Positions 1 through 64,000 of a stretch of 64,000 bases of DNA are shown here, in pieces. How positions within the stretch are numbered: the stretch's first letter is position 1; each line of letters begins with the position of its first letter. The stretch spans positions 3,569-67,568 of the forward strand of contig CAYTYP010000022.1 of the NCBI GenBank assembly GCA_964441405.1, given 5' to 3'. The stretch is from an uncultured Acidobacteriota bacterium (lineage in GTDB: Bacteria; Acidobacteriota; UBA6911). The position numbers and the translations under genes are program-made. The notes beneath the pieces are model-generated. The model was not told the DNA's origin. It saw only the letters and a program-made list of their open reading frames with translations, and ran no database searches.

Positions 1-94
1 AGTACGCGCCTCAAAATAGCAGCGACTTCAAAGCTGCAGGTTGTAAAATCCGATGTGTGCTGATCTGTAACCCGGTTGCAGAACCTTATTTAAA

Positions 95-343
95 GTGCAT
101 GGCCGATTGTCCATCTATAATGGCAGCGCGGTCCGACGAATTTGGATCATCGGAACCAGGCGGATGCTTGGAATACGAGACGACACCGAATTGCCGGCAA
201 ATTTGGCCAGGCTGCTTGGTGACTTCGATACGGAGGTTTATGGCGACTTCATGGTTTGTCCGCTGACCAAATTCAAAACCGGTTCCATGCAAATTATCTG
301 CGTGCAATCTGCCTATAACCTCAGATCCCGAAAAAGAAACTAG
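95..343 (+). pseudogene. possible 3' remnant of a class I SAM-methyltransferase-like gene
   Basis: The ORF ends in LARLLGDFDTEVYGDF..PL....SMQIICV, resembling the EVYGDF-type C-terminus of some methyltransferases. Upstream frames are closed, so no intact gene is visible. Confidence 0.25.
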
Positions 344-375
344 GCCTCTAAAGGGGACAGTGGAGATACAGCTTC

Positions 376-699
376 TTATAGCTCCCTTAATTGTGATGTG
401 TCCGAAGGCCTGATACTGTTCCCGGCTGATGCCGACAGTGCGGGTGAGGTTAGGGAGTTGCGACTGACAACCATATCCGTAAAGTTGTCCCGAAGCGGCA
501 GATTAGTCGCGTCCGCTTCCAAAGCCAGCACGCGTCCACTTAATTTATTCTGCTCCACAAGCAGGTTGCACTGGCGCACGGATGCCGGATTGATATCCAC
601 GTTATAAATCTTTAGATCGGTTATTTTTGCCAGCTCCACGGCTAAGGAACCTTCCGCTCCTCCCAGATCAACAACGATCCCTTTAGTAATGCCATAATA
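376..699 (-). pseudogene. internal fragment of class I SAM-dependent methyltransferase (Methyltransf_11-like)
   Basis: Extending the 376..639 frame upstream gives YYGITKGIVVDLGGAEGSLAVELAKITDLKIYNVDIN...LEADATNLPLRDNFTDMVVSRNSL (motifs I, II, III). There is no start codon before the upstream stop, and similarity ends after SRNSL. Confidence 0.7.
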
Positions 700-761
700 T
701 TGAGGGCTTACGAATAAGTTAATAGTTGGAGATTCGGATATCTGCCGGCGCGAATGCTTAT

Positions 762-1432
762 TTATTTAGTTTGTTGCGCCTCTTTGGGCCTTACCGCTAT
801 GACCGGGACGGTAATGCCGTCAGGCGTAACAATGGTGAATCTTATTACAGATCCGGTGACTTCTCCCTTCCATACTGTTCTGTTGTTATTGCCGCGATCC
901 ACCAGGAAGTAAACATTGGTTCCATCGACCTTTCCTTCTATGATTTTCGCTGCTCCATGGGTTGGATTATTGGCCGTTCCTGTCAGCTTTGTTCCGTCAA
1001 CGTTAAGGTCCAGTTCAATGTCAACACTTGTGGTGCCCGCAATCCATTTTCCGGATATATCACGGATAGCTTCTTTCTGCCGCACCGCAATGATCTGTTT
1101 GGAGCCTCCCCCTCCAAAAATGGAGCGGGTGAACCGGATCACATCCCCTTCAACCTTCCCTTTCCACAATATTTTCGTTTCATTGTAGTTGTTCAGGCGC
1201 AACACAAAAAAGAGATGGTATCTCCATCGATTTTCCCGTCCTTGATTTTCGTATTTCCCAGCAAAGGATTTTCAATACTGCCCTTCAACTTATCTCCTTT
1301 TGCTTTGAAAACCATCACGAGGTCGTTGTCTTCAACAGCCGCAGTCCATTTTCCAGTAACATCAGCGGCAATAGCTGTCCCTGCCAGTGACAAAAAAGCT
1401 AAAAATCCAATGAAAGCAATTCGTTTATTCAT
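762..1432 (-). pseudogene. secreted protein with two tandem small beta-rich domains, split by a frameshift in a T6 run near 1206-1211
   Basis: Signal peptide MNKRIAFIGFLAFLSLAGTAIAA, then ADVTGKW...KIKDGKIDGDTISF. The protein continues in another frame as VLRLNN...WKGKVEGDVIRFT, and a second repeat DISGKW...KIIEGKVDGTNVYF...WKGEVTGSVIRFT follows. One extra T restores the frame. Confidence 0.75.
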
Positions 1433-1542
1433 AGAAGTCCATGATCTCCGTTGCGGATGTTTGTTCACTGCATTCTGTTCGTTGGCGTAGCATAAAAATA
1501 GCAAATTAGATTAAATCAACGCAAGCCCAATTTATTGCAAAT

Positions 1543-1562
1543 ATTTTACAGGATTTTACAGG
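1543..1562. repeat. tandem 10-mer ATTTTACAGG x2
   Basis: Read directly. A partial inverse (TCCTGT) follows at about 1600. Confidence 0.6.
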
Positions 1563-1830
1563 ACGCCCATTGTTCGAAACCGATATTGCTGCAGTGGATG
1601 TCCTGTTTTTTGAATTGAATAATCTGGCGAAATATAAAAGATATCTGCTTCAGGAAACCAATTTATTAGTTGTTCGGGGATCCATTGCTCCGATCATCAA
1701 AGGCATGGATGTCTATAATTCGCGCTATTGAAAAGATCTTCGGCGCCGCAATCTCCAGTGGCATTTCGAATCATCTGACAGACCCTGGTTCGGGATGGAA
1801 AAAGGGGCGGAAATCGGTAAGAATGGCGGC

Positions 1831-3042
1831 ATGTCCGGCTCGCGCTTTTTCGAATGGATTACGATCGGAACAGCTTTCATGATGCCGCTGGTCTTCTGGC
1901 CTGCAAGTCCGCAGCCTTTTTCCACCGCCAAGGATTGGCTGCTAGCCGCATGGGTGCTTGCAGGATTTGCTATTGCGAGCGTGTCCGGACAGATAAAGCG
2001 CAAAATTCCCTCCAATGCCATGGCGGCGGCAATCGTCTGGATCATTGCCCTGTCGCTGTCGGCCGGCGCCGGCGATGAGGCCTCGATCCGAGAGTTGATC
2101 CGAAATTTCCTTGTATGCGCCGGCTTTCTGCTGGTGCTGTGGAACGGACTTCAACCGCAGAGATTTGCGTTGGCGCTGGCTTCCGGGGGAACCATCGTGG
2201 CCGCGGTGGCGCTCCTGCAATGGATCGGGCTTGATCCATTTATGCTGCTGAATCTGACAGGATCGTTGCAGGGGAGTTCCAGGATTCGAATTTTTTCCAC
2301 ATTGGGGAATCCGAATTTTGTGGCAGCTCTGCTTACAGCTATTCTTCCGCTCACTATCTGCCTTCCGACTCCCGCAGGATTTTCCCGGCGAACGTGGCGC
2401 ATCTTTCAAACGACGTCCGGATTGATCCAGTTGTGCGCCATCATCGCAACCGGATCCCGTGCTCCAGTCCTGGGCTTTGCCGCAGCAGGCGCCTGGCTGT
2501 TGGCTTGCAGGGTGAAGCATCCTTTGCGATGGGCGGTATCGATTCCGGCGCTCTGCACCCTCTTGATAATACTTTCTCCAGCCCGTCCGCTTGGAAGGAC
2601 GATCGCGGGCCGGATCTACATTTGGCGAATCGCCTTTACGCATGCCGCTCAAATTCCACCGGCCGGCTACGGACCGGGCGCATTTGCATTACGCTTCGCT
2701 CAATGGGAAACGGACTACCTACGCACAAATCCCAAAAATCCGGAACTCTCATTTTCGGGATTTCAGGATCATGCGCATAACGATTATGTGGAATTTCTGG
2801 TTGATTATGGGATTGTAGGCCTCTGCGCCTTTGTCGCGGCAGTGGCGCTTACGGCGCCGCTTTTCCATTGCCGGGCGCGGCCGCTGCTGGAACAGGGGGT
2901 TGGGGCGTCCGTCCTTTCCATACTGGCGATCGCCATGGTGGATTTTCCTCTGCACCGGCCCGCGGAGCTGTATCTCTTCTGGACTCAGTTGGCAATTATG
3001 TGGATATTAGTAGATCGTAAAGCGCCTTTCCCGGGGAACTGA
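1831..3042 (+). CDS. O-antigen ligase / Wzy_C family membrane protein
   Basis: Many TM helices plus STLGNPNFVA, TGSRA, GYGPGAF and HAHNDYVEFLVDYGIVG motifs. Start placed at ATG 1831. Confidence 0.85.
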   Translation: MSGSRFFEWITIGTAFMMPLVFWPASPQPFSTAKDWLLAAWVLAGFAIASVSGQIKRKIPSNAMAAAIVWIIALSLSAGAGDEASIRELIRNFLVCAGFLLVLWNGLQPQRFALALASGGTIVAAVALLQWIGLDPFMLLNLTGSLQGSSRIRIFSTLGNPNFVAALLTAILPLTICLPTPAGFSRRTWRIFQTTSGLIQLCAIIATGSRAPVLGFAAAGAWLLACRVKHPLRWAVSIPALCTLLIILSPARPLGRTIAGRIYIWRIAFTHAAQIPPAGYGPGAFALRFAQWETDYLRTNPKNPELSFSGFQDHAHNDYVEFLVDYGIVGLCAFVAAVALTAPLFHCRARPLLEQGVGASVLSILAIAMVDFPLHRPAELYLFWTQLAIMWILVDRKAPFPGN

Positions 3043-3079
3043 TCGCCTTATGATTGGAAGAATTTTTATAGGAGGTTGA

Positions 3080-4030
3080 TTGATGCGAAGATGGCAAATT
3101 TTGAGTTTTCAGGTTGCGATGGGAATCCTGCTTCTCTGGGGAGTGACACACGCGGCTCTCAACAAATATCAACAGAAGGACCAGGCCATTCGAGAAGCGT
3201 GCAGGGCAGAGCGCGCCAAGATGACGCCACAGCAGCAAAAGCAGCTTGCATGCAACACTCCTGAAATCTCACTGGTATCAAAGGCTGCAGTCAAGCCGGG
3301 AGAAACGGTTGAAGTGGCAATCAACGGAAAATTTCCGGCCGGCACAAACTTCGTGTTCCAATCGGACAGCATTGAGGTTTTGAAGGAATCCATCAACGCC
3401 AATGCCTATCGTGCCACAATTAAGGTGGCTCCGGGCGGCGGTCCCAGAATCGTGTCCATCAATGCCATAACTCCCCTGTGCTGCAAAGGAGCCTATCTAT
3501 CTCATGCCTTGAGCATTACCGGAAAATATATCTGGGATTTTCAGGCTGCCAACGGCTGGAAGATAAAAGCCCAACCTTTGCCTCAAGATCCTTCCCGAGG
3601 TCAGGAACTACTGTACACGCTGGAGTTCTTCCGCGGCAACGAAACTGCACCGTTCGCCAAGCGGCGCGCCACTCTATATCCGGCTGAAGCTGATTCAAAC
3701 AGCTTATCTTTCTCAGTCAGCAATCAGGATGAATCGAGCATGAATGCACAGCAGCAGATAGAATCCATTACAAAACAGATTCAAAATCCCAATCTGTCGG
3801 ATGCCGACCGCGAGAAGCTGATGAAAAAGATGGAGGATGTCATGACTCAGATGACCCAAGGCATACAGGATCCGGGGTATATCAAAAAGCTCCAGGCCCA
3901 GGAGCAGGAATTCGGCTGCAATGGTCTTCACCTGAACATGCAGAATGGGACCATTACCGGAAATATGAACTGCAGCGAGAAAGTGGGCCGCAGCGTTGCA
4001 CTAACCGGCACAATGAAAATGCTGCCGTAA
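3080..4030 (+). CDS. exported hypothetical protein (Ig-like N-terminal part, helical C-terminal part)
   Basis: RBS AGGAGG, signal-peptide-like N-terminus, 316-aa clean ORF. No family recognised. Confidence 0.7.
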   Translation: MMRRWQILSFQVAMGILLLWGVTHAALNKYQQKDQAIREACRAERAKMTPQQQKQLACNTPEISLVSKAAVKPGETVEVAINGKFPAGTNFVFQSDSIEVLKESINANAYRATIKVAPGGGPRIVSINAITPLCCKGAYLSHALSITGKYIWDFQAANGWKIKAQPLPQDPSRGQELLYTLEFFRGNETAPFAKRRATLYPAEADSNSLSFSVSNQDESSMNAQQQIESITKQIQNPNLSDADREKLMKKMEDVMTQMTQGIQDPGYIKKLQAQEQEFGCNGLHLNMQNGTITGNMNCSEKVGRSVALTGTMKMLP

Positions 4031-4083
4031 AAATTCCGGAAAGATGAAAGAAAGGGCCATCATCATCCTGGAAAAAAAATGGA

Positions 4084-4131
4084 GACACCCATTTCCTTCA
4101 ACCTTCAAACAGGGGCAAACAGTGGGTGTCC
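4084..4131. repeat. GACACCCA...TGGGTGTC inverted-repeat element; related copy at 8325-8366
   Basis: Arms at 4084-4091 and 4123-4130. The 14-mer 4118-4131 is the exact reverse complement of 8325-8338. Confidence 0.6.
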
Positions 4132-4212
4132 CCGATCTTTTCCCCCTCACTATCTGGCAGCAGATCTCGAAATTAAAATAAGGTCGCTACCCTGATTTTT
4201 GGCAATAAAACG

Positions 4213-5268
4213 ATGAATATTATCGGGTGGGATATCGGGGCGGTAAATGTGAAGGCGGCATGGTTAGGTGAACAGGTTCGGATAGTTACACAGCCGCTGG
4301 AAATCTGGCAGGAAAAAAACCGATTGCCGGAAATATTGCGAACGGTCTACGAAGCCCTGTCTAAGGGCGCGCTTCCTCAGGCAATGGCTGTAACCATGAC
4401 CGCCGAATTATCCGATGCGTTTGACACAAAACGCGAGGGGGTGCTGTTTGTATTGGGATGTCTCGCAACCTGCTTCCCAAAACCGGCTAACTATTGTTTG
4501 AGCCTTTCGGGCGCCTTCATCCCTCTGAAGGAAGCGCAGGGACGGCCTCTTGAATTCGCCGCCGCAAACTGGCTTGCCTCCGCGCTCTGGATAGCGAAGC
4601 AATTTCCGAATTGCCTCCTTTTGGATGTTGGCAGCACCACAACCGACATCATCCCTATCCTGTATGGACAGGTTTGCGTCAGCAGGCGGACAGATCTGGA
4701 TCGCCTCTCTTCAGGCGAGTTGGTTTATACTGGCGCCCTGCGCACCAATCTGGCGGCTATGGTTCATTCTGCGCCCATCGCCGGGAAATCTTGCAGGGTC
4801 GCTTCCGAATACTTTGCCATCAGCGGCGACGTTCATCTGATACTTGGAAACTTGCCACCACAGGATTATACGTGTCCCACTCCCGATGGCCGGCCGCCTT
4901 CCGTCGCCTCCGCCCGCAAACGGCTTGCCCGACTGGTATGCGCCGATGATGAAATGCTTTCCACGGCTGAAATAGACGAACTGGCCCGATACATCTATGC
5001 GCAGCAACTCCTTCAAATTCAAAAAGGCATCGATCAGGTAATTTCCAGGTTTCCGGAATTGCAGACTCAGCCGGTTGTTATTTTAGGCGCCGGAGCTTTC
5101 CTGGGGAAAGCGGCGGCGGCAGGAATGGGATTGAAAATCCACGATCTGACAAAGAACTGGGGAGATGAGAAAGTGGCTGTGGCATCATGTCTGTCCGCAG
5201 CTCATCTGCTCTCCGAACATTTGCGATCCCCACAATCGTCATTCGTCAATCGTCAATCGCCACTATGA
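4213..5268 (+). CDS. mfnF: hydantoinase/oxoprolinase-like H4MPT-linked C1-transfer protein, methanofuran biosynthesis MfnF (orf9) homologue
   Basis: GWDIGAVNVKAA, AVTMTAELSDAF, AAANWLASA, LLDVGSTTTDIIP, TDLDRL..GELVYTGALRT and CTPDGRP motifs; adjacent to an MfnE-like kinase. Confidence 0.85.
   Translation: MNIIGWDIGAVNVKAAWLGEQVRIVTQPLEIWQEKNRLPEILRTVYEALSKGALPQAMAVTMTAELSDAFDTKREGVLFVLGCLATCFPKPANYCLSLSGAFIPLKEAQGRPLEFAAANWLASALWIAKQFPNCLLLDVGSTTTDIIPILYGQVCVSRRTDLDRLSSGELVYTGALRTNLAAMVHSAPIAGKSCRVASEYFAISGDVHLILGNLPPQDYTCPTPDGRPPSVASARKRLARLVCADDEMLSTAEIDELARYIYAQQLLQIQKGIDQVISRFPELQTQPVVILGAGAFLGKAAAAGMGLKIHDLTKNWGDEKVAVASCLSAAHLLSEHLRSPQSSFVNRQSPL
5233..5260 (+). repeat. heptamer CAATCGT x4 inside the mfnF 3' end
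   Basis: Reads caatcgt cattcgt caatcgt caatcgc. Confidence 0.85.
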
Positions 5269-5909
5269 ACCTGGATGCCGTAATAAAAATAGGAGGCAGC
5301 ATCAGCCGGGGTCCGGAGCTTCCGACTCTATGCCGGGAAATCGGTCGCCTGTCCAAGATCCATTCGCTGCTGATTGTACCGGGAGGAGGCAAGTTCGCCG
5401 ACCAGGTTCGAGAAGCTTATCGGCGCTATCGACTCAACGAAACCGCAGCGCATCACATGGCGTTGCTGGCCATGGATCAATACGGTTGCCTCCTGAATCA
5501 TCTGATCGAAGACAGCTATTTGATTTCCGATCCGTTTGTGGCCTCCCATATAGCTAAATCAGGCCGAACTGCAATATTGCTCCCTTCCAAAATTGTTTTT
5601 CGATTGGATCCTTTGCCTCATTCCTGGGAAGTTACTTCGGATGCCATCGCCGCCTGGATAGCGCAGTTGATCAATTGTTCTCGCCTGGTTTTGGCTAAAG
5701 ACGTTGATGGCTTGATGACCCCCGGGAATGAAATGATTGAGATACTATCGGTGGAATTATTGGCCAAACACTCCGGAGGAGTGGATGAGTATTTATCCCG
5801 GTTCCTGCCATCGACCCGGCTGGAGACCTGGATTATCAACGGCGCAAAGCCCGAGCGTTTATCGGAGCTATTGAAAATCGGCCGTACTAAAGGCACAAGA
5901 ATAGTGTAA
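5265..5909 (+). CDS. mfnE: amino-acid-kinase-family protein, methanofuran biosynthesis MfnE (orf21) homologue
   Basis: VIKIGGS, IVPGGGKFADQVR, AHHMALLAMDQYG, LPHSWEVTSDAIAAWIA and KDVDG motifs; ATGA overlap with the mfnF stop. Confidence 0.85.
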   Translation: MNLDAVIKIGGSISRGPELPTLCREIGRLSKIHSLLIVPGGGKFADQVREAYRRYRLNETAAHHMALLAMDQYGCLLNHLIEDSYLISDPFVASHIAKSGRTAILLPSKIVFRLDPLPHSWEVTSDAIAAWIAQLINCSRLVLAKDVDGLMTPGNEMIEILSVELLAKHSGGVDEYLSRFLPSTRLETWIINGAKPERLSELLKIGRTKGTRIV

Positions 5910-5940
5910 AGGATCAGCCTGGGAAAGCGGGCATATTATT

Positions 5941-5970
5941 GCAATATATACATCATGATGTATATATTGC
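5941..5970. repeat. perfect 30-bp AT-rich palindrome
   Basis: GCAATATATACATCATGATGTATATATTGC equals its own reverse complement. Confidence 0.95.
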
Positions 5971-6030
5971 TCCAGTAGGTCTGATTGCACGGCCCTCCGC
6001 TGAGCTCGTGCGTTATGTGTTTTTAAACCT

Positions 6031-6378
6031 ATGGCATTTTCGGAAATTGAAACGAAAATAATTGAGAAGGCAATGGCTGCATTCATGGAAAAGCGCAGAC
6101 CGCCGGCGCCTATCCGCTCAAAACTTGATCTTGGGTATCGCATTACTGGTCACAGCGTGGAGCTGTTTGAAATCCGTCCGAGATATGATAAGCCGGAAAT
6201 AATTTTAGAGCATGATTTTGCAAAGACAACCTATGTGCGTACGCAAAGGGTTTGGAAAGTTTTCTGGATGCGCGCAGATTTGAAATGGCACAGCTATGAG
6301 CCAGTTCCTGAAGTCGACAGCATCGAAAAGTTTTTGGAAATTGTAGGCCAAGACAAATATTCTTGTTTCTTTGGATAA
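6031..6378 (+). CDS. DUF3024 domain-containing protein
   Basis: RRPPAPIRSKLDLGYRI, ELFEIRP, WKVFWMRADLKWHSYEP and terminal CFFG are typical of the family. Confidence 0.85.
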   Translation: MAFSEIETKIIEKAMAAFMEKRRPPAPIRSKLDLGYRITGHSVELFEIRPRYDKPEIILEHDFAKTTYVRTQRVWKVFWMRADLKWHSYEPVPEVDSIEKFLEIVGQDKYSCFFG

Positions 6379-6397
6379 AATGCAATATGTCTACTGA
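6379..6397 (+). repeat. 19-bp direct repeat, left copy (right copy 11264-11282)
   Basis: AATGCAATATGTCTACTGA versus AATGCAATATGTCTGCTGA, 18/19 identical. Confidence 0.7.
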
Positions 6398-6419
6398 CCA
6401 CGCAACTCTGACGCGATTG

Positions 6420-6677
6420 TCAGGCGATTTTACTACAGTAGAAAGCAAGCAATGAAGAAATGTCCAACCGGTCGGGATTGTATTTGCATTCGATGGCATC
6501 GACCTTGTTTTCGCTGCGCCGGATCACAGACGGAAAGTCGCAGTTCAGATATACCGCTCCGGCGAACATACGGGCGAGCGTAGTTTTTCCGGCCCGCCGT
6601 TCTCCGGAAAGCCACTCAATCGGGCGCCGTTCCCATCCCTGCTCGATGCGCTGGATCCCAAAAGGCCGTGAAATCAT
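6420..6677 (-). pseudogene. AAA_14/DUF4143 ATPase remnant with a large internal deletion
   Basis: The N-terminal Walker A region (WLSGERRAGKTTLARM...YLNCD) is fused in frame directly to the C-terminal VDAIECK motif, only 85 codons in total. Confidence 0.75.
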
Positions 6678-6782
6678 AAAAAGCATATTTTACTAATGGC
6701 CGACCAAATGCATAATATGTTTCCATATAGAAATTGGACTTATCGTATCTAAATCAAACAGGCGTTGACAGCAGAGAACATC

Positions 6783-6817
6783 TGTGCAAATCCCATCTTT
6801 AACTTGCAATTTGCACA
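6783..6817. promoter_or_regulatory. 9-bp inverted repeat (TGTGCAAAT-N17-ATTTGCACA) upstream of the ATPase
   Basis: Read directly; ends 21 bp before ATG 6839. Confidence 0.5.
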
Positions 6818-6838
6818 AAACTGCGGCATCGTTTCAAA

Positions 6839-8014
6839 ATGATCACTCGAGACATTTCAGAAGAATTGGCTCGATGCGCCTCCGAATATCCCGTGGTGAC
6901 TATCCTGGGACCGCGCCAGTCGGGCAAGACCACGCTGGCACGAATGACGTTTCCGGACAAGCCGTACTATACTCTGGAGGACCCGGATATCCGCATGGCT
7001 GCGGAAGCTGATCCGCGCGGATTCCTGGATCAGCTGGGGGACGGCGGCATCCTGGACGAGGTGCAGCGGCTGCCGGCGTTGCTCTCCTACATTCAAGGCA
7101 TGGTCGACAGGTCAAGAAAGCGCGGACGATTTATTCTGACCGGAAGCCATCAGCCGCAGCTGCACGAGGCAATCAGCCAGTCTCTGGCGGGCCGGACCGC
7201 TATCCTGACTCTTTGGCCTTTCTCTCTTCATGAGCTTCGTCGCTATGAGCCGGTGAGGGATCCATACCACTTGATCTGCCGGGGATGTTTTCCCCGAATA
7301 CACGAAGAGGGGCTTGAGTCGCGCAGGTTTTTCAATTCCTACCTGCAAACCTATGTCGAGCGCGATGTGAGGGCATTGATCCAGTTGCGGGATTTGTCTC
7401 TGTTCCAGAAGTTTCTCACCTTGCTCGCCGGCAGAGTGGGACAGATCGTCAACCTGGCTTCGCTCGGCAACGATGTGGGTGCTTCAGGAACAACGATTGG
7501 AAACTGGCTTTCCGTACTGAAGGCCTCGTATATTGTGTTCGAGCTGCCGCCGTTTTTCGAGAATGTCCAAAAGCGCGTGATCAAATCCCCCAAGATATAT
7601 TTTACGGATATCGGTCTCGCGACTTTTCTACTGGGTATCCACACGGAGGAACAAGCGTCCCGCGATCCTTTGCGCGGCAATCTCTATGAAAACTTCATCA
7701 TAGCGGAAATCGTCAAATGCGCTCTCAACAAGGGGATCAGGCCGGAGATCTATTTTTTCCGCGACTCCCACGGCAACGAGGCCGATCTGCTCATCAGGGA
7801 AAAGGGAATGCTTACACCGATCGAGATCAAATCCGCCGGCACGTTTTCCCCTGATTTCACCAGGGGGCTTGAGTATTTTCAGCGGCTTAAAATCAAGAAA
7901 GTGGCCGCCAGCGCGGTCCTGTATAACGGCCGACGGCAATTTACTGTACGCAATATCCGCATTTTCGATCCGCTTTATGTTGATGATATCTGGGAGACTC
8001 TGACTGCCCCTTAA
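6839..8014 (+). CDS. AAA_14 ATPase with DUF4143 (PD-(D/E)xK-like) C-terminal domain
   Basis: Walker A GPRQSGKT, Walker B ILDEVQ, FILTGS, SLAGR, KSPKIYFTDIGL and EADL...PIEIK motifs. Confidence 0.92.
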   Translation: MITRDISEELARCASEYPVVTILGPRQSGKTTLARMTFPDKPYYTLEDPDIRMAAEADPRGFLDQLGDGGILDEVQRLPALLSYIQGMVDRSRKRGRFILTGSHQPQLHEAISQSLAGRTAILTLWPFSLHELRRYEPVRDPYHLICRGCFPRIHEEGLESRRFFNSYLQTYVERDVRALIQLRDLSLFQKFLTLLAGRVGQIVNLASLGNDVGASGTTIGNWLSVLKASYIVFELPPFFENVQKRVIKSPKIYFTDIGLATFLLGIHTEEQASRDPLRGNLYENFIIAEIVKCALNKGIRPEIYFFRDSHGNEADLLIREKGMLTPIEIKSAGTFSPDFTRGLEYFQRLKIKKVAASAVLYNGRRQFTVRNIRIFDPLYVDDIWETLTAP

Positions 8015-8287
8015 GAAAAGGGTAAGCCCTAACCAGCATTTCTACTAGGCTTTCTACTGCTGCGGCGGATTCGGGCATGTCTGCTGCGAAAGATTTGGCG
8101 CAAACGGCGAGCCCGATTGCATTCGGAAGTTTATGAGGCAGCTGCTTGGGAGAATTCATAGCCGCTAGGCAGATTGTGCTACCTATCCTTCACTAAATCA
8201 TCTCCGTCCGCCACAAATTATGGAAATGGATGACGCCTGTAGCGATCATCTGCACATCGACCACAACCAAGCTCGTGATCTTCAGTC

Positions 8288-8312
8288 TATAGGAAGGATA
8301 AGCCGCGTCTTT
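8288..8312 (+). repeat. 25-bp perfect direct repeat, copy 1 (copy 2 at 11200-11224)
   Basis: TATAGGAAGGATAAGCCGCGTCTTT occurs at both positions. Confidence 0.9.
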
Positions 8313-8389
8313 GAGCTTAATCGTGGACACCCACTGTTATTCCAAAATTATCAATCAATGGGTGCCCAAGATTAACCTTATGACATATC

Positions 8390-8431
8390 CATGAAATATC
8401 GGAGTGCGACTCCGAGATTTCATGGTAAAAT
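8390..8431 (+). promoter_or_regulatory. 16-bp-arm palindrome overlapping an extended -10 element (TGGTAAAAT)
   Basis: CATGAAATATCGGAGT-gcg-ACTCCGAGATTTCATG (15/16 paired). TGnTAAAAT at 8423-8431 lies 6 nt before ATG 8438, and there is no RBS. Confidence 0.6.
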
Positions 8432-8437
8432 CAGCCT

Positions 8438-9583
8438 ATGATCCCAAGAACAAAATATTTCAATAGAATTGCCGATGCTGTTGATCGAACCCCTGTTACT
8501 GCCCTGCTGGGTCCCAGGCAATGCGGTAAAACAACGCTTGCCCGTCAATTCTCAGAAAATAAGAAATCTTTCTTTTTCGATCTGGAATCCACGCCTGACC
8601 AGCAGCGACTGCAAAACGCGGAGCTTGTACTCGGGAATTTAGAGGGACTGGTTGTCCTGGATGAAATTCAAACCATGCCTGAGCTATTTCGGGTGTTGAG
8701 AGTGCTGGTGGATCGTCCTGAAAACAAAGCCCGCTTCTTGATCTTGGGAAGCGCCTCTCCCGGTATTATAAAGAAAACTTCAGAAACACTGGCAGGGCGT
8801 ATTGAGTTTGTCGAATTGCACGGATTTGATTTACCGGAAATCGGGCCGGATCAATGGAAGAGCTTATGGCTGCGCGGCGGTTTTCCTCGATCTTTTCTTT
8901 CCCAATCGGAGGAGGACAGCCTAGCCTGGCGCGAAGGATTTATGCGCACTTTTCTTGAACGGGACATCCCTCAGTTGGGAATCAATATTCCAGCGCCGGC
9001 TATGCGCCGTTTCTGGACGATGTTAGCCCATTATCATGGCCAAACATGGAACGCCTCCGAAATCGGACGTTCGATGGGGTTATCAGACAAGACCATCCGC
9101 TCCTATCTGGATCTCTTAACCGGCACCTTCATGGTTCGGCAGCTTCAACCTTGGTACGAAAATATCGGCAAACGACAACTGAAAAAACCCAAGGTCTATC
9201 TTCGTGATACGGGCCTGCTACACAGCCTTTTGGATATTAGGGACTACCACGCCTTACTGGGAAACCCTAAAGCGGGAGCATCATGGGAAGGATTTGCATT
9301 GGAACAGGTTTTGCAAATACTTCATCCATCTCAAGCGTATTTTTGGGGAACGCATAATCTGGCCGAACTGGATTTGCTGCTTTTTCATAATGGACGTCGC
9401 TTTGGCATTGAGGTGAAATTTTCCGAATCTCCCAGGATTACGCCCTCCATGAAGATCGCGGTGAAAGATTTGGAGCTTTCCCATTTGTGGATCATCTATC
9501 CCGGACAGCATGATTATCCTGTGGAGACAAATATATCTGTCCATTCACTTCAAAACATCGCCCGATTACTTATTTTAAAATAA
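8438..9583 (+). CDS. AAA_14 ATPase with DUF4143 C-terminal domain (second paralogue)
   Basis: Walker A GPRQCGKT, Walker B VVLDEIQ, FLILGSAS, ETLAGR, KKPKVYLRDTGL and ELDL...GIEVK motifs. Confidence 0.92.
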   Translation: MIPRTKYFNRIADAVDRTPVTALLGPRQCGKTTLARQFSENKKSFFFDLESTPDQQRLQNAELVLGNLEGLVVLDEIQTMPELFRVLRVLVDRPENKARFLILGSASPGIIKKTSETLAGRIEFVELHGFDLPEIGPDQWKSLWLRGGFPRSFLSQSEEDSLAWREGFMRTFLERDIPQLGINIPAPAMRRFWTMLAHYHGQTWNASEIGRSMGLSDKTIRSYLDLLTGTFMVRQLQPWYENIGKRQLKKPKVYLRDTGLLHSLLDIRDYHALLGNPKAGASWEGFALEQVLQILHPSQAYFWGTHNLAELDLLLFHNGRRFGIEVKFSESPRITPSMKIAVKDLELSHLWIIYPGQHDYPVETNISVHSLQNIARLLILK

Positions 9584-9606
9584 TTGGTGACAGGCACGAA
9601 TTCCAT

Positions 9607-9951
9607 TTACATCATATATTCGCCGAGGCCTTCAAGATTGACGCCATCCTCAAAGAAAAAGATCACATGCTCAAAGCCCATGACATACGCGATCACCAGT
9701 TCTTGATGCGAGAAAAGCGAACCACGAGATTGCGTACCAGAGTCCATTCGCTCGCGCTTGAAATCGATGAAGAGGTAGTAGTCAGACCTTCAAAGCTCGC
9801 CGATGGTCCCAGAGTTGACGTCCTGAATGCTTTGAGCCTGGAGAGCGACATAGGGTCGGAATCCCTGAGAGGAGAACCACTCGGCTATGGCGTGGGCAAT
9901 GTCACGTTCGCCTTCACGATGTCCGCAGCTGATAAAGACCCGCGCTCGCAT
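9607..9951 (-). pseudogene. TIR-like / nucleoside-2-deoxyribosyltransferase-like domain gene with an in-frame TGA (not in the ORF track)
   Basis: Manual translation: RBS GGGAGG, then MRARVFISCGHREGERDIAHAIAEWFSSQGFRPYVALQAQSIQDVNSGTIGEL*RSDYYLFIDFKRERMDSGTQSRGSLFSHQELVIAYVMGFEHVIFFFEDGVNLEGLGEYMM*. The internal stop is at 9790-9792. Confidence 0.65.
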
Positions 9952-9982
9952 CTCTCGTCCTCCCTTGCAGCTTAACTAAAAT

Positions 9983-10414
9983 TTACGGATCGACTTTGCG
10001 CTTTAGCATGCCTCGCTCGCTTTTTGTAATAGGCACTCCGGAGCCATATCGAGTCAGTTCGCCCTCTAATCCATTTTTTCCATGCATAATTATGAACCGG
10101 CCCATTGGCAGGTCAAATACATACATCAGCGCATCTGCCTGCTTTGATATGCCCTTGAAAGGCGGATCGTTGAAATCTGCCTGGAATCGTCCATCAGCCA
10201 TTCGGGATATAACGATTTTATAAACATGCTTCTCAGATGCCGGAACATAAGAGCTTTCCGCAAGAAGCATTGATGGGAAAGGTGGAGTCGATGAGTGAGA
10301 CCAGACACGATCCACTTGGAAATACCATACACCGTCTATTTCATCGGATGTGGTTGCGTTTGGCGACCAAAGGGCCATTATCAGCAACACGCCAATTGGT
10401 ATTCTGGCAGTCAT
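9983..10414 (-). CDS. secreted hypothetical protein
   Basis: GGAG RBS 10 nt upstream of MTARIPIGVLLIMALWSPNA (signal-like), followed by a beta-rich mature part. Confidence 0.6.
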   Translation of the reverse strand: MTARIPIGVLLIMALWSPNATTSDEIDGVWYFQVDRVWSHSSTPPFPSMLLAESSYVPASEKHVYKIVISRMADGRFQADFNDPPFKGISKQADALMYVFDLPMGRFIIMHGKNGLEGELTRYGSGVPITKSERGMLKRKVDP

Positions 10415-10484
10415 TTTACTCATCTCCATTGAATGAAGGGCATGGCTTTTGCGGGCGTTGCGGGTATCTGTGTACATTTTCCAT

Positions 10485-11059
10485 TTATGGCATTTGGCAG
10501 AGATGACGGAAGGTGTCAATCCCCGGTGACTTTGATAAATAGGCATTCAAATCCGCGTCGTCCCAGCGAAAGAATGGATTGGTTTCACATTCCTCTTCGA
10601 GCAGAAGTGGAACAGTTGGCTTTCGCAAAACCGCGGAAGCTTCGAGTCTTTTGAGCCGCGCTGCAAGCCGGACATTATCCGGGTCGATGCCGGAGGATTC
10701 ACGCACATACTGCAGCGTGTATGTCCGGGCACATCTAGTATGGCTGCGTTTCGTCCGCATACTGTGATGGAATCGCCCTCTTTCAAAAATCCAGTCTGAT
10801 CTGGAATTCTGCCCCGATCTCCGAGACCGCCATAGACCGGAATTCTCGGAAAATGACTCAATAAAGCTTTATTGCCGCCTGTGTGATCCTGATGATGATG
10901 GGTATTGAGAATTGCGGTTAATCGCCGGCCTGTCTTGGCCAAATATTGGAGAACAGGCGCGGCATCGCCCGGATCAACGGCAGCGGCGTCCTCCGTCGAA
11001 TCACTGAGGAGCATGAAAATGTAATTATCCGCCAGGGCAGGCACAATCTGTATTTGCAT
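10485..11059 (-). pseudogene. gloB: hydroxyacylglutathione hydrolase (glyoxalase II) with internal deletion and frameshift
   Basis: PALADNYI, VDPGDAAPV, THHHQDHTGGN and VPGHT, then a jump in another frame to DPDN...PTVP..LEEECETNPFFRW. The central GDTLF/GCGRLFEG/CAHEYT block is missing. Confidence 0.85.
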
Positions 11060-11061
11060 AA

Positions 11062-11199
11062 TTAGGATCCCAACGCTTTTTTCGAGGCAAATACGTACGC
11101 TCTTCGGTTTTGGTATTCAACATCAGGGTATGGATCTCTTTCGACTGCTTCGACCGCTTCAAATCCAATCTCTTTCAAATAACGAATAATAGAATCTGT
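11062..11199 (-). pseudogene. C-terminal remnant of a class I SAM methyltransferase
   Basis: IIRYLKEIGFEAVEAVERDPYPDVEYQNRRAYVFASK resembles a methyltransferase C-terminus. It starts exactly at the 25-bp repeat and ends 2 nt before the gloB start. Confidence 0.55.
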
Positions 11200-11224
11200 T
11201 ATAGGAAGGATAAGCCGCGTCTTT
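11200..11224 (+). repeat. 25-bp perfect direct repeat, copy 2
   Basis: Identical to 8288-8312. Confidence 0.9.
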
Positions 11225-11263
11225 TCAGATTCTCTTCTTATCAAGTCGGCTCCAGCTGCTGAT

Positions 11264-11282
11264 AATGCAATATGTCTGCTGA
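11264..11282 (+). repeat. 19-bp direct repeat, right copy
   Basis: 18/19 identical to 6379-6397. Confidence 0.7.
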
Positions 11283-11320
11283 ATTTCTAATTGCATGACT
11301 GCCTAAATCGCCAAATATAT

Positions 11321-12016
11321 TTAGCTCTTTCTTGTCAACCGGCGCACAAGGGCTGCATCAAGAGGACCATTGCGTTGATTATTCCGGCAAACCAATGTGC
11401 GCAACCCTACTACGTCGGCGCCCAAATCACGAACCACCGGCAAGTCCTGTTCGCGCAGGGCGCCCGCCAAACCGAACATCAGACCTCCGGCGTGAGCTTC
11501 CTCGATAAGTCGCCCGATCTCCTGCAAATCGATAAAATCAAACAAGTTATGTCCATCTTTGATTGCAGTGTCCAGCAAACAGCCTTGAACGCCGGCTGCC
11601 AGAGCCACTCGCGGCAAAAATTCCGGTCGCAATGAGCCGGTTCGATTGGAATCGGCGTAGCCTGCGGCAATAATGGAACATTCATACTGGTGGAGGGCGC
11701 TTTTCACTGCGCCGAGCAGCGCAATGGCATCAGCCTCGTTGCGAGGGCCATATAAACCTGCTTTCACATAATCCGCTCCGCATACAGCAGCTCCGAGAGC
11801 GGCCAAAGCAGCTGTTCCGGGCAGGTTAGGCAAATCCCCTATCGCAACACTGATCTTTACCTTGCCCGTTGCCAGTTTTTTTATTTCTTTGATAGTTTGA
11901 GGAGATTGGGCGCCCAGAGAACCTTCCGCCGGATTCTTGATATCAAGAATTTCCGCGCCGCCTTGTAAGGCTTCGCGCGCTTCATCCGCAGACACAACGC
12001 TGATCATTAAAAGCAT
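11321..12016 (-). CDS. mfnB: (5-formylfuran-3-yl)methyl phosphate synthase (4-HFC-P synthase, DUF556/UPF0264, orf22)
   Basis: LLMISV...EAREAL.GGAEILDIKNPAEGSLGA, SVAIGD, GADYVKAGL, AAGYAD, LLDTAIKDG and GLAGAL motifs. Confidence 0.9.
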   Translation of the reverse strand: MLLMISVVSADEAREALQGGAEILDIKNPAEGSLGAQSPQTIKEIKKLATGKVKISVAIGDLPNLPGTAALAALGAAVCGADYVKAGLYGPRNEADAIALLGAVKSALHQYECSIIAAGYADSNRTGSLRPEFLPRVALAAGVQGCLLDTAIKDGHNLFDFIDLQEIGRLIEEAHAGGLMFGLAGALREQDLPVVRDLGADVVGLRTLVCRNNQRNGPLDAALVRRLTRKS

Positions 12017-12027
12017 AAGCTTATTTA

Positions 12028-12101
12028 CGATTGATAATTGACGATTTGAACCATACATAATTATCAAAAAACGCCATGGATTACACCGATTTCACCGATT
12101 T
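12028..12101. repeat. heptamer (ACGATTG-type) and nonamer (ATTTCACCG-type) repeats upstream of mfnB
   Basis: acgattg ataattg acgattt at 12028-12048; attacaccg atttcaccg attt at 12080-12101. Confidence 0.55.
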
Positions 12102-12202
12102 AAAAAATTCTGATGGAGAATTTATTGAATTAATAGTGAAATGCGTGGAATTCGTGACGTTTTTTCGTTTTTGAAAATTCATGGCCAAAATACGGAGATA
12201 AA

Positions 12203-12211
12203 TGCTATAAT
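12203..12211 (+). promoter_or_regulatory. extended -10 promoter (TGCTATAAT) for the rpmE cluster
   Basis: Perfect TGn-TATAAT ending 54 nt before the rpmE ATG. Confidence 0.6.
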
Positions 12212-12265
12212 AAGCGTTTATCTTCGGGCGATAAAGTAAGAGTGAGCCCGCAAAACGAGGTTGAA

Positions 12266-12487
12266 ATGAAAGAAGGAATTCATCCCAAGTACCCTAAGAT
12301 TCTAGTAACATGCGCTTGCGGAAATAAATTCGAGACGCATTCCACTAAATCAGAGATTCGGTTGGAGTTATGCTCCGCATGCCATCCGTTCTTCACCGGA
12401 AAGCAGAAGTTGGTCGACACCGCAGGCCGAATCGAGCGATTCAATAAACGATACGGCAAGGGCAAAGAAACTCCACCCACATCCTGA
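12266..12487 (+). CDS. rpmE: 50S ribosomal protein L31 (zinc-binding, C+ type)
   Basis: [27 protein letters not shown] and [11 protein letters not shown] motifs. Confidence 0.97.
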
Positions 12488-12497
12488 GAATTTTTTG

Positions 12498-13460
12498 ATG
12501 TCGAGTACAAAGTCCAAAGCGTCGCCCGAGGACATTCTGGTAGGCGGTCAGGCCGTCATTGAAGGTGTCATGATGCGCACGCCTCATGCCTATGCAGTAG
12601 CGGTGCGGCGAGCGGACGGATCCATCGAGGTAAAAAAAGAGTCGGTAAAGCGCTTATCCGAATATTGGAAGCCTCTATCCTGGCTTGTAATCCGCGGTTT
12701 TGCCGTCCTGGTCCAATCGATGGCATTAGGGTTGGGCACATTGAATTATTCCATCAATGTGGCTATGAAGGATTTAGAGCCGGAGTCGCCTGAAAAACCG
12801 AAAAAAAAGAAAGAAAGCACGGCGTTGCCGATTGCGCTTTCCATGATCCTCGGCGTAGCGGCGGCCGTTCTCCTTTTTATTCTTTTCCCCCTCTGGATCA
12901 CCACATGGATGAAAGGATACATTGCGGCTGTCCATAACTGGGTGGTCTTCAACCTGGTGGATGGGCTTATCCGCGTAATCATTTTTCTGGCCTACCTTTT
13001 ATTGGTAAGCATGATGAAAGATATCCGCCGGGTGTTTCAGTACCATGGCGCGGAACACAAGGTTGTTCATACGTGGGAAGCGAAAGAAGAACTCACGGTG
13101 GAAAACGCAAGCAGGAAATCAACATTGCATCCTCGTTGCGGCACCAGTTTTCTGATGTTTGTTATGGTCGTCAGCATCATTGTATTTTCCATCTTCAAGT
13201 TCAATGCTTTCTGGGCAATTTTCCTTTCAAGGATTGTGTTGATCCCTATCGTCTCCGGGTTGTCTTATGAGTTGATCCGTCTTTCAGCTCCTCGCTGCCA
13301 AAAAGGCTTTTTCCGTTTGATCGTGCTCCCCGGGCTGGCTCTGCAGCACATCACTACCAAGCCGCCTACGGACGATCAGCTGGAAGTCGCTATCCGCGCG
13401 CTGAAGGAATCCCTCGAGCTCGAAAGCATCAAGGCGCGTGAAGCGCAGACGGCCGCCTAG
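12498..13460 (+). CDS. DUF1385 (YqhQ-like) membrane protein
   Basis: VGGQAVIEGVMMR, FQYHGAEHK, HPRCGTSF and GLALQHITTKPP motifs; typical position between rpmE and prfA/prmC. Confidence 0.92.
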   Translation: MSSTKSKASPEDILVGGQAVIEGVMMRTPHAYAVAVRRADGSIEVKKESVKRLSEYWKPLSWLVIRGFAVLVQSMALGLGTLNYSINVAMKDLEPESPEKPKKKKESTALPIALSMILGVAAAVLLFILFPLWITTWMKGYIAAVHNWVVFNLVDGLIRVIIFLAYLLLVSMMKDIRRVFQYHGAEHKVVHTWEAKEELTVENASRKSTLHPRCGTSFLMFVMVVSIIVFSIFKFNAFWAIFLSRIVLIPIVSGLSYELIRLSAPRCQKGFFRLIVLPGLALQHITTKPPTDDQLEVAIRALKESLELESIKAREAQTAA

Positions 13461-13529
13461 CGGTTCCGCCCGCGTCCTCTCTCCTGTTTTCTTTTCATCT
13501 CTGCTAAATTTTAATTAACTGGATGTCCT

Positions 13530-14597
13530 ATGATCGACAAGCTTAACGCTTTAGAAAAAAAATTCGAAGATCTAAACACCCTTCTCGCAGACCCGGCCGT
13601 ACTTGCAGATCATTCAACATACAAGAAACATGCAAAGGCCTACAGCGAACTGCGCGAGATTGTGGAGAAATTCCGCGAATTCAAGGACATTTTGCGCGAG
13701 ATCGAGGAAGCCAGGGCGCTGGTCTCATCCGAATCCGACCAGGAAATGCGCAAGCTCGCGGATGAGGAATTAACAGCGCTCCAGGAGCGTGAAAAAGAAT
13801 GCTTCAAGGATCTTCAATTTCTATTAATGCCCAAAGATCCCCATGATGATAAAAACGTTCTTCTGGAAATACGGGCCGGCACGGGAGGCAACGAGTCGAC
13901 GCTTTTCGCAGCAGAGCTTTTTCGGATGTACTCCCGGTATGCAGAACGCAACGGATGGCGCGTGGAAATTATGGAAGAGCATTCATCCGAGGTAGGCGGT
14001 TATAAGGAAATCATTGCAATTATTGAAGGGGATCGCGTCTACAGCAAATTGAAATACGAAAGCGGCGTTCATCGCGTCCAGCGAGTGCCGGCCACGGAAG
14101 CCAACGGCCGCATCCATACGTCCGCAGTTACTGTAGCCGTTCTTCCGGAAGCGGATGAAGTGGAAGTGGCCGTCGATCAGAAGGATATCCGCATCGATAC
14201 TTTCTGCTCTTCCGGGCCTGGCGGCCAGTCTGTAAATACAACCTATTCCGCAGTCCGGATCACCCATATCCCAACAGGCCTGGTGGTGTCCTGCCAAGAT
14301 GAGAAATCACAGATCAAAAACCGCGCTAAGGCAATGCGCGTCCTACGGTCGAGACTCTACGATATTGCGCTCCAGGAACAACAAAAAACGATTGCAGAAG
14401 ACCGCAAAAGCCAGGTTGGCTCCGGAGATCGCAGTGAAAAAATCCGGACCTATAATTTCCCTCAAAACCGTGTCACCGATCATCGAATCGGCCTGACAGT
14501 CCACAATCTTCCGGAAATGCTGGATGGCAATATAAAATCGATGCTGGAAGCTCTCTTTACCTATTACCAGGCGGAACGGTTGAAAGAAGCCGTGTAA
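13530..14597 (+). CDS. prfA: peptide chain release factor 1
   Basis: PAT anticodon-mimic (RVPATE), GGQ motif, [21 protein letters not shown]. Confidence 0.98.
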
Positions 14598-14600
14598 CGG

Positions 14601-14697
14601 AATTACGAGTGACGAATAACGAATGACGAATTGAACCATACAGCCAAGTAGTTGGGAATATTTATTAGTTCGTCATTCGTCACTCGTAATTCGTAAT
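14601..14697. repeat. heptamer-repeat inverted-repeat element between prfA and prmC
   Basis: GAATGAC-type units. There is a 17-bp perfect IR, AATTACGAGTGACGAAT (14601-14617) / ATTCGTCACTCGTAATT (14675-14691). Confidence 0.85.
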
Positions 14698-14709
14698 AGT
14701 CCTGAAATT

Positions 14710-15576
14710 ATGATAATCCGGGATGCTCGAACAAGGGCTGTCGAGGAACTGCGAAGAGGGGATGTTAAATCTCCGGAGTTGGCGGCAGACCTATTGCTCG
14801 GTTTCACTCTTGGCTGGGACAGGGTTCGGATCATCAGCCACCCCGAAAAAGCCATAACTGAGGACCTCTGGATCCATTTCAAAAGCCTTGTCCAGCGGCA
14901 CGCTTCAGGCGAACCCCTTAATTATCTAACCGGTGAAAGGGAATTTTATGGCCTCTCTTTCCGGGTAACGCCCGCTGTTTTAATACCCCGCCCCGAGACT
15001 GAGCTTCTGGTTGAAAAGACAATTGAGCTTCTGAAAAGCTATCCGTCGCCGGCCCGGTTCCTGGATATCGGGGCAGGATCGGGCTGCATCTCGATAGCAA
15101 TCGCTCACGAAGTTCCCTCCGCAATAGGCTGGGCTGTGGATATTTCGGCGGCTGCGTTGGAGGTTGCAAAACAAAACGCCTGCCGGCACGGGGTCGCCGA
15201 TCGGATTCATTTTTTACAGGGAGATCTGCTGGAGAGCTTTCTCCCAAACTCAACCTTTGATTTTATTTTGAGCAATCCACCCTACGTGCCCCTGGAAGAA
15301 TGTGATACTCTCCCTTCCGACGTTATAAATTATGAGCCTCACCTGGCTTTATTTGGAGGCTTGACAGGATTGGAAATTTATTCCCGTTTAATTCCCCAAG
15401 TTCCAGGCCATCTTGTCCCGGAGGGATATCTATTGATTGAATCGGGGGCCGGTCAGACAGAACGGATTCAGGAACTAATAGAAAAAACAGGCCTGTCTTT
15501 ACAAATGATTTTAAATGATTTGCAGGAGATTCCCCGTTGCCTGATCGCACGGAAGATCTGGAGAAATAATGGATAA
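14710..15576 (+). CDS. prmC: release factor glutamine N5-methyltransferase
   Basis: GEPLNYLTG.REFYG, LIPRPETE, LDIGAGSGCI, SNPPY and YEPHLALFGG motifs. Confidence 0.96.
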   Translation: MIIRDARTRAVEELRRGDVKSPELAADLLLGFTLGWDRVRIISHPEKAITEDLWIHFKSLVQRHASGEPLNYLTGEREFYGLSFRVTPAVLIPRPETELLVEKTIELLKSYPSPARFLDIGAGSGCISIAIAHEVPSAIGWAVDISAAALEVAKQNACRHGVADRIHFLQGDLLESFLPNSTFDFILSNPPYVPLEECDTLPSDVINYEPHLALFGGLTGLEIYSRLIPQVPGHLVPEGYLLIESGAGQTERIQELIEKTGLSLQMILNDLQEIPRCLIARKIWRNNG

Positions 15577-16822
15577 AATTCGCGTGATCGGCGGCAATTG
15601 TCTGTCAGGGCGCATTGAAATCAGCGGCGCTAAAAACGCCGCATTGCCTGCAATGGCTGCGTCTCTTCTAACCGCAGACACTTTACATCTGGAAAACGTC
15701 CCCTATGTCCGGGACATTTTAACAACTCGTAATCTGCTGAGGGAAATGGGCGGCGAAGTGGAAGTTCAAGAGAACGGAACTGCCACGTTAAGAGCTTCCA
15801 ATATTAATGGTTTCGAAGCGCCCTACGAACTTGTCAAAACCATGCGAGCGTCCATTTTGGTCCTGGGACCGCTAGTCAGTAGATTCAAAAAAGCAAGGGT
15901 ATCCCTTCCTGGGGGCTGCGCGATCGGAGCGCGCCCAGTCAATCTCCATATCATGGGATTGGAAAAAATGGGCGCAGTCTGCGAAATCGTGCATGGATTC
16001 ATAGAAGCTTCCACCGAAGGACTGCACGGATCTTACATTCTGATGGATACGGTAACGGTCACCGGAACTGAAAACCTGATGATGGCTGCAACGCTGGCCG
16101 AGGGTGAAACCGTTTTAGATAATGCCGCATGCGAACCGGAAGTGAGCGATCTGGCCAACCTGCTGCGCGGCATGGGCGCTCAAATCGACGGGGACGGAAC
16201 CCGCTCCATTCGAATTCGCGGAGTCAAAAAACTTCACGGATGCCACCATAAGATCATGGCAGATCGCATCGAAGCCGGAACTTTTGCGATCGCCGGCGCA
16301 ATAACTCATGGCGATGTGGAGATTGCAAACTGCAATCCCAGACATTTGACCGCAGTCCTGACCCAATTGAGTCAAACAGGAGCCGAGGTAATGATGGGTC
16401 CCGATCACTTTCGCATCATAGGCAGGGACCCGATTATATCCAAGAACGTTGCTACCTACCCTTACCCGGCATTCCCAACCGACATGCAGGCTCAGTACAT
16501 GGCTTTAATGACCCAGGGCGACGCCAGCGCCGTTATTACTGAAACCATTTTCGAAAACCGGTTCATGCATGCTTTGGAAATGATCCGGATGGGCGCCGAC
16601 ATCACGATCGACGGACGGCAGGCGATAGTCAAGGGCAGACAACCCCTGACAGGCGCACACGTTTTGGCTTCGGATCTGAGGGCCAGCGCTTCGCTGATTT
16701 TAGCGGGACTCGTGGCTAAAGGGGAAACCATAATCGATAGGGTTTATCATTTGGACAGGGGTTACTATCGGATTGAAGAAAAGCTCGCTCAACTCGGAGC
16801 GAACATCGAGCGGATTAAGTAG
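15569..16822 (+). CDS. murA: UDP-N-acetylglucosamine 1-carboxyvinyltransferase
   Basis: SGAKNAALP, MRASILVLGPL, LPGGCAIGARP (active-site Cys present), FPTDMQAQ, IFENRF and SDLRA motifs. Confidence 0.98.
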   Translation: MDKIRVIGGNCLSGRIEISGAKNAALPAMAASLLTADTLHLENVPYVRDILTTRNLLREMGGEVEVQENGTATLRASNINGFEAPYELVKTMRASILVLGPLVSRFKKARVSLPGGCAIGARPVNLHIMGLEKMGAVCEIVHGFIEASTEGLHGSYILMDTVTVTGTENLMMAATLAEGETVLDNAACEPEVSDLANLLRGMGAQIDGDGTRSIRIRGVKKLHGCHHKIMADRIEAGTFAIAGAITHGDVEIANCNPRHLTAVLTQLSQTGAEVMMGPDHFRIIGRDPIISKNVATYPYPAFPTDMQAQYMALMTQGDASAVITETIFENRFMHALEMIRMGADITIDGRQAIVKGRQPLTGAHVLASDLRASASLILAGLVAKGETIIDRVYHLDRGYYRIEEKLAQLGANIERIK

Positions 16823-16846
16823 TCGTCAGTAAAAAAAGGAAATCCA

Positions 16847-17155
16847 ATGACCAAAGAAGACAGACCCGTTCAAATCATTGCCGATCACACCATCCAGTCG
16901 TCGCGCATTTATTCCAATTACGTCCAGGTAAGCGTTTCGCCCATTGATTGCACCTTGACCTTCTGCGATGTCATCGGTCCTCAGAGCGAGGAAGACGCCC
17001 TGAAAATGCAAAAGACCGGAGTATTGCCGGCGCCGGTCAAAGCCGTAATTGCCATCCCTAACCAGATTATCGACGGTTTGATCCAAGCTCTCCAGGCGCA
17101 ACGCGATAAACAGGTCGGAGAAGGAAAACCTTCGAACGACACCACGGTTCAGTAA
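16847..17155 (+). CDS. DUF3467-like small protein
   Basis: IYSNYVQVSVSPIDCTLTF...AVIAIP..I..LI.AL pattern. Confidence 0.7.
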   Translation: MTKEDRPVQIIADHTIQSSRIYSNYVQVSVSPIDCTLTFCDVIGPQSEEDALKMQKTGVLPAPVKAVIAIPNQIIDGLIQALQAQRDKQVGEGKPSNDTTVQ

Positions 17156-17193
17156 AATAATTCCGGCCCCTGCATTTCTTTCGTGGACCCGGA

Positions 17194-17234
17194 CGGCGCC
17201 GGGATCTTCTTATAAAACTTCGATCCCGGCGCCG
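17194..17234. terminator. GC-rich hairpin after the rpmE-murA-DUF3467 cluster
   Basis: CGGCGCCGGGATC / GATCCCGGCGCCG 13-bp IR. There is no clear U-tract. Confidence 0.45.
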
Positions 17235-17300
17235 ATGTATGCATTTATTTGATTCTTCCAACAAGAACTGACGTAATATATCCGGATAGGGAGGCTGTCG

Positions 17301-17627
17301 ATGAAAGCTCTTATCGTTTTAGGATTGATCTGTCTTTCCGTGAGTTGCGCCTGGGCCGGCGAGATCTACGGAACCATTACCGATTCCGACAAACCAACGC
17401 CGGCCGGCGTAAAAGTGGAAATTACCGCCGCCGGGAATCAATATAACTGCGAAACCGATAAAACCGGCTCTTATCATGTTTTCGTGAAAGAAACAGGCAA
17501 GGCTGCATTGACGGTTGTTTTCAAGAATCAGAAACCTGCCACCAATATTTTCAGCTACGATAAAGCCACTCGTTACGACTGGGACATCACAGTTGTCGAT
17601 GGCAAAATGACGCTAAAAAGGAAGTAA
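17301..17627 (+). CDS. small secreted protein, carboxypeptidase-regulatory/transthyretin-like fold
   Basis: RBS GGAGG, signal peptide ending AWA, then GEIYGTITD...GVKVEI...TDKTGSY pattern. Confidence 0.7.
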   Translation: MKALIVLGLICLSVSCAWAGEIYGTITDSDKPTPAGVKVEITAAGNQYNCETDKTGSYHVFVKETGKAALTVVFKNQKPATNIFSYDKATRYDWDITVVDGKMTLKRK

Positions 17628-17631
17628 GGCA

Positions 17632-18579
17632 ATGGAAGAACCATCCATCTCCGGAAAGCGAGCCTGGTGGGAAAAAATCGGTTTTATTCTGCATTCCAGC
17701 GGAGGTTTGCTGACCGCATTGAGCGTTGCGCTTATCGGCCTGATCGGCTCGAATTACCTTAAAAACCGCGAGCTCGAGGAAAGCAAAAGAAGAGAAGACT
17801 ATCAGATTCAGGAGACAAGAACTCGTATCTATACAGAACTGATGAGTAAACGTGAGGAGTCGGAAAGCGCTTTGCGCAAGGACATGTTTGTTTCCATCAT
17901 CGGGACATTCCTTCGGCCCGGAGCCGCCGCTCTGGACGAACGCGTACTGAATCTCGAACTGCTGTCTTATAATTTCCACGAATCTCTCAACCTTAAACCG
18001 CTTTTCACCTATTTGGAAAGGCAGATCGACATTTCCAACGATCCTCGAAAAAATGAATACCTGGATCGGCTATACAAAGTTGCAACCGAGATCAGCCGCA
18101 AACAGATGCTCGTGTTGGAGAGCGCGGGGCAGAAAACAGACCACATCATCGATTTGGATGGTTTTAAACAAAACCCGGGAGGATTTCTACTGGAAGACGC
18201 CAGTCTGACGCTGGATGGGATTACGAGACAGTTCTCTATTTATGTTTTGGCGGCCGATAAAAAAACTCGCGAAATCAATCTGCGGATGGAAATCAAAACA
18301 CCGACTGCGGATGGGAAGAATTTCGCAACCCATAATGCGGAGTTCTGGGTGGGATTCTTCGATTTTCCTATGATCGACAACACCCGCCTGCCGAATGACC
18401 AGAGAGCGGCAATCGTTCTGAACGCATTCGAGAACGGCAGCGCCGATATCACCCTGACCTTCTTCCCGGGCTCCTATGCCAGCCTCAAAGAAAAGCCCTA
18501 TTACGGCGAAGTGTTGCAAAAACTGATGAAAACCAGCGAACAATCATCGCAAAAATCCGAGGCTCCCCCGTCGAAGTAA
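17632..18579 (+). CDS. hypothetical protein with N-terminal TM anchor and coiled-coil
   Basis: 315-aa ORF starting 4 nt after the previous stop, with a TM segment at about residues 13-38. Confidence 0.75.
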   Translation: MEEPSISGKRAWWEKIGFILHSSGGLLTALSVALIGLIGSNYLKNRELEESKRREDYQIQETRTRIYTELMSKREESESALRKDMFVSIIGTFLRPGAAALDERVLNLELLSYNFHESLNLKPLFTYLERQIDISNDPRKNEYLDRLYKVATEISRKQMLVLESAGQKTDHIIDLDGFKQNPGGFLLEDASLTLDGITRQFSIYVLAADKKTREINLRMEIKTPTADGKNFATHNAEFWVGFFDFPMIDNTRLPNDQRAAIVLNAFENGSADITLTFFPGSYASLKEKPYYGEVLQKLMKTSEQSSQKSEAPPSK

Positions 18580-18653
18580 ACTATTTTATTGTTTTTTTGC
18601 AGTTGTAACCGTGGACGGCTTTTTAGAAAATTATTCCAATACACCACCCTTTT

Positions 18654-19495
18654 CTAATTTTTAACTTCCCGCGTTACATCGATGGTGAATGTACGCCACC
18701 CTTCACCATGTTTCCAGAAGTCTGCATCTTCCCGTGATTCAAACCTGCTTATGTCCGGCTCGCCGGGCAATGCGAAGGTGGCGCCAACCTGAAAATGAGT
18801 CGCATCAACAACCAAATATTGATAAGGCTGGCCTGTCACGCGATCCATCTTATGATTGACATAAGTTCCCGGATTATCATCGCAGGCGACCAGAGACTCC
18901 GGCAGTCGGCCCTTATTGGAGTAGTATTAATCCACACTCCGGCTGATTGCGGCCAGATCCCGGATGCGCTGATTATCCTGAGCAAACAAGCGGGCGCGCA
19001 TCGGGCTGCCTGCAAACCAGAATCCGAATCCGATCACAGTTATTACACCGATAATGAAAGCGATGAACCCGATCCGGGCAAAACGCGCCTGGCCCAATCC
19101 AGTTGAAAACGCAGCTTCATCACGACGCAGATCATGAAGATAGGAAAAGCTACGATCACAGTAGCAATGCCATAGCGTAAAGATAGCATTGATGAGAAAG
19201 CAGATTCGCCGGCAAGAGGCAGCGATAGATCGATGATGCTGAAGAGAATAGCGCCCAATTCAAAAGCTGTGGTGAAAAGGGCTGCAAACAGCATCAGGTA
19301 TATAAATGTTTCTTGGGGCGAACTGGAAACGCGTTTGCGGGGCACGGGAAGCGGAAGATGAGTTTCGACGAATTCATCGAGAGCTGAACTTATTTCCTTC
19401 AGCGTCCATCCGCCTTTTACCAGTTCCTCGGTGATATCTTTACGCGAGACTCCGCACGACAGCGCTTCATGAACAAAACCGGTTAATGGGTTCAT
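18654..19495 (-). pseudogene. DUF5671-type membrane protein gene, disrupted
   Basis: N-terminus FVHEALSCG..RKDI...L..GGW...LPVP....SPQETFIYL. After a frameshift/deletion near 19120 it continues FWFAGSPMRARLFAQDNQRIRDLAAISRSVD*YY..KGRLPESL...DRVTGQPYQY...FW.HGEG, with an in-frame TAA near 18930. Confidence 0.75.
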
Positions 19496-19627
19496 GGATC
19501 CGCTCCTTTGCATGATCCAGTATATACGATTTTCGCGCCCGATCGTTAAAACTGAAAATCATGGAAAACAATGGTTGCTTTGCACCGGCGAATATTTTAT
19601 AAACTGCAAAAACTCAATGAGGCGACT

Positions 19628-20113
19628 ATGGCGACTCAGAATCAACCCGACGAGGTATGTTGTCCGCAATTCGATCCGGCTCCATGGGACGACAAGGAAT
19701 TTGAATGGAAAGACAAAAAATTCATTAAGGACAAGGTGTTCACTCTTTTCTTCATGCCCCTGAATTTCGGCAAAGTAATGAAGAGGCTTGATGCAAATAT
19801 CAGGAAAGCCGGGGCTGAAATAACGGACTATCTTTCCCTTTCCGACCATACGTCGAAATGGAATATGGACCTCTACGTCGCCGTTGACAAGGACGTGCCC
19901 GACGCGGAAAACGTCACTTTAAGCGGGAAGTTCTACAGCAAGGTCTATGAAGGACCTTTCAGCGACACCGGCAAATGGTGCAAGGATTTCGAAGGCATTC
20001 TCAAATCGAAAGGCCACAGCGTAAAAAAGTGGTACATGTGGTACACGACCTGCCCGAAATGCGCTAAAAAATATGGCAAGAACTACGTCACAATAGTTGC
20101 CGAGATTGCATAG
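19628..20113 (+). CDS. conserved Cys-containing protein (GyrI-like / 'bacterial hydrolase' family)
   Basis: CCPQFDPAPWDDKEFEW..KKFIKDKV, YEGPF and YMWYTTCPKCAKKYGKNYV motifs. Confidence 0.75.
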   Translation: MATQNQPDEVCCPQFDPAPWDDKEFEWKDKKFIKDKVFTLFFMPLNFGKVMKRLDANIRKAGAEITDYLSLSDHTSKWNMDLYVAVDKDVPDAENVTLSGKFYSKVYEGPFSDTGKWCKDFEGILKSKGHSVKKWYMWYTTCPKCAKKYGKNYVTIVAEIA

Positions 20114-20127
20114 AACGCTTCAAGCAA

Positions 20128-20817
20128 TTATGTTCCGGTGAATTTGTAGCCGTGGCCATGGATGGTTACAATCCATTGGGGTTGTTTGGGATCTTGCTCG
20201 AGTCTCTGCCTGAGCCAGGCAATATGGACATCCACCGTCCGGGTAAAAGGAATGGAAGTATACCCCCATACGTCTTGAAGAAGTTGTTCTCGTGTGAGCG
20301 TCTCTCCTTTGTGATCTATCAGATAGCGCAGCAGTTGAAACTCCTTGGCTGATAAATCTACAGGATTCCCATCGCGCAGAATGGTTGTTTTTCGAAAATC
20401 AACACGGATGGATCCAAATTGGTAGACCAGGGCGGCAGATGTGAATGTCCGGGTTGCGCGCCTCAACAGGGCCTCGATGCGCGCCATGAGCTCGAGCATT
20501 TCGAAAGGTTTTGTCAGATAATCATCGGCGCCGATTTTCAGCCCGAGAATTTTATCCACGACCTGATCGCGGGCGGTAAGCATCAATATGGGGATTGCGA
20601 GACCCAACTGCCGTAATTCCCGACAAATATCATATCCGCTTTTTTTAGGAAGCATCAAATCGAGAAGGATCAAGTCATATATCCGATCGGCCGCCAGACG
20701 GAACCCGGTTTCTCCGTCCGAAGCGGTTTCAACCACATAGCCTTCACTTTGAAGTCGATCATTCAAAGTGAGACAAAGGCCTGGTTCATCTTCTATCAGC
20801 AGTATTTTATATCCCAT
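20128..20817 (-). CDS. OmpR/PhoB-family response regulator
   Basis: IEDE, LILLDLMLP, MLTAR, GADDYLTKPF receiver motifs and a TRTVDVHI wHTH. Confidence 0.96.
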   Translation of the reverse strand: MGYKILLIEDEPGLCLTLNDRLQSEGYVVETASDGETGFRLAADRIYDLILLDLMLPKKSGYDICRELRQLGLAIPILMLTARDQVVDKILGLKIGADDYLTKPFEMLELMARIEALLRRATRTFTSAALVYQFGSIRVDFRKTTILRDGNPVDLSAKEFQLLRYLIDHKGETLTREQLLQDVWGYTSIPFTRTVDVHIAWLRQRLEQDPKQPQWIVTIHGHGYKFTGT

Positions 20818-20820
20818 TTG

Positions 20821-22644
20821 CTAAGCGCTCGATGCCTGCCCTGATGAACCGGGCGCGGCGGCAAAATGTATTGTAAACCTGCTCCCTTTTCCGGGTGCGC
20901 TCTTAACGCTGATCTTCGCTCCCATGGATGCAAGCGTCTCACGGACCAGATATAGACCCAGTCCGGTTCCGTGTATTTGTTCCGATAAAGCCATTTTCCC
21001 ACGAAAAAACGGTTCAAATATATGCGCAAGATCTTCTTTATCGATGCCTATGCCCTGGTCTTCAACAGCCAACCAAACCTCCGACCCGCGTTTGTCGGCG
21101 GCTTCTCCTGTCCTCACCGCCAGCCGGCGTCTTGCGCCGGAGTATTTCAGGGCATTTTGAATAAGGTTCTGGATTGCCTGCGACAAAGCGTCCGGGTCCG
21201 CACTAACCGTAGGCAGGCCGGGAGCAAAACTTGTTTCCACCGAGAAACCGGCCGATGCAATAGCCGTTTCCGCCTGTTTCAATGCTGACTCCGTTATATC
21301 ATTGATTTGCAATGGGCGGAGATTATAGCGCCGCAGGCCTCGCTGCAATCCGGCAAACTGCAGGATTCTTTCAATCATTCCGGCAAGCTTGCGCCCTTCG
21401 CCGCGAATGAGTTCTCCATATTTTTTCGTCGACTGGCTCGAATCGCCAATCACTCCCTCAGCAAGGTTGTCGCCCGCCGAACAAATCACGGCTAAAGGCG
21501 TGCGCAGCTCGTGTGAAATCCCGGCCACAAATTCCAATTGCAGCCGCGCCAGCCTCTGCGCCCTGCGTGCATTGATAAGGATCAATGCCATGCTGGCGGC
21601 CAGCAATAAAAGGCCTCCAAAACTTATTGCCAGATTGCGACGCCGCAGTCGCGCGACAGCAACATCAAGAGAACCCTCGCGATGTTTGGCGACTAAGGTC
21701 CAGCCCGCGCCCTCCGCCTCAACTGAAATGGGGCCGATGCCTCGACCTGGTTGTCGAAAAGGTGGCGGCGGCATTGAAGACATTGGCGCCCGGAGATCCC
21801 TCTGCTCCGGCGGCCTCATTTCAGAGCCCGGAGCTCGCATGTCCATGCGTTCGCGAGGCTCTTCCATCAAGTTGATTTTTACATCAGGCTGAGCCAATGC
21901 CTCAGGAGTCAGGGCAGAATCCGAACGATAAACAATTGCACCGGAAAATTCGTCCACAACGGCTACATAGTAATTAAAACCTTCCGGATCCCTAAAAGCC
22001 CTATGGGCTATTTCAGGCAACAGTGTGGATTTTATGTTTTCCTTATCCAACTCAATCATCAGAAAACTCATGGGCCGGGATTGGTCGCCAGGAGCATCCG
22101 ATAATGATCGATTTTCGAGCAAAGGTCTCAGCAAAAGGGGAATTTGAGAAAACATTGTCCAGCCAAACCGCGGATTATCGGAAAACGGGGGTGAAGAATC
22201 AAGAAAAGCGGCCGCATAGCGCTCCTTGACAGGGTTTAACCTTGATGGCCAGGCGATCGGTTCGAAATCAGTCAGGCGCTGGTTTAAATGGAGCAATGTA
22301 GAACCGCCATCTTTCGTAGCGATCCAAAGATAAACATCACGGACCAGATTTCCATCGGGTCCGCTCAGTATAGCGCTGCAGTTCTCCGCATAGCTTTTCC
22401 AATCCCTTTGCATCTGGATAGCTGCGTCAGGCTGAAACGAAAATGTCAGTTGCTGTAATTCACTATAGTACTGCTGCCGAAAATGAAACATCGAAGTTTC
22501 AAGGCTCGCCTGCATCCGTGCATGTGCAGCCTCGCTTATCTGGCCGCTCCAGCGATATTGCAGCGCAGCTAAGACAACCAATATCAGGATGAGAAATGCA
22601 TTGAGGGCAATTGAGGCTATTGGGCGTTTAGGCAAGAATGTCAT
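20821..22644 (-). CDS. membrane sensor histidine kinase
   Basis: Two TM helices around a large periplasmic domain; H-box GISHELRTPL, N-box NLIQNALKY, G-boxes DQGIG and GTGLGL. Confidence 0.95.
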   Translation of the reverse strand: MTFLPKRPIASIALNAFLILILVVLAALQYRWSGQISEAAHARMQASLETSMFHFRQQYYSELQQLTFSFQPDAAIQMQRDWKSYAENCSAILSGPDGNLVRDVYLWIATKDGGSTLLHLNQRLTDFEPIAWPSRLNPVKERYAAAFLDSSPPFSDNPRFGWTMFSQIPLLLRPLLENRSLSDAPGDQSRPMSFLMIELDKENIKSTLLPEIAHRAFRDPEGFNYYVAVVDEFSGAIVYRSDSALTPEALAQPDVKINLMEEPRERMDMRAPGSEMRPPEQRDLRAPMSSMPPPPFRQPGRGIGPISVEAEGAGWTLVAKHREGSLDVAVARLRRRNLAISFGGLLLLAASMALILINARRAQRLARLQLEFVAGISHELRTPLAVICSAGDNLAEGVIGDSSQSTKKYGELIRGEGRKLAGMIERILQFAGLQRGLRRYNLRPLQINDITESALKQAETAIASAGFSVETSFAPGLPTVSADPDALSQAIQNLIQNALKYSGARRRLAVRTGEAADKRGSEVWLAVEDQGIGIDKEDLAHIFEPFFRGKMALSEQIHGTGLGLYLVRETLASMGAKISVKSAPGKGSRFTIHFAAAPGSSGQASSA

Positions 22645-22706
22645 ACGACATTATCCGGCTTAACCATATCAGCTTTCAAAATTAACATTGAATTCAACAC
22701 CGCAAT

Positions 22707-22742
22707 CCAGGGTTGAGCGGCTTATTTATCGCCCAACCCTGG
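22707..22742. repeat. REP-like hairpin (CCAGGGTTG...CAACCCTGG)
   Basis: Same family as the hairpin at 41870-41908. Confidence 0.7.
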
Positions 22743-22823
22743 CCTTTTTATAACTCCTTTTCAAAACTCAGTCGATAAATTTGTCCATGCATTCCCTGCA
22801 GCCTTTTTGATCTCGTTCAGAAC

Positions 22824-23342
22824 TCATTGCTCCACTGGAGGCCTAAAATCGCCGGGAGGGCCATCAGGTCCACCGGGACCGCCAGGACCACCTTGGCGGC
22901 CGAAACGGCCCCTACGGCCAAATCTACCCGGGCCGACGGCAAGGCTGCGGATCAGCTTTTCAAGACCGCTTTCACCCAGGCCGGCAACCAGAGCGTTCAC
23001 TTGAGTGCCATCGCTCTTCAATATATTAAGCGCATTGCCGGTGAACGCGGTTAAATCAGCTTCCCGTTGCGCATTCTCGTCAGCCTGTGCATCCGGTTGA
23101 GGCGGTGCGGCCGGCGGTTGATGCGCTTCTCTGAATTGCCGGATCAACGCCAGAATAGCCGACTCTTGCTCGGAGGTAAGAGTCGGCGCTCCTGCATTCT
23201 GCAATGCGCTTTTGAGTTGGGCTAAAACATCCCTCTGGGGCGGCGGTCCCGGCGGCATCGGCGGTTCCGTCTGGGACACTCCTGAAATGACGCCAACGAC
23301 CAATATCAATCCTAAAATTGTAATCATATTTCTTATTCTCAT
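22824..23342 (-). CDS. periplasmic helical, Pro/Gly-rich protein (Spy/CpxP-like position)
   Basis: Signal peptide, helical LTSEQE segment and GPG-rich tail; first gene of the kinase/regulator unit. Confidence 0.7.
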   Translation of the reverse strand: MRIRNMITILGLILVVGVISGVSQTEPPMPPGPPPQRDVLAQLKSALQNAGAPTLTSEQESAILALIRQFREAHQPPAAPPQPDAQADENAQREADLTAFTGNALNILKSDGTQVNALVAGLGESGLEKLIRSLAVGPGRFGRRGRFGRQGGPGGPGGPDGPPGDFRPPVEQ

Positions 23343-23457
23343 GGTTTTGCTCCTTTCGCATCAAAAGAGATGCCTGAAACCGTTCGGCTCTCCTGCCTCT
23401 CAGCTATACATACGGCTCATGCAGCCAGGACCGGTATTAAATCGATGCAAAAGGTTT

Positions 23458-23472
23458 TTTACATTTATTTAC
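23458..23472 (-). promoter_or_regulatory. GTAAA-N5-GTAAA box (CpxR-type OmpR-family site)
   Basis: The minus strand reads GTAAA TAAAT GTAAA, 115 nt upstream of the periplasmic gene. Confidence 0.6.
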
Positions 23473-23604
23473 ATATATCCAGAGGTGTCCGCCTCCAGTC
23501 TCTTTATAAACCGGAGAAGCTTTATCCCGTTCTTTAGTTTCGGATTATCTATAATACATCCGGTATTTCATGACGACCGTACAAAGATAAAGGAGCAGTC
23601 AAAA

Positions 23605-23784
23605 ATGGGATCCTTGCATGAATCTACGAATGAATATCGCAAGCAGCTTGAGAAAGGAGCGATTCAAAAGGCTTACAAGGGATTGATAGAATATATCATG
23701 GGTTTGAGATCATATTTCCATGTTCAATATCCTGATTATTCCGTACCCGGCCTTTATTACCGATTCGGTGAGAGTATTCTCTAG
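23605..23784 (+). pseudogene. truncated 5' part of a DUF7000-like gene
   Basis: RBS AAGGAG, then MGSLHES..EYRKQLEKGAIQKAYKGL.EYIM.LR.YF...YPDY. It stops after 59 codons. Confidence 0.6.
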
Positions 23785-23937
23785 CCACAATGGAACGACC
23801 GGTTTCGAAGACAGGTTTCGAAAAAGCCTTTGATTGAAGTGAAATTTTGCATAATCTTCTTATCCGGAATTCCACGCTTGGCGCATTAAAGGATATGCTA
23901 AACTTGATAGCAGATAACGTTTTTGAAAGAGGTCGCA

Positions 23938-24144
23938 ATGACTGGATTGGAAGCTACTGCCGAGGTATTTTGGACGGCGCTCAAAGCATTGCCGCGTAAA
24001 GAGCAGCAAGCAGTGCTGCGACGCGTTCTACAAGACAAGAAACTGCGTAATGACATGCTGGATCTGGCGCTGATTGAAGATCGCCGAGCCGAGCCAACAC
24101 AACCATTGCGTGATGTGTTGGCGGGTTCACGCAGGCGCAAATAG
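23938..24144 (+). CDS. type II antitoxin (putative)
   Basis: Small ORF (AEVFWTALKALP..EQ.AVL..., DL.D...IE.RR.EP) 5 nt upstream of a RelE-like toxin. Confidence 0.75.
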   Translation: MTGLEATAEVFWTALKALPRKEQQAVLRRVLQDKKLRNDMLDLALIEDRRAEPTQPLRDVLAGSRRRK

Positions 24145-24149
24145 ACTTT

Positions 24150-24404
24150 ATGAGCTACACGATCAATATTAAGCGCTCTGCTGAAAAAGAACTCAACGCG
24201 CTGCCACCCCGCGTATACAATCGGGTGGCAGCGCGTTTGTTAGCCCTCGAAGACAATCCACGTCCAGCCGGCATTAAGAAATTGCAGGGAGAAGAAAGTT
24301 ACCGTCTGCGGATTGGCGATTATCGCATTTTGTTCATGATTGACGACCATCAGCAGCATATTACAATTTATGCTATCGGCCATCGTCGAGAAGTTTATCG
24401 TTGA
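24150..24404 (+). CDS. relE: RelE/ParE-family toxin
   Basis: SAEKEL..LP, NPRP.G.KKL.G, YRLRIGDYRI and IGHRREVYR motifs. Confidence 0.92.
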   Translation: MSYTINIKRSAEKELNALPPRVYNRVAARLLALEDNPRPAGIKKLQGEESYRLRIGDYRILFMIDDHQQHITIYAIGHRREVYR

Positions 24405-24506
24405 CTACAGCTGCTAAACGGATGCGTCCATCTTTAAGGGTCCCTATCTAATGATTGCTTGTCTCATAAGCTGTTCTGTACAATCTGCTCAAATAAGGAA
24501 ATCGAT

Positions 24507-25541
24507 ATGCAACCAATCGCTCTATCTGTATTGCGCTTTTCGAGAATCGGAATCCTTTTTTCCTTTCTGGCGTCTGGTTTTGCCGGCGGCGCTCTGATTG
24601 CAGGCGAGCCCGAATGGAATCCAAGCGTAAAACCATGCGATCGAGCCTGTTTGATCGGCGTTATGGACGGCTACATGAGCGCCCTTTTCGCTCACAATCC
24701 CAAGATCGTCCCGCCCCTCTCGATTGACGTTCGGATGACCGAAAACACTGGCGAAATGAGCGTTGGAGAAGGCGTTCTTTGGCGTATCCAAACGGCGCCG
24801 ACAGACTTCAAAATCTATGTATCCGATCCGGTTTCGGGCCAGGTCGCCCTACAGACTCGCCTTAAAATTGGAGGCAAAGACGCTCTTGTGGCGATTCGAT
24901 TGAAGGTGGATCGCGGAAAAATTCAGGAAATCGAACAACTTTACGATCGAAGCGTCGACGCCGCAGCTCTCCCGCTTTTGACCACGCCGCCACAACTCCT
25001 TGTCTCGGACATTCCCGCCCAGCAGCGCGCATCCCGCGACATCCTGATCCGAGCTGCAAATTCCTATTTTGACGCGCTGGAAGGAGACAGCGGAAAAATC
25101 GGCGCATTCGGAGACGATTGCGTTCGCCATGAAAACGGCTATCAGACGGTAAACAATCCGCCTCCGGGCGGACGTATGATGCCGGCGCCTTTTATTCCCA
25201 CCGCCGACACGCAGCAGGGGCGGGAGATGCTGAAATTCAGCATGCTGACCTGCTCCCAGCAGATCGACACCAAAATCTTCGCCTATATGAAATACATCCG
25301 CCCGCGACGCACCTTGATTGTAGATGAGCAAAAAGGATTGGTAGGCTCGTTTCCTCTGTTTATTCACGACGGGACCAGTCGAAATGCCAAACCTGACGCC
25401 CCTCCGGGAATGCTCCAGAATCTGGTGACCATGGAAACATTCGCCATTCGCGGCGGATTGATCCGTCACGTAGAAGCGTTCCCTTTTGTGACATTGCCCT
25501 ATGGATTGGGCAATGGTTGGACCATAGGATCGGGAAGGTGA
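24507..25541 (+). CDS. secreted protein of uncharacterised family (CDRACL motif; probable tandem SnoaL/NTF2-like domains)
   Basis: Signal region, CDRACL...Y..AL.AH.P, RMTENT..M.VGEG.W, AANSYFDALE, C.RHENG.QT and GLIRHVEA motifs. Confidence 0.75.
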   Translation: MQPIALSVLRFSRIGILFSFLASGFAGGALIAGEPEWNPSVKPCDRACLIGVMDGYMSALFAHNPKIVPPLSIDVRMTENTGEMSVGEGVLWRIQTAPTDFKIYVSDPVSGQVALQTRLKIGGKDALVAIRLKVDRGKIQEIEQLYDRSVDAAALPLLTTPPQLLVSDIPAQQRASRDILIRAANSYFDALEGDSGKIGAFGDDCVRHENGYQTVNNPPPGGRMMPAPFIPTADTQQGREMLKFSMLTCSQQIDTKIFAYMKYIRPRRTLIVDEQKGLVGSFPLFIHDGTSRNAKPDAPPGMLQNLVTMETFAIRGGLIRHVEAFPFVTLPYGLGNGWTIGSGR

Positions 25542-25542
25542 A

Positions 25543-25572
25543 GCGATTGACGATTGACGAATTGACGAATTG
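25543..25572 (+). repeat. ACGATTG / ACGAATTG 7-8-mer tandem repeat
   Basis: Reads gcgattg acgattg acgaattg acgaattg. Confidence 0.8.
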
Positions 25573-25671
25573 AAAACGACTGGCAATAGCTCAATATTGG
25601 CTTCGTTCCTGAGTTTTTCTCTTTTGTTCTCAACGACAGGTTTAAGCGTCCATATCCATTCGCGGAGATAC

Positions 25672-26424
25672 TCAATCAAGCAATCCCATTGCGTCCTTTC
25701 CCGGCAGCAGCGGAAGAAGGCCGGGCATTGAAAAGATTGTCTCCCCATGGCCGGGGCTATTGTCTGCGCCTCGGGGATGACATAAGTGTACAGCGCGCAT
25801 TCCGACGCCATTCGCCCCTGCGACATCCGCCGCCAAGGTATCGCCTATGTGAAGCGCTTCGGACGGCTGAACGCCGAGTTCCGCCAGAGTATGCTGAAAT
25901 ATCTCCGGACGAGGTTTTCGCAAGCCGATCTCATCCGAATAAGTCTGCACCGAGAGATACTGTCCCATGCCCAGGCGTTCCAGGATAATGCGGAGCACCT
26001 TGCCCGGCGTGCGCCCGGTATTGCAAATAACCGCCATCCGAAAACCTTGAGTTTTAAGAGAGGACAGAACTTCGGGCGCGCCATCGAGAGGAACGGGCAA
26101 ATCCAATAGAATGGGAAGCGTATAAGCTGCGACGAGCCGGTCCATCAGTGAATCCGTACGGATTTGTTTGGATACCTTAAGATTGTCCAGAAGCCAATCG
26201 ACTTGCGCCCGAGCCCCGATATCCCGAAGGCTTGTCCACAATTCCACCAACTGTACTCCGAGAACGTCATACGCCTGGTCCATCGCCTCCGGTTCCCTGA
26301 CTATCCGCTCCTCGCGGAGAGCTTCGTCGATCCTACGGATCCGCTCTGTCCGGGCCCGGCGAGTTCCTGTCGACGCTTCCATGATAAGCGTTCCCCAACA
26401 ATCGAACGTAACAGCTTTCAGCAT
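25672..26424 (-). CDS. HAD-superfamily hydrolase
   Basis: FDCWGTL (motif I), CNT, KPRPEIF and HIGDTLAADVAGA motifs. Confidence 0.9.
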   Translation of the reverse strand: MLKAVTFDCWGTLIMEASTGTRRARTERIRRIDEALREERIVREPEAMDQAYDVLGVQLVELWTSLRDIGARAQVDWLLDNLKVSKQIRTDSLMDRLVAAYTLPILLDLPVPLDGAPEVLSSLKTQGFRMAVICNTGRTPGKVLRIILERLGMGQYLSVQTYSDEIGLRKPRPEIFQHTLAELGVQPSEALHIGDTLAADVAGANGVGMRAVHLCHPRGADNSPGHGETIFSMPGLLPLLPGKDAMGLLD

Positions 26425-26448
26425 CCCGTATCTCCAAATCGTCAATGT

Positions 26449-27819
26449 CTACGCTTGCCGCACCCAGCGGATGAGAGTGGCGAAATTGGGCGGTTTTCCA
26501 AACATCAAAAGCCCTATCCGAAACACTTTAGCTGTGAACCACACGGCGCAATAGGCGGATGCGATTCCGATAGCTATCGAAATCCATACCTGCCAAAACG
26601 GCGGCGGCGTGTTCGACGTCATGCGCAACAGCATGGCAAAACTATTGACGGGCGGGATGAAACTCATCGCAATGCTCAGAGTAGAGTTCGGATTGGTCGA
26701 TATCGGGATCCACAAGATCCATGGGATCATGAGTATTAATGTAAGCGGCATCATCAAACTCTGCGCTTCTTTAATGTCATTGACCGCCGCCCCTATCGCC
26801 ATCATGAGAGATCCCAAAACAAGATAAGTAATTATAAAAAAGACAATCAAATAAAAAATCATGGAGAAATCGAGCAGTCCAATGAGGGCGAAGCCGGCAA
26901 GCAGTGCAATTCCCATCAAGATGTATAATCCCATCCCCAACAGGCTGACGCCCATCTGGCCGAGAAGTTTGCCCGTCATCAGTTCCATGGGGGAGACTGC
27001 GGACAGAAGAACTTCGACGACGCGGCTCGATTTTTCTTCGACTGTTGAATTGAGCAATTGCCCGCCTCCACCCATAGCTCCCAGCAACAGCAGTATTCCG
27101 AACGCTGCTGGAATCATGAAATTCAAGCCGGGAACGGTTTTTCGCTGCTCATCCTGAGTTACTGTCACCGACGGAGAATTCGGCATATTGAAAACCGCCT
27201 CGATAGCAGCCTTGTCTATGGAGCGCGTTTGAAAACGGGCGCTGATAATGGCTTCCCGCAAACCGCGCTGGATTTCAGAGCCGGCGCGGTCATCCAATTT
27301 AGGCGGTATATAAAGATCGTAAGCGCCGTATCCTTTCCCGGCGTCGACCGGTTCCACCGCATCCTTATGGATAACAACAACCGCCAGATGAGGCATTTCC
27401 TTTGGTTGTATCGTCAGCCATTTTTTAGCCTGTTCTAAATCCGATCCGATGGGTCTCTCCAGTATGTGCAATTCCGGGATTGGCCCAAGCACATTTCCGA
27501 CAGCCTTATTCATCGATTTGCCGGCGACTTTTTGAAGCTGCTTAGGCGTATTGGATAGGGCTCGGCCGGCTTCTTCTTTTTTGCGCGCCGCAATTTTTGC
27601 AGGATCGAAAGCCTTTTTTAATTCCGGCGTGATCCGTCCGGTCGGATCGATGATTATCACTTCGCCTTTTATTTCGACGTTTTTAGGAGAAAACAGAATC
27701 GGGCCCAGAAAGGCAAATAGAGCGATCATGGCCGGAAAAATAAAAAGCCCTATTATGAAAGCCTTGGTCGCCGCTGTCGCCAGGAACTCACGCTTCGCGA
27801 TGAGAAAGATATTATTCAT
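26449..27819 (-). CDS. ABC-2 type transporter permease (NatB/YhaP-like)
   Basis: IAKREFL, a large periplasmic loop, VEEKSSRVVEVLLS...GK motif and six C-terminal TMs. Confidence 0.92.
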   Translation of the reverse strand: MNNIFLIAKREFLATAATKAFIIGLFIFPAMIALFAFLGPILFSPKNVEIKGEVIIIDPTGRITPELKKAFDPAKIAARKKEEAGRALSNTPKQLQKVAGKSMNKAVGNVLGPIPELHILERPIGSDLEQAKKWLTIQPKEMPHLAVVVIHKDAVEPVDAGKGYGAYDLYIPPKLDDRAGSEIQRGLREAIISARFQTRSIDKAAIEAVFNMPNSPSVTVTQDEQRKTVPGLNFMIPAAFGILLLLGAMGGGGQLLNSTVEEKSSRVVEVLLSAVSPMELMTGKLLGQMGVSLLGMGLYILMGIALLAGFALIGLLDFSMIFYLIVFFIITYLVLGSLMMAIGAAVNDIKEAQSLMMPLTLILMIPWILWIPISTNPNSTLSIAMSFIPPVNSFAMLLRMTSNTPPPFWQVWISIAIGIASAYCAVWFTAKVFRIGLLMFGKPPNFATLIRWVRQA

Positions 27820-28820
27820 TAGGATGCCTCCCCGGAACCGGGTTGCGCCAGATCCGCTCTAAGCTTTTGCTTGTCCACAGCGCTGTCCGTCGCAGCCGCG
27901 ACCAGCCGGATAAAAATGTCCTCGAGCCGGGGCCGTGAAAGCTCCAGCCGTGCAGGCATTATAAAATCTATAATCCGATGCATCATCTCGGCCGGATCCA
28001 CGCCTTCGACAAGAAGAACGTTGCAGCCGGAACCGTTCCGATCCACCTGCTCTACTCCCGGCAATTGCGCAATGGTAGAAACGTCGGCATTGGGATCGAG
28101 CGGTTCGAACTCAATGGTTCGCGGATCAAACTGGTTGCGGATGACCGTCAGTTGCTGATCCAGCACCTTCCGTCCCTGATGGACCATAATCACGTGTTCG
28201 CATATTTCTTCGGCCTGCGGCATCACATGGGTTGAAAAGAGGATCGTGGCGCCACGGCGATGCTCTTCCAATACCAGATCACGCAAAAGCCGGGTGCTGA
28301 CGGGATCCAGCCCGGAGAAGGGTTCATCTAAAATCAAAAGATCCGGTTGATGAATGGTTGCTGCAACAATCTGCACTTTCTGGAGCATGCCTTTGGAAAG
28401 CTCCTCGCATTTTTTCCGTTCGGTCCCGCCAAGGCCGACGCGCTCCAGCAATGCACGGATGCGTTTGTTCACGCCGGGATCGCGCACTCCTTTGAGACTG
28501 GCCATGAAGCTCAAGAAAGCGCCGACGCGCATTTTCTTATAGACGCCTCGCTCTTCGGGCAAATAGCCGATCCGGCTCTTTGCTTCAAGCGCCGATGCGC
28601 ATCCCAGCACCGAGAGGCTGCCGGAGTCAGGAAAGAGTATGGACATGATCAACCGGATGGTGGTTGTTTTTCCCGCGCCGTTCGGCCCGATAAAACCATA
28701 AATGCCGCCTTGCGGGATATTCATGTTCAAATTTCTTACCGCGACAGTCTGGCCGAATGTCTTGGTTACATCCTTGAGTTCAATAGCCGATTCCATAGCT
28801 TCTCCGTTGCTATAACGCAC
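27819..28820 (-). CDS. ABC transporter ATP-binding protein with C-terminal DUF4162-like domain
   Basis: GPNGAGKT, LSKGM, LILDEP and STH motifs. Confidence 0.95.
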   Translation of the reverse strand: MRYSNGEAMESAIELKDVTKTFGQTVAVRNLNMNIPQGGIYGFIGPNGAGKTTTIRLIMSILFPDSGSLSVLGCASALEAKSRIGYLPEERGVYKKMRVGAFLSFMASLKGVRDPGVNKRIRALLERVGLGGTERKKCEELSKGMLQKVQIVAATIHQPDLLILDEPFSGLDPVSTRLLRDLVLEEHRRGATILFSTHVMPQAEEICEHVIMVHQGRKVLDQQLTVIRNQFDPRTIEFEPLDPNADVSTIAQLPGVEQVDRNGSGCNVLLVEGVDPAEMMHRIIDFIMPARLELSRPRLEDIFIRLVAAATDSAVDKQKLRADLAQPGSGEAS

Positions 28821-30435
28821 TTCCCTCTGCGCTCCGGCGCAATGCCCACGTCTGCTGTCCGGTTATTGCCAAAGCTCCCAAACCCATAAGGATCAAAAGA
28901 AAATTGAGCGCTGCGCCGACATAGGGCAGATTCACTGCAACTACGACGATACCAAGCCCGATAATCAGAGCCAGGGCTCTTGTAGATATTTTTTCATCTT
29001 CTCTCCTGAGAATGGCGCGGCCAATATAGTTGGCAACGATCACCGGGGCCAAAAATAGTCCAAGAAACCATAGCGCAAAAATTACCAATCCAATCGGCAG
29101 ACTGAACAGTGGTATTGCAAGGATAAGCGCGACGACAGGCAAAACTATAAAAATGAGAATCCCGATGCCTCCTGAAGCAGCCAATGTCCGGCCGGTTGAA
29201 AAAGAAAATCGACCGGCTTTGGGCATAATTCCGAACAGGAGCAATCCGAGCAGGAAAGCTACGATTACATAAAACATCCATCCCAGGTAAAATCGCAAAT
29301 TTAAATATTTGCTCTTGGTTTTAACAAGCTCGATTTTCTTTTCGCCCGCGATAGTCGCCTTCGCATCCACCTTCGATTGCTTTTCATTTGTAACCTTTGC
29401 ATGAAGGTTGCGCCCGATTTTTACAGGAGCTTGAATAAGAATTCGGGCGCCGCTGAATATAACATTGCGTCCGATTGCTCCCCCGATGTCAAGAAATCCT
29501 CCCGCGGCGGAGAGATCGCGGCCAACTTCGCCATCTACATTCATATCCGAGGCCATAAGGATTGCGTCATAATTTATTTTGCCGTTTGAACCTACGGTCA
29601 GATTGGTCGCCGCTCCCCAGAGACTGCCGCGGATGAACCCATGGGTCTGAACGAACTGTCCGATCGTGAAGAGATCTCCTTCTATTTGGCCCGTGCTATC
29701 GAACGTCTGAGCGATACAGATGACATTTCCTTGAACTGTCCCCTGAATATCAACTTTACGCGCAATGGCGACCAGATCGCCGGTAATGGTTCCTCGAATT
29801 TTGACCGTATCACCGTATGCGACCAACGTATCATCAACCGTTTCTTCAGCGGGAACCAGGATGCCGCCCATTTTTTCGGCTTTGCGATAGTCGATGGAGT
29901 AGCCGGGCATGACAAAAGCAAACATAATCGCCGTCACACCGATAATGGAAGTAATTGTCTTCATCTTGCGAACCATGGATATCATGACTCCAATGATAAT
30001 CAAACCTATTACTGTAACGGCTGCCTTTTCAATAAAAGAGGCAATCATGGGAGCTCCATTTTCGATGAAATAGAAGATTCCATTTCCCAACCAACTTAAC
30101 AATCCTGAAAGGCTTAAGGGAAAAACCCAATCCAATTCGGCAGGCGCAGTGGTTTCAAGAATGAGATCCAAAAACATTCGCAGCAATACCGTCACGCAAC
30201 CGGCGATAGCCGCGAATAAGGCGATTTTTTTGATTTCCGGAAATTCCCGTTCCGGCGCCCACGCACCCACTCCTTGCAGGCTCTGAACAATGAGCTGCTT
30301 TTCGGTTTTGAGAGCTGCCACACCTTCACGGCAAACAGAGCAGAAATGGAGGTGCGCAACCAACTCCTCGGTTTCTTGTTCCGGCAATTCGCCGTCGACA
30401 AATTGGGATTGAATAAATTCATTGGGGCAGTTCAT
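28810..30435 (-). CDS. zinc-finger (ZAS) anti-sigma factor fused to a beta-helical polymer-forming (bactofilin-like) repeat domain and a multi-TM C-terminus
   Basis: VDGEL...HLHFCSVC, TM helices, G-x-V/I-x-G-D-L/V repeats and five C-terminal TMs; overlaps both the sigma and ATPase genes. Confidence 0.85.
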   Translation of the reverse strand: MNCPNEFIQSQFVDGELPEQETEELVAHLHFCSVCREGVAALKTEKQLIVQSLQGVGAWAPEREFPEIKKIALFAAIAGCVTVLLRMFLDLILETTAPAELDWVFPLSLSGLLSWLGNGIFYFIENGAPMIASFIEKAAVTVIGLIIIGVMISMVRKMKTITSIIGVTAIMFAFVMPGYSIDYRKAEKMGGILVPAEETVDDTLVAYGDTVKIRGTITGDLVAIARKVDIQGTVQGNVICIAQTFDSTGQIEGDLFTIGQFVQTHGFIRGSLWGAATNLTVGSNGKINYDAILMASDMNVDGEVGRDLSAAGGFLDIGGAIGRNVIFSGARILIQAPVKIGRNLHAKVTNEKQSKVDAKATIAGEKKIELVKTKSKYLNLRFYLGWMFYVIVAFLLGLLLFGIMPKAGRFSFSTGRTLAASGGIGILIFIVLPVVALILAIPLFSLPIGLVIFALWFLGLFLAPVIVANYIGRAILRREDEKISTRALALIIGLGIVVVAVNLPYVGAALNFLLILMGLGALAITGQQTWALRRSAEGSAL

Positions 30436-30970
30436 GATACTTCTCCTTCTTAAGCTTCTCTCTCAACATTTGCTTGCCCCGGAAAATACGCGTTGCAACG
30501 GTATTCCTTGGCAACTCCAGGGCGTCTGCAATCTCTTCATAAGTGAAATCATTGTAATAGGACAGGACCAGCGGCACACGGAATTCGTCCAATAGAGATC
30601 TCAATGCGCGCCGCACGCTTTCACCGCGTTCGGAGGAGAGCATCTCGTTTAGCGGAGTCGGCTTTCCGGACGGCGGTTCCGGCATTTCTGAATCTACTCG
30701 AAACAGTCGTCTTTCCGTTCCCCGGCGTCTTAGAATGTCCAAACAATAATTGCTGGCTATCTTCAGGATCCAGTTCGAGAAAGAGAATGCAGGATTATAT
30801 TGTTCAATCTTTTGTTGCACGCGCAGAAAGACCTCATGCGTCGCATCCTCCCCCGCTTCACGGGAATTGAGCAGATAAGCACAGAGGTTTAGCACCTTAG
30901 GATGGTGCTCCCGATAGATTTCGCCAAAATCCCATTCTGTGTGCATTGGCAGTTCTGCGCTAGCATACAT
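30419..30970 (-). CDS. ECF (sigma-70 group 4) RNA polymerase sigma factor
   Basis: EDATHEVF, FSNWILKIASNYCLD..RR, TYEEIADAL..PRNTVATRIFRGK motifs. The start could be 30970 or 30946. Confidence 0.92.
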   Translation of the reverse strand: MYASAELPMHTEWDFGEIYREHHPKVLNLCAYLLNSREAGEDATHEVFLRVQQKIEQYNPAFSFSNWILKIASNYCLDILRRRGTERRLFRVDSEMPEPPSGKPTPLNEMLSSERGESVRRALRSLLDEFRVPLVLSYYNDFTYEEIADALELPRNTVATRIFRGKQMLREKLKKEKYHELPQ

Positions 30971-31021
30971 GCCGTTTCTACGAATAACTAAAGGATAAAT
31001 TCCCCTTTTTACACAATCAGG

Positions 31022-31144
31022 GGACGTAAACGCGTTCTGGACCTGGGTTGCGGAGCGGGGCTTCTGGCAATCGCCGCCGTGCGGCTTGGGGCGGATCACG
31101 TCGTAGCCACCGATATAGATTCGCAATGTCTCGGTTGCGCATGA
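31022..31144 (+). pseudogene. fragment of a PrmA-like SAM methyltransferase
   Basis: [33 protein letters not shown] followed by a stop; no start codon. Confidence 0.7.
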
Positions 31145-31321
31145 AACAGAACGCCCTTTCTCCGGTCCTGACTATGAGTTCATCGCCAAGGGACTCATGC
31201 GCCATTTGCTTAAACTGCGCGCTTCAGAGGTTTCGGAGTTCCAGAACGCCGGTGAAGGAGGATATATATTTCGAAGCCTCTTTATTTGCGCTTCGGGAGC
31301 AGTAAAATAGCGAACATGCAA

Positions 31322-32401
31322 CTAAAGTCCTTGGGGACGGATCCGGAAGCTCTCGCTCCATTTCCCGTTGGGCGGAGCAGTCTGAAGCCAATAAATCGCT
31401 TTCGGCCCCTTAAAATTCGTTGCATTGGTGGATCCGGCCATAGGTTCGACGCAGATGAAATCGAAGGACCGTCCCGGCATAGAAGCGGGCTCCCAGATTA
31501 CCGCCGCAGTATATTGCGGCCCGAAAAGCAGTTCAATTTTCTTGTCGCCCGATTCAATCGAGAAAACAGCTTGCCCCTTTGCATTGCGCTCCAGGTTGGT
31601 GAAACCGTCGTCCAGCGTGCGTCCCTTGAGCGGCAGGGGATTGGGCAAATCATTCGGTTTGTACTCCAAAATCGGGATGCGCCGGTCGTCCGCAATAACA
31701 GCTATGGCGGCAGGCATGCGCAAAATCCATTCATCGCGTGGAACGTCCGGAATCCGGTAATAGGGATGGAATCCCAAGACGATAGGCATAGTTTCCGAAC
31801 TTAAATTCGTAACCGTTGTTTTTACTTCCAGGGCCCCGTCTTCCAGCCTGTAGGTCATTTCATATTCGTGGGCGAAAGGCCATTGCGCCATGAGATCAGG
31901 CTTTCTCCAGAATTCAAATTTGCTGGTGACGAACGCTGATTTCTTGTCAGCCCCGATTTTCGTCACTTGCCATGCCGCATCGGAAAGCAATCCATGCATG
32001 GGCAAGCCCCGGCCGTCTGTGCGGATATTTCCCAACCCTAAGTTAAAAGTGTATTTCTTTCCGTTCGCCCAGAAAGCTGTATCGTCCAATCGGTTTGCCC
32101 AGGGCGCCAGGAAAGGAATGCCGCACTGCATGGGCTTTTTCTGAAAATCCGATAACTTTACGTTCGGAAAATACAGAATATTTTTTCCGTGAACTTTCAT
32201 TTCGATAGCCATATTGCCTATCGACGGAAGGATGGACACTTCAATCCCGCGCCTGGAATCTACAAGGCGAATAACCGAGACGCCATCGACAATTGTTTTT
32301 TGTGCGAGAAAATTAGCCGTTGGACGTTTGGGTTTTGAGGATTGTGCGAACGCAAAGTTCAATAACAGGAAGCCAATGGACAAGAGCGCAAATTTTTTCA
32401 T
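31322..32401 (-). CDS. aldose 1-epimerase family protein with signal peptide
   Basis: GIPFLAPWANR, PMHG, GFHPYY, LDDGF and ICVEP motifs. Confidence 0.9.
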   Translation of the reverse strand: MKKFALLSIGFLLLNFAFAQSSKPKRPTANFLAQKTIVDGVSVIRLVDSRRGIEVSILPSIGNMAIEMKVHGKNILYFPNVKLSDFQKKPMQCGIPFLAPWANRLDDTAFWANGKKYTFNLGLGNIRTDGRGLPMHGLLSDAAWQVTKIGADKKSAFVTSKFEFWRKPDLMAQWPFAHEYEMTYRLEDGALEVKTTVTNLSSETMPIVLGFHPYYRIPDVPRDEWILRMPAAIAVIADDRRIPILEYKPNDLPNPLPLKGRTLDDGFTNLERNAKGQAVFSIESGDKKIELLFGPQYTAAVIWEPASMPGRSFDFICVEPMAGSTNATNFKGPKAIYWLQTAPPNGKWSESFRIRPQGL

Positions 32402-32481
32402 GAGCGCATTATATCCGGATTAGGGCCTGTCAATAAACAACGTTTGTTTGAGATACGAAATATTGAACTCCCTGTTCTTCG

Positions 32482-33276
32482 TCAGTTTCGTGGCGAATTA
32501 TTTTTTCTGGAAGCGAGGTAGGATTGAACCTTACGGCGGACTTCCATAATTTCGCTCGTTTCGGGGAGAAAGCTGAACATTTCTTCAAGCATCTTCTCCG
32601 ATTCGATTTTTTCCAGGGTGGGAGCGAAATTTATATCGTAGATCCATCCGATCTGACACAGTTTGAAATCGTTCAGAGTGTGCAGTTGGCTATAGGCGAC
32701 AGGTTGCCCGTTCATGACAGCTTCGAGCGCTTCCGGAGAAATGCGCTCTTCATCGGGAAGATCCAGGAAGGTCTCTCCGGGGGCTTCTTTTAAATTGCGA
32801 TAGCGTTGGATCACAAGTCGGAAAATATCAAGCTTGTCGGCGTCTCGAATCAGCTTCAGAAAAAGCATTGCCTGCCCGTCCAGATTTTCAGGCGCTGATT
32901 TGGCGCCATGATAGGCGACGGCGGTCTCCACCCAAAATCTCTCCTCCGGATCCAGCGATTCAAGCACGCCCTCCTGACGGAGCGTCTCAACGCCCAGAGC
33001 GCCATGATCCACGCTCTTGGCATCGTTATAGGTGCGGTGCGCGTGGAACTGCGGAAACCGGCCAACGTCATGCAGCAACGCGATGCTTTCCGCTATGCGC
33101 ATCGAATTGTCGCTTAACGAAAGATGCTTCGCGAGATATAACATTTCTTCACAGGTGCGCCAGGTATGCTCGCGTTTCAATTGCAAATTTCTGTTCACAT
33201 AATCATCCGCGCCGAAGAACCTCCCCGAAAATTTCTCAAACCAACGCTTCAACTCATCCAATAGAAATAATTCCAT
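32482..33276 (-). CDS. HD-domain phosphohydrolase
   Basis: LKREHT, ALLHDVGRFPQF, DHG and IRDADKLDIF motifs. Confidence 0.9.
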   Translation of the reverse strand: MELFLLDELKRWFEKFSGRFFGADDYVNRNLQLKREHTWRTCEEMLYLAKHLSLSDNSMRIAESIALLHDVGRFPQFHAHRTYNDAKSVDHGALGVETLRQEGVLESLDPEERFWVETAVAYHGAKSAPENLDGQAMLFLKLIRDADKLDIFRLVIQRYRNLKEAPGETFLDLPDEERISPEALEAVMNGQPVAYSQLHTLNDFKLCQIGWIYDINFAPTLEKIESEKMLEEMFSFLPETSEIMEVRRKVQSYLASRKNNSPRN

Positions 33277-33464
33277 TGTTTCTCTGCCTTGCTCCTGAGA
33301 ATAAATCAATTATAAGCGCCCTTAAACTTCGGTATCGGCCCTGAATTATGGACAATCAGGAGTGTACGGGATCAAACCTTAAAGATCAATCGGAGAGGAC
33401 AGGTGACTGCCTAAAGCGCTTTAGAGCCGCGCAATAAACAAAAAAAAAGAAATCTAAAAACTAA

Positions 33465-33491
33465 ATTTCGTGTATTTCGTTTATTTCGTGG
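33465..33491 (+). repeat. ATTTCGTGT-type nonamer x3
   Basis: Reads atttcgtgt atttcgttt atttcgtgg. Confidence 0.7.
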
Positions 33492-33544
33492 TTAGAATTC
33501 ATTGTTCTGGACAATATATCCCTATTGATGAACAAGGGAGTTTC

Positions 33545-34531
33545 ATGGTTAGACCAAAGGTTTTTGTCACCCGCATCATCCCGGAAAAGGGATTGGAAAT
33601 GTTGCGGCATGAAGCCGATGTCGATGTCTGGCAGGAACCTCTGCCGCCTGACTATCCGACGCTGCTGCAAAAAGCCAAAGGGGTGGATGCGCTCTTATGT
33701 CTGCTCACCGATCAGATTGACGAGCGTCTAATGGATGCGATCGGACCCCAGGTGAAGGTCCTCAGCCAGATGGCGGTAGGATTTGACAACATCGACATAC
33801 CGGCGGCCACCGCCCGCCGCATTCCAATCGGCAACACTCCAGGCGTGCTCACGGACACAACGGCCGACTTTGCCTGGACGCTCTTGATGGCGGCGGCCAG
33901 GCGTGTGGTGGAAGGGGACAAGTTCACGCGCTCGGGCAAATGGAAAACGTGGGGCCCGATCGATTTTCTCGGCCCTGACATTACCGGCGCTACTTTAGGA
34001 ATTATCGGATTCGGCCGGATCGGACAAGGAATGGCCAAGCGCGCCCAGGGTTTTGATATGCGCATTCTCTATTTCAGTTTGAAACGCAAATTGGAAGCCG
34101 AAGAAAAGTACGGCGCACGCTATGTTGATTTGGACACATTGCTGCGCGAATCCGATTTCGTATCGCTTCATACCGTTTTGTCGCAGGACACCTATCATTT
34201 CATGAACGATGCGCGCCTGCAAAGGATGAAGCCCGGCGGAATTCTGATCAACGCCGCACGCGGCCCGGTAGTCGATCCGAATGCGTTGTATCGCGCCCTT
34301 TCTTCCGGCGCCCTCGCCTATGCCGCTCTCGATGTAACCGAGCCTGAGCCCATAAAAATGGACGACCCCTTATTGTCGCTGGACAACATTATCCTTGCTC
34401 CCCATATTGCAAGCGCCAGTTTCCAAACGCGCAATAAAATGGCGATCATGGCTGCCGCAAACCTGATTGCAGGCTTGAAGGGCGAACGTTTGCCGAATTG
34501 CGTCAATCCGCAGGTATACGCAATGGCCTAG
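33545..34531 (+). CDS. D-2-hydroxyacid dehydrogenase (glyoxylate/hydroxypyruvate reductase, GyaR-like)
   Basis: AVGFDNID, NTPGVLTDTTAD, GFGRIG, INAARG, LDV...EP and PHIAS motifs. Confidence 0.93.
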   Translation: MVRPKVFVTRIIPEKGLEMLRHEADVDVWQEPLPPDYPTLLQKAKGVDALLCLLTDQIDERLMDAIGPQVKVLSQMAVGFDNIDIPAATARRIPIGNTPGVLTDTTADFAWTLLMAAARRVVEGDKFTRSGKWKTWGPIDFLGPDITGATLGIIGFGRIGQGMAKRAQGFDMRILYFSLKRKLEAEEKYGARYVDLDTLLRESDFVSLHTVLSQDTYHFMNDARLQRMKPGGILINAARGPVVDPNALYRALSSGALAYAALDVTEPEPIKMDDPLLSLDNIILAPHIASASFQTRNKMAIMAAANLIAGLKGERLPNCVNPQVYAMA

Positions 34532-34622
34532 CAGTACAAAAGCCACGCCGGATAAATAACTTTCCTAAATGATTGACTAATTATTAAATTTCGAAAAAGT
34601 GTCACCAGAATAAAACACTTAC

Positions 34623-34651
34623 TTGACAACAGCGTCCAAGTTATTGATACT
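34623..34651 (+). promoter_or_regulatory. sigma-70 promoter candidate for the TonB-like gene
   Basis: TTGACA-N17-GATACT. Confidence 0.5.
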
Positions 34652-34887
34652 GCTGCCAAATTATCAGTACGGTTTGCATGATTGCACAAACGGGACATCC
34701 ATTATCGTTTGACCGAGATGCTCCAAACGGGACAATGAGGGGGGCGTTTTCAGCACATAGGGATCGAGGATTCCTCAAGCGCAGCGTACAATAGTCGATT
34801 AATTCAAGAGAGCCTATAGCAAATACGCCCGGACGCAGAATCACCATAGCAAAGGTCCATTCACTTATTCCAAGCACGGAGTAGACT

Positions 34888-37800
34888 ATGAAAAAATGTA
34901 TCGCTGCATCAGCATTGCTGCTCTCTCTTGTTTTATCCATTCAAGCATTCAGCCAATCCAGCAACGCGAACCTGAGCGGAACCATAACGGACGCTACGGG
35001 AGGAGTCATGACTGGCGTGAAGGTTACGGTTACGAATACTGCCACCGGCATCGTTAACATTACGGTCAGCAACAATGTCGGGATATACACCTTCCCCAGC
35101 CTGTCGCCCGGTGTGTACAAAATCAGCGCAGAAAAATCCGGTTTTCAAACTCAGGTTTTCAAAGATGTATCGCTTGGGAGCGCGTCGCAGATGAGGCGCA
35201 ACATCAAACTGGAGGTCGCCGGCGCAGAACAGGCTGTTGTTGAAGTCAGTATGGAAGCGGACAGGATTTTATTGGAAGCCAGTTCATCCGCAGGCGATCT
35301 GCTTCCTGAACAGGCGGTGCAAAATCTGCCGCTGGTAAACAGCAACGCTCTTGATCTGGTCCGAGTCATTCCGGGATACATCCCCACTTCCGGAAATGCA
35401 GTCATGGGCGCCAACGATACCACCGTCGCAGGAGTTTCCGTATCCAGCCTGAATTTGCAGCGCGACGGCATTGCGATCAGCGATACTCGCCAAGCAGCAG
35501 GCATTCATTCCCCTACTCAGATCAATCCGGAAATGGTCAGTGAATTCCGTATTATTTCCACTCCCGTCGACGCCGAAATGGGGCGTGGAAATGCCCAGAT
35601 TCAGGTCTTGACGAGGTCGGGTTCCAACGAATACCACGGAGCTGTGGTATGGGACATTCAGAATTCTGCCTTGGATTCCAATCAATGGGATAACAACCGT
35701 ACAGGGCTGGTAGCGCCCTGGAGAAATTTACATCAATATACTTTAAGCGCCGGTGGACCGATCATAAAAAATAAAACCTTTTTCTTTGCGCTGGGGAATG
35801 GTCAGATCGCGCGTTTGCGGGATTCCTACACCCCCACGGTGCTGACGCCATGCGCGCGGAAAGGCATCTTCCGCTATTACGATAAGTGGAATAACGGACG
35901 CTATCTTCAGCAAACGACCATCGCAGGCGCGACACCGACTACGTCGGTGGTCGACGGCTATGGCAATCCGGTAATGCCGACAACTAATCCGGATGGCACG
36001 GCATACACCGGGAGCCTTCATTATGAAAGTGTATTCGGCAAAGTGACCAACGCTCCTGGAACGATGGCGGCTGATTGTTCCAACGCCATTGTCGATACCG
36101 TAACCGGCGTATCGGGGGGCGGATGGGATACTTACCGCAAACCGGTAGATTCAACCGGATTTAAAGGAGATTCGACCGGATTTATCGATAACTTTTTATC
36201 CCTCATGCCGGCTGCCAACAGATATGACACAGTCGGAGACGGCTTGAATACGGCCGGCGGCCGATGGATGCGCGGCACTCGTGGAGCCGATAACATGTTT
36301 GGAATCGGCGAAGACAACCAGAGAAAACAGATCAATCTTAAAATAGATCACGTCTTCAACGATCACAACCGGATCAATGGATCCTGGAGTTTTGAAAAGA
36401 ACTGGGCAGACAATAACTTTAAGAACTGGCCGGACGGTTACGGAGGCAGAACAGAACGCCTGCCCCAAGTCATAACCGTGAACCTGACATCAACGCTAAC
36501 TCCCTCCGTATTTAACGAAGCTCGTTTCGGAGTGATGCGAACCGGGAATAACGGCTATTTCCCTCTGGAAAATCCTGAAACCGGCGCAGACGCCAGGAAT
36601 CACCTTCCCGTGGTTAATGGCTACCAGGTCGCCGTAGTCCCTGGCGCCGGAGGCGCCCAATTCCAGATCGGCGGAAGCAATTTCGTCGGCGGCAGGGGAA
36701 ATGCGGGCCTTGGATGGACGAACCACGATATCAGCCCCCGATGGACCTTCGCCGACACGATTGTTTGGACGAAGAGCAGACACATGTTCAGGGCCGGAGC
36801 CGAATATCGTCTTGTTCGATCGAAATCCTCCGTTTTCGGCACTGGCTGGAACTACAATTCCACTCCAATTTTAATCGGCGGTGACGCCCAAGGAATTTCC
36901 GTACAGGGGATTAACAGCACCAATATGCCCGGTCTTACGGGAACCGCTACCAATGGAAACCGGTTGCTGATGCAAAACCTCCTCACATTCCTTTCCGGCT
37001 CTTTGGGTTCCATAAACCAGTCTTATTTTATTAACAATCCCTACCGGTTGGATTCGTGGAACAATCCTCTCACTGAGAAAGAAAAAATTCGCGATATGCA
37101 TCAGCGCGGGTTCGACATATTTTTAAAAGACGACTGGAAAGTCCATGAAACCCTTACATTGAACCTCGGTCTAAGATACGAATACTATGGAGTGCCCTTT
37201 CTCAATTCAGGATTAACAGCCTCTTTAAAAGGAGGGGCCGATGCAATGTTCGGCATCTCAGGACGTAATTTCAATGAAGCGTTCTGGGCTCCGGGAGTTC
37301 GCGCTGATTTGACTGAATCGATTTTTATCGGACCGAACTCACCCAATCCCGGTTGGAGAATTTATTCTCGCGACGGAAACAATTTCGGTCCTGCGGTAGG
37401 CTTTGCCTGGCAGCTGCCTTGGTTGGGAAAGGGCAAGACCACCCTACGCGGTGGATATCAAATCAGCTACATAGAACCCGACAACGCCACGACTATTGAA
37501 AGCATTATAGGAAATCCGCCCGGCAGCACCAGCAACGCGACGTACACTCCCACTACTTATCTCAATTTGGAATTGGCCAAAAATTCGAGCGTCGTCCCGG
37601 CGCCTGCAACCGCTAAGCCGATGGCCGCGGTTCCCCTTACGGATCGGTCTCAGGCGATCACCGTTTATGATCCAAGATTCCGAACCCCATACATTCAGAA
37701 TATTACGATGTCGTTGACGCGAAATTTCGGATCGAAACTTACTTTAGATGTCCGATATACCGGGACCTTATCGCGCAAGCTGCCTAATAATTTTGACCTC

Positions 37801-39039
37801 AACACGGTGAACTTTCTGACCAATGGATTGAAGGAAGCGTTCGACGCGGCGCGGTACGGCGACGACACGAATCCTGCAACAGCGTTGCTGGACAAAATTT
37901 TTGCTCCGGTAAGAGGAGCTACCCCCGGAGCAAAATGGTTGAGAACTACGACCACCTATCCCGGACAGAAAACCAATCTCGCCAATGGGAACTATGCGGG
38001 CATCGCCTCCTGGATAAACACCCTGCAGCAGCCCGGCGCTCCTGCTGGAACCACCACTCGCGGCTATCTGCTCAGGACTGCCGGATTGCCGGACAACTTC
38101 ATTGTCACCAATCCTCAGTTCAGTTCCGTGAACCTTCGAACCAATTGGGGGAAGTCCAATTATCACGCGATGCTGACACAGCTCTCGCTGAGGCCAACCG
38201 CCGGATTCAGCTTTCAATTATCCTATACGTGGAGCAAGAATCTGGGCAACACCGGCAATGGCAATACGGATCCCCGGAACAGAGCGGCGGACTATACGGT
38301 GTTAGGGAGCGATCGACCGCATGTGCTGACCACCTATGGGACATTTGATTTGCCCCTGGGGCCGAACAGATTGTTTTTGGGCAAAACTTCCGGCATTGCC
38401 GCACGATTACTCGAAAACTGGCAGTTAAGCTGGATCGCGAACGTAGCCAGCGGCAATCCTGTGAACATTACAGCTCCAACCATGTTATACGGCACCGGCG
38501 TTCCGGATCAAGTGGGCGCGTTTCCCTTTGATAAAATGGGAGTGTATTGGGAAAATGGAAGCCGCGAAGGGAATTATTTCGCCAAGTCTCTTCAAATTAC
38601 CGACGATCCTCAAAAAAACAAGGACGGATCCAAATCCGGTTTTGGATACGTCACTACGACGGATAAATTAAACGAAGCCTGCACCCTCACCGCTGCTGCG
38701 GATGCCGTCCGTGGCAACATTATTCTTCAAAATCCTTTGCCTGGGACTCGAGGCAGCTTCGGATTCAACAGGATCTATGGCCTGAGTACATGGAACGTAG
38801 ATATGACCATCAGCAAATCGTTCAGAACCAGCGAAACTACAAGCTTGTCGTTACGTGTGGATTCAACGAACATTTTCAATCATGCCCAACCTTCGGGAGC
38901 CTTAAATTCAGCGAGCACCCGTATTTACTTCGCCAGCGCTCCCAGTTTGGCCATTAACACTTCAAATCCTTTATTGGGAAACTTTGCCACCAAAATCGGT
39001 TCGCGTGTATTCCAGGCGCGTATCCGTTTCACGTTCTAA
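34888..39039 (+). CDS. TonB-dependent-receptor-like outer-membrane protein with N-terminal carboxypeptidase-regulatory domain (acidobacterial Oar-like type)
   Basis: Signal peptide, LSGTITDATG, LSPGVYKISAEKSGF, plug-like VQNLPL...LDL and EFRI...DAEMGRG motifs, terminal QARIRFTF; 1383 aa. Confidence 0.92.
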   Translation: MKKCIAASALLLSLVLSIQAFSQSSNANLSGTITDATGGVMTGVKVTVTNTATGIVNITVSNNVGIYTFPSLSPGVYKISAEKSGFQTQVFKDVSLGSASQMRRNIKLEVAGAEQAVVEVSMEADRILLEASSSAGDLLPEQAVQNLPLVNSNALDLVRVIPGYIPTSGNAVMGANDTTVAGVSVSSLNLQRDGIAISDTRQAAGIHSPTQINPEMVSEFRIISTPVDAEMGRGNAQIQVLTRSGSNEYHGAVVWDIQNSALDSNQWDNNRTGLVAPWRNLHQYTLSAGGPIIKNKTFFFALGNGQIARLRDSYTPTVLTPCARKGIFRYYDKWNNGRYLQQTTIAGATPTTSVVDGYGNPVMPTTNPDGTAYTGSLHYESVFGKVTNAPGTMAADCSNAIVDTVTGVSGGGWDTYRKPVDSTGFKGDSTGFIDNFLSLMPAANRYDTVGDGLNTAGGRWMRGTRGADNMFGIGEDNQRKQINLKIDHVFNDHNRINGSWSFEKNWADNNFKNWPDGYGGRTERLPQVITVNLTSTLTPSVFNEARFGVMRTGNNGYFPLENPETGADARNHLPVVNGYQVAVVPGAGGAQFQIGGSNFVGGRGNAGLGWTNHDISPRWTFADTIVWTKSRHMFRAGAEYRLVRSKSSVFGTGWNYNSTPILIGGDAQGISVQGINSTNMPGLTGTATNGNRLLMQNLLTFLSGSLGSINQSYFINNPYRLDSWNNPLTEKEKIRDMHQRGFDIFLKDDWKVHETLTLNLGLRYEYYGVPFLNSGLTASLKGGADAMFGISGRNFNEAFWAPGVRADLTESIFIGPNSPNPGWRIYSRDGNNFGPAVGFAWQLPWLGKGKTTLRGGYQISYIEPDNATTIESIIGNPPGSTSNATYTPTTYLNLELAKNSSVVPAPATAKPMAAVPLTDRSQAITVYDPRFRTPYIQNITMSLTRNFGSKLTLDVRYTGTLSRKLPNNFDLNTVNFLTNGLKEAFDAARYGDDTNPATALLDKIFAPVRGATPGAKWLRTTTTYPGQKTNLANGNYAGIASWINTLQQPGAPAGTTTRGYLLRTAGLPDNFIVTNPQFSSVNLRTNWGKSNYHAMLTQLSLRPTAGFSFQLSYTWSKNLGNTGNGNTDPRNRAADYTVLGSDRPHVLTTYGTFDLPLGPNRLFLGKTSGIAARLLENWQLSWIANVASGNPVNITAPTMLYGTGVPDQVGAFPFDKMGVYWENGSREGNYFAKSLQITDDPQKNKDGSKSGFGYVTTTDKLNEACTLTAAADAVRGNIILQNPLPGTRGSFGFNRIYGLSTWNVDMTISKSFRTSETTSLSLRVDSTNIFNHAQPSGALNSASTRIYFASAPSLAINTSNPLLGNFATKIGSRVFQARIRFTF

Positions 39040-39117
39040 CTGGAATTTAACGCCCTCCGCACACTCCTTCGGATTTCAAGAGAGTGTGCGGATAGGCGGC
39101 AGTCCCCTTTTACGGCA

Positions 39118-39159
39118 GCGGCTAATTTTAGTGCCAGCCTAAAATTAGCCGCTTTTTTT
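39118..39159 (+). terminator. rho-independent terminator
   Basis: GCGGCTAATTTTAG / CTAAAATTAGCCGC 14-bp stem followed by T7. Confidence 0.85.
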
Positions 39160-39240
39160 GTCTCATGGGTCTGAACCGAGACCTACAAAACCACATCGCA
39201 TCATCCCCGGCAACGCCGGCGCGCCCAGGGATGGGCCAAC

Positions 39241-39297
39241 AAAAAATGGGGCCGTATCTCTCGCCTCCATAAGCTGAAAACGGAAGATACGGCCCCA
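39241..39297 (-). terminator. probable terminator of aqpZ
   Basis: TGGGGCCGTATCT / AGATACGGCCCCA stem with A6 on its left (U-tract on the minus strand). Confidence 0.6.
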
Positions 39298-39326
39298 ATA
39301 CCTCAATACTTCGATGCGCTTATTCT

Positions 39327-40022
39327 CTACGCCTGCTTTTCACCAAAGACGCCGCGATAGGCGAAGCCGGCGATAATCGCTCCCACAATCGGAGCCACCC
39401 AGAACAGCCATAATTGCGAAAGCGCCCATCCTCCGACAAAAACCGCCTGGCTCGTGCTCCGCGCCGGATTGACGGATGTGTTGGTGACAGGAATGCTGAT
39501 AAGGTGAATCAGGGTAAGGCAAAGCCCGATGGCAATCGGCGCAAATCCCTGCGGCGCCCGTTTATCGGTCGCGCCCATAATCACTATCAGGAAAACAAAC
39601 GTTAATACAAGTTCGCATACGAGGGCCGCGCCGAGACTATACCCTCCCGGAGAATGTTCTCCAAATCCATTGGCCGCAAAGCCCGCGCTCAAATCAAATC
39701 CTGCTTTGCCGCTTGCAATCACATACAGAACCAGCGCAGCGACGATCCCGCCAAGCACCTGCGCCACAATGTAGCCGATAAGCTCGCTCCCTTTAAACCG
39801 GCCGCCGGCCCACAATCCGAATGAGACTGCCGGATTCAAATGACATCCTGAAATATGACCGATTGCAAACGCCATAGTCAGAACAGTCAAACCAAACGCC
39901 AGCGCCACCCCCGCAAACCCAATACCGAGTTCGGGGAATGCCGCAGCCAGGACCGCACTGCCGCAACCACCGAGCACCAGCCAGAATGTTCCGATGAATT
40001 CAGCGCCTAACTTGCTTGCCAT
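39327..40022 (-). CDS. aqpZ: aquaporin Z
   Basis: [31 protein letters not shown] and LWLFWVAP motifs. Confidence 0.97.
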
Positions 40023-40191
40023 GAGAATTCCCCTTTCAATGATGTCTGTTATCGTCGATCCATGCCATGCTTACAAACGCCCTTTAACGAAAATTTACCG
40101 GGCAATGACTCAATGAAATTTGATAAATAATACCACCAAAATAGGAAAAACTATATTGTTAGCCGCTGACATACGCTGACGCACGCTGGTT

Positions 40192-41364
40192 TCAGTGTGG
40201 GTCAGCGTATGTCAACGGCTTATGGACAGCGGGATTGCGAACTATCCAGCCAAAGAGCGCAACTCCGATCGCCATACAAAAACCGGCGGCGTAAAAAGCA
40301 AACTCCAGACCGAGCCAGTCCGCCATGCCGCCAAGCACTATGGGACCAACGCCATTTCCTATATGCATGGCCATCATGTACATAGTCGTAGTAGCGCCCA
40401 TTCCATAGGTGCGGCCTTCTTTCACGACATAAGCGTTACAGGCAGGCGTTCCAAAAGCCTGGCCCAACATGACACAGATATAAGCGACCAGAAGCGTCCA
40501 GAATCCAAGGCTCCAGGGCAGAAGCGTAATAGAAATTACCGAAGCCACGCCGCCCAATATCACCATGGACCGGCGATTCCACTGATCCGCCAGACGACCG
40601 GTATAGGATTGCAAAATGGATACGGGAGTCCGGGCTGCCAGCATAATTCCAATAAGACTGGCGCTCATCCCAATCCTCTGGTCTGCGAAAAGAGGTATAA
40701 ACGCCATCATGCTGGCTGTCCCAATTCCGACACTCAAGTTGTAGCTGAAAGCGCCACGTATAATAGGGCTTTTCAGCGGAGCGATTAGAGATGAATTCTT
40801 GCGGGCGGTCTTGCGCGGCATTTCTTTCAGGAAAATGAGACTGCAGATGAGAGCGAGAATATTCAACACGGACATGAATACGAACGTGGCTCTAATATTG
40901 ATCATATCCGTAATAACTCCGCCGAAGAGCGGACCGGCGCCTACGCCGGCGAAGAGAACGGCGTTGAAATATCCCATCCACTTCCCTTCATTCCCTTCCG
41001 GAGTGATGTCTCCCAGGTACGCCTGAGCAATGGGCAAATGTGCGGACGCCCCCAAGCCCTGAATTAAACGCCATAGGATGAGCCCAACAGGCTTGGTGGC
41101 GAACATCAGTCCTATGGGCGCGATGGCAAGGATGGCAAGGCCGCAGCTGAGAAATATTTTTCGTCCGAATCGGTCCGAGAGCCGACCGAAGAAGAGCACC
41201 GTGCCGATGCCGGTAAGGTTAAAACCCGCCTGCACCAGGCCTACTTGCATCGTAGAAGCGCCTAAAGAATTAGCGTAGATGGGAAGAAAGGGGCTGACGA
41301 TGCCCATTCCCAGCATCGAGATGAACATGCTTCCCACAAGCACCGCAAAAGCCTTTTTATTCAT
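40192..41364 (-). CDS. MFS transporter (DHA1-like)
   Basis: About 12 TMs with motif A in both halves (GRLSDRFGRK, GRLADQWNRR). Confidence 0.92.
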   Translation of the reverse strand: MNKKAFAVLVGSMFISMLGMGIVSPFLPIYANSLGASTMQVGLVQAGFNLTGIGTVLFFGRLSDRFGRKIFLSCGLAILAIAPIGLMFATKPVGLILWRLIQGLGASAHLPIAQAYLGDITPEGNEGKWMGYFNAVLFAGVGAGPLFGGVITDMINIRATFVFMSVLNILALICSLIFLKEMPRKTARKNSSLIAPLKSPIIRGAFSYNLSVGIGTASMMAFIPLFADQRIGMSASLIGIMLAARTPVSILQSYTGRLADQWNRRSMVILGGVASVISITLLPWSLGFWTLLVAYICVMLGQAFGTPACNAYVVKEGRTYGMGATTTMYMMAMHIGNGVGPIVLGGMADWLGLEFAFYAAGFCMAIGVALFGWIVRNPAVHKPLTYADPH

Positions 41365-41575
41365 TCGGATCCCAGCCTGTAATAAGCGAACCAAAAGTGT
41401 GAGAGTACCACCCTGATACTCTCAATTGGACGCTCTTCAGCCGAAAAACGCAATCAGCATTTTTCAAGGGCGCCTAGCTCGGCCCAGTTAGCGCCGGCTG
41501 AGCCATCCAATGCTGCACGCGTTTTCTCCGGCAGAATTGGAGCCGGTTTTTGTCATTGCAGTTTCCGGCCTGTGA

Positions 41576-41600
41576 GCCGGCGAGGACGCCGGCGTTCCCA
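41576..41600. repeat. REP-like GCCGGCGAGGACGCCGGCGTTCCCA
   Basis: GC-rich imperfect hairpin of a REP-like type. Confidence 0.55.
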
Positions 41601-41723
41601 GATTGACCGAGTCACAGAGCAGCCCAGTCGCCAGCTACGCTGGATTGAAAAAATCTGTAACCGAGAGGACTTAATCCCAGGGGCTAGTGAAGTAAATCAT
41701 GTTTATGAGTTTACAAAATTTTA

Positions 41724-41934
41724 ATGCCCTGAAAGGGCATTATTACAAAGCCCAGGGTAGAGCGGCGTTTTTTGCCCCTCTACCCTGGGTATCGAATTGA
41801 TTCGTCTCTACCCTGAAAGGGTTGTTTACAGATGCAACCCTTTCAGGGTAGACCGTCACAACATCTTTTCCCAGGGTTGGGTTGCAAAAAGCGCAACCCA
41901 ACCCTGGGCTTTGTTATTCCTGCCCTTTCAGGGC
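41724..41934. mobile_element. about 211-bp composite REP/MITE-like palindromic element (CCCTGAAAGGG family)
   Basis: Terminal GCCCTGAAAGGGC / GCCCTTTCAGGGC; hairpins at 41751-41789, 41807-41852 and 41870-41908; overall symmetric; no ORF. Confidence 0.8.
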
Positions 41935-44303
41935 AGCCTTGGTTCCGGCGCTGCCGCTTCAATAACAATCGCTGCTTCCTTTAACCCGGCGGCCGAAGCG
42001 GACACCTTAATTTTCCCGCGGATCGCGCTCGCTTTAATCATTGCATAGCAGCGGCCCTGGTAGGCTCGACGCTCCGAAGCCTGAAAGGATTCGGAGCTGG
42101 AATTATCGCCGCTATCCACGGCTGCAATCACTCCGGGCCCGCTGACCTTAAAGGAAACCAGATCGGATGCGCCGGGAACCTGAATCCCACTTTGATCGGT
42201 TATGGTCGCAGACACAAAGGCGACATCATCCCAGTCCTTGAGGAGTTTAGGCCTGTCCACCGTCAACATAATCTTGGCCGGCTTGCCCGCAGTGCGCAAC
42301 TCGTGCTCGGCGACCACGGCTCCCCGGTTCTTTCCAATCGCTTTCAAGGCGCCCGGCTCCCACCCGATGATCCAAACCCGCGGCGAGTCATCGGCGTTCC
42401 TCGGCTTGCCGCCAATCGATTTGCCATTGAGCAACAACTCGACTTCTTCGCAATTGCTGTAGGCTTCGATGGTTTCTTCATGCGGGCCGGAATCGGTTGG
42501 CGTCCAATCCGCCAACTGCGTTGGCCGGCCGATAAGCGCGGCAAATCCGGGATCTGTAGGAAGAGCTTGCGCCGGTTTAACGCGGCGGACTATATGGACA
42601 ACCGGCTGGTCGCTCCACCAGCTCTGGCGTTCATAGGCCATAGGCTTGATTTCGCCGGTGCGGTCGAGCAATCCGGAACCTGCTGCAATCATGGGCCACC
42701 CGAACGCCTCGCCCAGGTAATCGATGCCGCTCCAGAGAAATTGCCCTGCGTGCTGCACATGATCGCGGCCCACCAGCCATGTGGCCAGTTCATGTCTTTG
42801 CTCCGTGCCAATGATTTTGCGGGTAGGCTTGGCTTTCTGAGCCTCCAGAAGTTCAAGGTCCCGGTAGTTGGTACCCACAACATCCAACAAATCCGCAAGA
42901 CCGTTGTCGTAATCATGGCTCACATTCGGACGGAAGAGCCCCTGAGTCACCGGTCGCGAAGGATCAAATTGATGAAAGACTTCTACCAACCCGGCGAGAA
43001 TTCGTTTGGCCAGGTCTGCTTTGGGCGTGTCATGGATTTCGTTCCCGGCGCTGTAAAGGATTATGCTGGGATGATTGCGATCACGAAGCACTGTGTCACG
43101 GAGGTCAACCTTCGACCATTCGTTGAAGTACAGGTGATAGTCATATTTGGTTTTCCCTACCGTCCAGCAATCGAACAGTTCATCCATCACCAGAAAGCCC
43201 ATACGATCGCATAAATCAAGGAATTCCGGCGCAACCGGATTGTGCGCGGTCCGGATGGCGTTTACGCCCAATGCGCGCAACTGTTCCAATCGCCGCTCCC
43301 ACACTCGCAGCGGCACAGCCGCGCCAAATGCACTTCCGTCATGGTGCAGGCATACTCCTTTGATTTTAATATTTTTGTCATTCAGCCAGAACCCTGTTTC
43401 CGGAACAAAACGAGCGTTCCGAATGCCGAAGACCTCTGTATCGATATCAACAAATTTTGAGCCCGATTTAATTTGGAGTTGTGCATGGTAAAGATTCGGG
43501 GCGTCCAGCTGCCAGAGTTTGGGATTCGCAACAATGAATTCTTCCTGAAAATCAATCGCGCCTCCCGAAGCAATCGATTGAGTCTTTTTCCTGACGGGGA
43601 CATTCTTTATGCCCAAGGGTGAAACGATGCCGATCTGCAGCTCAATTTCAGAAGATTTATCCGATTGATTCACAATCCGGCCTTGAACGCGAACAACAGC
43701 CTCCGTCGCAGCAACCCGCGGCGTTGTAATGTAAGTTCCCCATTTAGCGAAATGTACAGGATTCAAAGCCCTCAACCGGACATGCCGATAAATACCGGCC
43801 CCGGTGTACCAGCGCGAGGCGGGCTGGCCCGAGTTATCGGCCCGTACAGCTAAGACATTGGTCTTGCCCTTCCCGATAACAAGATGCTCCGTCAGTTCAT
43901 ATTCGAAACTGACATACCCGTAGGGTCGTTTCCCCAGATGAACGCCGTTGATCCACACGTCGCTGTTGGCCATGACGCCGTCAAACTCGATAAAGACCCG
44001 GCGCCCGCCATACTCTTGGGTCAGAGAAAAATGCTTGCGATACCAGCCGACGCCCGCAGGCAGATAACCTCCGGCGCCGCCGGTCGGATTCTTAGCGGCA
44101 AATGGCCCTTCGATGCTCCAGTCATGCGGAACATCAACCGTCCGCCATTCCGAATCATCAAAGACAGCTTTTTCAGCGCCCTGAACGTCGCCTTTGTAAA
44201 AGCGCCATCCGGGATCAAACGATGGAACAATACGTACATCCGCGAATGCTGAGGATGCGCCTGAAATTAGGACCAGAAGAAAGATGCATGATCGTAGTTT
44301 CAT
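41928..44303 (-). CDS. glycoside hydrolase family 2 (beta-galactosidase-like, with DUF4982 region), secreted
   Basis: VPHDWSIEG, FDGVMANSDVW.NG, SRWYTGAGIYRHV, GVCLHHD, NAIRTAHNP, RDRNHPSI..YSAGNE and GQFLWSGIDYLGE motifs. Confidence 0.95.
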   Translation of the reverse strand: MKLRSCIFLLVLISGASSAFADVRIVPSFDPGWRFYKGDVQGAEKAVFDDSEWRTVDVPHDWSIEGPFAAKNPTGGAGGYLPAGVGWYRKHFSLTQEYGGRRVFIEFDGVMANSDVWINGVHLGKRPYGYVSFEYELTEHLVIGKGKTNVLAVRADNSGQPASRWYTGAGIYRHVRLRALNPVHFAKWGTYITTPRVAATEAVVRVQGRIVNQSDKSSEIELQIGIVSPLGIKNVPVRKKTQSIASGGAIDFQEEFIVANPKLWQLDAPNLYHAQLQIKSGSKFVDIDTEVFGIRNARFVPETGFWLNDKNIKIKGVCLHHDGSAFGAAVPLRVWERRLEQLRALGVNAIRTAHNPVAPEFLDLCDRMGFLVMDELFDCWTVGKTKYDYHLYFNEWSKVDLRDTVLRDRNHPSIILYSAGNEIHDTPKADLAKRILAGLVEVFHQFDPSRPVTQGLFRPNVSHDYDNGLADLLDVVGTNYRDLELLEAQKAKPTRKIIGTEQRHELATWLVGRDHVQHAGQFLWSGIDYLGEAFGWPMIAAGSGLLDRTGEIKPMAYERQSWWSDQPVVHIVRRVKPAQALPTDPGFAALIGRPTQLADWTPTDSGPHEETIEAYSNCEEVELLLNGKSIGGKPRNADDSPRVWIIGWEPGALKAIGKNRGAVVAEHELRTAGKPAKIMLTVDRPKLLKDWDDVAFVSATITDQSGIQVPGASDLVSFKVSGPGVIAAVDSGDNSSSESFQASERRAYQGRCYAMIKASAIRGKIKVSASAAGLKEAAIVIEAAAPEPRLP

Positions 44304-44368
44304 AATGGAGTATTATGCAAAAAAATGTCCGCAAATCTCTACAGATTTAAACGGATAGGAGGAATTTG

Positions 44369-47119
44369 ATGAAAGTCTGGTGCGCAATTTTATTTTTAGC
44401 TATCCTTTCAATGGGCGCAACTTCAAATCAAGACATAGCCGAGATGAGCAGGCGTTTTGCCAATCCACCCGATGATTGCCGAATCATGATGCGCTGGTGG
44501 TGGTTCGGCCCGGCCGTAACCAAGCCCGAGCTGGAACGCGAGATGAAGCTCATGAAAGAAGGCGGAATCGGCGGCTTTGAAGTGCAGCCCGTTTACCCTG
44601 TCGCGCTCGATGACTCAACCACCGGGATCAAAAATTTCCCATTTCTCTCCGACGAATATCTCGAAGCTCTTCGCTTTACCTCCGATAAAGCCCGCGAACT
44701 CGGGCTGCGCATGGATTTGACGCTCGGCAGCGGCTGGCCATTTGGCGGCGCCCAGGTTCCTGTCCGCGACGCAGCAGGCAAGCTTCGCATCGTTAGAACC
44801 CGGATTCCTGAAGGGACGCACCGCTTGCCGATGCCCAGCACTGGCGCCGGCGAGAAGTTTATCGCCGCTTTTCTCTGTCCTGCTCAAGTTCAACCTGTGT
44901 CCCGAGAAGAAATCCGTGAGCTCACCGAAATCCAAGATGGCGCGGTGGCGATCCCGACAATTCAGGGAGCGCATGAAGCGCTCTTCTTCATTGCCAGCCG
45001 CAGCGGCATGATGGTAAAACGTCCCGCATTCGGCGCGGAAGGCTTCGTCCTCAACCATTACGATCGCATCGCAGTGGAAGGATATCTGAAAAATGTCGGC
45101 GATCGTCTTCTCCAAGCTCTGCGCCTGCATCCTCCTTATGCTGTTTTTTGCGACAGCCTTGAAGTCTATGAAAGCGATTGGACCGGCGACTTCCTGGAAG
45201 AATTCCAGAAGAGGCGAGGATATGATCTGAAGCCATACCTTCCGGCTTTGGCGCTCAACCTCGGCCCTCAAACTGCGGCCGTCCGTTCGGACTGGGGCAA
45301 GACGCTGACAGAGCTTTTCAATGATCGTTTCATGGTTCCCATGCATCAATGGTCGCAAAAAAACAAAACCCTTTTCCGGGTTCAGGGATACGGAATTCCT
45401 CCGGCGACCATCGCGAGCAACGCCCATGCCGATCTTTCGGAAGGAGAAGGGGTACAATGGAAACAACTATCCGCAACACGCTGGGCCTCTTCGGCCAATC
45501 ATCTGTTCGGACGCGCCGTCACGTCTTCGGAAACGTGGACCTGGCTGCATTCGCCCACATTCCGTGCGACTCCTCTGGATATGAAGGCTGAGGCGAACCT
45601 CCATTTTCTCCAGGGCGTGAATCAGCTGATCGGTCACGGCTGGCCTTACAGCGCAGAGAACGCCGAATACCCCGGGTGGCGGTTTTATGCTGCCGGCGTA
45701 TTTAATGAAAAGAATCCCTGGTGGATTGCCATGCCCGATGTGGCGCGTTACATGCAACGCGCCGGCTATATGCTCAGGCAAGGAAAGCCTGTGAACGACA
45801 TTGCTGTTTATTTGCCGGTCTCCGACGCGTATGCGGGATTTACGCCCGGCAACGCCAACCTGATCGAAAGCCTTCGCAACCGGATGGGACCGGATGTAAT
45901 TGCAGCCATACTCGACGCCGGATTCAACTTCGATTTCTTCGACGATGATACTTTGAAGAAGATCGGTAAAGTGGAGAACGGCGCGCTGACGCTGGGCTCC
46001 AACCGCTATCGTGCTGTCGTGCTTCCGAATGTAGAATGCATCCCGCCAGAAACGTATCGCATGCTGGCCGAGTTTGCACGATCCAATGGAATATTGATCG
46101 CTTCCAAGCGGCAACCGGCGACGGCGCCGGGAATGAAAGTTCTCCCTGCCGAGAATGAAGAAATTCGAAATATCAGCCGGAGCCTCTTCGCTTCCTCCAG
46201 GGACCGCTCGTTCTTCGTCGAAGACGACAAGACCCGGCTGGCGGCTGTCCTTCGCTCTATTGTTGGACCCGATATCCAATTCATATCCAAAGCGCCCGAA
46301 ATCGGATTTGTACACCGAAGAACCGCTGGCGCCGAAATTTATTTCCTGGCCAATACTTCCAATGTGCGTCAGGTTCATGAAGCTGCTATCCGCAGCGGCG
46401 GCACGAAGGCCGAATGGTGGGATCCTGTATCCGGTCGCATAACGCCCGCCTCGACCTATGCTAATACCAAAGCCAGCATAGTCGTAGCGCTGGACCTTGA
46501 GCCGTATGACAGCAGGTTCCTGGTGGTTTACGACAAGATCGCCGATCAAACGCCTGCGGCAATCAAACCTGCGGAATCGGCATCGTTGGATATCAGTAAT
46601 AATTGGCGCATCACTTTTGGAAAAACCGGGACATCAAAAACTATGGAGTCTTTAAGCTCCTGGGTTGAGGACGAAGCCACGCGTTATTTTTCCGGCGTTG
46701 CAGTCTATGAGAAGAATGTCGTCGTTCCGGAGAGCATGCTGCAACCCGGCCTTGCCGTACGGCTTGATCTAGGCGAAGGGCGCGCTTTGACGGAATCTCG
46801 AAGGACCAACGGCATGCAAGCCTGGCTTGAAGGACCGGTGCGGGAAGCGGCCGAAGTCTATGTGAACGATCGGCGCGCCGGATCGATTTGGTGTCCACCG
46901 TATACGGTCGAGATAACGGGATTGCTGAAGCCCGGGGCCAATAAAATCAGGATTCAGGCGGCCAATACCGCAATCAATCATATGGCCGGCAGATCTTCGC
47001 CTGATTATCGCTTGCTGAATCAGCTTTACGGCAAGCGTTTTGACCCGCAGGACATGAATAATCTTCAGCCGATCCCTTCAGGTCTCCTCGGCCCAATACG
47101 CCTGATTGCGGTGAAATGA
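44369..47119 (+). CDS. glycoside hydrolase family 106 (alpha-L-rhamnosidase-like), secreted
   Basis: RWWWFG, MKEGGIGGFEV, LTLGSGWPFGG, FCDSLE, SSETWTWL, DMKAEAN..FLQGVN.L.GHG motifs and a C-terminal PSGLLGP. Confidence 0.9.
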   Translation: MKVWCAILFLAILSMGATSNQDIAEMSRRFANPPDDCRIMMRWWWFGPAVTKPELEREMKLMKEGGIGGFEVQPVYPVALDDSTTGIKNFPFLSDEYLEALRFTSDKARELGLRMDLTLGSGWPFGGAQVPVRDAAGKLRIVRTRIPEGTHRLPMPSTGAGEKFIAAFLCPAQVQPVSREEIRELTEIQDGAVAIPTIQGAHEALFFIASRSGMMVKRPAFGAEGFVLNHYDRIAVEGYLKNVGDRLLQALRLHPPYAVFCDSLEVYESDWTGDFLEEFQKRRGYDLKPYLPALALNLGPQTAAVRSDWGKTLTELFNDRFMVPMHQWSQKNKTLFRVQGYGIPPATIASNAHADLSEGEGVQWKQLSATRWASSANHLFGRAVTSSETWTWLHSPTFRATPLDMKAEANLHFLQGVNQLIGHGWPYSAENAEYPGWRFYAAGVFNEKNPWWIAMPDVARYMQRAGYMLRQGKPVNDIAVYLPVSDAYAGFTPGNANLIESLRNRMGPDVIAAILDAGFNFDFFDDDTLKKIGKVENGALTLGSNRYRAVVLPNVECIPPETYRMLAEFARSNGILIASKRQPATAPGMKVLPAENEEIRNISRSLFASSRDRSFFVEDDKTRLAAVLRSIVGPDIQFISKAPEIGFVHRRTAGAEIYFLANTSNVRQVHEAAIRSGGTKAEWWDPVSGRITPASTYANTKASIVVALDLEPYDSRFLVVYDKIADQTPAAIKPAESASLDISNNWRITFGKTGTSKTMESLSSWVEDEATRYFSGVAVYEKNVVVPESMLQPGLAVRLDLGEGRALTESRRTNGMQAWLEGPVREAAEVYVNDRRAGSIWCPPYTVEITGLLKPGANKIRIQAANTAINHMAGRSSPDYRLLNQLYGKRFDPQDMNNLQPIPSGLLGPIRLIAVK

Positions 47120-47125
47120 TAGGTT

Positions 47126-47176
47126 TTAACCGCGGATTTTCACGGATTCATCTGTGTGGATTCGTAAAAATCCGCG
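47126..47176. repeat. nonamer/IR element (TAACCGCGGATTTT...AAAATCCGCG) between convergent genes
   Basis: 10-bp IR at 47131-47140 / 47167-47176 with internal CGGATT units. Confidence 0.7.
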
Positions 47177-47178
47177 CT

Positions 47179-48555
47179 TTACTCAGGAAAGCGGTCAAAG
47201 GTGCGATCGATTTTCTTGCCGCGAAGGTGCTTGTCAAAAAAATCCATAATCGCGGTCCAATCTTCCGGAGTGAACGCGTGCCCATGCTTGGCATAATTCA
47301 CGCCCAGCCGGTCCTTCCCATCCAATAGAGCATAGGCGGGTTGAGCGCCGATAAAGGATTGCCGGACCGCTTCCGGAAGAGAAATAGTGTCCGTCTCGCC
47401 TTCCAGCGCAATGAAAGGCCGGGGCGCCGCAAGCGCAAGAAACCAGTGTTGATCGAAAGGCAGCTTATCTACCTGGCCCCAGAATTCATGCAGGTTTGGT
47501 GAAAACCAATTAGGGTATTTCTTCTGCATGATATCGAGTGTTTCACTTTTACGCGGGCCGGTGAAGCGATAGGCCCCGATGCCGCCTCCTCCGGTAACCA
47601 CAGGCGCGCCCATCAGGCGCTCGTCAAACGCCGCCGCGACCATAGCGGACTTGCCGTTGCGCGATGCGCCGGTGATGATGAGCTTGGTTTTATCGATAGC
47701 CGGATCCTTCTCCAGAAAATCGGCCACCCGGGAAGCGCCCCAAGCCCAGCCGGCGAGTATGCCCCAATCATAGCCGGGGTATGCAGGATAAAACCGGGTA
47801 TTGCGGAAAGCCCAACTGCCGTCAAGATTGCGCAGCGTCGTGTCCTCGGCGCAGTCGTTGGGATTGAATACTGCCAGCCCATAACCGCGGCGGAACACAT
47901 CCGCGTTCTGGGCCGCCATTGATTGCGCGGTCACCGCTCCGCCAAAAAACCCGGGAACGGCTTTGCCGGCAGGAGCCGAAGTTTTTGCCTCTGTTCCAGG
48001 CGCAGGACCAACGAGGAGCAGGACGTCCTGGCCACGTCCCTGGTTCGGTCCTTGCGGCAGAGTCGGCAATGGATCCGCTCCGGGAGGAGTCCCGCTCTGC
48101 AGAATGATAGTGGGGAACGGGCCCCCTTCGACAGGCGTGAAAACGCCTATATTCAGACTTAGCTTTTCCGCAGGCCCAAAGGTCAAACGCACCAGACGGT
48201 ATTGGACTTTGCCATCAAGCACAATTTCCGATTTGATCTCTTTTCCTTTCACGTTGCCGGGCGGCGGAGGCATCTGTCCGACGGCATAATATTCCAGGAT
48301 CTTTTTTATTTCTTCCCGGCGCTTCTGCCATTGTTTGCGGGTTTCAACCTTCTTCCCGTCGTTCATCGTCATTACATCCGGCATTTGTTTGCGAACGGGC
48401 AACTCGCGGACTCCGGGCAAAATCCCCATCGCGGTCTTTATTCGCGGGATCGGGATCTCCTTCGGGTCCGGTCCAACAACGGCGCCCGGGTCCTGCGCTT
48501 GAGCTAGACATGCGGTGGCGGCCGCCAGTATACAAAGCTTTTTTAAGTATTTCAT
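47179..48555 (-). CDS. carbohydrate esterase family 15 (glucuronoyl esterase-like), secreted
   Basis: WGILAGWAWGASR..DFL, nucleophile motif GASRNGK, DQHWFLALAAPRP and a C-terminal HGH. Confidence 0.85.
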   Translation of the reverse strand: MKYLKKLCILAAATACLAQAQDPGAVVGPDPKEIPIPRIKTAMGILPGVRELPVRKQMPDVMTMNDGKKVETRKQWQKRREEIKKILEYYAVGQMPPPPGNVKGKEIKSEIVLDGKVQYRLVRLTFGPAEKLSLNIGVFTPVEGGPFPTIILQSGTPPGADPLPTLPQGPNQGRGQDVLLLVGPAPGTEAKTSAPAGKAVPGFFGGAVTAQSMAAQNADVFRRGYGLAVFNPNDCAEDTTLRNLDGSWAFRNTRFYPAYPGYDWGILAGWAWGASRVADFLEKDPAIDKTKLIITGASRNGKSAMVAAAFDERLMGAPVVTGGGGIGAYRFTGPRKSETLDIMQKKYPNWFSPNLHEFWGQVDKLPFDQHWFLALAAPRPFIALEGETDTISLPEAVRQSFIGAQPAYALLDGKDRLGVNYAKHGHAFTPEDWTAIMDFFDKHLRGKKIDRTFDRFPE

Positions 48556-48637
48556 ATTGGGGTTTTCCTATTTGAACAGATTCAAGCAGTACTATAATTC
48601 AGGACGACGTCAGTTGAGCAAATTATTGGAGGAATAA

Positions 48638-49393
48638 ATGACCCGGTCCATGAAACAACTACTCGCAGTCGCCCTCCTGTTTATTTGCAACCTGGTATTC
48701 CCGCAACAGAACCGTCCTATTCATATTTTTATGATCGGCGACTCCACCATGGCCAATAAAAAGCCGGAAACAGAGCCGGAACGGGGATGGGGACAAATGC
48801 TGCAGTCTTTTTTCAACGATACGGTGAACGTCTCCAATCATGCCGTGAATGGAAGAAGTTCGAAGAGCTTCATCGATGAAGGGCGTTGGCAGGTTGTCCT
48901 GGACAGCCTGCAATCCGGCGATTATGTCATCATCCAATTCGGGCATAATGACCAGAAACCGGATCTGCCGCGGCATACCGATCCCTATACGACGTATAAG
49001 AACAACCTCGAAAAATTTGTTCAGGATACACGCGCGAAGGGCGCCTCTCCGATTTTATGCACGTCCATTATTCGTCGCAAATTTGATGAAAAAGGAGATC
49101 TTATCCAAACGCTTGGGGAATACCCTGAAGCGGTGCGCCAAGCAGCAAAGGAACTGAAAGTTCCTTTGCTGGATCTTGAACTCAGGACAAAAAAACTGAT
49201 ATCGGAACTCGGTCCTGAAAAATCCACATCTCTCTTTCTACATGTGACTCCCGGTGCATACCCGAACCGTCCAAACGGATCGCAGGACGACACACATTTG
49301 AATGTCGAAGGCGCTACTACCGTAGCTCGTATGGCAATTAAAGAAATCCAGGATTTTAAATTGCCTTTATTAAAACACCTGAAAAGCAATTAA
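48638..49393 (+). CDS. rhamnogalacturonan acetylesterase (CE12, SGNH)
   Basis: IGDST, GWGQ, NHAVNGRSSKSF, QFGHND and DDTH motifs. Confidence 0.92.
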   Translation: MTRSMKQLLAVALLFICNLVFPQQNRPIHIFMIGDSTMANKKPETEPERGWGQMLQSFFNDTVNVSNHAVNGRSSKSFIDEGRWQVVLDSLQSGDYVIIQFGHNDQKPDLPRHTDPYTTYKNNLEKFVQDTRAKGASPILCTSIIRRKFDEKGDLIQTLGEYPEAVRQAAKELKVPLLDLELRTKKLISELGPEKSTSLFLHVTPGAYPNRPNGSQDDTHLNVEGATTVARMAIKEIQDFKLPLLKHLKSN

Positions 49394-49445
49394 CCGCAGA
49401 TCCACACGGATGCACGCAGATCGCAGAATCCGTATGCGCGGTTAA
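49390..49445. repeat. CGCAGAT nonamer element bounded by TTAACCGC / GCGGTTAA
   Basis: The terminal IR includes the TAA stops of both convergent genes. Confidence 0.75.
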
Positions 49446-50692
49446 TTTTTCAGGCCGGAACCGGTGGTGTCCGTAGTGGACACCACCGGGCCGGTGAAAC
49501 CGGTCACATTAATACCGCGCAGAACCGCGTTTCGGATGTTCACCAACGTGATCCCTTTTTGACAATTTCCCGTGATGTTCAGCAGGGACAAGCCTGCAAT
49601 CGGTTTCTCGGCCGCTACCTTAATGACTTCGGCTAGAGTCGTAACGTCCTTGATCCGAATATTGGAAAAAAAGACATTTCGGAGAAGAGGGAATCCAAGG
49701 TCGCCCTCCACTGTGTCATCAGGAGTGCTCTGATTGCCGCCGCTCTTCGTGTTGATACACAAGAATCCGCCATTAGCGACATCGAGATCTTCTCCGGTAA
49801 TGTTCTCGATAACGCCCGCTCGTCCTGTGCGGGTTTTTATATAGATGGCATACGTGCGGCTGTGCGTGAATTTTGTCTTCTCGATCCGCACATTCCGGAT
49901 GCCTCCGGAAGTTTCACTGCCGATGCCGATACAGGCAAAATACCCGCCGCCCAGAACGCAGCGCGTGATCAACACATCCTCCGTTGGCTTGCCGACGCGG
50001 GCGCCATTCATGCCTCTGCCGGATTTGAGACTGATGGCGTCATCCCCGGTATCGATATCGCAACCTTCAATCCGAACATTCTTGCAGGAATCCACGTCAA
50101 TGCCATCGCGCGTATTGCGAATGTTCAGATTCCTGATCACGACGTTGGCGCAGTAGGTGGGGTGAGTCGCCCATGTGCCGTCGTGCGTAACGGAGAAACC
50201 TTCCCATCGAACATCCGTGCATGAAATAGGTTCAAGAACCGGCGCGCCACGGATGCCCTTTCCGAAGGCAACGGCGCGATTGCCCTGAATGAGGCCGGGA
50301 CCTACAATCCCTGTATGATCGACATTCCCGGCATAGATAAGCGCTCGATGACCTTGCTGCCAGCGGCCTTCCCAGCGAATATCCATAACCGGATAATCAT
50401 CCAGATCGGGACTGCCCTTTAAAACACTGTCTTTTTCGAGCCGCAGGATTGTGCGGTTGCCTATCTGGATGCTGCCAATGAGATATTTGCCGGCGGGGAC
50501 TAAAACTTCACCGCCTCCGGAGACCGCACAAGTATCCAGGGCCTTCTGAAATGCGGCAGTGTCCTTTGTCGCCCCATCGCCGGTTGCGCCGAAGTTACGC
50601 ACATTGAATGTAAGTTTTGTCGGTATTGCACCGTTTGCGAACAATCCGAACGAAAGAAGCAAAGCCAAACGCAACAATTTCATTATTTTCAT
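49442..50692 (-). CDS. glycoside hydrolase family 28 (polygalacturonase-like), secreted
   Basis: FGATGDG..KDTAAFQKALD, RDGIDVDSC, TGDDAISLKSG, IGIGSE and YIKT motifs. Confidence 0.9.
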   Translation of the reverse strand: MKIMKLLRLALLLSFGLFANGAIPTKLTFNVRNFGATGDGATKDTAAFQKALDTCAVSGGGEVLVPAGKYLIGSIQIGNRTILRLEKDSVLKGSPDLDDYPVMDIRWEGRWQQGHRALIYAGNVDHTGIVGPGLIQGNRAVAFGKGIRGAPVLEPISCTDVRWEGFSVTHDGTWATHPTYCANVVIRNLNIRNTRDGIDVDSCKNVRIEGCDIDTGDDAISLKSGRGMNGARVGKPTEDVLITRCVLGGGYFACIGIGSETSGGIRNVRIEKTKFTHSRTYAIYIKTRTGRAGVIENITGEDLDVANGGFLCINTKSGGNQSTPDDTVEGDLGFPLLRNVFFSNIRIKDVTTLAEVIKVAAEKPIAGLSLLNITGNCQKGITLVNIRNAVLRGINVTGFTGPVVSTTDTTGSGLKN

Positions 50693-50713
50693 ACGATCAT
50701 GCGATATCCATCA

Positions 50714-51622
50714 TTATTTTTGTGGTCCGATCCCAAATCCCATTTCCTTAAGCCAGCGAGCGCATTCCGAAGTCCATGGATGGCGGCTGTCCGGATCCCA
50801 TTGAGAGCTTCCTAAGCCCATGCCATGTCCTCCTTTGGTATAAATGTGAAGCGCAAAAGGGACTTTATGGCTCCGGAGCGCGGCGGCGAAATTCAATGCA
50901 TTTTCAACCTTCACAGCGGTATCTTCATAAGTGTGCAGGATAAAAACGGGAGGCGTATCGGCGGTCACCTGTTTTTCATTTGAAAGCAGCTCGACCAAAC
51001 TGGGATCGGGATTGTCTCCGAGAAGGTAGCGCTTCGAACCGAGGTGCGTATCGGGCCCCATCGTGATGACGGCATAGCAAAGAATTCCGAGATTGGGCCT
51101 CGAGCTGACGCGATCCATCGGATCAGCGGCGTCCGGATTTCCTGAATCAAAATGGGTGAGCGCAGTGGCGGCCAGGTGCCCGCCGGCGGAGGATCCCATA
51201 ACCCCGATACGGTTGGGATCAAGATTCCACTTTTGCGCATTTGCGCGCACATACCGGATGGCGCGCTGTACGTCCTGCATCATTGCAGGATGTCGATAGT
51301 CATTGGAACCAAGGCGGTATTTCAGAACGAAGCCAGTAACGCCTTGTTCATTCAGCCATAGTGCGTAATGAAAACCTTCATGAGGAGCCAAAGCCGCATA
51401 ACCGCCGCCCGGGCAAATAATGACAGAAGCGCCCGTCGCCTTTCCCGCGGGAGCAAAATAGGGAGTCAATGTCGGAATGTCTTTTGCGTCTTTTCCCAAC
51501 GCCCCGGGAGCGTCACCGGTCCAAAGCGGGAACTCCATGCGCGGCAATTGAACGGGTTGGATCTGCGAAACTGCACTGCCGATAGCGGTCAAAAATACTA
51601 CCATCGAAATAAATTTCCCCAT
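50714..51622 (-). CDS. alpha/beta-hydrolase esterase (BD-FAE-like), secreted
   Basis: ICPGGGY, VLKYRL, GSSAGGHLA, D..V and GGHGMG motifs. Confidence 0.9.
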   Translation of the reverse strand: MGKFISMVVFLTAIGSAVSQIQPVQLPRMEFPLWTGDAPGALGKDAKDIPTLTPYFAPAGKATGASVIICPGGGYAALAPHEGFHYALWLNEQGVTGFVLKYRLGSNDYRHPAMMQDVQRAIRYVRANAQKWNLDPNRIGVMGSSAGGHLAATALTHFDSGNPDAADPMDRVSSRPNLGILCYAVITMGPDTHLGSKRYLLGDNPDPSLVELLSNEKQVTADTPPVFILHTYEDTAVKVENALNFAAALRSHKVPFALHIYTKGGHGMGLGSSQWDPDSRHPWTSECARWLKEMGFGIGPQK

Positions 51623-51752
51623 GTCGAGCCTCCCCATGCACATGCGGGCGAAACGCCTAATGGTGCAAAGTTGATGAGGATTTTATTCGCACTTGGATCA
51701 GGAAGCCAATACAATTAACATCCAAGATCGATGATTCTAAAGGAGCATTCCC

Positions 51753-52910
51753 ATGACGAAAGCTTTAAAATTTTTCGCTCTCATATCCTTCGCAGCTATT
51801 CCGGCGTTAAGCCCGGCTGCGACGGCTCGAATAACAATAAAAGCAGCCAACAAACTGCAAGTAGAACGAAAGAATCAGACCCTCGAGCTTTCTTTCAAGG
51901 ATCTTATGCCTCTTGGCGAAAAGGATCTGACCAAAATCCACGTTCAGAATGCGGCCGGCGAAGAAATTCTCTGCCAGGCTGTAGATGCGGATGGCGACTA
52001 CACTCCCGACCTGGTGATTTTCCAGGCTGACTTTTTACCCGGAGAGACGAAGGTTTTCACTGTATCGCCGGGCAATAAATGGATTTACTCCCAGGATCAA
52101 TTCAAAGCATACGGCCGCTTCGTGCGCGAGCGATTTGACGATTTCGCGTGGGAAAACGACCGGATCGCCCACCGGATGTACGGCAAAGCCCTGGAAACCT
52201 GGGTGCGCGAACCGCTTACCAGCAGTACGGTAGACATCTGGTCCAAACGCACGCCGCGGTTGGTCATTAACAATTGGTATATGACGGACAACTATCACGT
52301 CGACCATGGCGAGGGGGCGGATTTCTATTCCGCAGGCCTCAGCCGCGGATGCGGCGGCAACGGGCTATGGGCGGAAGACAAACTTTGGCTGTCCCGCAAT
52401 TTCGTCAATTCGCGCGTGCTGGCGAACGGTCCTATACGCGTGATGTTTGAACTGACTTATGAACCCTTCGAGGTGAAGGGCTCAAAAGTTTCGGAAGTAA
52501 AGCGGATCACTCTCGACGCCGGGCAGAATCTTGATCATTTTCAGAGCTTCTATAAATCCCAGAACGGTGAAACCCTGATATCCGCCATAGGGCTTAAAAA
52601 AAACGCAAGCGATCAAAAGGAGTTCAATGCGGAACATGGCTGGTTGGCCCAATGGCAAAAAGGGGAAAAGAATATGGGCAACCAGGGATTGGCAATCATT
52701 ATCGATCCCAAGATATTTGTTCGCGAGACGGAGGACCGCCTGGACCGGCTGGTGCTCACAAAAACAGATGTGAAGGGCGCCGTTTCGTACTGGGCAGGAT
52801 TTGTCTGGGATAAAACCGGCGTTGACTACAATTCATGGAAAACCTATGTGGATCATTTCGCGCAAGGTCTCCTTTCTCCCATTGAAATAACCGTGTCGGA
52901 AGGCCAATAG
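51753..52910 (+). CDS. DUF4861 family protein, secreted
   Basis: ERFDDFAWENDRIAHRMYG, DIWSK, YHVDHGEGADFY..G...GCGG and GPIRVMFELTY motifs. Confidence 0.85.
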   Translation: MTKALKFFALISFAAIPALSPAATARITIKAANKLQVERKNQTLELSFKDLMPLGEKDLTKIHVQNAAGEEILCQAVDADGDYTPDLVIFQADFLPGETKVFTVSPGNKWIYSQDQFKAYGRFVRERFDDFAWENDRIAHRMYGKALETWVREPLTSSTVDIWSKRTPRLVINNWYMTDNYHVDHGEGADFYSAGLSRGCGGNGLWAEDKLWLSRNFVNSRVLANGPIRVMFELTYEPFEVKGSKVSEVKRITLDAGQNLDHFQSFYKSQNGETLISAIGLKKNASDQKEFNAEHGWLAQWQKGEKNMGNQGLAIIIDPKIFVRETEDRLDRLVLTKTDVKGAVSYWAGFVWDKTGVDYNSWKTYVDHFAQGLLSPIEITVSEGQ

Positions 52911-52937
52911 CTGTTCTTAAGCGGGAGCCTGGCGACT

Positions 52938-53825
52938 ATGAAACCACATATCGGCCTGGTCTGTATCACCAGGGGAGATCAAATTCGGTACAGAACCGTC
53001 ACACGCACGCGATTTCGCGCCTTGGCGCCAGGCCCCCGGGAACGGTGGCTGCGCGAAATCTATCGCGATAATCTGGATACCTTGTTTCGTGCGTTGCTGT
53101 ATTGCAAGGAGCGCCGGATTCGTCTTTATCGCGTTACATCCGATCTGTTTCCCATGAACGATTATGCGTTGGGAAAAAAGCTTATATCCGAATGCGCATC
53201 CCGAATGCAGGATTTCGGAGTGCGCGCTCAACGGTTGGGCATCCGTGTTTTGGCTCACCCGGATCAATATGTCGTCATCAACTCAGAATCGGAAAAGGTT
53301 GTAGCGAACAGCATCAAAATCCTGGAACACCACGCCCATATCTTCGACTTGCTCGGCCTCCCGCGCTCCCCTTGGGCGCCCTTGATTCTGCATGGCGGCA
53401 AAGGAGGCCGTCCTGAGGCGCTGAAAGAGATAATCCCAAAACTCCCGGAAAATATACGCACTCGTCTTGCTTTGGAGAATGACGAACATTCCTATGGGGC
53501 TGAAGAAATTCTTGGGATCTGCCGTTCGACGGGCAATCCCATGGTTTTTGATTTGCACCATCACGCCGTCAAAGAAAGACTCCCCCATTACGAACATCCC
53601 GGCATTGCAGAAATACAGCGTGCCGCACGCGCCACCTGGCCGCGACCCGGCTGGCAGATCATTCACATTTCCAACGGACAGAGGGCCTTTCACGATTCAA
53701 GACATAGCGAAACAATTGAGAAAATGCCGCTCATTGCATTGAAAGCTCCCTGGATCGAAGTTGAGGCAAAAGGCAAGGAGATCGCTATCGAGCGCCTGCG
53801 CAAGCGATATCCTGACCTTCACTGA
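52938..53825 (+). CDS. uvsE: UV DNA damage endonuclease
   Basis: IGLVC, LYRVTSDLFP, HPDQY, LHGG, LALENDE, FDLHHH, HS and EVEAKGKE motifs. Confidence 0.92.
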   Translation: MKPHIGLVCITRGDQIRYRTVTRTRFRALAPGPRERWLREIYRDNLDTLFRALLYCKERRIRLYRVTSDLFPMNDYALGKKLISECASRMQDFGVRAQRLGIRVLAHPDQYVVINSESEKVVANSIKILEHHAHIFDLLGLPRSPWAPLILHGGKGGRPEALKEIIPKLPENIRTRLALENDEHSYGAEEILGICRSTGNPMVFDLHHHAVKERLPHYEHPGIAEIQRAARATWPRPGWQIIHISNGQRAFHDSRHSETIEKMPLIALKAPWIEVEAKGKEIAIERLRKRYPDLH

Positions 53826-53854
53826 AAAGGTTGCAAATGAAATCAGGAGATCGC

Positions 53855-54547
53855 ATGCAAAATATGGATCAGTATCTTAACGCTACGGAGATCATCGACT
53901 GCCATCATCCGGACATCCGGGCGTTTTCAAAGGAAAAAATCGGGACTTCCACAGATCCGGTGGAAAAGGCTGTGCGCCTGTACTATGCGGTGCGGGACGA
54001 AATCCGGTACGACCCCTACTCCCCTTTTTATTTGCCCGAGCACTATCGAGCCAGCGCTGTATTAAAATCCCGCAGAGGTTTTTGCATCCCCAAGGTCTCG
54101 CTTCTCTGCGCGGCGGGAAGGGCGAGCGGAATTCCTTCTCGCGCCGGTTTTGCCGATGTGCGGAATCACCTCGCAACCAGGCAGTTATTGGAATACTTTG
54201 GCTCGGATTTGTTCGTCTACCATGGATTCACCGAGTTTTTTCTTGAAGGAAAATGGATCAAATCGACTCCTGCATTCAATCGAGAGCTTTGCGAGCGTCA
54301 TGGCGTGGCCCCGCTCGAATTCAACGGCCGTGAGGACTCTGTCTTTCAGCCCTATAATTCCGCAAACCAGAGATTCATGGAGTATGTCGAGTTTCATGGC
54401 AGCTATCCGGACATTCCAGTCAACGAAATCGTCGGCAGCTTTAAAAAAACCTACGGGGAAGAGCGTGTGCAAGGCTGGATCGACAGCTTCGAAAAATTCG
54501 GTTTCATCCGGCGCGGTCGTTTTGACGATGAAGATGTTGTGAAATAA
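53855..54547 (+). CDS. transglutaminase-like domain protein
   Basis: YYAVRDEIRYDPY, GFCIPK..LL.A..RA.GIPSR..FADV.NH, FVYHG and W.K.TP motifs; RBS AGGAGA. Confidence 0.88.
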   Translation: MQNMDQYLNATEIIDCHHPDIRAFSKEKIGTSTDPVEKAVRLYYAVRDEIRYDPYSPFYLPEHYRASAVLKSRRGFCIPKVSLLCAAGRASGIPSRAGFADVRNHLATRQLLEYFGSDLFVYHGFTEFFLEGKWIKSTPAFNRELCERHGVAPLEFNGREDSVFQPYNSANQRFMEYVEFHGSYPDIPVNEIVGSFKKTYGEERVQGWIDSFEKFGFIRRGRFDDEDVVK

Positions 54548-54558
54548 ATGGTGGACAG

Positions 54559-54675
54559 CGGCTCCCGGCTCCCGGCTCCCGGCTCCTGAATTCTAAATCC
54601 CCGAGCGCGGCTTGATGGTTTCGAATTCTATCAAGTGTTTTGCGCTCGGGGATTTCAAGGGGCGACAGCCCCTTG
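54559..54675. repeat. CGGCTCC x4 heptamer, a 14-bp-arm IR and a REP-like hairpin between convergent genes
   Basis: Heptamers at 54559-54586; AAATCCCCGAGCGC / GCGCTCGGGGATTT at 54595-54655; CAAGGGGC..GCCCCTTG at 54656-54675. Confidence 0.8.
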
Positions 54676-54676
54676 G

Positions 54677-55693
54677 TTAGTCTTCGGTTGGGGTCTGTTC
54701 AATGTGATCGATGACAAGCGTCTCAACAGGCGCTTTTTGTGAATCCAGTTTCAAGCCGAGTTTCTGGACTGCTTTGAATATCCCGGCTCCGGCGGGATCC
54801 GATGCGCCGAGTCCGCCGGCTCCGAGCCCGGAAGAAGAACCGCCGCCTAAAGCGCCCGGAGGGAGATTGATGCCCAGATTGGGCAGCTGCTTCTGAGCCA
54901 TGGCCATGACTTCTTCCATCGAAATTTCCAGAGCCATCTCGTAGGCGCCTTTCAGCTCTGTCCTGTCGACTACCGGACGATCGACATAGGTCGACAGAAC
55001 GGTGGCGAATTGCGACATTTTCATTTTTGAGAATTCGTAGACGATACCGTTCGGAGTCGTATTGACGCGTATCTGTCCGATTTCCCCGCTGGAAAACTCC
55101 ATCCCGCCCTTGTTCGCTTTAATTTTTATCTGGCTCTCTCCGCCGCCCAATACAACCTCGTTTTTGGCGGCAGGAGCATTCACAGGAGTTTCCTCCGGCG
55201 AAGCCGGAGTGGGTTCCACGGTCGCTTCCTTCAGCTTGTGTCCCTCGCCGGACACAAGGAGCGCATACACAGGCTGCTCTTTGTTTTCCCGGTGGGAGAC
55301 AATTTTAAAACGTTCCTCCAATAACGTCTGCAACATGGCGGGAACCTGCTCTTTGGCGGCGCCTTCAGGAAGTTTTGCATGGATTTCGTAGAGCTGCGCG
55401 GGCATCCAGTCGGGACCGACAATCTGGTACGGCTTCAAATCGTAAGCCCTCTGGAACAATTCTTTAAGCGTGGCAGCGCCTATATCTACGCGAGTGGCGT
55501 CGATAGTCGTTCCCAGCTTCTGAATGTTGCCCTTGCCGGATATTAAATCCTGCATCAAATTCTCAAGCGGCGGAAGCGGTTTGATCGAAGCAACCTCGAA
55601 CGCCGGTTTCGCCGGCGTCTGAGCGAAAAGCGAAAAACTGATTACAGCGCAAACACCGACAAGGAACACACACGCCCAACGAGTGAATTTCAT
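54677..55693 (-). CDS. TIGR03435-family (DUF3738) acidobacterial exported protein
   Basis: AFEVASIKP, AYDLKPYQI.GPDW....YEI.AK, MLQTLLEERF, RPVVDRTELKG.Y, A.QKLGLKL and LVIDHIE..PTED motifs. Confidence 0.93.
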   Translation of the reverse strand: MKFTRWACVFLVGVCAVISFSLFAQTPAKPAFEVASIKPLPPLENLMQDLISGKGNIQKLGTTIDATRVDIGAATLKELFQRAYDLKPYQIVGPDWMPAQLYEIHAKLPEGAAKEQVPAMLQTLLEERFKIVSHRENKEQPVYALLVSGEGHKLKEATVEPTPASPEETPVNAPAAKNEVVLGGGESQIKIKANKGGMEFSSGEIGQIRVNTTPNGIVYEFSKMKMSQFATVLSTYVDRPVVDRTELKGAYEMALEISMEEVMAMAQKQLPNLGINLPPGALGGGSSSGLGAGGLGASDPAGAGIFKAVQKLGLKLDSQKAPVETLVIDHIEQTPTED

Positions 55694-55712
55694 TTTTAGC
55701 TCCTGAGGACTC

Positions 55713-57809
55713 TTAGGGTATCAGCACTACGGGCGCCTGCCAGAACGCCGCCTTTTGCCCTGAGGGATCCGTAATAGTAACTTGGCAATTGTAAGCTCCC
55801 GGCACAAGATTGCCCAGCGATAATTCGAACTTCAAGGGCATGGTCTTCAGTCGATTGTTCAGCGACTCGGTCGCCAGGAGAGGAGGCGTTTCGAACGCCT
55901 TCACCTGTCCGCGGTAAAAGGTGACGAACGCGACCAGGGGCCGGGCTTTTTCGGCTCCCGGCTGGTATGCCTGCAGGTAAACGTACATGTTGCGCTCTTT
56001 GCTGAACACGCGGGTGACGCTGGGAATGAGTTTTTTTCCTTCCTGCACCAGCGGATTGACCGATTCCGCACGCCCTTTGTCCTTTGCGGCGTTGAATAAC
56101 GCTTCGCTCAAATCCGCGCGCTGACTGCTCAGAACCACGGAACTGATCGGAATCCGTTTATCTTCTTTGTTTAAATTGGGGATGACAAAAGGCATTTCAA
56201 AAGTCCCAATCCGGCCGGTTTCCGCGTCCCTGGCCAGAAACTTCACTTTGTATTTTCCCGGGAGCAACGTAAAACCCGTGTCGTACTGGATCGGTCTCTG
56301 CGCAAGCTCGGCCGCCGTCTTATCGCTCAGCTTGATATCGACTTTATCGCGCACATTCGTTACGGTGGTTCCGACTTCGTCTTTGACTTCGCCGATGAAA
56401 TCGAGCAGCGTGCGTTTGGCGCCTCCGCGTTTGGCCAATGCCAGCTCGCTGCCGGGAATCTTGACCGTCAGCGGAACATAATACTCGGCACGGCTTAGCT
56501 GGAAATAATCCACTTCCATCGCGATCGTGAGATCGGTGACAGGATCCTCCAGCATGAGCGCTTCTTCCAGCTGGCGCTCCTTTTCATCAGCGGTGAATTT
56601 GCCGAACTGTTTCCGGGCGAAATATCCCCGCCGGTAGTCCAGATCTCCGGTCAGATCGCCATTGAGTGCAACTTTAATACGCCGGAATTTCCCGTCAAGC
56701 TCCGGGTTGGAAGTGTAGTAGCCGAGGATATAGTAACTGGAGAAAGACTTCTGAGCCTGGGTGACGCCCCGGGACAGATCGTTATAATCAAGCAGCGCCT
56801 TGCCGCCGGTATCTTTGGCCAGCGACCATAGGGAGTCCTGCGAACCCTGGAACGAGCTGAGCCGCGTGAGCGCGGCGGAGCCGTCATACATTCCCGTCCC
56901 GCCCGGCGAGGAGACGCCGGCGCCCCCCATCGGAGCGTCCGCAACCAGTCCTCGGGCGTCGATAGTCCAGAAACTGACTCCCGCCCGATTGGCGGCATTG
57001 ATCGTCGCATGCAGCTGCGCCTGGTTTTCCACCCCGTTCATGTTCATGCCGCTCGAGAAATATATCAGCGCCTTCTTTTCGCTCAACACTCCCAACATGC
57101 GGGCAGCTGTCTGAAGCGCGGACAACTGCCGGTCGGTATTGAAAATTTGGAATTCGTCATTATTCTGTCCAAAAGCGGAATCCGTATCGGCGTTGAGGGC
57201 GCCCTGGAATGAGTCCGTAATATTGATGAATTCCCGCGCCTCTACAGTTGCAATAATGGAAAGAAGGCGCTCGCGTTCATCCGTAAAATCCTGGAGGACG
57301 CGCAGGCTCACGCCGTCGTAAAGCATGATGGAGACCAGGTCCGCAACGGTCATCTGGTTCCGGATAAATTTATCCGCAGCGGCAAAAGCGCGCAGCCTGT
57401 CTTCAGGGCGCATGGCGTACATGTCGAAGTAAAGCGCCAGGAGGCGGCGATCATGAAACCGGACTTTCCCGGATGCAACCGAAGAGATCTGGGCGCGCGG
57501 CAGCCCCGGCAGCAGCGCAATCTTCGCAGGCAAAGGAGGCGGGGGCGCGGCGGAACCGTCATCGAATTTCTGATATTCGAAGACGCTGATGGCCTGAGGA
57601 ACGCCGTTTTCCGTAATGGTAAAATCTTTCGCCTGGAGCCCCTCGACGGGAGCGCCCTCCTTGTCCGTCACAGACACCGTTTCAACCACCAGCTCTGAGA
57701 CGACCTTAAAAGTCGTCGTCCCCTGCCCGCCGGACTTGTTCCGCCCGGTCTCCTGGGCGTTCACCGCCAATCCTGCAACCAGAAACAGCAACAACGCCTT
57801 CGCCTTCAT
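55713..57809 (-). CDS. acidobacterial VWA-domain protein (TIGR03436-like), exported
   Basis: VTDKEG.PVEGL.AKDF.I.ENG, LYFD, QDFT, KKALIYFSSG, LAKDTGG and YYILGY motifs, plus C-terminal Ig-like extension. Confidence 0.92.
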   Translation of the reverse strand: MKAKALLLFLVAGLAVNAQETGRNKSGGQGTTTFKVVSELVVETVSVTDKEGAPVEGLQAKDFTITENGVPQAISVFEYQKFDDGSAAPPPPLPAKIALLPGLPRAQISSVASGKVRFHDRRLLALYFDMYAMRPEDRLRAFAAADKFIRNQMTVADLVSIMLYDGVSLRVLQDFTDERERLLSIIATVEAREFINITDSFQGALNADTDSAFGQNNDEFQIFNTDRQLSALQTAARMLGVLSEKKALIYFSSGMNMNGVENQAQLHATINAANRAGVSFWTIDARGLVADAPMGGAGVSSPGGTGMYDGSAALTRLSSFQGSQDSLWSLAKDTGGKALLDYNDLSRGVTQAQKSFSSYYILGYYTSNPELDGKFRRIKVALNGDLTGDLDYRRGYFARKQFGKFTADEKERQLEEALMLEDPVTDLTIAMEVDYFQLSRAEYYVPLTVKIPGSELALAKRGGAKRTLLDFIGEVKDEVGTTVTNVRDKVDIKLSDKTAAELAQRPIQYDTGFTLLPGKYKVKFLARDAETGRIGTFEMPFVIPNLNKEDKRIPISSVVLSSQRADLSEALFNAAKDKGRAESVNPLVQEGKKLIPSVTRVFSKERNMYVYLQAYQPGAEKARPLVAFVTFYRGQVKAFETPPLLATESLNNRLKTMPLKFELSLGNLVPGAYNCQVTITDPSGQKAAFWQAPVVLIP

Positions 57810-57814
57810 ATTTC

Positions 57815-60800
57815 CTAGAAGCTCCATCGAATGTTTGTTTGCACGCTGCGCATCGATCTTGGCGCTGTGGGAAGCCCAAACTGCGCACTTCCTACGGCGG
57901 CATTCCAGGACGTGAAGGTAACGTGATTGAGCGCGTTATTAACATTAATATTCAGGTTGATGCTGGTCCGGTCGCTGGTTCGAAACGAACGGCCTAATGC
58001 AGCGCTCAGGGTAAATTGAGAAGGCCCGAGGATGGAATTGCGGCCTGCATTGCCCCAATGCCCCGGCGTCGGAGCCTTATAGGCCGCGGGATTCAAATGC
58101 AAACCCGCCGGCGCTGCATAAACAGCCTCTCCTGTGCGATCGGGGCGCATGGGCCCCGTCACACCGGTGCCGGAAATTGCAAAGGAATACACAGGCGTCT
58201 GCGGCAAACCGCTTCCGGCATTGATCCGACTGGAGATTGTCCAATTTTTATAAAGAGCTCCCTTCCACTTTTTTAAAAACGTCCCGTCTTGAACTCCCAT
58301 ACCGGTCGTGTACTGGAATTGAATATCCGCCGCATGCCTTTGATCAAAACTCGAAAGCGCCCGCTCTGCGCCGGGATTCCGCCAATCTTGCGCAGTGAAA
58401 ACTCCGGATGCTCCCGACGTTCCCGGCGCCGCATCGTCGATGGACTTCGAAAAAGAGTACTGCATCGTCGCGCTGAAGCCCTTGTGCAGGCGACGGCGCA
58501 GCTGAATGGTTCCGGCGTCGCGATGCGAACTTCCGTGGGAAGTCAGATAACGGAATCCGCTGGGGCATGACGGACAAGGGTCGACCGATCCCGCGGGATA
58601 GGAATTCGGTAGAATTTCCTGCAGCGCATTCCTTCCCCTCGTCCCCTGATAAATCGTTGTCAACTGCAGTGCGCCGGGCAGATCGATCTGGATGGAAAAC
58701 TGCCAGGTATGCACATACCCGATCCGCAAGTTCGGATCTACTGCAAAAGTGTTGGTTGTTTGGTTCGGGGCCGCGTTGAATCCGTCCGCAAGCGTCAACG
58801 GCGTTGCAGCGGCATTCTGCAAGCTCAAACTTTTGGAAAGCGGCGACTGTTGCGCCATCTGCAGCGCAATCGACAGGTACGGAGAAGAATTGGAGTAAAC
58901 GCCGTAGCCCCACTTCAAAACCAGGGAGGAGGAAGCAATCGGCTTCCAGGCCGCGCCTATGCGAGGCTGAAGAGCATCTTTGTCGGGATGGACCAGTGAA
59001 TCGGGGTATTGCGCCCCGGTGAGCCGGCCGACCGGTTGGTTCGCCACAACCGGAGTCGCCGCCGAATAATCCGAGACCAGGTCGAGATTGACGAGGCGGC
59101 CATAACGCTCCGTGACGGGAGCCCAGTATTCCCAGCGCAGACCCAGTTTAAGCGTAAAACTGCGCGTAAGCCTCCAGTCGTCCTCAATGAAAGCATTGTA
59201 GGAAGAAAAACGGAAATATTTGTCCGCATTGCCGAACGCAATCGACGCCGTATCCGGAATTCCCAGCAGAAAACCCGCAAAATCGTTGCGAGCTCCCGCC
59301 GGCGGGATGCCGGGCGACGATAAGTCCAGAGTCGACGCTCCATTGAATTGGAACGATCCGCGGGGATTCTGCTGTTCCAGGCGATTATCCTGCTGCCTCG
59401 AATACTCCGCTCCGAAAGAGACGGTGTGGTTGCCGCGATTCCAGTAGCCGGACGCCGTCAACTGAGCTGTCTGGCTGCGATTGGAGGCCGGCGACGCGTC
59501 ATAGAGACTCGCCAGGCCGCTGGAAAAATAAAGCGCCGGGGGGCCCCAGTTCACAGGCTCCTGATTGTTGCCGGCAATTCCGGCAAGACCGGAAATATTC
59601 TCACGACCGGAGAAGAAAGGAATGCTTCTGCCCGATTGACGGCTGAACTGGCCGTTCAACGTCATGCTTAACCGTGGAGTGAGGTTGCGCCGCCAGCCCA
59701 GAAACGCCCCGGAGCTCTGAGAACGGGAAGCGTCGATGAAACCAAGCAGCGTCGTATTTTCGGACCGGGAATTGGTGTAAGAAAAACGTCCAAAGACCTG
59801 ATTTTTTCCGATGGTGTCATCCATGCCGACGCTTATGCCATCCATATGCGACGCGCTCTCTGCCGCAACCTGATAGTTATATTGCGCGTTCCCGGTAAAA
59901 TTGGGCTGGGGGTATAGGTTCAGCAGGGCTTTCGCCTGCCGGCGGATCCGCTCCTCGGGGATGCGGTTGTTTGGGAAGAGTTTATTGTCCTCCGGATCAA
60001 AGATCCTTCCAGGAGCCTTTGATAAATCTCCCTTCCTTTCCTCGAGAGTGGGAACGAGGCCGGTCAGGGTTTGGACATCGCGATTGCGCGCAAAGTTATA
60101 GCCGAGATAAAAATCGGGGCCGTCCCGCACCAAGCGCGGAATGCGCACCGGGCCCGAAAGAAAAAAATCGCCTCCCCAGCGGTTGTATCCCGGCCTGGGA
60201 GTGTCTATTCCGGACAGTGAATACGAACGGGCGTTGAGCGCAGAATTGTTGATGTTGAAGCTGAGGCTGCCCCGGTAGGGGGACCCGATTAGATTCCGGA
60301 AATTTCCAAAAGCCCGGCTCTGCGCAAAAGAAGAACTCGCACCGTTGTTGGCGGATCCGCTTATCGTGAGCCCGTCGGCCGCACGCTGATTAAGCTCGAC
60401 CGGATCGCCAAGATTGTCGGGCGCAGCAGAAACAATGCTTGCAGCGGCTTGCGGAGAAGCATTCACTTCCGTGCGTTGAAACGGAGTTTTCGTATTGGCG
60501 GGCGCCGGCGCTCCTTTTTTGGAATTTGCACTCTTGGCCGGGCCGGCAACCGCCGCGCTTTCCGGCGCCGGAGAAGGCGCCGCCTGGAGCCCCTGGATCT
60601 GATCGATAGGCAGAAGCTTCAATTCCCATTGCCCGGCTGCAGCGCCGGGTCCAATCGTCAAATCCTGCTGAACGGATGAGAACGCCTGCATCTCGACCCG
60701 GATATTCCAGACGCCGTCGGCCAGCTCGGGGAACGAGTATCCACCTCGCACGTCTGTGATGGCGGAGAATTTCTGATCGCCGCGCGATGCTGCAACCACA

Positions 60801-60940
60801 GCTCCCGGAACTCCCAAACCATTGAAGACGACTTGTCCGCGATGCTCGGCGGCGTTCACAGCAGCGATGGCAAGAAACAAGGCGAACCCGATCGGGAGAA
60901 ATACTCGAATTTTTCCGGCGCCTGCCAATACCTTATTCAT
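57815..60940 (-). CDS. carboxypeptidase-regulatory-domain / TonB-receptor-like beta-barrel protein
   Basis: Signal peptide, G.VPGAVV.A...TDVRG.YSF, NSALNARSYS, EDDWR...FTLKLGLRWEY, YSFSKSIDD motifs and terminal IRWSF. Confidence 0.88.
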   Translation of the reverse strand: MNKVLAGAGKIRVFLPIGFALFLAIAAVNAAEHRGQVVFNGLGVPGAVVAASRGDQKFSAITDVRGGYSFPELADGVWNIRVEMQAFSSVQQDLTIGPGAAAGQWELKLLPIDQIQGLQAAPSPAPESAAVAGPAKSANSKKGAPAPANTKTPFQRTEVNASPQAAASIVSAAPDNLGDPVELNQRAADGLTISGSANNGASSSFAQSRAFGNFRNLIGSPYRGSLSFNINNSALNARSYSLSGIDTPRPGYNRWGGDFFLSGPVRIPRLVRDGPDFYLGYNFARNRDVQTLTGLVPTLEERKGDLSKAPGRIFDPEDNKLFPNNRIPEERIRRQAKALLNLYPQPNFTGNAQYNYQVAAESASHMDGISVGMDDTIGKNQVFGRFSYTNSRSENTTLLGFIDASRSQSSGAFLGWRRNLTPRLSMTLNGQFSRQSGRSIPFFSGRENISGLAGIAGNNQEPVNWGPPALYFSSGLASLYDASPASNRSQTAQLTASGYWNRGNHTVSFGAEYSRQQDNRLEQQNPRGSFQFNGASTLDLSSPGIPPAGARNDFAGFLLGIPDTASIAFGNADKYFRFSSYNAFIEDDWRLTRSFTLKLGLRWEYWAPVTERYGRLVNLDLVSDYSAATPVVANQPVGRLTGAQYPDSLVHPDKDALQPRIGAAWKPIASSSLVLKWGYGVYSNSSPYLSIALQMAQQSPLSKSLSLQNAAATPLTLADGFNAAPNQTTNTFAVDPNLRIGYVHTWQFSIQIDLPGALQLTTIYQGTRGRNALQEILPNSYPAGSVDPCPSCPSGFRYLTSHGSSHRDAGTIQLRRRLHKGFSATMQYSFSKSIDDAAPGTSGASGVFTAQDWRNPGAERALSSFDQRHAADIQFQYTTGMGVQDGTFLKKWKGALYKNWTISSRINAGSGLPQTPVYSFAISGTGVTGPMRPDRTGEAVYAAPAGLHLNPAAYKAPTPGHWGNAGRNSILGPSQFTLSAALGRSFRTSDRTSINLNINVNNALNHVTFTSWNAAVGSAQFGLPTAPRSMRSVQTNIRWSF

Positions 60941-61245
60941 TTAATTCTCCGACGACTTTTCAATACTCTTTGGTGCTATTGCCGGCGTATCTCTATATAA
61001 AATGAGGATTATAGAGGTTTTAAGCCATCCAGCGTTTATTTACGGTTCAAAGGCCGCGCAACAGGTCATGAACATGCCCAATATTACGGATAGGTTTTGT
61101 CTATAGTTCCCATAAATAATAAGATTATATCCTTATCCGCAACAGGAACGCTTATAAGACGTATCCTATTATTCTCCAGCAAATCAATATGTTTCACGAG
61201 AAGGCATTTTATTTCAAAAATAATGATGTGAATTGCAGGGCGGGA

Positions 61246-61276
61246 ATCGCGAAGGCGCCAGGAGCGCCTTCGCGAT
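61246..61276. terminator. hairpin downstream of the AOR-like gene
   Basis: ATCGCGAAGGCGC / GCGCCTTCGCGAT 13-bp stem with no clear U-tract. Confidence 0.5.
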
Positions 61277-61289
61277 CAAAATCCGAGGA

Positions 61290-63335
61290 TTATCCGAGTT
61301 TGTTTTTGCTTTTCAGCAGAGTTGCGACTTTGCCGAGTTTCATCTTCTCGAGCGTCGCGCCGGTCGGGTAGCCGTTATCGGGATTGTAGCCTTCGAACTT
61401 GTAGAATTTGGTTTTGAAATCTTCGACTTTCGCCCGATCCAGTTTGCGGCCTTTTCCCGTAGCATACTTCCATTTGCCGTCTTCATACATCGTCATATCG
61501 TGACCCATACTCGGTTTGTCGTAGACATAGTCGGGAAATACTTCCATGTCCCGATGCCTGCCTTGCAGCACCCAGATGGCTCGATCCAGAGTATAGATCT
61601 TATGTCCTATCTCCATGTAATCGGCGAATTTGAGATTTTTTCCGGTAACGGCGTTCCAGAATTTAGGTTCCGCCTGAGGCGTGGGCCCTCTCCTGTCGGC
61701 CGTATTATTGGTGATGCACATCGGCCAGCGCCAGCCGCAGAAGCCGCCGGCCCCGACCCAGAATTTTTCATAATGCTTGATCCACGCGACCTGCTTGACC
61801 TTGGAATCCGAGTAGATCCCGGTAGGCCCTTCGCTGTGATCCACCATGAATGGGTCGCCCTGGTAGGGTTCCATCGCATCCGTGTACAGCTTGGCGCACT
61901 CTTCGGCTGTCAGGTAGGGATCGCCGGACCAGGCCATCCAGTGGATGGGATAGTTGGACATCATGTGCAGCATAAGGTCGCGTTCTCCCAGAAGGGAGCC
62001 GAAACCCCATTCCGCCTCGATCGCCGGATCATAATGATTCGCGGTTCCCCAGTAGCACAAGCTCAGGTCGCCGCTGTTTACATCCTTCTTATACCGTCCG
62101 ATTTTTTCCGCGAATCGGGCGCAACCCTCGGCCAAATCGTTGCCGACTCCCTTGCGTAGCGCGATCTGACGCATCAGGGCCTCGGCGTATCCGAACGTTC
62201 CGGTCTGGTCCAGAGGCAGGTCGGTATCGATCTGCTTCCCTTTCCCGAGGACTCCTGCTTTATAAAGAAATTGGACATAGCTCAAAAGCGGCATCAACTG
62301 CCAGTGCCCCAATCCGTACTTCTGCATCAAATCGTTGCCCTGGCGCGTAAACTTCGTGGATCCTTCGACGCTGATCACCATCGTGCCGGCGCAAACCGAA
62401 TCGTTGCTGTCGCCGGTGGCCAATCTCATACGGCATCCTCTGGGACACGAGGCGCAGGCTGCTGCGCGCGCCGGCGTGAGCGGGATATCGCGATTGAGCA
62501 CATTGCCGCCGCTCGGGCGGCCGCTGATCAACGCATAGGGCCCTCCGGCTCCGAACCTCGCAGCTTCACGGGGATTGTCCACGTCCCACTGGAATTGACG
62601 GAACCAGAGCCTGGCCGCCATAAATGCCTTTGGATTGGCAATAGGAACATCTCCGGATCCGATAGCGCTGATCGCTTTCAGCTTCTTGGATCCAAAAACT
62701 CCGCCGAAACCGCACAGGGCCGCCTGGGACCCGGGGCCATGGAGAAGGCAGCCAAGGCGGCTCTTGTTTTCTCCCGCGGGACCGCAGCAAACGACCGCCG
62801 GAGTCTGGGTGGTAAAACAGTTCTCGGCAAGTTGCGCCCATTCGCCATATTTCAAACTCGGGACTACGCGCCGGGAAATTTCTTCCTGGGTGTCCCAGGT
62901 GTCCATTCCCCATATGCCTTTGGCGCTTTCGATCTTGACCTTGTCGTCGACTATGTTGATCCATACGGGCTCGTCCGAAGCCCCTTCCACGACGATGCCA
63001 TCCCATCCGGCGAACTTCAATTGAGCGGTGAAACGCCCGCCGAAATTGCTGTGGCCGAACCATTCCACGGGATACAGCATGGGCCCAAGGCCTTGCACCT
63101 CGCATCTGCCGGAGCCCGGCATAAAGGTGCCGGAGAAAGGAGACGCCATCATGATGATCAGGTTCCTGGGATCGAAAGCCTCAAAAGGCAATTGGTCGCC
63201 AACCAGATCAAAGAAAACAGCGGAACCTATTCCGTGACCGCCGCCGAACTCCTCATACTTTGCAGTATCGATTTGAGTGATCGCCTTGGTAGTCAGGTTG
63301 ACTCTTAATATTTTACCGGTATATCCGCCTGCCAT
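61290..63335 (-). CDS. aldehyde:ferredoxin oxidoreductase (tungsten oxidoreductase) family protein, divergent
   Basis: GYTGKILRVNLT, SN.GG.F...LKFAGWDGIVVEG, CGPAGEN, GSKKLKAI, CASCPRGC, R.G.G..LAEG and a C-terminal G.P...TLE motif. Confidence 0.9.
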   Translation of the reverse strand: MAGGYTGKILRVNLTTKAITQIDTAKYEEFGGGHGIGSAVFFDLVGDQLPFEAFDPRNLIIMMASPFSGTFMPGSGRCEVQGLGPMLYPVEWFGHSNFGGRFTAQLKFAGWDGIVVEGASDEPVWINIVDDKVKIESAKGIWGMDTWDTQEEISRRVVPSLKYGEWAQLAENCFTTQTPAVVCCGPAGENKSRLGCLLHGPGSQAALCGFGGVFGSKKLKAISAIGSGDVPIANPKAFMAARLWFRQFQWDVDNPREAARFGAGGPYALISGRPSGGNVLNRDIPLTPARAAACASCPRGCRMRLATGDSNDSVCAGTMVISVEGSTKFTRQGNDLMQKYGLGHWQLMPLLSYVQFLYKAGVLGKGKQIDTDLPLDQTGTFGYAEALMRQIALRKGVGNDLAEGCARFAEKIGRYKKDVNSGDLSLCYWGTANHYDPAIEAEWGFGSLLGERDLMLHMMSNYPIHWMAWSGDPYLTAEECAKLYTDAMEPYQGDPFMVDHSEGPTGIYSDSKVKQVAWIKHYEKFWVGAGGFCGWRWPMCITNNTADRRGPTPQAEPKFWNAVTGKNLKFADYMEIGHKIYTLDRAIWVLQGRHRDMEVFPDYVYDKPSMGHDMTMYEDGKWKYATGKGRKLDRAKVEDFKTKFYKFEGYNPDNGYPTGATLEKMKLGKVATLLKSKNKLG

Positions 63336-63337
63336 AA

Positions 63338-64000
63338 TTACTCGCCTCCTTTCACTTTCCATGCGAGATCCGCCTTCGGCACGATCGTGCTGTTGTCCAC
63401 CAATCCGAGGTTGTACCAATGATCGTTCCGCAGGTTGATATCGTAACCATCCGTCTCTTCCTGATCCGGCATGTCGGAAACGAATTTAATCGCCATCATC
63501 GGGCAGGATTCCACGCAAGCTTGCTTGCCGCCGGGGCCTCCCTTTTCATCCCAATAAGGAGTGTCTATGCAAAGATCGCACTTGGAGGATTTCCCTTTGC
63601 CGTCGATGACGACCCAGACGGTCCGGTGCGGCTGCTGAGGACACATTTTGATGCAGGTTTTACAGCCGATGCATTTGGCGCTGTCAATCCTTCGAACGTT
63701 GCCGTTGGCCGCGTCCACGAAGGCGGCGCCCACCGGACAATTCTGAACGCAGACCGGGGCCTTGCATTGACGACAGGGCGCCATTTTTACATCGTTGGGG
63801 AATTTGGCGAATGCGTCTTGAATAATCTGAATGCGCGAGCGCGACAGACTCTGAACTCCATAATGGACCAGCGAGCAGCTGAGCATGCAGGTCGTGCAAC
63901 CGGCGCATTTCTTGCTGTCGTAAACCAGATAGCCTTTGGATGCGGGAATAGGCGTTCCCTCTGCGGCAGGTGCAATTGCGGGCGTTGTGGCGATGATTAC
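63338..64000 (-). CDS. 4x[4Fe-4S] electron-transfer subunit (DmsB/NrfC-like), 5'-truncated by the window end
   Basis: The frame is open to 64000 and carries CAGCTTCMLSC, CRQC...CVQNCP, CIGCKTCIKMCP and KCDLC...CVESCP, preceded by VIIATTPAIAPAA. Confidence 0.9.
   Translation of the reverse strand, partial: VIIATTPAIAPAAEGTPIPASKGYLVYDSKKCAGCTTCMLSCSLVHYGVQSLSRSRIQIIQDAFAKFPNDVKMAPCRQCKAPVCVQNCPVGAAFVDAANGNVRRIDSAKCIGCKTCIKMCPQQPHRTVWVVIDGKGKSSKCDLCIDTPYWDEKGGPGGKQACVESCPMMAIKFVSDMPDQEETDGYDINLRNDHWYNLGLVDNSTIVPKADLAWKVKGGE

Follow-up and report, generated by a model that had tools for sequence, protein, structure and literature searches.

Furan-branch genes of a methanofuran-type cofactor in an Acidobacteriota contig, probably part of a dispersed formaldehyde-oxidation pathway

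The window (the whole 64-kb stretch of DNA analysed here) carries three genes assigned to the furan branch of methanofuran-type cofactor synthesis, a window-specific insertion between two of them, and a conserved block of housekeeping genes that serves as a synteny anchor. Domains within the insertion were assigned with Pfam and NCBIfam.

4213-5268, plus strand: mfnF-like gene, 351 aa, orthologue of Methylorubrum extorquens orf9
5265-5268, plus strand: ATGA, where the stop codon of mfnF overlaps the start codon of mfnE, within CCACTATGAACC at 5260-5271
5265-5909, plus strand: mfnE-like gene, 214 aa, called as ORF 5187-5909, orthologue of orf21
5910-11320, strand not applicable: window-specific 5.4-kb insertion that separates the stop codons of mfnE and mfnB and contains the next five entries
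6031-6378: DUF3024
6420-6686: P-loop ATPase fragment
6839-8014 and 8438-9583: two AAA_14/DUF4143 ATPases
9983-10546: 187-aa ORF of unknown function
10485-11059: broken gloB (pseudogene)
11321-12007, minus strand: mfnB gene, 228 aa, called as ORF 11321-12067, orthologue of orf22
12242-16822, plus strand: rpmE, DUF1385, prfA, prmC and murA, 84-92% identical in protein to the related contig L001 and in the same order

A 4.4-kb Logan contig (L090) matches window positions 10913-15266 at 100%. A pectin-type CAZyme locus also lies in the window.

An earlier note on this DNA had recognised MfnF, MfnE and MfnB in three open reading frames. All three exist, are full length and match Pfam and NCBIfam profiles far beyond chance, at scores that stay below the NCBIfam equivalog cut-offs for MfnB, MfnE and MfnF. 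The mfnB product matches the 4-HFC-P synthase family PF04476 with 247 bits against a curated threshold of 22.4 (E 2e-73; profile positions 1-227 of 228) and the MJ1099 structure 4rc1 with E 3e-60. Its scores against NF002573 (239.5 versus 341 bits) and NF002575 (236 versus 304 bits) fall short, and these models appear tuned to narrower groups; close relatives of the protein are named 4-HFC-P synthase by JGI. Residues D22, K24, K82 and D146 align with D25, K27, K85 and D151 of MJ1099 and are invariant in 85 of 85 aligned sequences. We take D25, K85 and D151 to be the active-site numbering of MJ1099. In that enzyme K27 is the Schiff-base lysine, and two lysines and two aspartates are essential in the active site (PMC6604932). 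The sequence predicts a 4-HFC-P synthase that would build the furan ring from two molecules of glyceraldehyde-3-phosphate.

The mfnE-like product has an amino-acid-kinase fold (AA_kinase, PF00696, E 2e-17), and its best NCBIfam model is MfnE (NF040622; 140 bits versus a cut-off of 300), well ahead of pyrH at 30 bits. Its top solved structure is 7qrh (E 3e-31), and it shares 76% identity with L001; we predict a kinase that converts F1-P to F1-PP. The mfnF-like product exceeds the cut-off of TIGR03123, 'probable H4MPT-linked C1 transfer pathway protein' (329 versus 244 bits), and lies under that of the archaeal MfnF equivalog NF040623 (235 versus 520 bits). It contains a Hydantoinase_A domain (PF01968, E 7e-33), aligns over residues 3-336 with the archaeal structure 3c0b as its top solved match (E 3e-51), and is 76% identical to its L001 orthologue. 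It is predicted to couple the furan diphosphate F1-PP with gamma-glutamyl-tyramine or -tyrosine. We infer the enzymatic activities of all three products from these matches.

Translational coupling of mfnF and mfnE, proposed in the earlier note, is likely given the ATGA overlap, and an identical 4-nt overlap follows from the gene coordinates of the relatives L001 and L004; the two genes are also neighbours in other Acidobacteriota loci, in Bathyarchaeia and in Chloroflexota. The pair does converge on mfnB, as previously described, but the stop codons are 5411 bp apart (5910-11320); the gap is 105 bp in L001, while other relatives have 7-370 bp. Short direct repeats occur in the insertion at 8288/11200 (25 nt, exact) and 6379/11264 (19 nt, one mismatch). 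A split convergent pair, the gloB pseudogene and ATPase fragment alongside, and the loss of synteny 5' of mfnF relative to all relatives could be read as signs of decay, with the trio being lost along with its pathway and the intact ORFs as recent survivors. We regard this as improbable. None of the three ORFs is truncated, mfnF and mfnE still overlap at ATGA, and MfnB retains its four catalytic residues; moreover, the insertion sits between stop codons and disrupts neither transcription unit. The furan trio is under purifying selection, with dN/dS against L001 of 0.127 (mfnF), 0.129 (mfnE) and 0.115 (mfnB), or about 0.12 sustained across a long divergence (dS about 1.2); the corresponding values for housekeeping neighbours (DUF1385, prfA, prmC, murA and a response regulator) range from 0.055 to 0.096.

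Pfam and NCBIfam scans that covered about 55 of the window's 64 called ORFs, including every one of at least 150 aa, turned up no fae, mtd, mch, ftr/fhc or mfnD/ATP-grasp gene in the 64 kb, nor did tblastn of the window recover a partner gene, either with seeds for the whole Azospirillum pathway or with seeds from L013 running from the ATP-grasp gene through FhcC. The earlier observation that mfnD, fhc, ftr and mch are missing from the 64 kb is thereby borne out: within the window, none of fae, mtd, mch and fhcABCD lies beside the cofactor genes. The isolation of the trio itself, which the same note had emphasised, is probably for the most part only apparent. In the closest relative (79% identical in MfnB, 92% in MurA), genes for Fae, a HisA-like protein and an MfnD-like ligase lie 7.5-10 kb upstream of mfnF, and in the window mfnF starts just 4.2 kb from the left edge. 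The trio therefore stands alone in the window mostly because of insertions or rearrangement and the position of that edge, a caution for any window-based scan that reads missing neighbours as missing genes.

That the DNA comes from an acidobacterial genome is backed by the MfnB matches, since 11 of the best 12 species-representative genomes are Acidobacteriota MAGs and the twelfth, a MAG titled 'beta proteobacterium', falls in the same clade. It is backed as well by synteny with the Acidobacteriota MAG contig L009 over rpmE, DUF1385 and prmC (69-83% protein identity); the rpmE-to-murA arrangement recurs in L009 and in the contigs of P0012 and P0127. A neighbour-joining tree puts the window's MfnB beside those of L001 and L009, all within one clade of Acidobacteriota. 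Members of this clade have the trio either directly joined to Fae, Mch and FhcC/D/A or sharing a contig with them. Fhc and Mch clusters are also found at some loci of the neighbouring clades (Chloroflexota, Solirubrobacterales, Longimicrobiales and Methylomirabilis).

Some twelve MAGs of Acidobacteriota (MfnB 59-79% identical to the window's) have the trio in directly convergent form, with genes for Fae, a HisA/HisF-like protein and an MfnD-like ATP-grasp ligase as neighbours. At three loci (L010, L013 and L016) the trio forms one unbroken run with genes for the ATP-grasp ligase, the HisA-like protein, Fae, orf7, a RimK-type (MptN/MyfB-like) ligase, Mch, FhcC, FhcD and FhcA; in L017 it lies with the ATP-grasp and HisA-like genes, a RimK-type ligase, FhcC, FhcD and FhcA. 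The L016 products all exceed their NCBIfam cut-offs (bits/cut-off: Fae 259/118, Mch 402/229, FhcC 264/131, FhcD 422/293, FhcA 438/393). One contig of GCA_040961015.1 contains both the trio cluster (L004) and a block (L174) encoding DUF6513, DUF447, an MptG-like protein, Mtd, FhcB/A/D/C, Mch and a RimK-type ligase. The two loci meet at a common MCP gene; from the trio to fhcBADC, mch, mtd and the H4MPT-synthesis genes the distance is about 20 kb. FhcD matches were also found on contigs of the same size as the MfnB contigs of L015 (144451 bp) and P0085 (288151 bp). This contiguity with the formaldehyde-oxidation pathway in related Acidobacteriota suggests that the window carries a rearranged but otherwise ordinary version of a known system.

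A specialised use of the furan block has been suspected for Streptomyces homologues that lack an H4MPT pathway, where MfnB might supply a natural product. MfnB homologues do occur in Streptomyces genomes and plasmids, and pathway-seed tblastn of the Streptomyces loci fetched gave just MfnB within 10 kb. For the window such a use is disfavoured, and of the readings considered here it strikes us as the hardest to credit: Streptomyces MfnB is 39-42% identical and forms a remote clade in the neighbour-joining tree; the window's best matches do not fall in non-methanofuran subfamilies; no biosynthetic-cluster genes lie near the trio; and the co-conservation of mfnE and mfnF, together with linkage to Fae and Fhc in relatives, points to a cofactor.

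The window's own sublineage bears on a different possibility. Neither mch nor fhc was seen in the 10-20 kb viewed of its four contigs (L001/L172 and those of P0121, P0012 and P0127), and among the 120 FhcD matches listed none is on a contig of the same size as those of the sublineage, which is weak evidence. In the L172 and P0121 contigs Fae adjoins not the orf7-ligase-mch-fhc run but two conserved proteins of unknown function and an Fdh-like Mo-oxidoreductase with NrfD, with an Fe-S subunit also called on the P0121 contig. The sublineage might thus have lost or replaced Fhc and Mch while keeping the furan genes, Fae and the MfnD-like ligase for another partner enzyme or furan product, for instance a stand-alone formyl-MFR-type dehydrogenase or the Fdh-like molybdoenzyme adjoining Fae. 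We think this unlikely. The view covered 31 kb of a 120-kb contig, and in other Acidobacteriota without adjacent fhc the pathway genes, fhc included, lie about 20 kb or farther off on the same contig. Fhc and Fwd are the sole known users of the cofactor (PMC6926001), and the strong purifying selection on all three genes implies that a functional user is needed. Use of a furan cofactor for another end in this sublineage, the second option of the earlier note, finds no positive support. The narrower proposal that the methylofuran genes and Fae are uncoupled from Mch and Fhc, and feed the Fdh-like molybdopterin oxidoreductase/NrfD and the two proteins flanking Fae in the closest relative, or another enzyme, is a long shot; if true, it would amount to a new way of oxidising formaldehyde or formyl units, linked to the membrane.

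Taken together, these data make it likely that the trio supplies the furan branch of an H4MPT/methylofuran formaldehyde-oxidation pathway whose genes are dispersed, and we infer that its partner genes are still present in this genome beyond the window. Counting against this reading are the lack of partner genes in the 64 kb, the viewed sublineage contigs without mch or fhc, the equivalog scores below cut-off, and the local decay marked by the insertion and the gloB pseudogene. In the proposed scheme, MfnB would condense two glyceraldehyde-3-phosphates to 4-HFC-P, an aminotransferase (the MfnC step) would convert this to F1-P, and MfnE would phosphorylate F1-P to F1-PP. MfnF would then attach F1-PP to glutamyl-tyramine or glutamyl-tyrosine, the product of an MfnD-like ATP-grasp ligase. 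The finished cofactor would serve Fhc (formyltransferase/hydrolase complex) in H4MPT-linked formaldehyde oxidation, which would run through Fae, Mtd, Mch and then Fhc to formate, with its genes scattered in this genome. Of the earlier interpretation, the gene calls stand and a dispersed H4MPT/methylofuran pathway fits, whereas true isolation does not, and neither does rarity or novelty in the phylum: many MAG species of Acidobacteriota have the trio, and H4MPT-linked formaldehyde oxidation had already been reported in the Acidobacteria genus UBA6911 (Yadav et al. 2021, bioRxiv 10.1101/2021.04.09.439258). If our reading is correct, one more lineage of the abundant environmental Acidobacteriota can make a methanofuran-type cofactor and oxidise or detoxify formaldehyde via H4MPT, which would bear on C1 handling, such as that of pectin-derived methanol, by non-methylotroph heterotrophs.

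Methylorubrum extorquens and other methylotrophic Proteobacteria have the same three families in their archaeal-like H4MPT/methylofuran cluster, in which Orf22, Orf21 and Orf9 are MfnB, MfnE and MfnF (PMC8141765). We compared this cluster through Azospirillum brasilense plasmid p2 (L089), whose proteins are 31-38% identical to those of the window. Its partners fae, orf7, the RimK-type ligase, mch and fhcCDAB also appear in the window's relatives, whereas the window itself has no partner genes within 64 kb; in Azospirillum and Acidobacteriota alike, the HisA-like gene is divergent from the ATP-grasp gene and mfnF. Proteobacteria have mfnE and mfnB together with H4MPT-synthesis genes, away from mfnF, whereas Acidobacteriota have coupled mfnF and mfnE genes that converge on mfnB. 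A third order is seen in Bathyarchaeia, with HisA-like, mfnB, ATP-grasp, mfnF and mfnE genes on one strand. Methanocaldococcus MfnB is 43-46% identical to the window's, with the two lysines and two aspartates of the active site in the MJ1099 structures (4rc1/4u9p) conserved, and the archaeal structure 3c0b aligns end to end with the MfnF-like protein. Unlike in Methanocaldococcus jannaschii, the host here is bacterial, and its relatives pair the trio with Fhc, for formaldehyde oxidation, not with methanogenesis genes. For UBA6911, Yadav et al. describe a lack of upstream C1-oxidising genes; term searches of the main text gave no mention of methanofuran, and the cofactor genes were apparently not analysed there. 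Their UBA6911 belongs to the same phylum as the window and to another sublineage, and the window's trio differs in lying beside rpmE and prfA, apart from the remaining pathway. The UBA6911 MAG contig itself (L008) has mfnB, mfnE and mfnF in the same arrangement as other Acidobacteriota, with an MfnB 60% identical to the window's.

Profile scans and the ORF listing bore out the three mfn ORFs that the earlier note had proposed for the window:

4213-5268, + strand: mfnF-like gene, 351 aa; TIGR03123, 329 bits against a cut-off of 244
5265-5909, + strand: mfnE-like gene, 214 aa; amino-acid-kinase fold
11321-12007, - strand: mfnB, 228 aa; PF04476 (4-HFC-P synthase, MfnB), 247 bits, matched end to end

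TIGR03123, whose curated cut-off the MfnF-like protein exceeds, is titled 'probable H4MPT-linked C1 transfer pathway protein'; the same protein has a Hydantoinase_A fold and scores 235 bits with the archaeal MfnF equivalog of NCBIfam, below the cut-off of 520. MfnE is the sole strong NCBIfam match of the 5265-5909 product (140 bits, below the cut-off of 300; next family 30). Structure searches paired MfnB with MJ1099 (4rc1; E 3e-60), the MfnF-like protein with 3c0b, an archaeal structural-genomics protein (E 3e-51), and the MfnE-like protein with 7qrh (E 3e-31). Residues D22, K24, K82 and D146 of window MfnB align with D25, K27, K85 and D151 of MJ1099, where D25, K85 and D151 are the active-site positions other than K27. 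All four columns are invariant across the alignment (85/85 MfnB sequences). In MJ1099, K27 is the Schiff-base lysine, and two lysines and two aspartates are essential (PMC6604932). The suggested translational coupling of mfnF and mfnE is visible as an ATGA at 5265-5268, in which the mfnE ATG overlaps the mfnF TGA.

Among GTDB species representatives, the best 12 MfnB loci (59-70% identity) comprise 11 Acidobacteriota MAGs, UBA6911 among them, and one MAG titled 'beta proteobacterium' that groups in the same clade; matches beyond these come from Chloroflexota, archaea and Solirubrobacterales, with Streptomyces much more distant. In a neighbor-joining tree, window MfnB groups with those of its relatives L001 and L009 within a single Acidobacteriota clade. 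Chloroflexota, Solirubrobacterales, Longimicrobiales and Methylomirabilis form the neighboring clades among bacteria, and some of their loci have Fhc and Mch clusters. Given the remote position of the Streptomyces clade and the identity values, we rejected a Streptomyces-type non-cofactor MfnB; the assignment to a methanofuran-type subfamily survived the phylogenetic test. For L007 (CAVSPM010000026.1), from a MAG titled 'uncultured beta proteobacterium', MfnB shares 63% identity with window MfnB, and both this protein and the cluster layout fall within the Acidobacteriota clade; a wrong label on the record or a binning error may be the cause.

Pfam or NCBIfam profiles were run on some 55 of the 64 called ORFs, every ORF of at least 150 aa among them, and revealed no Fae, Mtd, Mch, Ftr/Fhc/Fwd, ATP-grasp ligase or MptG, nor any candidate tyrosine decarboxylase or aminotransferase. 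When the window was searched by tblastn with the full pathway seed set from the annotated archaeal-like cluster of Azospirillum brasilense (L089), the trio alone matched, and likewise with seeds running from the ATP-grasp gene to FhcC of the acidobacterial locus L013. Scans and tblastn thus agree with the earlier observation that mfnD, fhc/fwd, ftr and mch are missing from these 64 kb.

Other Acidobacteriota carry such genes beside the trio. Their usual arrangement has mfnB convergent with mfnE-mfnF, a same-orientation ATP-grasp gene (best match MfnD) before mfnF and, beyond it, a divergent HisA/HisF-like gene followed by Fae. In three loci (L010, L013, L016) Fae is followed on the same strand by orf7 (CitG-like), an MptN/MyfB-like ligase, Mch, FhcC, FhcD and FhcA; a fourth (L017) has the MptN/MyfB-like ligase with FhcC, FhcD and FhcA. 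On L016 five of these genes exceed their NCBIfam cut-offs: Fae (259 bits against 118), Mch (402 against 229), FhcC (264 against 131), FhcD (422 against 293) and FhcA (438 against 393). Where fhc does not adjoin the trio, the two still share a contig. The trio cluster of GCA_040961015.1 (L004) thus meets, at a common MCP gene, a block (L174) of DUF6513, DUF447, MptG-like, Mtd, OrfY-like ATP-grasp, FwdD-like, FhcB/A/D/C, Mch and RimK-type ligase genes. FhcD matches also lie on contigs equal in length to those that carry MfnB in L015 (144451 bp; Acidobacteriota per NCBI) and P0085 (288151 bp). Because fhc adjoins the trio or shares its contig, Acidobacteriota with this trio are predicted to encode the cofactor-using enzyme, Fhc. 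The FwdD-like gene of this acidobacterial MAG (L174 6684-7040; 118 aa, Molydop_binding) lies ahead of fhcB; fwdD is retained in Archaea, Synergistetes, Firmicutes and NC10 and missing from Proteobacteria and Planctomycetes (Chistoserdova 2016, PMC5020050). Some relatives have a PF02110 'HK' gene between mfnF and the ATP-grasp gene. It was a candidate for an additional furan kinase but proved to be ThiM (hydroxyethylthiazole kinase; 343 bits in L086, cut-off 180), which is inserted within the ATP-grasp/mfnF/mfnE run in L004, L011, L015 and L086.

The window's own sublineage is arranged differently from this usual order. Its closest relative is a 120 kb JGI contig (L001, extended through cluster members to L172), with protein identities of 79% for MfnB, 76% for MfnF and MfnE, 86% for PrfA and 92% for MurA. 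On this contig, on L009 and on the contigs of P0012 and P0127, the trio adjoins rpmE, DUF1385, prfA, prmC and murA, and in the sublineage the ATP-grasp/HisA-like/Fae block is displaced 3.5-7.5 kb upstream of mfnF, with GH115 and in some contigs also TPR, Nramp or toxin-antitoxin genes in between. Synteny of the window with its relatives stops directly upstream of mfnF, 4.2 kb from the window edge, so the organism's partner block may lie just beyond that edge or elsewhere in its genome. An exact look-up of window MfnF gave no match, and a 4.4 kb Logan contig, from SRR8925769, is identical to window 10913-15266. When metagenomes were searched with the ATP-grasp fragment of L001, the best match was 53% identical and the L001 contig was not recovered. 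L171, another Logan contig, has a related ATP-grasp gene but does not resemble the window.

A different partner enzyme in this sublineage, leaving the cofactor orphaned from Fhc, strikes us as unlikely. The stretch of L172 viewed has no orf7, mch or fhc after Fae, and among the at least 120 FhcD matches listed none is on a contig equal in length to one of the sublineage. What follows Fae there (L172 1755-8292, and likewise on the P0121 contig and L173) is two conserved proteins of 265 and 466 aa without a family match, a tautomerase-like ORF, a molybdopterin oxidoreductase and NrfD, with a 4Fe-4S subunit called between the last two on the P0121 contig; the 719-aa oxidoreductase of L172 is Fdh-like, scoring highest with formate dehydrogenase alpha at 323 bits, which falls short of the cut-off.

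The earlier picture of mfnF-mfnE converging on mfnB held, but the mfnE and mfnB stop codons are 5411 bp apart (5910-11320), against 105 bp in L001, and this 5.4 kb segment is present in no relative compared. It contains a DUF3024 gene, a fragmentary P-loop ATPase (6420-6686), two complete AAA_14/DUF4143 ATPases, a 187-aa ORF without a family match in profile scans, and a broken gloB (hydroxyacylglutathione hydrolase; 10485-11059, - strand), whose N-terminal 120 residues match positions 2-114 of 248 in TIGR03413 and whose C-terminal part resumes in a different frame (ORF 10485-10760), the central stretch apparently lost. Short direct repeats at 8288-8312/11200-11224 (25 nt, 100%) and 6379-6397/11264-11282 (19 nt, one mismatch), around which no extended similarity was found, may have been left behind by two insertions, one after the other; aligning the insertion edges with the L001 intergenic region yielded no clear junction.

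All three mfn genes are nevertheless full length in the window. Nei-Gojobori dN/dS against L001 is 0.127 for mfnF, 0.129 for mfnE and 0.115 for mfnB, ratios that are approximate at a near-saturated dS of ~1.2 but still speak clearly against neutral decay; we rate a decaying remnant as improbable. Housekeeping neighbors (DUF1385, prfA, prmC, murA, response regulator) give 0.055-0.096.

Other window content fits an acidobacterium: CarboxypepD_reg and outer-membrane beta-barrel proteins, the rpmE/prfA/prmC/murA block and a pectin/rhamnogalacturonan-type CAZyme locus (41928-52910; GH2, GH106 rhamnosidase, glucuronyl esterase, GDSL esterase, GH28, BD-FAE esterase, DUF4861). Pectin demethylation releases methanol, which, speculatively, could be a C1 source. 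Near the right end lie genes for an aldehyde:ferredoxin oxidoreductase (AFOR) and a 4Fe-4S protein (61290-63886, - strand). Seven acidobacterial loci (L006, L008, L011, L014, L015, L016, L086) have a distinct AFOR-family gene, 23-26% identical to this one, at 0.1-5.5 kb upstream of mfnB, which it directly adjoins in L016; a tie of these genes to aldehyde/formaldehyde oxidation is possible. At 762-1504 (- strand), adjacent ORFs 1193-1504 and 762-1205, in different frames, share the repeat 'GKW...DGxKLxG...KIxxGKxDG' behind a signal-peptide-like start and may be two parts of a single frameshifted gene; of the two, 762-1205 was scanned and had no Pfam match.

We consider it probable, and the likeliest reading, that the established methylofuran/H4MPT mechanism of formaldehyde oxidation holds for the window's genome. 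MfnB would convert two GA-3-P to 4-HFC-P, some transaminase (the MfnC step) would give F1-P, MfnE would form F1-PP, and MfnF would join it with a Glu-tyramine or Glu-tyrosine unit supplied by the MfnD-like ligase; the finished cofactor would act in Fhc, on a route from Fae through Mtd, Mch and Fhc to formate. The bacterial MfnC is not assigned even in M. extorquens (PMC8141765). Use of the furan in secondary metabolism instead appears very improbable.

The suggestion that the pathway is uncommon in this lineage did not hold. Acidobacteria are not among the phyla listed with these genes in a 2016 survey (Chistoserdova, PMC5020050), but Yadav et al. 2021 (bioRxiv 10.1101/2021.04.09.439258) report H4MPT-linked formaldehyde oxidation in the Acidobacteria genus UBA6911. 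Metagenomes hold very numerous MfnB homologues (at least 120, every match listed at least 62% identical), and these proteins are already named in public MAG annotations. The system is thus already known, and its degree of scattering is the only local peculiarity. Acidobacterial MfnB is 43-50% identical to archaeal MfnB and 32-38% to Azospirillum Orf22, the one proteobacterial Orf22 compared, below the archaeal values; in Bathyarchaeia, the HisA-like gene, mfnB, the ATP-grasp gene, mfnF and mfnE likewise lie in one cluster.

What the first reader, a model, noticed from the sequence alone, without database searches (positions are those of the whole stretch)
61290..64000. Divergent AOR-family oxidoreductase lacking canonical cofactor motifs, with a possibly Tat-exported polyferredoxin partner
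Seen: the [4Fe-4S] Cys set is retained (CASCPRGC, GFC). The positions of the usual D-x-x-G-x-D, second D-x-x-G-x-C, EYE and AAGRG motifs instead read QKYGLG, GAGGFC, DSVCAG and AALCG. The upstream Fe-S subunit has a hydrophobic Ala/Pro-rich stretch that looks like the end of a Tat leader. Known: those acidic motifs bind tungstopterin/Mg and substrate in Pyrococcus AOR/FOR, and most characterised AORs are cytoplasmic. Inference: an uncharacterised, possibly periplasmic WOR clade with altered cofactor binding or substrate.
Basis: partly seen in the sequence, partly recalled or inferred. Interest (0 to 1): 0.65.

Follow-up and report, generated by a model that had tools for sequence, protein, structure and literature searches.

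The report
Exported cysteine-type tungsten/molybdenum oxidoreductase pair
Two adjacent genes encode an iron-sulfur protein with an export signal and a large pterin-enzyme subunit of the aldehyde-oxidoreductase family; it belongs to the little-studied branch that uses a cysteine at the metal, so it is probably a periplasmic redox enzyme of unknown substrate rather than an ordinary aldehyde oxidoreductase.

Summary
On the minus strand a 5'-truncated 4x[4Fe-4S] protein (63338-64000) is followed 2 nt later by a 681-aa AOR/WOR-family protein (61290-63335). Against P. furiosus AOR, the four cluster cysteines are kept. Y312/E313 become C315/A316, D338/D343 become Q338/G343, D489 becomes G528, and R182/R186 become S203/L207.

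These changes are not loss of cofactor. C315 aligns with the metal-ligand cysteine of benzoyl-CoA reductase BamB (C322) and E. coli YdhV (C336). Almost all of the ~100 nearest cluster representatives carry that cysteine and lack the aldehyde-oxidising Glu/His.

The Tat signal cannot be seen in the window. 117 of the 120 nearest Fe-S homologues have RRxFL, and the other three are truncated.

The protein falls in a well-supported clade separate from YdhV and BamB. That clade is known only from uncultivated Acidobacteriota and Desulfobacterota and is under strong purifying selection. Deeper relatives add a small protein, and two of three a cytochrome b-like membrane protein.

Tat-linked "Class V" WORs were described in 2026, so this is a new member of a known but functionally unsolved kind. 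Substrate and metal remain unknown.

The parts
63338..64000 (-). Fe-S subunit (WorS-like, NrfC/DmsB-type four-cluster protein). It is 5'-truncated by the window edge: 220 codons are visible and about 35-40 N-terminal codons, including the RR motif, are missing.
   Evidence: Pfam Fer4_10/Fer4_7/Fer4_11. The best NCBIfam similarity is to NrfC, DmsB, TtrB and HybA, all below cutoff. Four Cys motifs are present: CAGCTTCMLSC at 63875-63907, CRQCKAPVCVQNCP at 63734-63775, CIGCKTCIKMC at 63641-63673, and CDLC...CVESCP at 63500-63580. Full-length orthologues are 250-265 aa.
63956..64000 (-). Visible tail of the predicted Tat signal peptide (VIIATTPAIAPAAEG): the end of the hydrophobic region and an Ala-rich cleavage region.
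   Evidence: It aligns with ...SRRDFLVTGGxVVAVDALIATTPAKAVAA... of orthologues P0271-P0277 and L004-L017. 117 of the 120 nearest homologues carry RRxFL.
63345..63349 (-). Ribosome-binding site GGAGG for the AOR-like gene, lying inside the end of the Fe-S gene. The Fe-S stop TAA (63338-63340) is 2 nt from the ATG.
   Evidence: Sequence read directly. The tight spacing suggests the two genes are co-transcribed and translationally coupled.
61290..63335 (-). Catalytic subunit (WorL-like), 681 aa, AOR/WOR family, cysteine-ligand type, with no signal peptide of its own.
   Evidence: Pfam AFOR_N and AFOR_C. AlphaFold2 (AF2) model with pLDDT 92.7 and pTM 0.94. Foldseek finds only AOR-family structures, TM 0.68-0.81. 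dN/dS is 0.035-0.077 against orthologues.
62433..62456 (-). CASCPRGC: three of the four [4Fe-4S] ligands (C294, C297, C301).
   Evidence: Aligned with AOR C288/C291/C295. C294 is invariant and C297/C301 are at least 90% conserved in 53-54 diverse relatives.
62385..62402 (-). DSVCAG, with C315 (62391-62393) as the probable protein ligand to W/Mo. It replaces the Y312/E313 'EYE' of aldehyde-oxidising AORs.
   Evidence: It sits in the same alignment column as BamB C322 and YdhV C336. The Cys is present in almost all of the ~100 nearest cluster representatives; 2 lack it.
62307..62324 (-). QKYGLG: first pterin-binding motif position (AOR D338-E-L-G-L-D343), with both Asp residues replaced.
   Evidence: Relatives have D/N/Q/H/T at position 338 and mostly N at 343. 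G343 is specific to the window's tight clade.
61737..61754 (-). GAGGFC: second pterin-binding motif position (AOR D489-S-A-G-L-C494). The Asp is replaced by G528, and C533 is the fourth [4Fe-4S] ligand.
   Evidence: C533 is invariant. G528 is specific to the tight clade; relatives have D/N/Q/E/H.
62712..62729 (-). SQAALC: position of the AOR H-R182-A-A-G-R186-G segment (pterin phosphate and Mg region), with both Arg residues replaced (S203, L207).
   Evidence: Most Cys-type relatives also lack these Arg residues. C208 is not conserved: it is Gly in P0093, P0100, P0106, P0117 and P0120.

Best explanation
The two genes form one operon for a heterodimeric redox enzyme that works outside the cytoplasmic membrane.

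The small subunit carries four [4Fe-4S] clusters and a twin-arginine (Tat) signal peptide. The large subunit has no signal peptide. It would fold and receive its cofactors in the cytoplasm, bind the small subunit, and be exported with it ('hitchhiking', as in [NiFe] hydrogenases and E. coli PaoABC).

The large subunit is an AOR/WOR-family protein of the cysteine-ligated branch. It should hold one [4Fe-4S] cluster (C294, C297, C301, C533). It should also hold a bis-pyranopterin tungsten or molybdenum cofactor with C315 as a fifth sulfur ligand, as in BamB and YdhV.

It lacks the Glu313/His448 pair that aldehyde-oxidising AORs use, so it most likely does not oxidise aldehydes. It would catalyse another two-electron reaction on a periplasmic substrate. 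Electrons would run along a five-cluster wire to or from a partner that is not encoded next to it, such as a soluble cytochrome or a membrane quinone-reactive protein.

Shown here: family and fold, residue replacements, operon structure, Tat motifs in orthologues, clade position, purifying selection.

Inferred: cofactor occupancy, Cys ligation, co-export, direction of electron flow. Substrate and metal are unknown.
For: Family and fold:
- Pfam match, high-confidence AF2 model, and only AOR-family structures recovered.
- Cluster cysteines kept. C315 sits in the BamB C322 / YdhV C336 column. E313 and H448 are absent.
- PMC12096430 states that YdhV C336 and BamB C322 ligate the metal and that both clades lack the second-shell residues.
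- BamB itself has T at position 338 and S at position 182 yet binds W-bis-MPT, Mg and [4Fe-4S] (PDB 4Z3W; PMC12096430). Variation at these positions is therefore compatible with a full cofactor.

Export:
- S/T-RR-x-F-L plus a hydrophobic stretch plus AxA in 58 of the 62 genome loci with an adjacent Fe-S gene, and in 117 of 120 nearest homologues.
- The same motif occurs in the partners of 38-46%-identical relatives P0122, P0124, P0128 and P0134.
- It is absent from the partner of outgroup P0176.
- The large subunit starts at the first residue of the AOR fold, with no leader.

Operon: 2-nt gap, with the RBS inside the upstream gene.

Functional constraint: dN/dS 0.035-0.077 at dS of about 1-2.

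Respiratory-type ancestry: the Salinarchaeum locus L088 has a DmsR-like regulator, Tat-FeS, AOR, a small protein and a cytochrome b. Related small proteins occur in L084 and L086, and a cytochrome b-like protein in L084.

Class V precedent: PMC13328260.
Against: - The window's own RR motif is off the edge and was not recovered.
- No cofactor, metal or localisation data exist for any member of this clade.
- The tight clade has replaced three Asp (338, 343, 489) and two Arg (182, 186). That is more than BamB or YdhV, so cofactor binding could be altered or weakened.
- No membrane anchor, cytochrome, chaperone, or Mo/W transport or biosynthesis gene lies in the 64-kb window or in the flanks of 80 related loci. 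The electron partner is therefore a guess.
- 15 paralogous loci have the large subunit without any Fe-S gene within about 8 kb. Not every family member can be exported in the simple way proposed.
- No transcript evidence.
Confidence: 0.7

Rival explanations
1. It is an ordinary cytoplasmic aldehyde:ferredoxin oxidoreductase, as public databases name its relatives, with a polyferredoxin partner (Class II WOR type).
For: JGI and NCBI name the homologues 'aldehyde:ferredoxin oxidoreductase'. The domain architecture and fold are those of AOR.
Against: The catalytic E313 and H448 are absent, and a Cys sits at the metal-ligand position. The partner family carries a strictly conserved Tat motif. The Class V enzyme CsWOR41L showed no activity on 46 aldehydes (PMC13328260). 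The NCBIfam AOR and GAPOR equivalog models are far below cutoff.
Confidence: 0.05
2. It is a membrane-bound respiratory complex of the YdhYVWXUT / Class V type. Its further subunits (cytochrome b or NrfD-like anchor, chaperone) are encoded elsewhere in the genome, so the enzyme is quinone-coupled rather than soluble.
For: Deeper members of the same superclade keep a small accessory protein. Two of the three examined (L084, L088) also keep a cytochrome b-like membrane protein next to the pair. E. coli ydh has YdhU, a cytochrome b. Class V is defined as membrane-associated (PMC13328260).
Against: No homologue of those accessory genes occurs in the window or in the flanks of any of 80 tight-clade loci. 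The Fe-S subunit has no C-terminal membrane helix. The protein is not in the YdhV clade. This is a variant of the best explanation rather than a contradiction of it.
Confidence: 0.15
3. The large subunit has lost the pterin cofactor. It is an Fe-S-only or non-catalytic protein, because five canonical pterin or phosphate contacts (R182, R186, D338, D343, D489) are gone.
For: All five positions are replaced, and G343 and G528 cannot hydrogen-bond through side chains. No Mo/W genes lie nearby.
Against: R77 (= R76), N97 (= N93), G341, G531, C315 and all cluster cysteines are kept. dN/dS is about 0.05, with 67-93% identity across two phyla. The model is confident throughout domains 2 and 3. BamB and YdhV also deviate at several of these positions yet bind the cofactor (PMC12096430, PMC9103625).
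Confidence: 0.07
4. It is a BamB-like dearomatising (benzoyl-CoA-type) reductase.
For: It shares the Cys ligand and lacks second-shell residues. Many hosts are Desulfatiglans-like aromatic degraders. Foldseek TM to BamB is 0.71-0.77.
Against: BamB lies in a different part of the NJ tree, on its own long branch. The Tat-exported partner places the enzyme away from CoA thioesters and low-potential cytoplasmic donors. No bamC-I-like genes are adjacent.
Confidence: 0.03

Closest known systems
E. coli YdhV with YdhY/YdhX (ydhYVWXUT operon); 'Class V WOR', clade 41 (PMC13328260; Reschke et al. 2019 as cited there)
   Same: AOR-family large subunit alignable over its full length (27% identity, E 9e-53). 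Same Cys at the metal-ligand column (YdhV C336 = C315), and no Glu/His second shell. The Fe-S gene lies directly upstream, and the system includes a Tat-signal Fe-S protein (YdhX has TRRKF). Function unknown.
   Different: Below the YdhV model cutoff (245 vs 868 bits). A separate clade in 40 of 40 bootstraps, and never sister to YdhV. Two genes instead of six, with no YdhW/T/U-like genes. YdhV keeps D338 (DDYGLW), whereas here it is Q338; position 489 is N in YdhV and G here.
CsWOR41 (Cetobacterium somerae Class V WOR; PMC13328260)
   Same: A small operon with a Tat-signal WorS and a WorL. It incorporates W preferentially and has no aldehyde activity, which shows that such enzymes are real metalloproteins of unknown function.
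   Different: It has a third gene (WOR41W) and neighbouring tup, tat and moeA genes, none of which is seen here.
[quoted passage not shown]
   Same: The only solved structure with the Cys ligand (C322 = C315). It also deviates from the AOR motifs (T at 338, S at 182). Foldseek TM 0.71-0.77.
   Different: It is cytoplasmic, part of the BamBCDEFGHI complex, and acts on a CoA thioester. It keeps D343, D489 and R186. It lies on a different branch of the tree.
Pyrococcus furiosus AOR and FOR (PDB 1AOR, 1B25)
   Same: Same three-domain fold (TM 0.72-0.81), the same [4Fe-4S] cysteines, and R76 and N93 conserved.
   Different: Cytoplasmic, with no protein ligand to W. E313/H448 and both D-x-x-G-L-(C/D) motifs are intact there and replaced here.
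Tat 'hitchhiker' export of cofactor-loaded partners ([NiFe] hydrogenase HybO/HybC; E. coli PaoABC). Cited from general knowledge, not tested here.
   Same: The signal peptide is on the Fe-S subunit only, and the cofactor-bearing catalytic subunit lacks one.
   Different: The catalytic subunits belong to unrelated families. Co-export is inferred here, not shown.

Membership tests
AOR/WOR superfamily (tungsten-containing oxidoreductases) | AFOR_N plus AFOR_C domains and the three-domain AOR fold | tested here: met
   Pfam 3e-50 and 4e-30. AF2 pLDDT 92.7. Foldseek TM 0.68-0.81 to 1AOR, 1B25, 9MQX, 9G7J, 4Z3W, 6X1O and 8C0Z, and to nothing else.
AOR/WOR superfamily | Four Cys ligands of the [4Fe-4S] cluster (AOR C288, C291, C295, C494) | tested here: met
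   C294, C297, C301 and C533.
AOR/WOR superfamily | Two D-x-x-G-L-(C/D) pterin-binding motifs and the Arg182/Arg186 phosphate contacts | tested here: not met
   The motifs read Q338-K-Y-G-L-G343 and G528-A-G-G-F-C533, with S203 and L207 in place of the Arg residues. Only the Gly residues and the Cys are kept. The same positions vary throughout the Cys-type branch.
AOR/WOR superfamily | Bound bis-pyranopterin W (or Mo) cofactor with bridging Mg | not testable with these tools
   Needs metal and pterin analysis. R77 (= R76) and N97 (= N93) are conserved.
Aldehyde-oxidising AOR/FOR/GAPOR type | Second-shell catalytic residues Glu313 and His448 (AOR numbering) | tested here: not met
   A316 and L456. 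The NCBIfam GAPOR model scores 25 bits against a cutoff of 1300.
Cysteine-ligated branch (BamB / YdhV type) | Cys at the BamB C322 / YdhV C336 position, together with absence of the Glu/His shell (PMC12096430) | tested here: met
   C315 is in that column. The Cys is at least 90% conserved in 53-54 diverse relatives.
YdhV clade proper (NCBIfam NF007354 / PRK09849 equivalog) | Score above the curated cutoff and grouping with E. coli YdhV | tested here: not met
   245 bits against a cutoff of 868. 27% identity. In the NJ tree the YdhV clade and the window's superclade are each recovered 40/40 and are never sisters.
Class V WOR (PMC13328260) | [quoted passage not shown] | tested here: inconclusive
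   The window copy is truncated before the motif. It is met in 58 of the 62 orthologous or paralogous loci with an adjacent Fe-S gene, and in 117 of 120 nearest homologues.
Class V WOR (PMC13328260) | At least one further subunit, and membrane association | tested here: not met
   No conserved third gene in the window or in 80 loci. Deeper relatives (L084, L086, L088) do have a small protein, and L084 and L088 also have a cytochrome b-like protein.
Class V WOR (PMC13328260) | Membership of phylogenetic 'Clade 41' of Schut et al. 2021 | not testable with these tools
The paper's text and supplements list no Acidobacteriota or Desulfatiglans.
Class II benzoyl-CoA reductase BamB | Association with BamC-I and a cytoplasmic location | tested here: not met
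   The partner is Tat-type, no bam-like neighbours are present, and the protein sits on a different branch.

The most novel reading that the evidence does not exclude
The tight clade containing this gene has replaced all three pterin-anchoring Asp and both Arg residues. It occurs as 3-4 paralogues per genome, as bare two-gene cassettes, in anaerobic Acidobacteriota and Desulfobacterota. It may be a soluble periplasmic W/Mo enzyme family with a re-wired pterin pocket that catalyses a reaction not yet known for any pyranopterin enzyme. The chemistry might involve sulfur or selenium, given the periplasmic UxxC selenoprotein candidate and the rhodanese next to some paralogues. If so, it would extend 'Class V' WORs beyond clade 41 and beyond membrane-bound complexes.
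Probability: 0.2. Interest if true: 0.65.

Novelty: new member of a known kind. Interest (0 to 1): 0.4.

Why it matters
AOR-family enzymes with a cysteine at the metal are numerous in anaerobes. Only one reaction is known for them: benzoyl-CoA dearomatisation by BamB. No Tat-linked (Class V) member has an assigned function.

This gene pair shows that such exported enzymes also exist in a well-separated, strongly conserved clade of uncultivated Acidobacteriota and Desulfobacterota, often in several copies per genome. That suggests a family of periplasmic redox reactions still to be identified in anoxic soils, sediments and bioreactors.

In practice, database labels of 'aldehyde:ferredoxin oxidoreductase' for these genes are probably wrong and should not be used in metabolic reconstructions. 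A cultured relative, Salinarchaeum sp. IM2453, offers an experimental entry point.

Tried and rejected
- Extending the contig to see the window's own RR motif failed. Exact-protein look-ups for the AOR and for the neighbouring outer-membrane protein found nothing. An exact 26-mer scan of metagenome contigs found nothing. Logan contigs of two bioreactor runs reach about 1 kb beyond the window end, but the tool does not print their sequence. A homology search with the partial Fe-S protein returned no identical full-length protein; the best was 93%.
- No RNA runs were found.
- Single-sequence PDB searches aligned only the N-terminal domain. A broad family profile was needed to align domains 2 and 3.
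- Foldseek could not say which AOR-family structure is closest, because all TM scores were similar.
- Gene-neighbourhood clustering of 80 loci found no conserved partner beyond the Fe-S gene. My crude ORF calling also produced antisense artefacts, such as 'family 8'.
- Pfam scans of about 30 window ORFs found nothing related to Mo/W, Tat or cytochromes.
- BLAST of the accessory proteins of distant relatives against YdhW, YdhT and YdhU gave no hits.
- Literature searches found no paper on this clade.
- I considered and rejected C208 (AALCG) as a functional cysteine, because it is Gly in many close paralogues.
Full report
**What is there**

The finding covers two co-oriented genes on the minus strand at the very end of the window.

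- The upstream gene (63338-64000) is cut by the window edge. The visible 220 codons start with VIIATTPAIAPAAEGTPIPASKGYLVYDSKKCAGC and contain four cysteine motifs typical of NrfC/DmsB/TtrB-type four-cluster proteins.
- Its TAA stop is followed after two bases by the ATG of a 681-codon gene (61290-63335). That gene's GGAGG ribosome-binding site lies inside the end of the upstream gene.
- The mechanical ORF list starts this second gene at a TTG at 63419. All homologues begin at M-x-GGYTGK, so 63335 is the real start.
- The 681-aa protein matches Pfam AFOR_N (3e-50) and AFOR_C (4e-30).

**Check of the observation**

Single-sequence searches against solved structures align only the N-terminal domain. 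A profile of 54 diverse relatives aligns P. furiosus AOR, FOR, a clostridial AOR and Geobacter BamB over their whole lengths.

I rebuilt those four sequences from the HMMER output. The AOR numbering reproduces the textbook residues R76, N93, R182, C288, C291, C295, E313, D338, D343, H448, D489 and C494, and BamB C322. I then aligned them with about 100 relatives.

| AOR residue(s) | Window residue(s) |
|---|---|
| C288, C291, C295, C494 | C294, C297, C301, C533 |
| Y312, E313 | C315, A316 (DSVCAG) |
| D338-x-x-G-x-D343 | Q338-K-Y-G-L-G343 |
| D489-x-x-G-x-C494 | G528-A-G-G-F-C533 |
| R182, R186 | S203, L207 (SQAALC) |
| H448 | L456 |
| R76, N93 | R77, N97 (kept) |

**What the replaced motifs mean**

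The decisive point is C315. It occupies the column of BamB C322, and in a direct BLASTP alignment it pairs with YdhV C336. A 2025 review states that these two cysteines are protein ligands to the W/Mo ion. It also states that both clades lack the second-shell residues of aldehyde-oxidising AORs (PMC12096430).

Almost all of the ~100 full-length representatives among the 150 nearest 50%-identity clusters in a 1.8-billion-protein library carry this cysteine; two do not. Within that radiation, positions 182, 186, 338, 343 and 489 vary freely. BamB has a solved structure with W-bis-pyranopterin, Mg and [4Fe-4S], and it has T at position 338 and S at position 182. YdhV reads DDYGLW and NAVTLC, and it binds a bis-Mo-pyranopterin (PMC9103625).

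The 'missing' motifs therefore mark a known sub-type with a different first coordination sphere. They are not evidence for a cofactor-less protein. The window's own tight clade does go furthest: G343 and G528 are specific to it.

**Is it a working gene?**

- An AlphaFold2 model built with 53 relatives is confident throughout (pLDDT 92.7, pTM 0.94).
- The model matches only AOR-family structures (TM 0.68-0.81).
- Against orthologues at synonymous divergence of about 1-2, dN/dS is 0.035-0.077.

**The Tat question**

The window stops before the motif. I could not extend it by exact look-ups, by a metagenome scan, or by laying Logan contigs, although contigs of two bioreactor runs do run about 1 kb past the edge. 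The indirect evidence is strong:

- The Fe-S partners of the 82%- and 89%-identical orthologues read ...GISRRDFLVTGGAAAAGTLIAGSHAQA... and ...RLSRRDFLVAGGAAAAADALIAATPASA....
- 62 of 80 related genome loci have the Fe-S gene directly upstream, and 58 of those show the RR motif even with crude ORF calling.
- 117 of the 120 nearest Fe-S homologues have RRxFL in the first 90 residues, and the other three are N-terminal fragments.
- The closest ones (...SRRDFLVTGGTVVAVDALIATTPAKAVAA...) run straight into the window's VIIATTPAIAPAAEG.
- The large subunit has no leader. It starts at the first residue of the AOR fold.

The likely route is co-export with the signal-bearing Fe-S subunit. Known precedents are hydrogenases and PaoABC; this is general knowledge and was not tested here.

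**Placement**

- NCBIfam's best hit is the E. coli YdhV model, at 245 bits against a cutoff of 868.
- Identity to YdhV is 27%, over the full length.
- In a neighbour-joining tree of 104 sequences, the window protein sits in a tight clade. Within that clade the 120 nearest homologues are 67-93% identical to the window protein.
- The tight clade is nested in a superclade of about 34 representatives at 36-48% identity.
- Both groups, and the YdhV clade, are recovered in 40 of 40 bootstraps. The superclade is never sister to YdhV, and BamB lies elsewhere.
- Four of four partners tested in the wider superclade have Tat motifs. The partner of an outgroup (P0176) does not.

**Host organisms and copy number**

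- Tight-clade members come only from MAGs/SAGs of Acidobacteriota (including UBA6911) and Desulfatiglans/Desulfobacterales, commonly 3-4 copies per genome.
- The superclade also includes Actinobacteria and Bacillota MAGs and one cultured haloarchaeon, Salinarchaeum sp. IM2453.

**Neighbourhood**

Only the Fe-S/AOR pair is conserved among the 80 loci. The window itself offers unrelated neighbours: a CarboxypepD_reg/outer-membrane barrel protein, a protein with no Pfam match, DUF3738, pectin-degradation genes and housekeeping genes.

Deeper relatives keep more:

- Salinarchaeum has a DmsR-like regulator, Tat-FeS, AOR, a 129-aa protein and a Ni_hydr_CYTB cytochrome b.
- L084 and L086 have homologous small proteins, and L084 also has a cytochrome b-like protein.
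- None of these accessory genes occurs in the window or in the tight-clade flanks.

This points to a quinone-coupled, respiratory-type ancestor. The window's form is reduced to two genes, and its electron partner is unknown.

**Comparison with the literature**

A 2026 classification defines 'Class V WORs' as enzymes whose WorS has a Tat signal. [quoted passage not shown] It states that no activity is known, and it reports that CsWOR41L binds W but oxidises none of 46 aldehydes (PMC13328260). Neither its text nor its supplements mention Acidobacteriota or Desulfatiglans.

The present gene pair fits the functional definition, by inference from orthologues. It lacks the third subunit and is not in the YdhV clade. 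Whether it falls inside 'clade 41' cannot be tested without that reference tree.

**Verdict**

1. The altered motifs are the hallmark of the already-recognised Cys-ligand branch.
2. Tat-linked WORs are now a described class.

I file it as a new member of a known but functionally unsolved kind. Metal, substrate, electron partner and actual localisation remain untested.

Noticed in passing
Related loci, e.g. L070:6248-7978, L078:1678-3405, L033:3889-5643, L039:7465-9207, L029:10724-12457(-): Family clustering suggests about 17 of 80 related loci carry two adjacent ORFs next to paralogous AOR genes. One is about 134 aa with a signal peptide, the other about 440 aa. In all 8 pairs checked they form one reading frame interrupted by a single in-frame TGA at a conserved G-[VI]-[AS]-G-TGA-x-x-C motif. 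This is a candidate periplasmic selenoprotein with a UxxC motif. Its N-terminal part weakly matches NCBIfam 'UGSC family (seleno)protein' (E 3.7e-6, below cutoff). In four loci a signal-peptide rhodanese follows. No SECIS search was done.
   Followed up: partly
L037, L057, L062, L064, L065, L067-L073, L075, L077, L078: Fifteen paralogous loci (66-76% identical large subunit) have no Fe-S partner gene within about 8 kb, and the large subunit has no leader. They occur in the same genomes as complete cassettes. How, or whether, these 'orphan' copies are exported is unexplained.
   Followed up: partly
L088:3554-8373 (Salinarchaeum sp. IM2453, CP081183.1); L084:3602-7659; L086:136-3496: More distant members of the same superclade have further genes. 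A conserved ~130-167-aa protein of no known family follows the Tat-FeS and AOR genes in all three loci. A cytochrome b-like membrane protein follows it in L084 and L088. In the haloarchaeon a DmsR-like HTH_10 regulator sits upstream. L084 and L086 also have a B12-binding radical SAM gene downstream.
   Followed up: partly
Loci L018-L024, L029, L046 versus L004-L017: Large subunits from Desulfatiglans/Desulfobacterota MAGs are 81-86% identical to those of Acidobacteriota. This is far closer than expected for two phyla and suggests recent horizontal transfer of the cassette. Single MAGs carry 3-4 copies, for example OY761556.1 with L008, L037, L040 and L065.
   Followed up: no
window 62653-62754 and 62857-62958: In the Logan contigs of two bioreactor metagenome runs that hold this sequence, the assembly breaks inside the AOR gene. 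Word depth jumps from about 7 to 25-30, and one contig joins 62708 to 63569. This is consistent with short stretches shared among paralogues tangling the assembly graph.
   Followed up: no
window 34888-39039 (+) and 57815-60940 (-): Two very large proteins (1383 and 1041 aa) combine a CarboxypepD_reg domain with an OMP_b-brl_4 outer-membrane barrel. This is typical of Acidobacteriota TonB-dependent-like transporters. The second one lies immediately downstream of the AOR gene but is not conserved next to it elsewhere.
   Followed up: no
window 41928-52910: A cluster of plant-cell-wall (pectin/rhamnogalacturonan-type) degradation genes: GH2, GH106 alpha-L-rhamnosidase, glucuronyl esterase, GDSL esterase, GH28, BD-FAE esterase and DUF4861.
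   Followed up: no
window 6839-8014 and 8438-9583 (+): Two tandem paralogous AAA_14 + DUF4143 ATPase genes.
   Followed up: no
window 61233-62159 (+) and 62271-63308 (+): Long ORFs (308 and 345 aa) lie antisense to the AOR gene. The same antisense ORF appeared as a spurious 'family 8' in related loci. They are best read as chance open frames opposite a conserved gene, not as genes.
   Followed up: no
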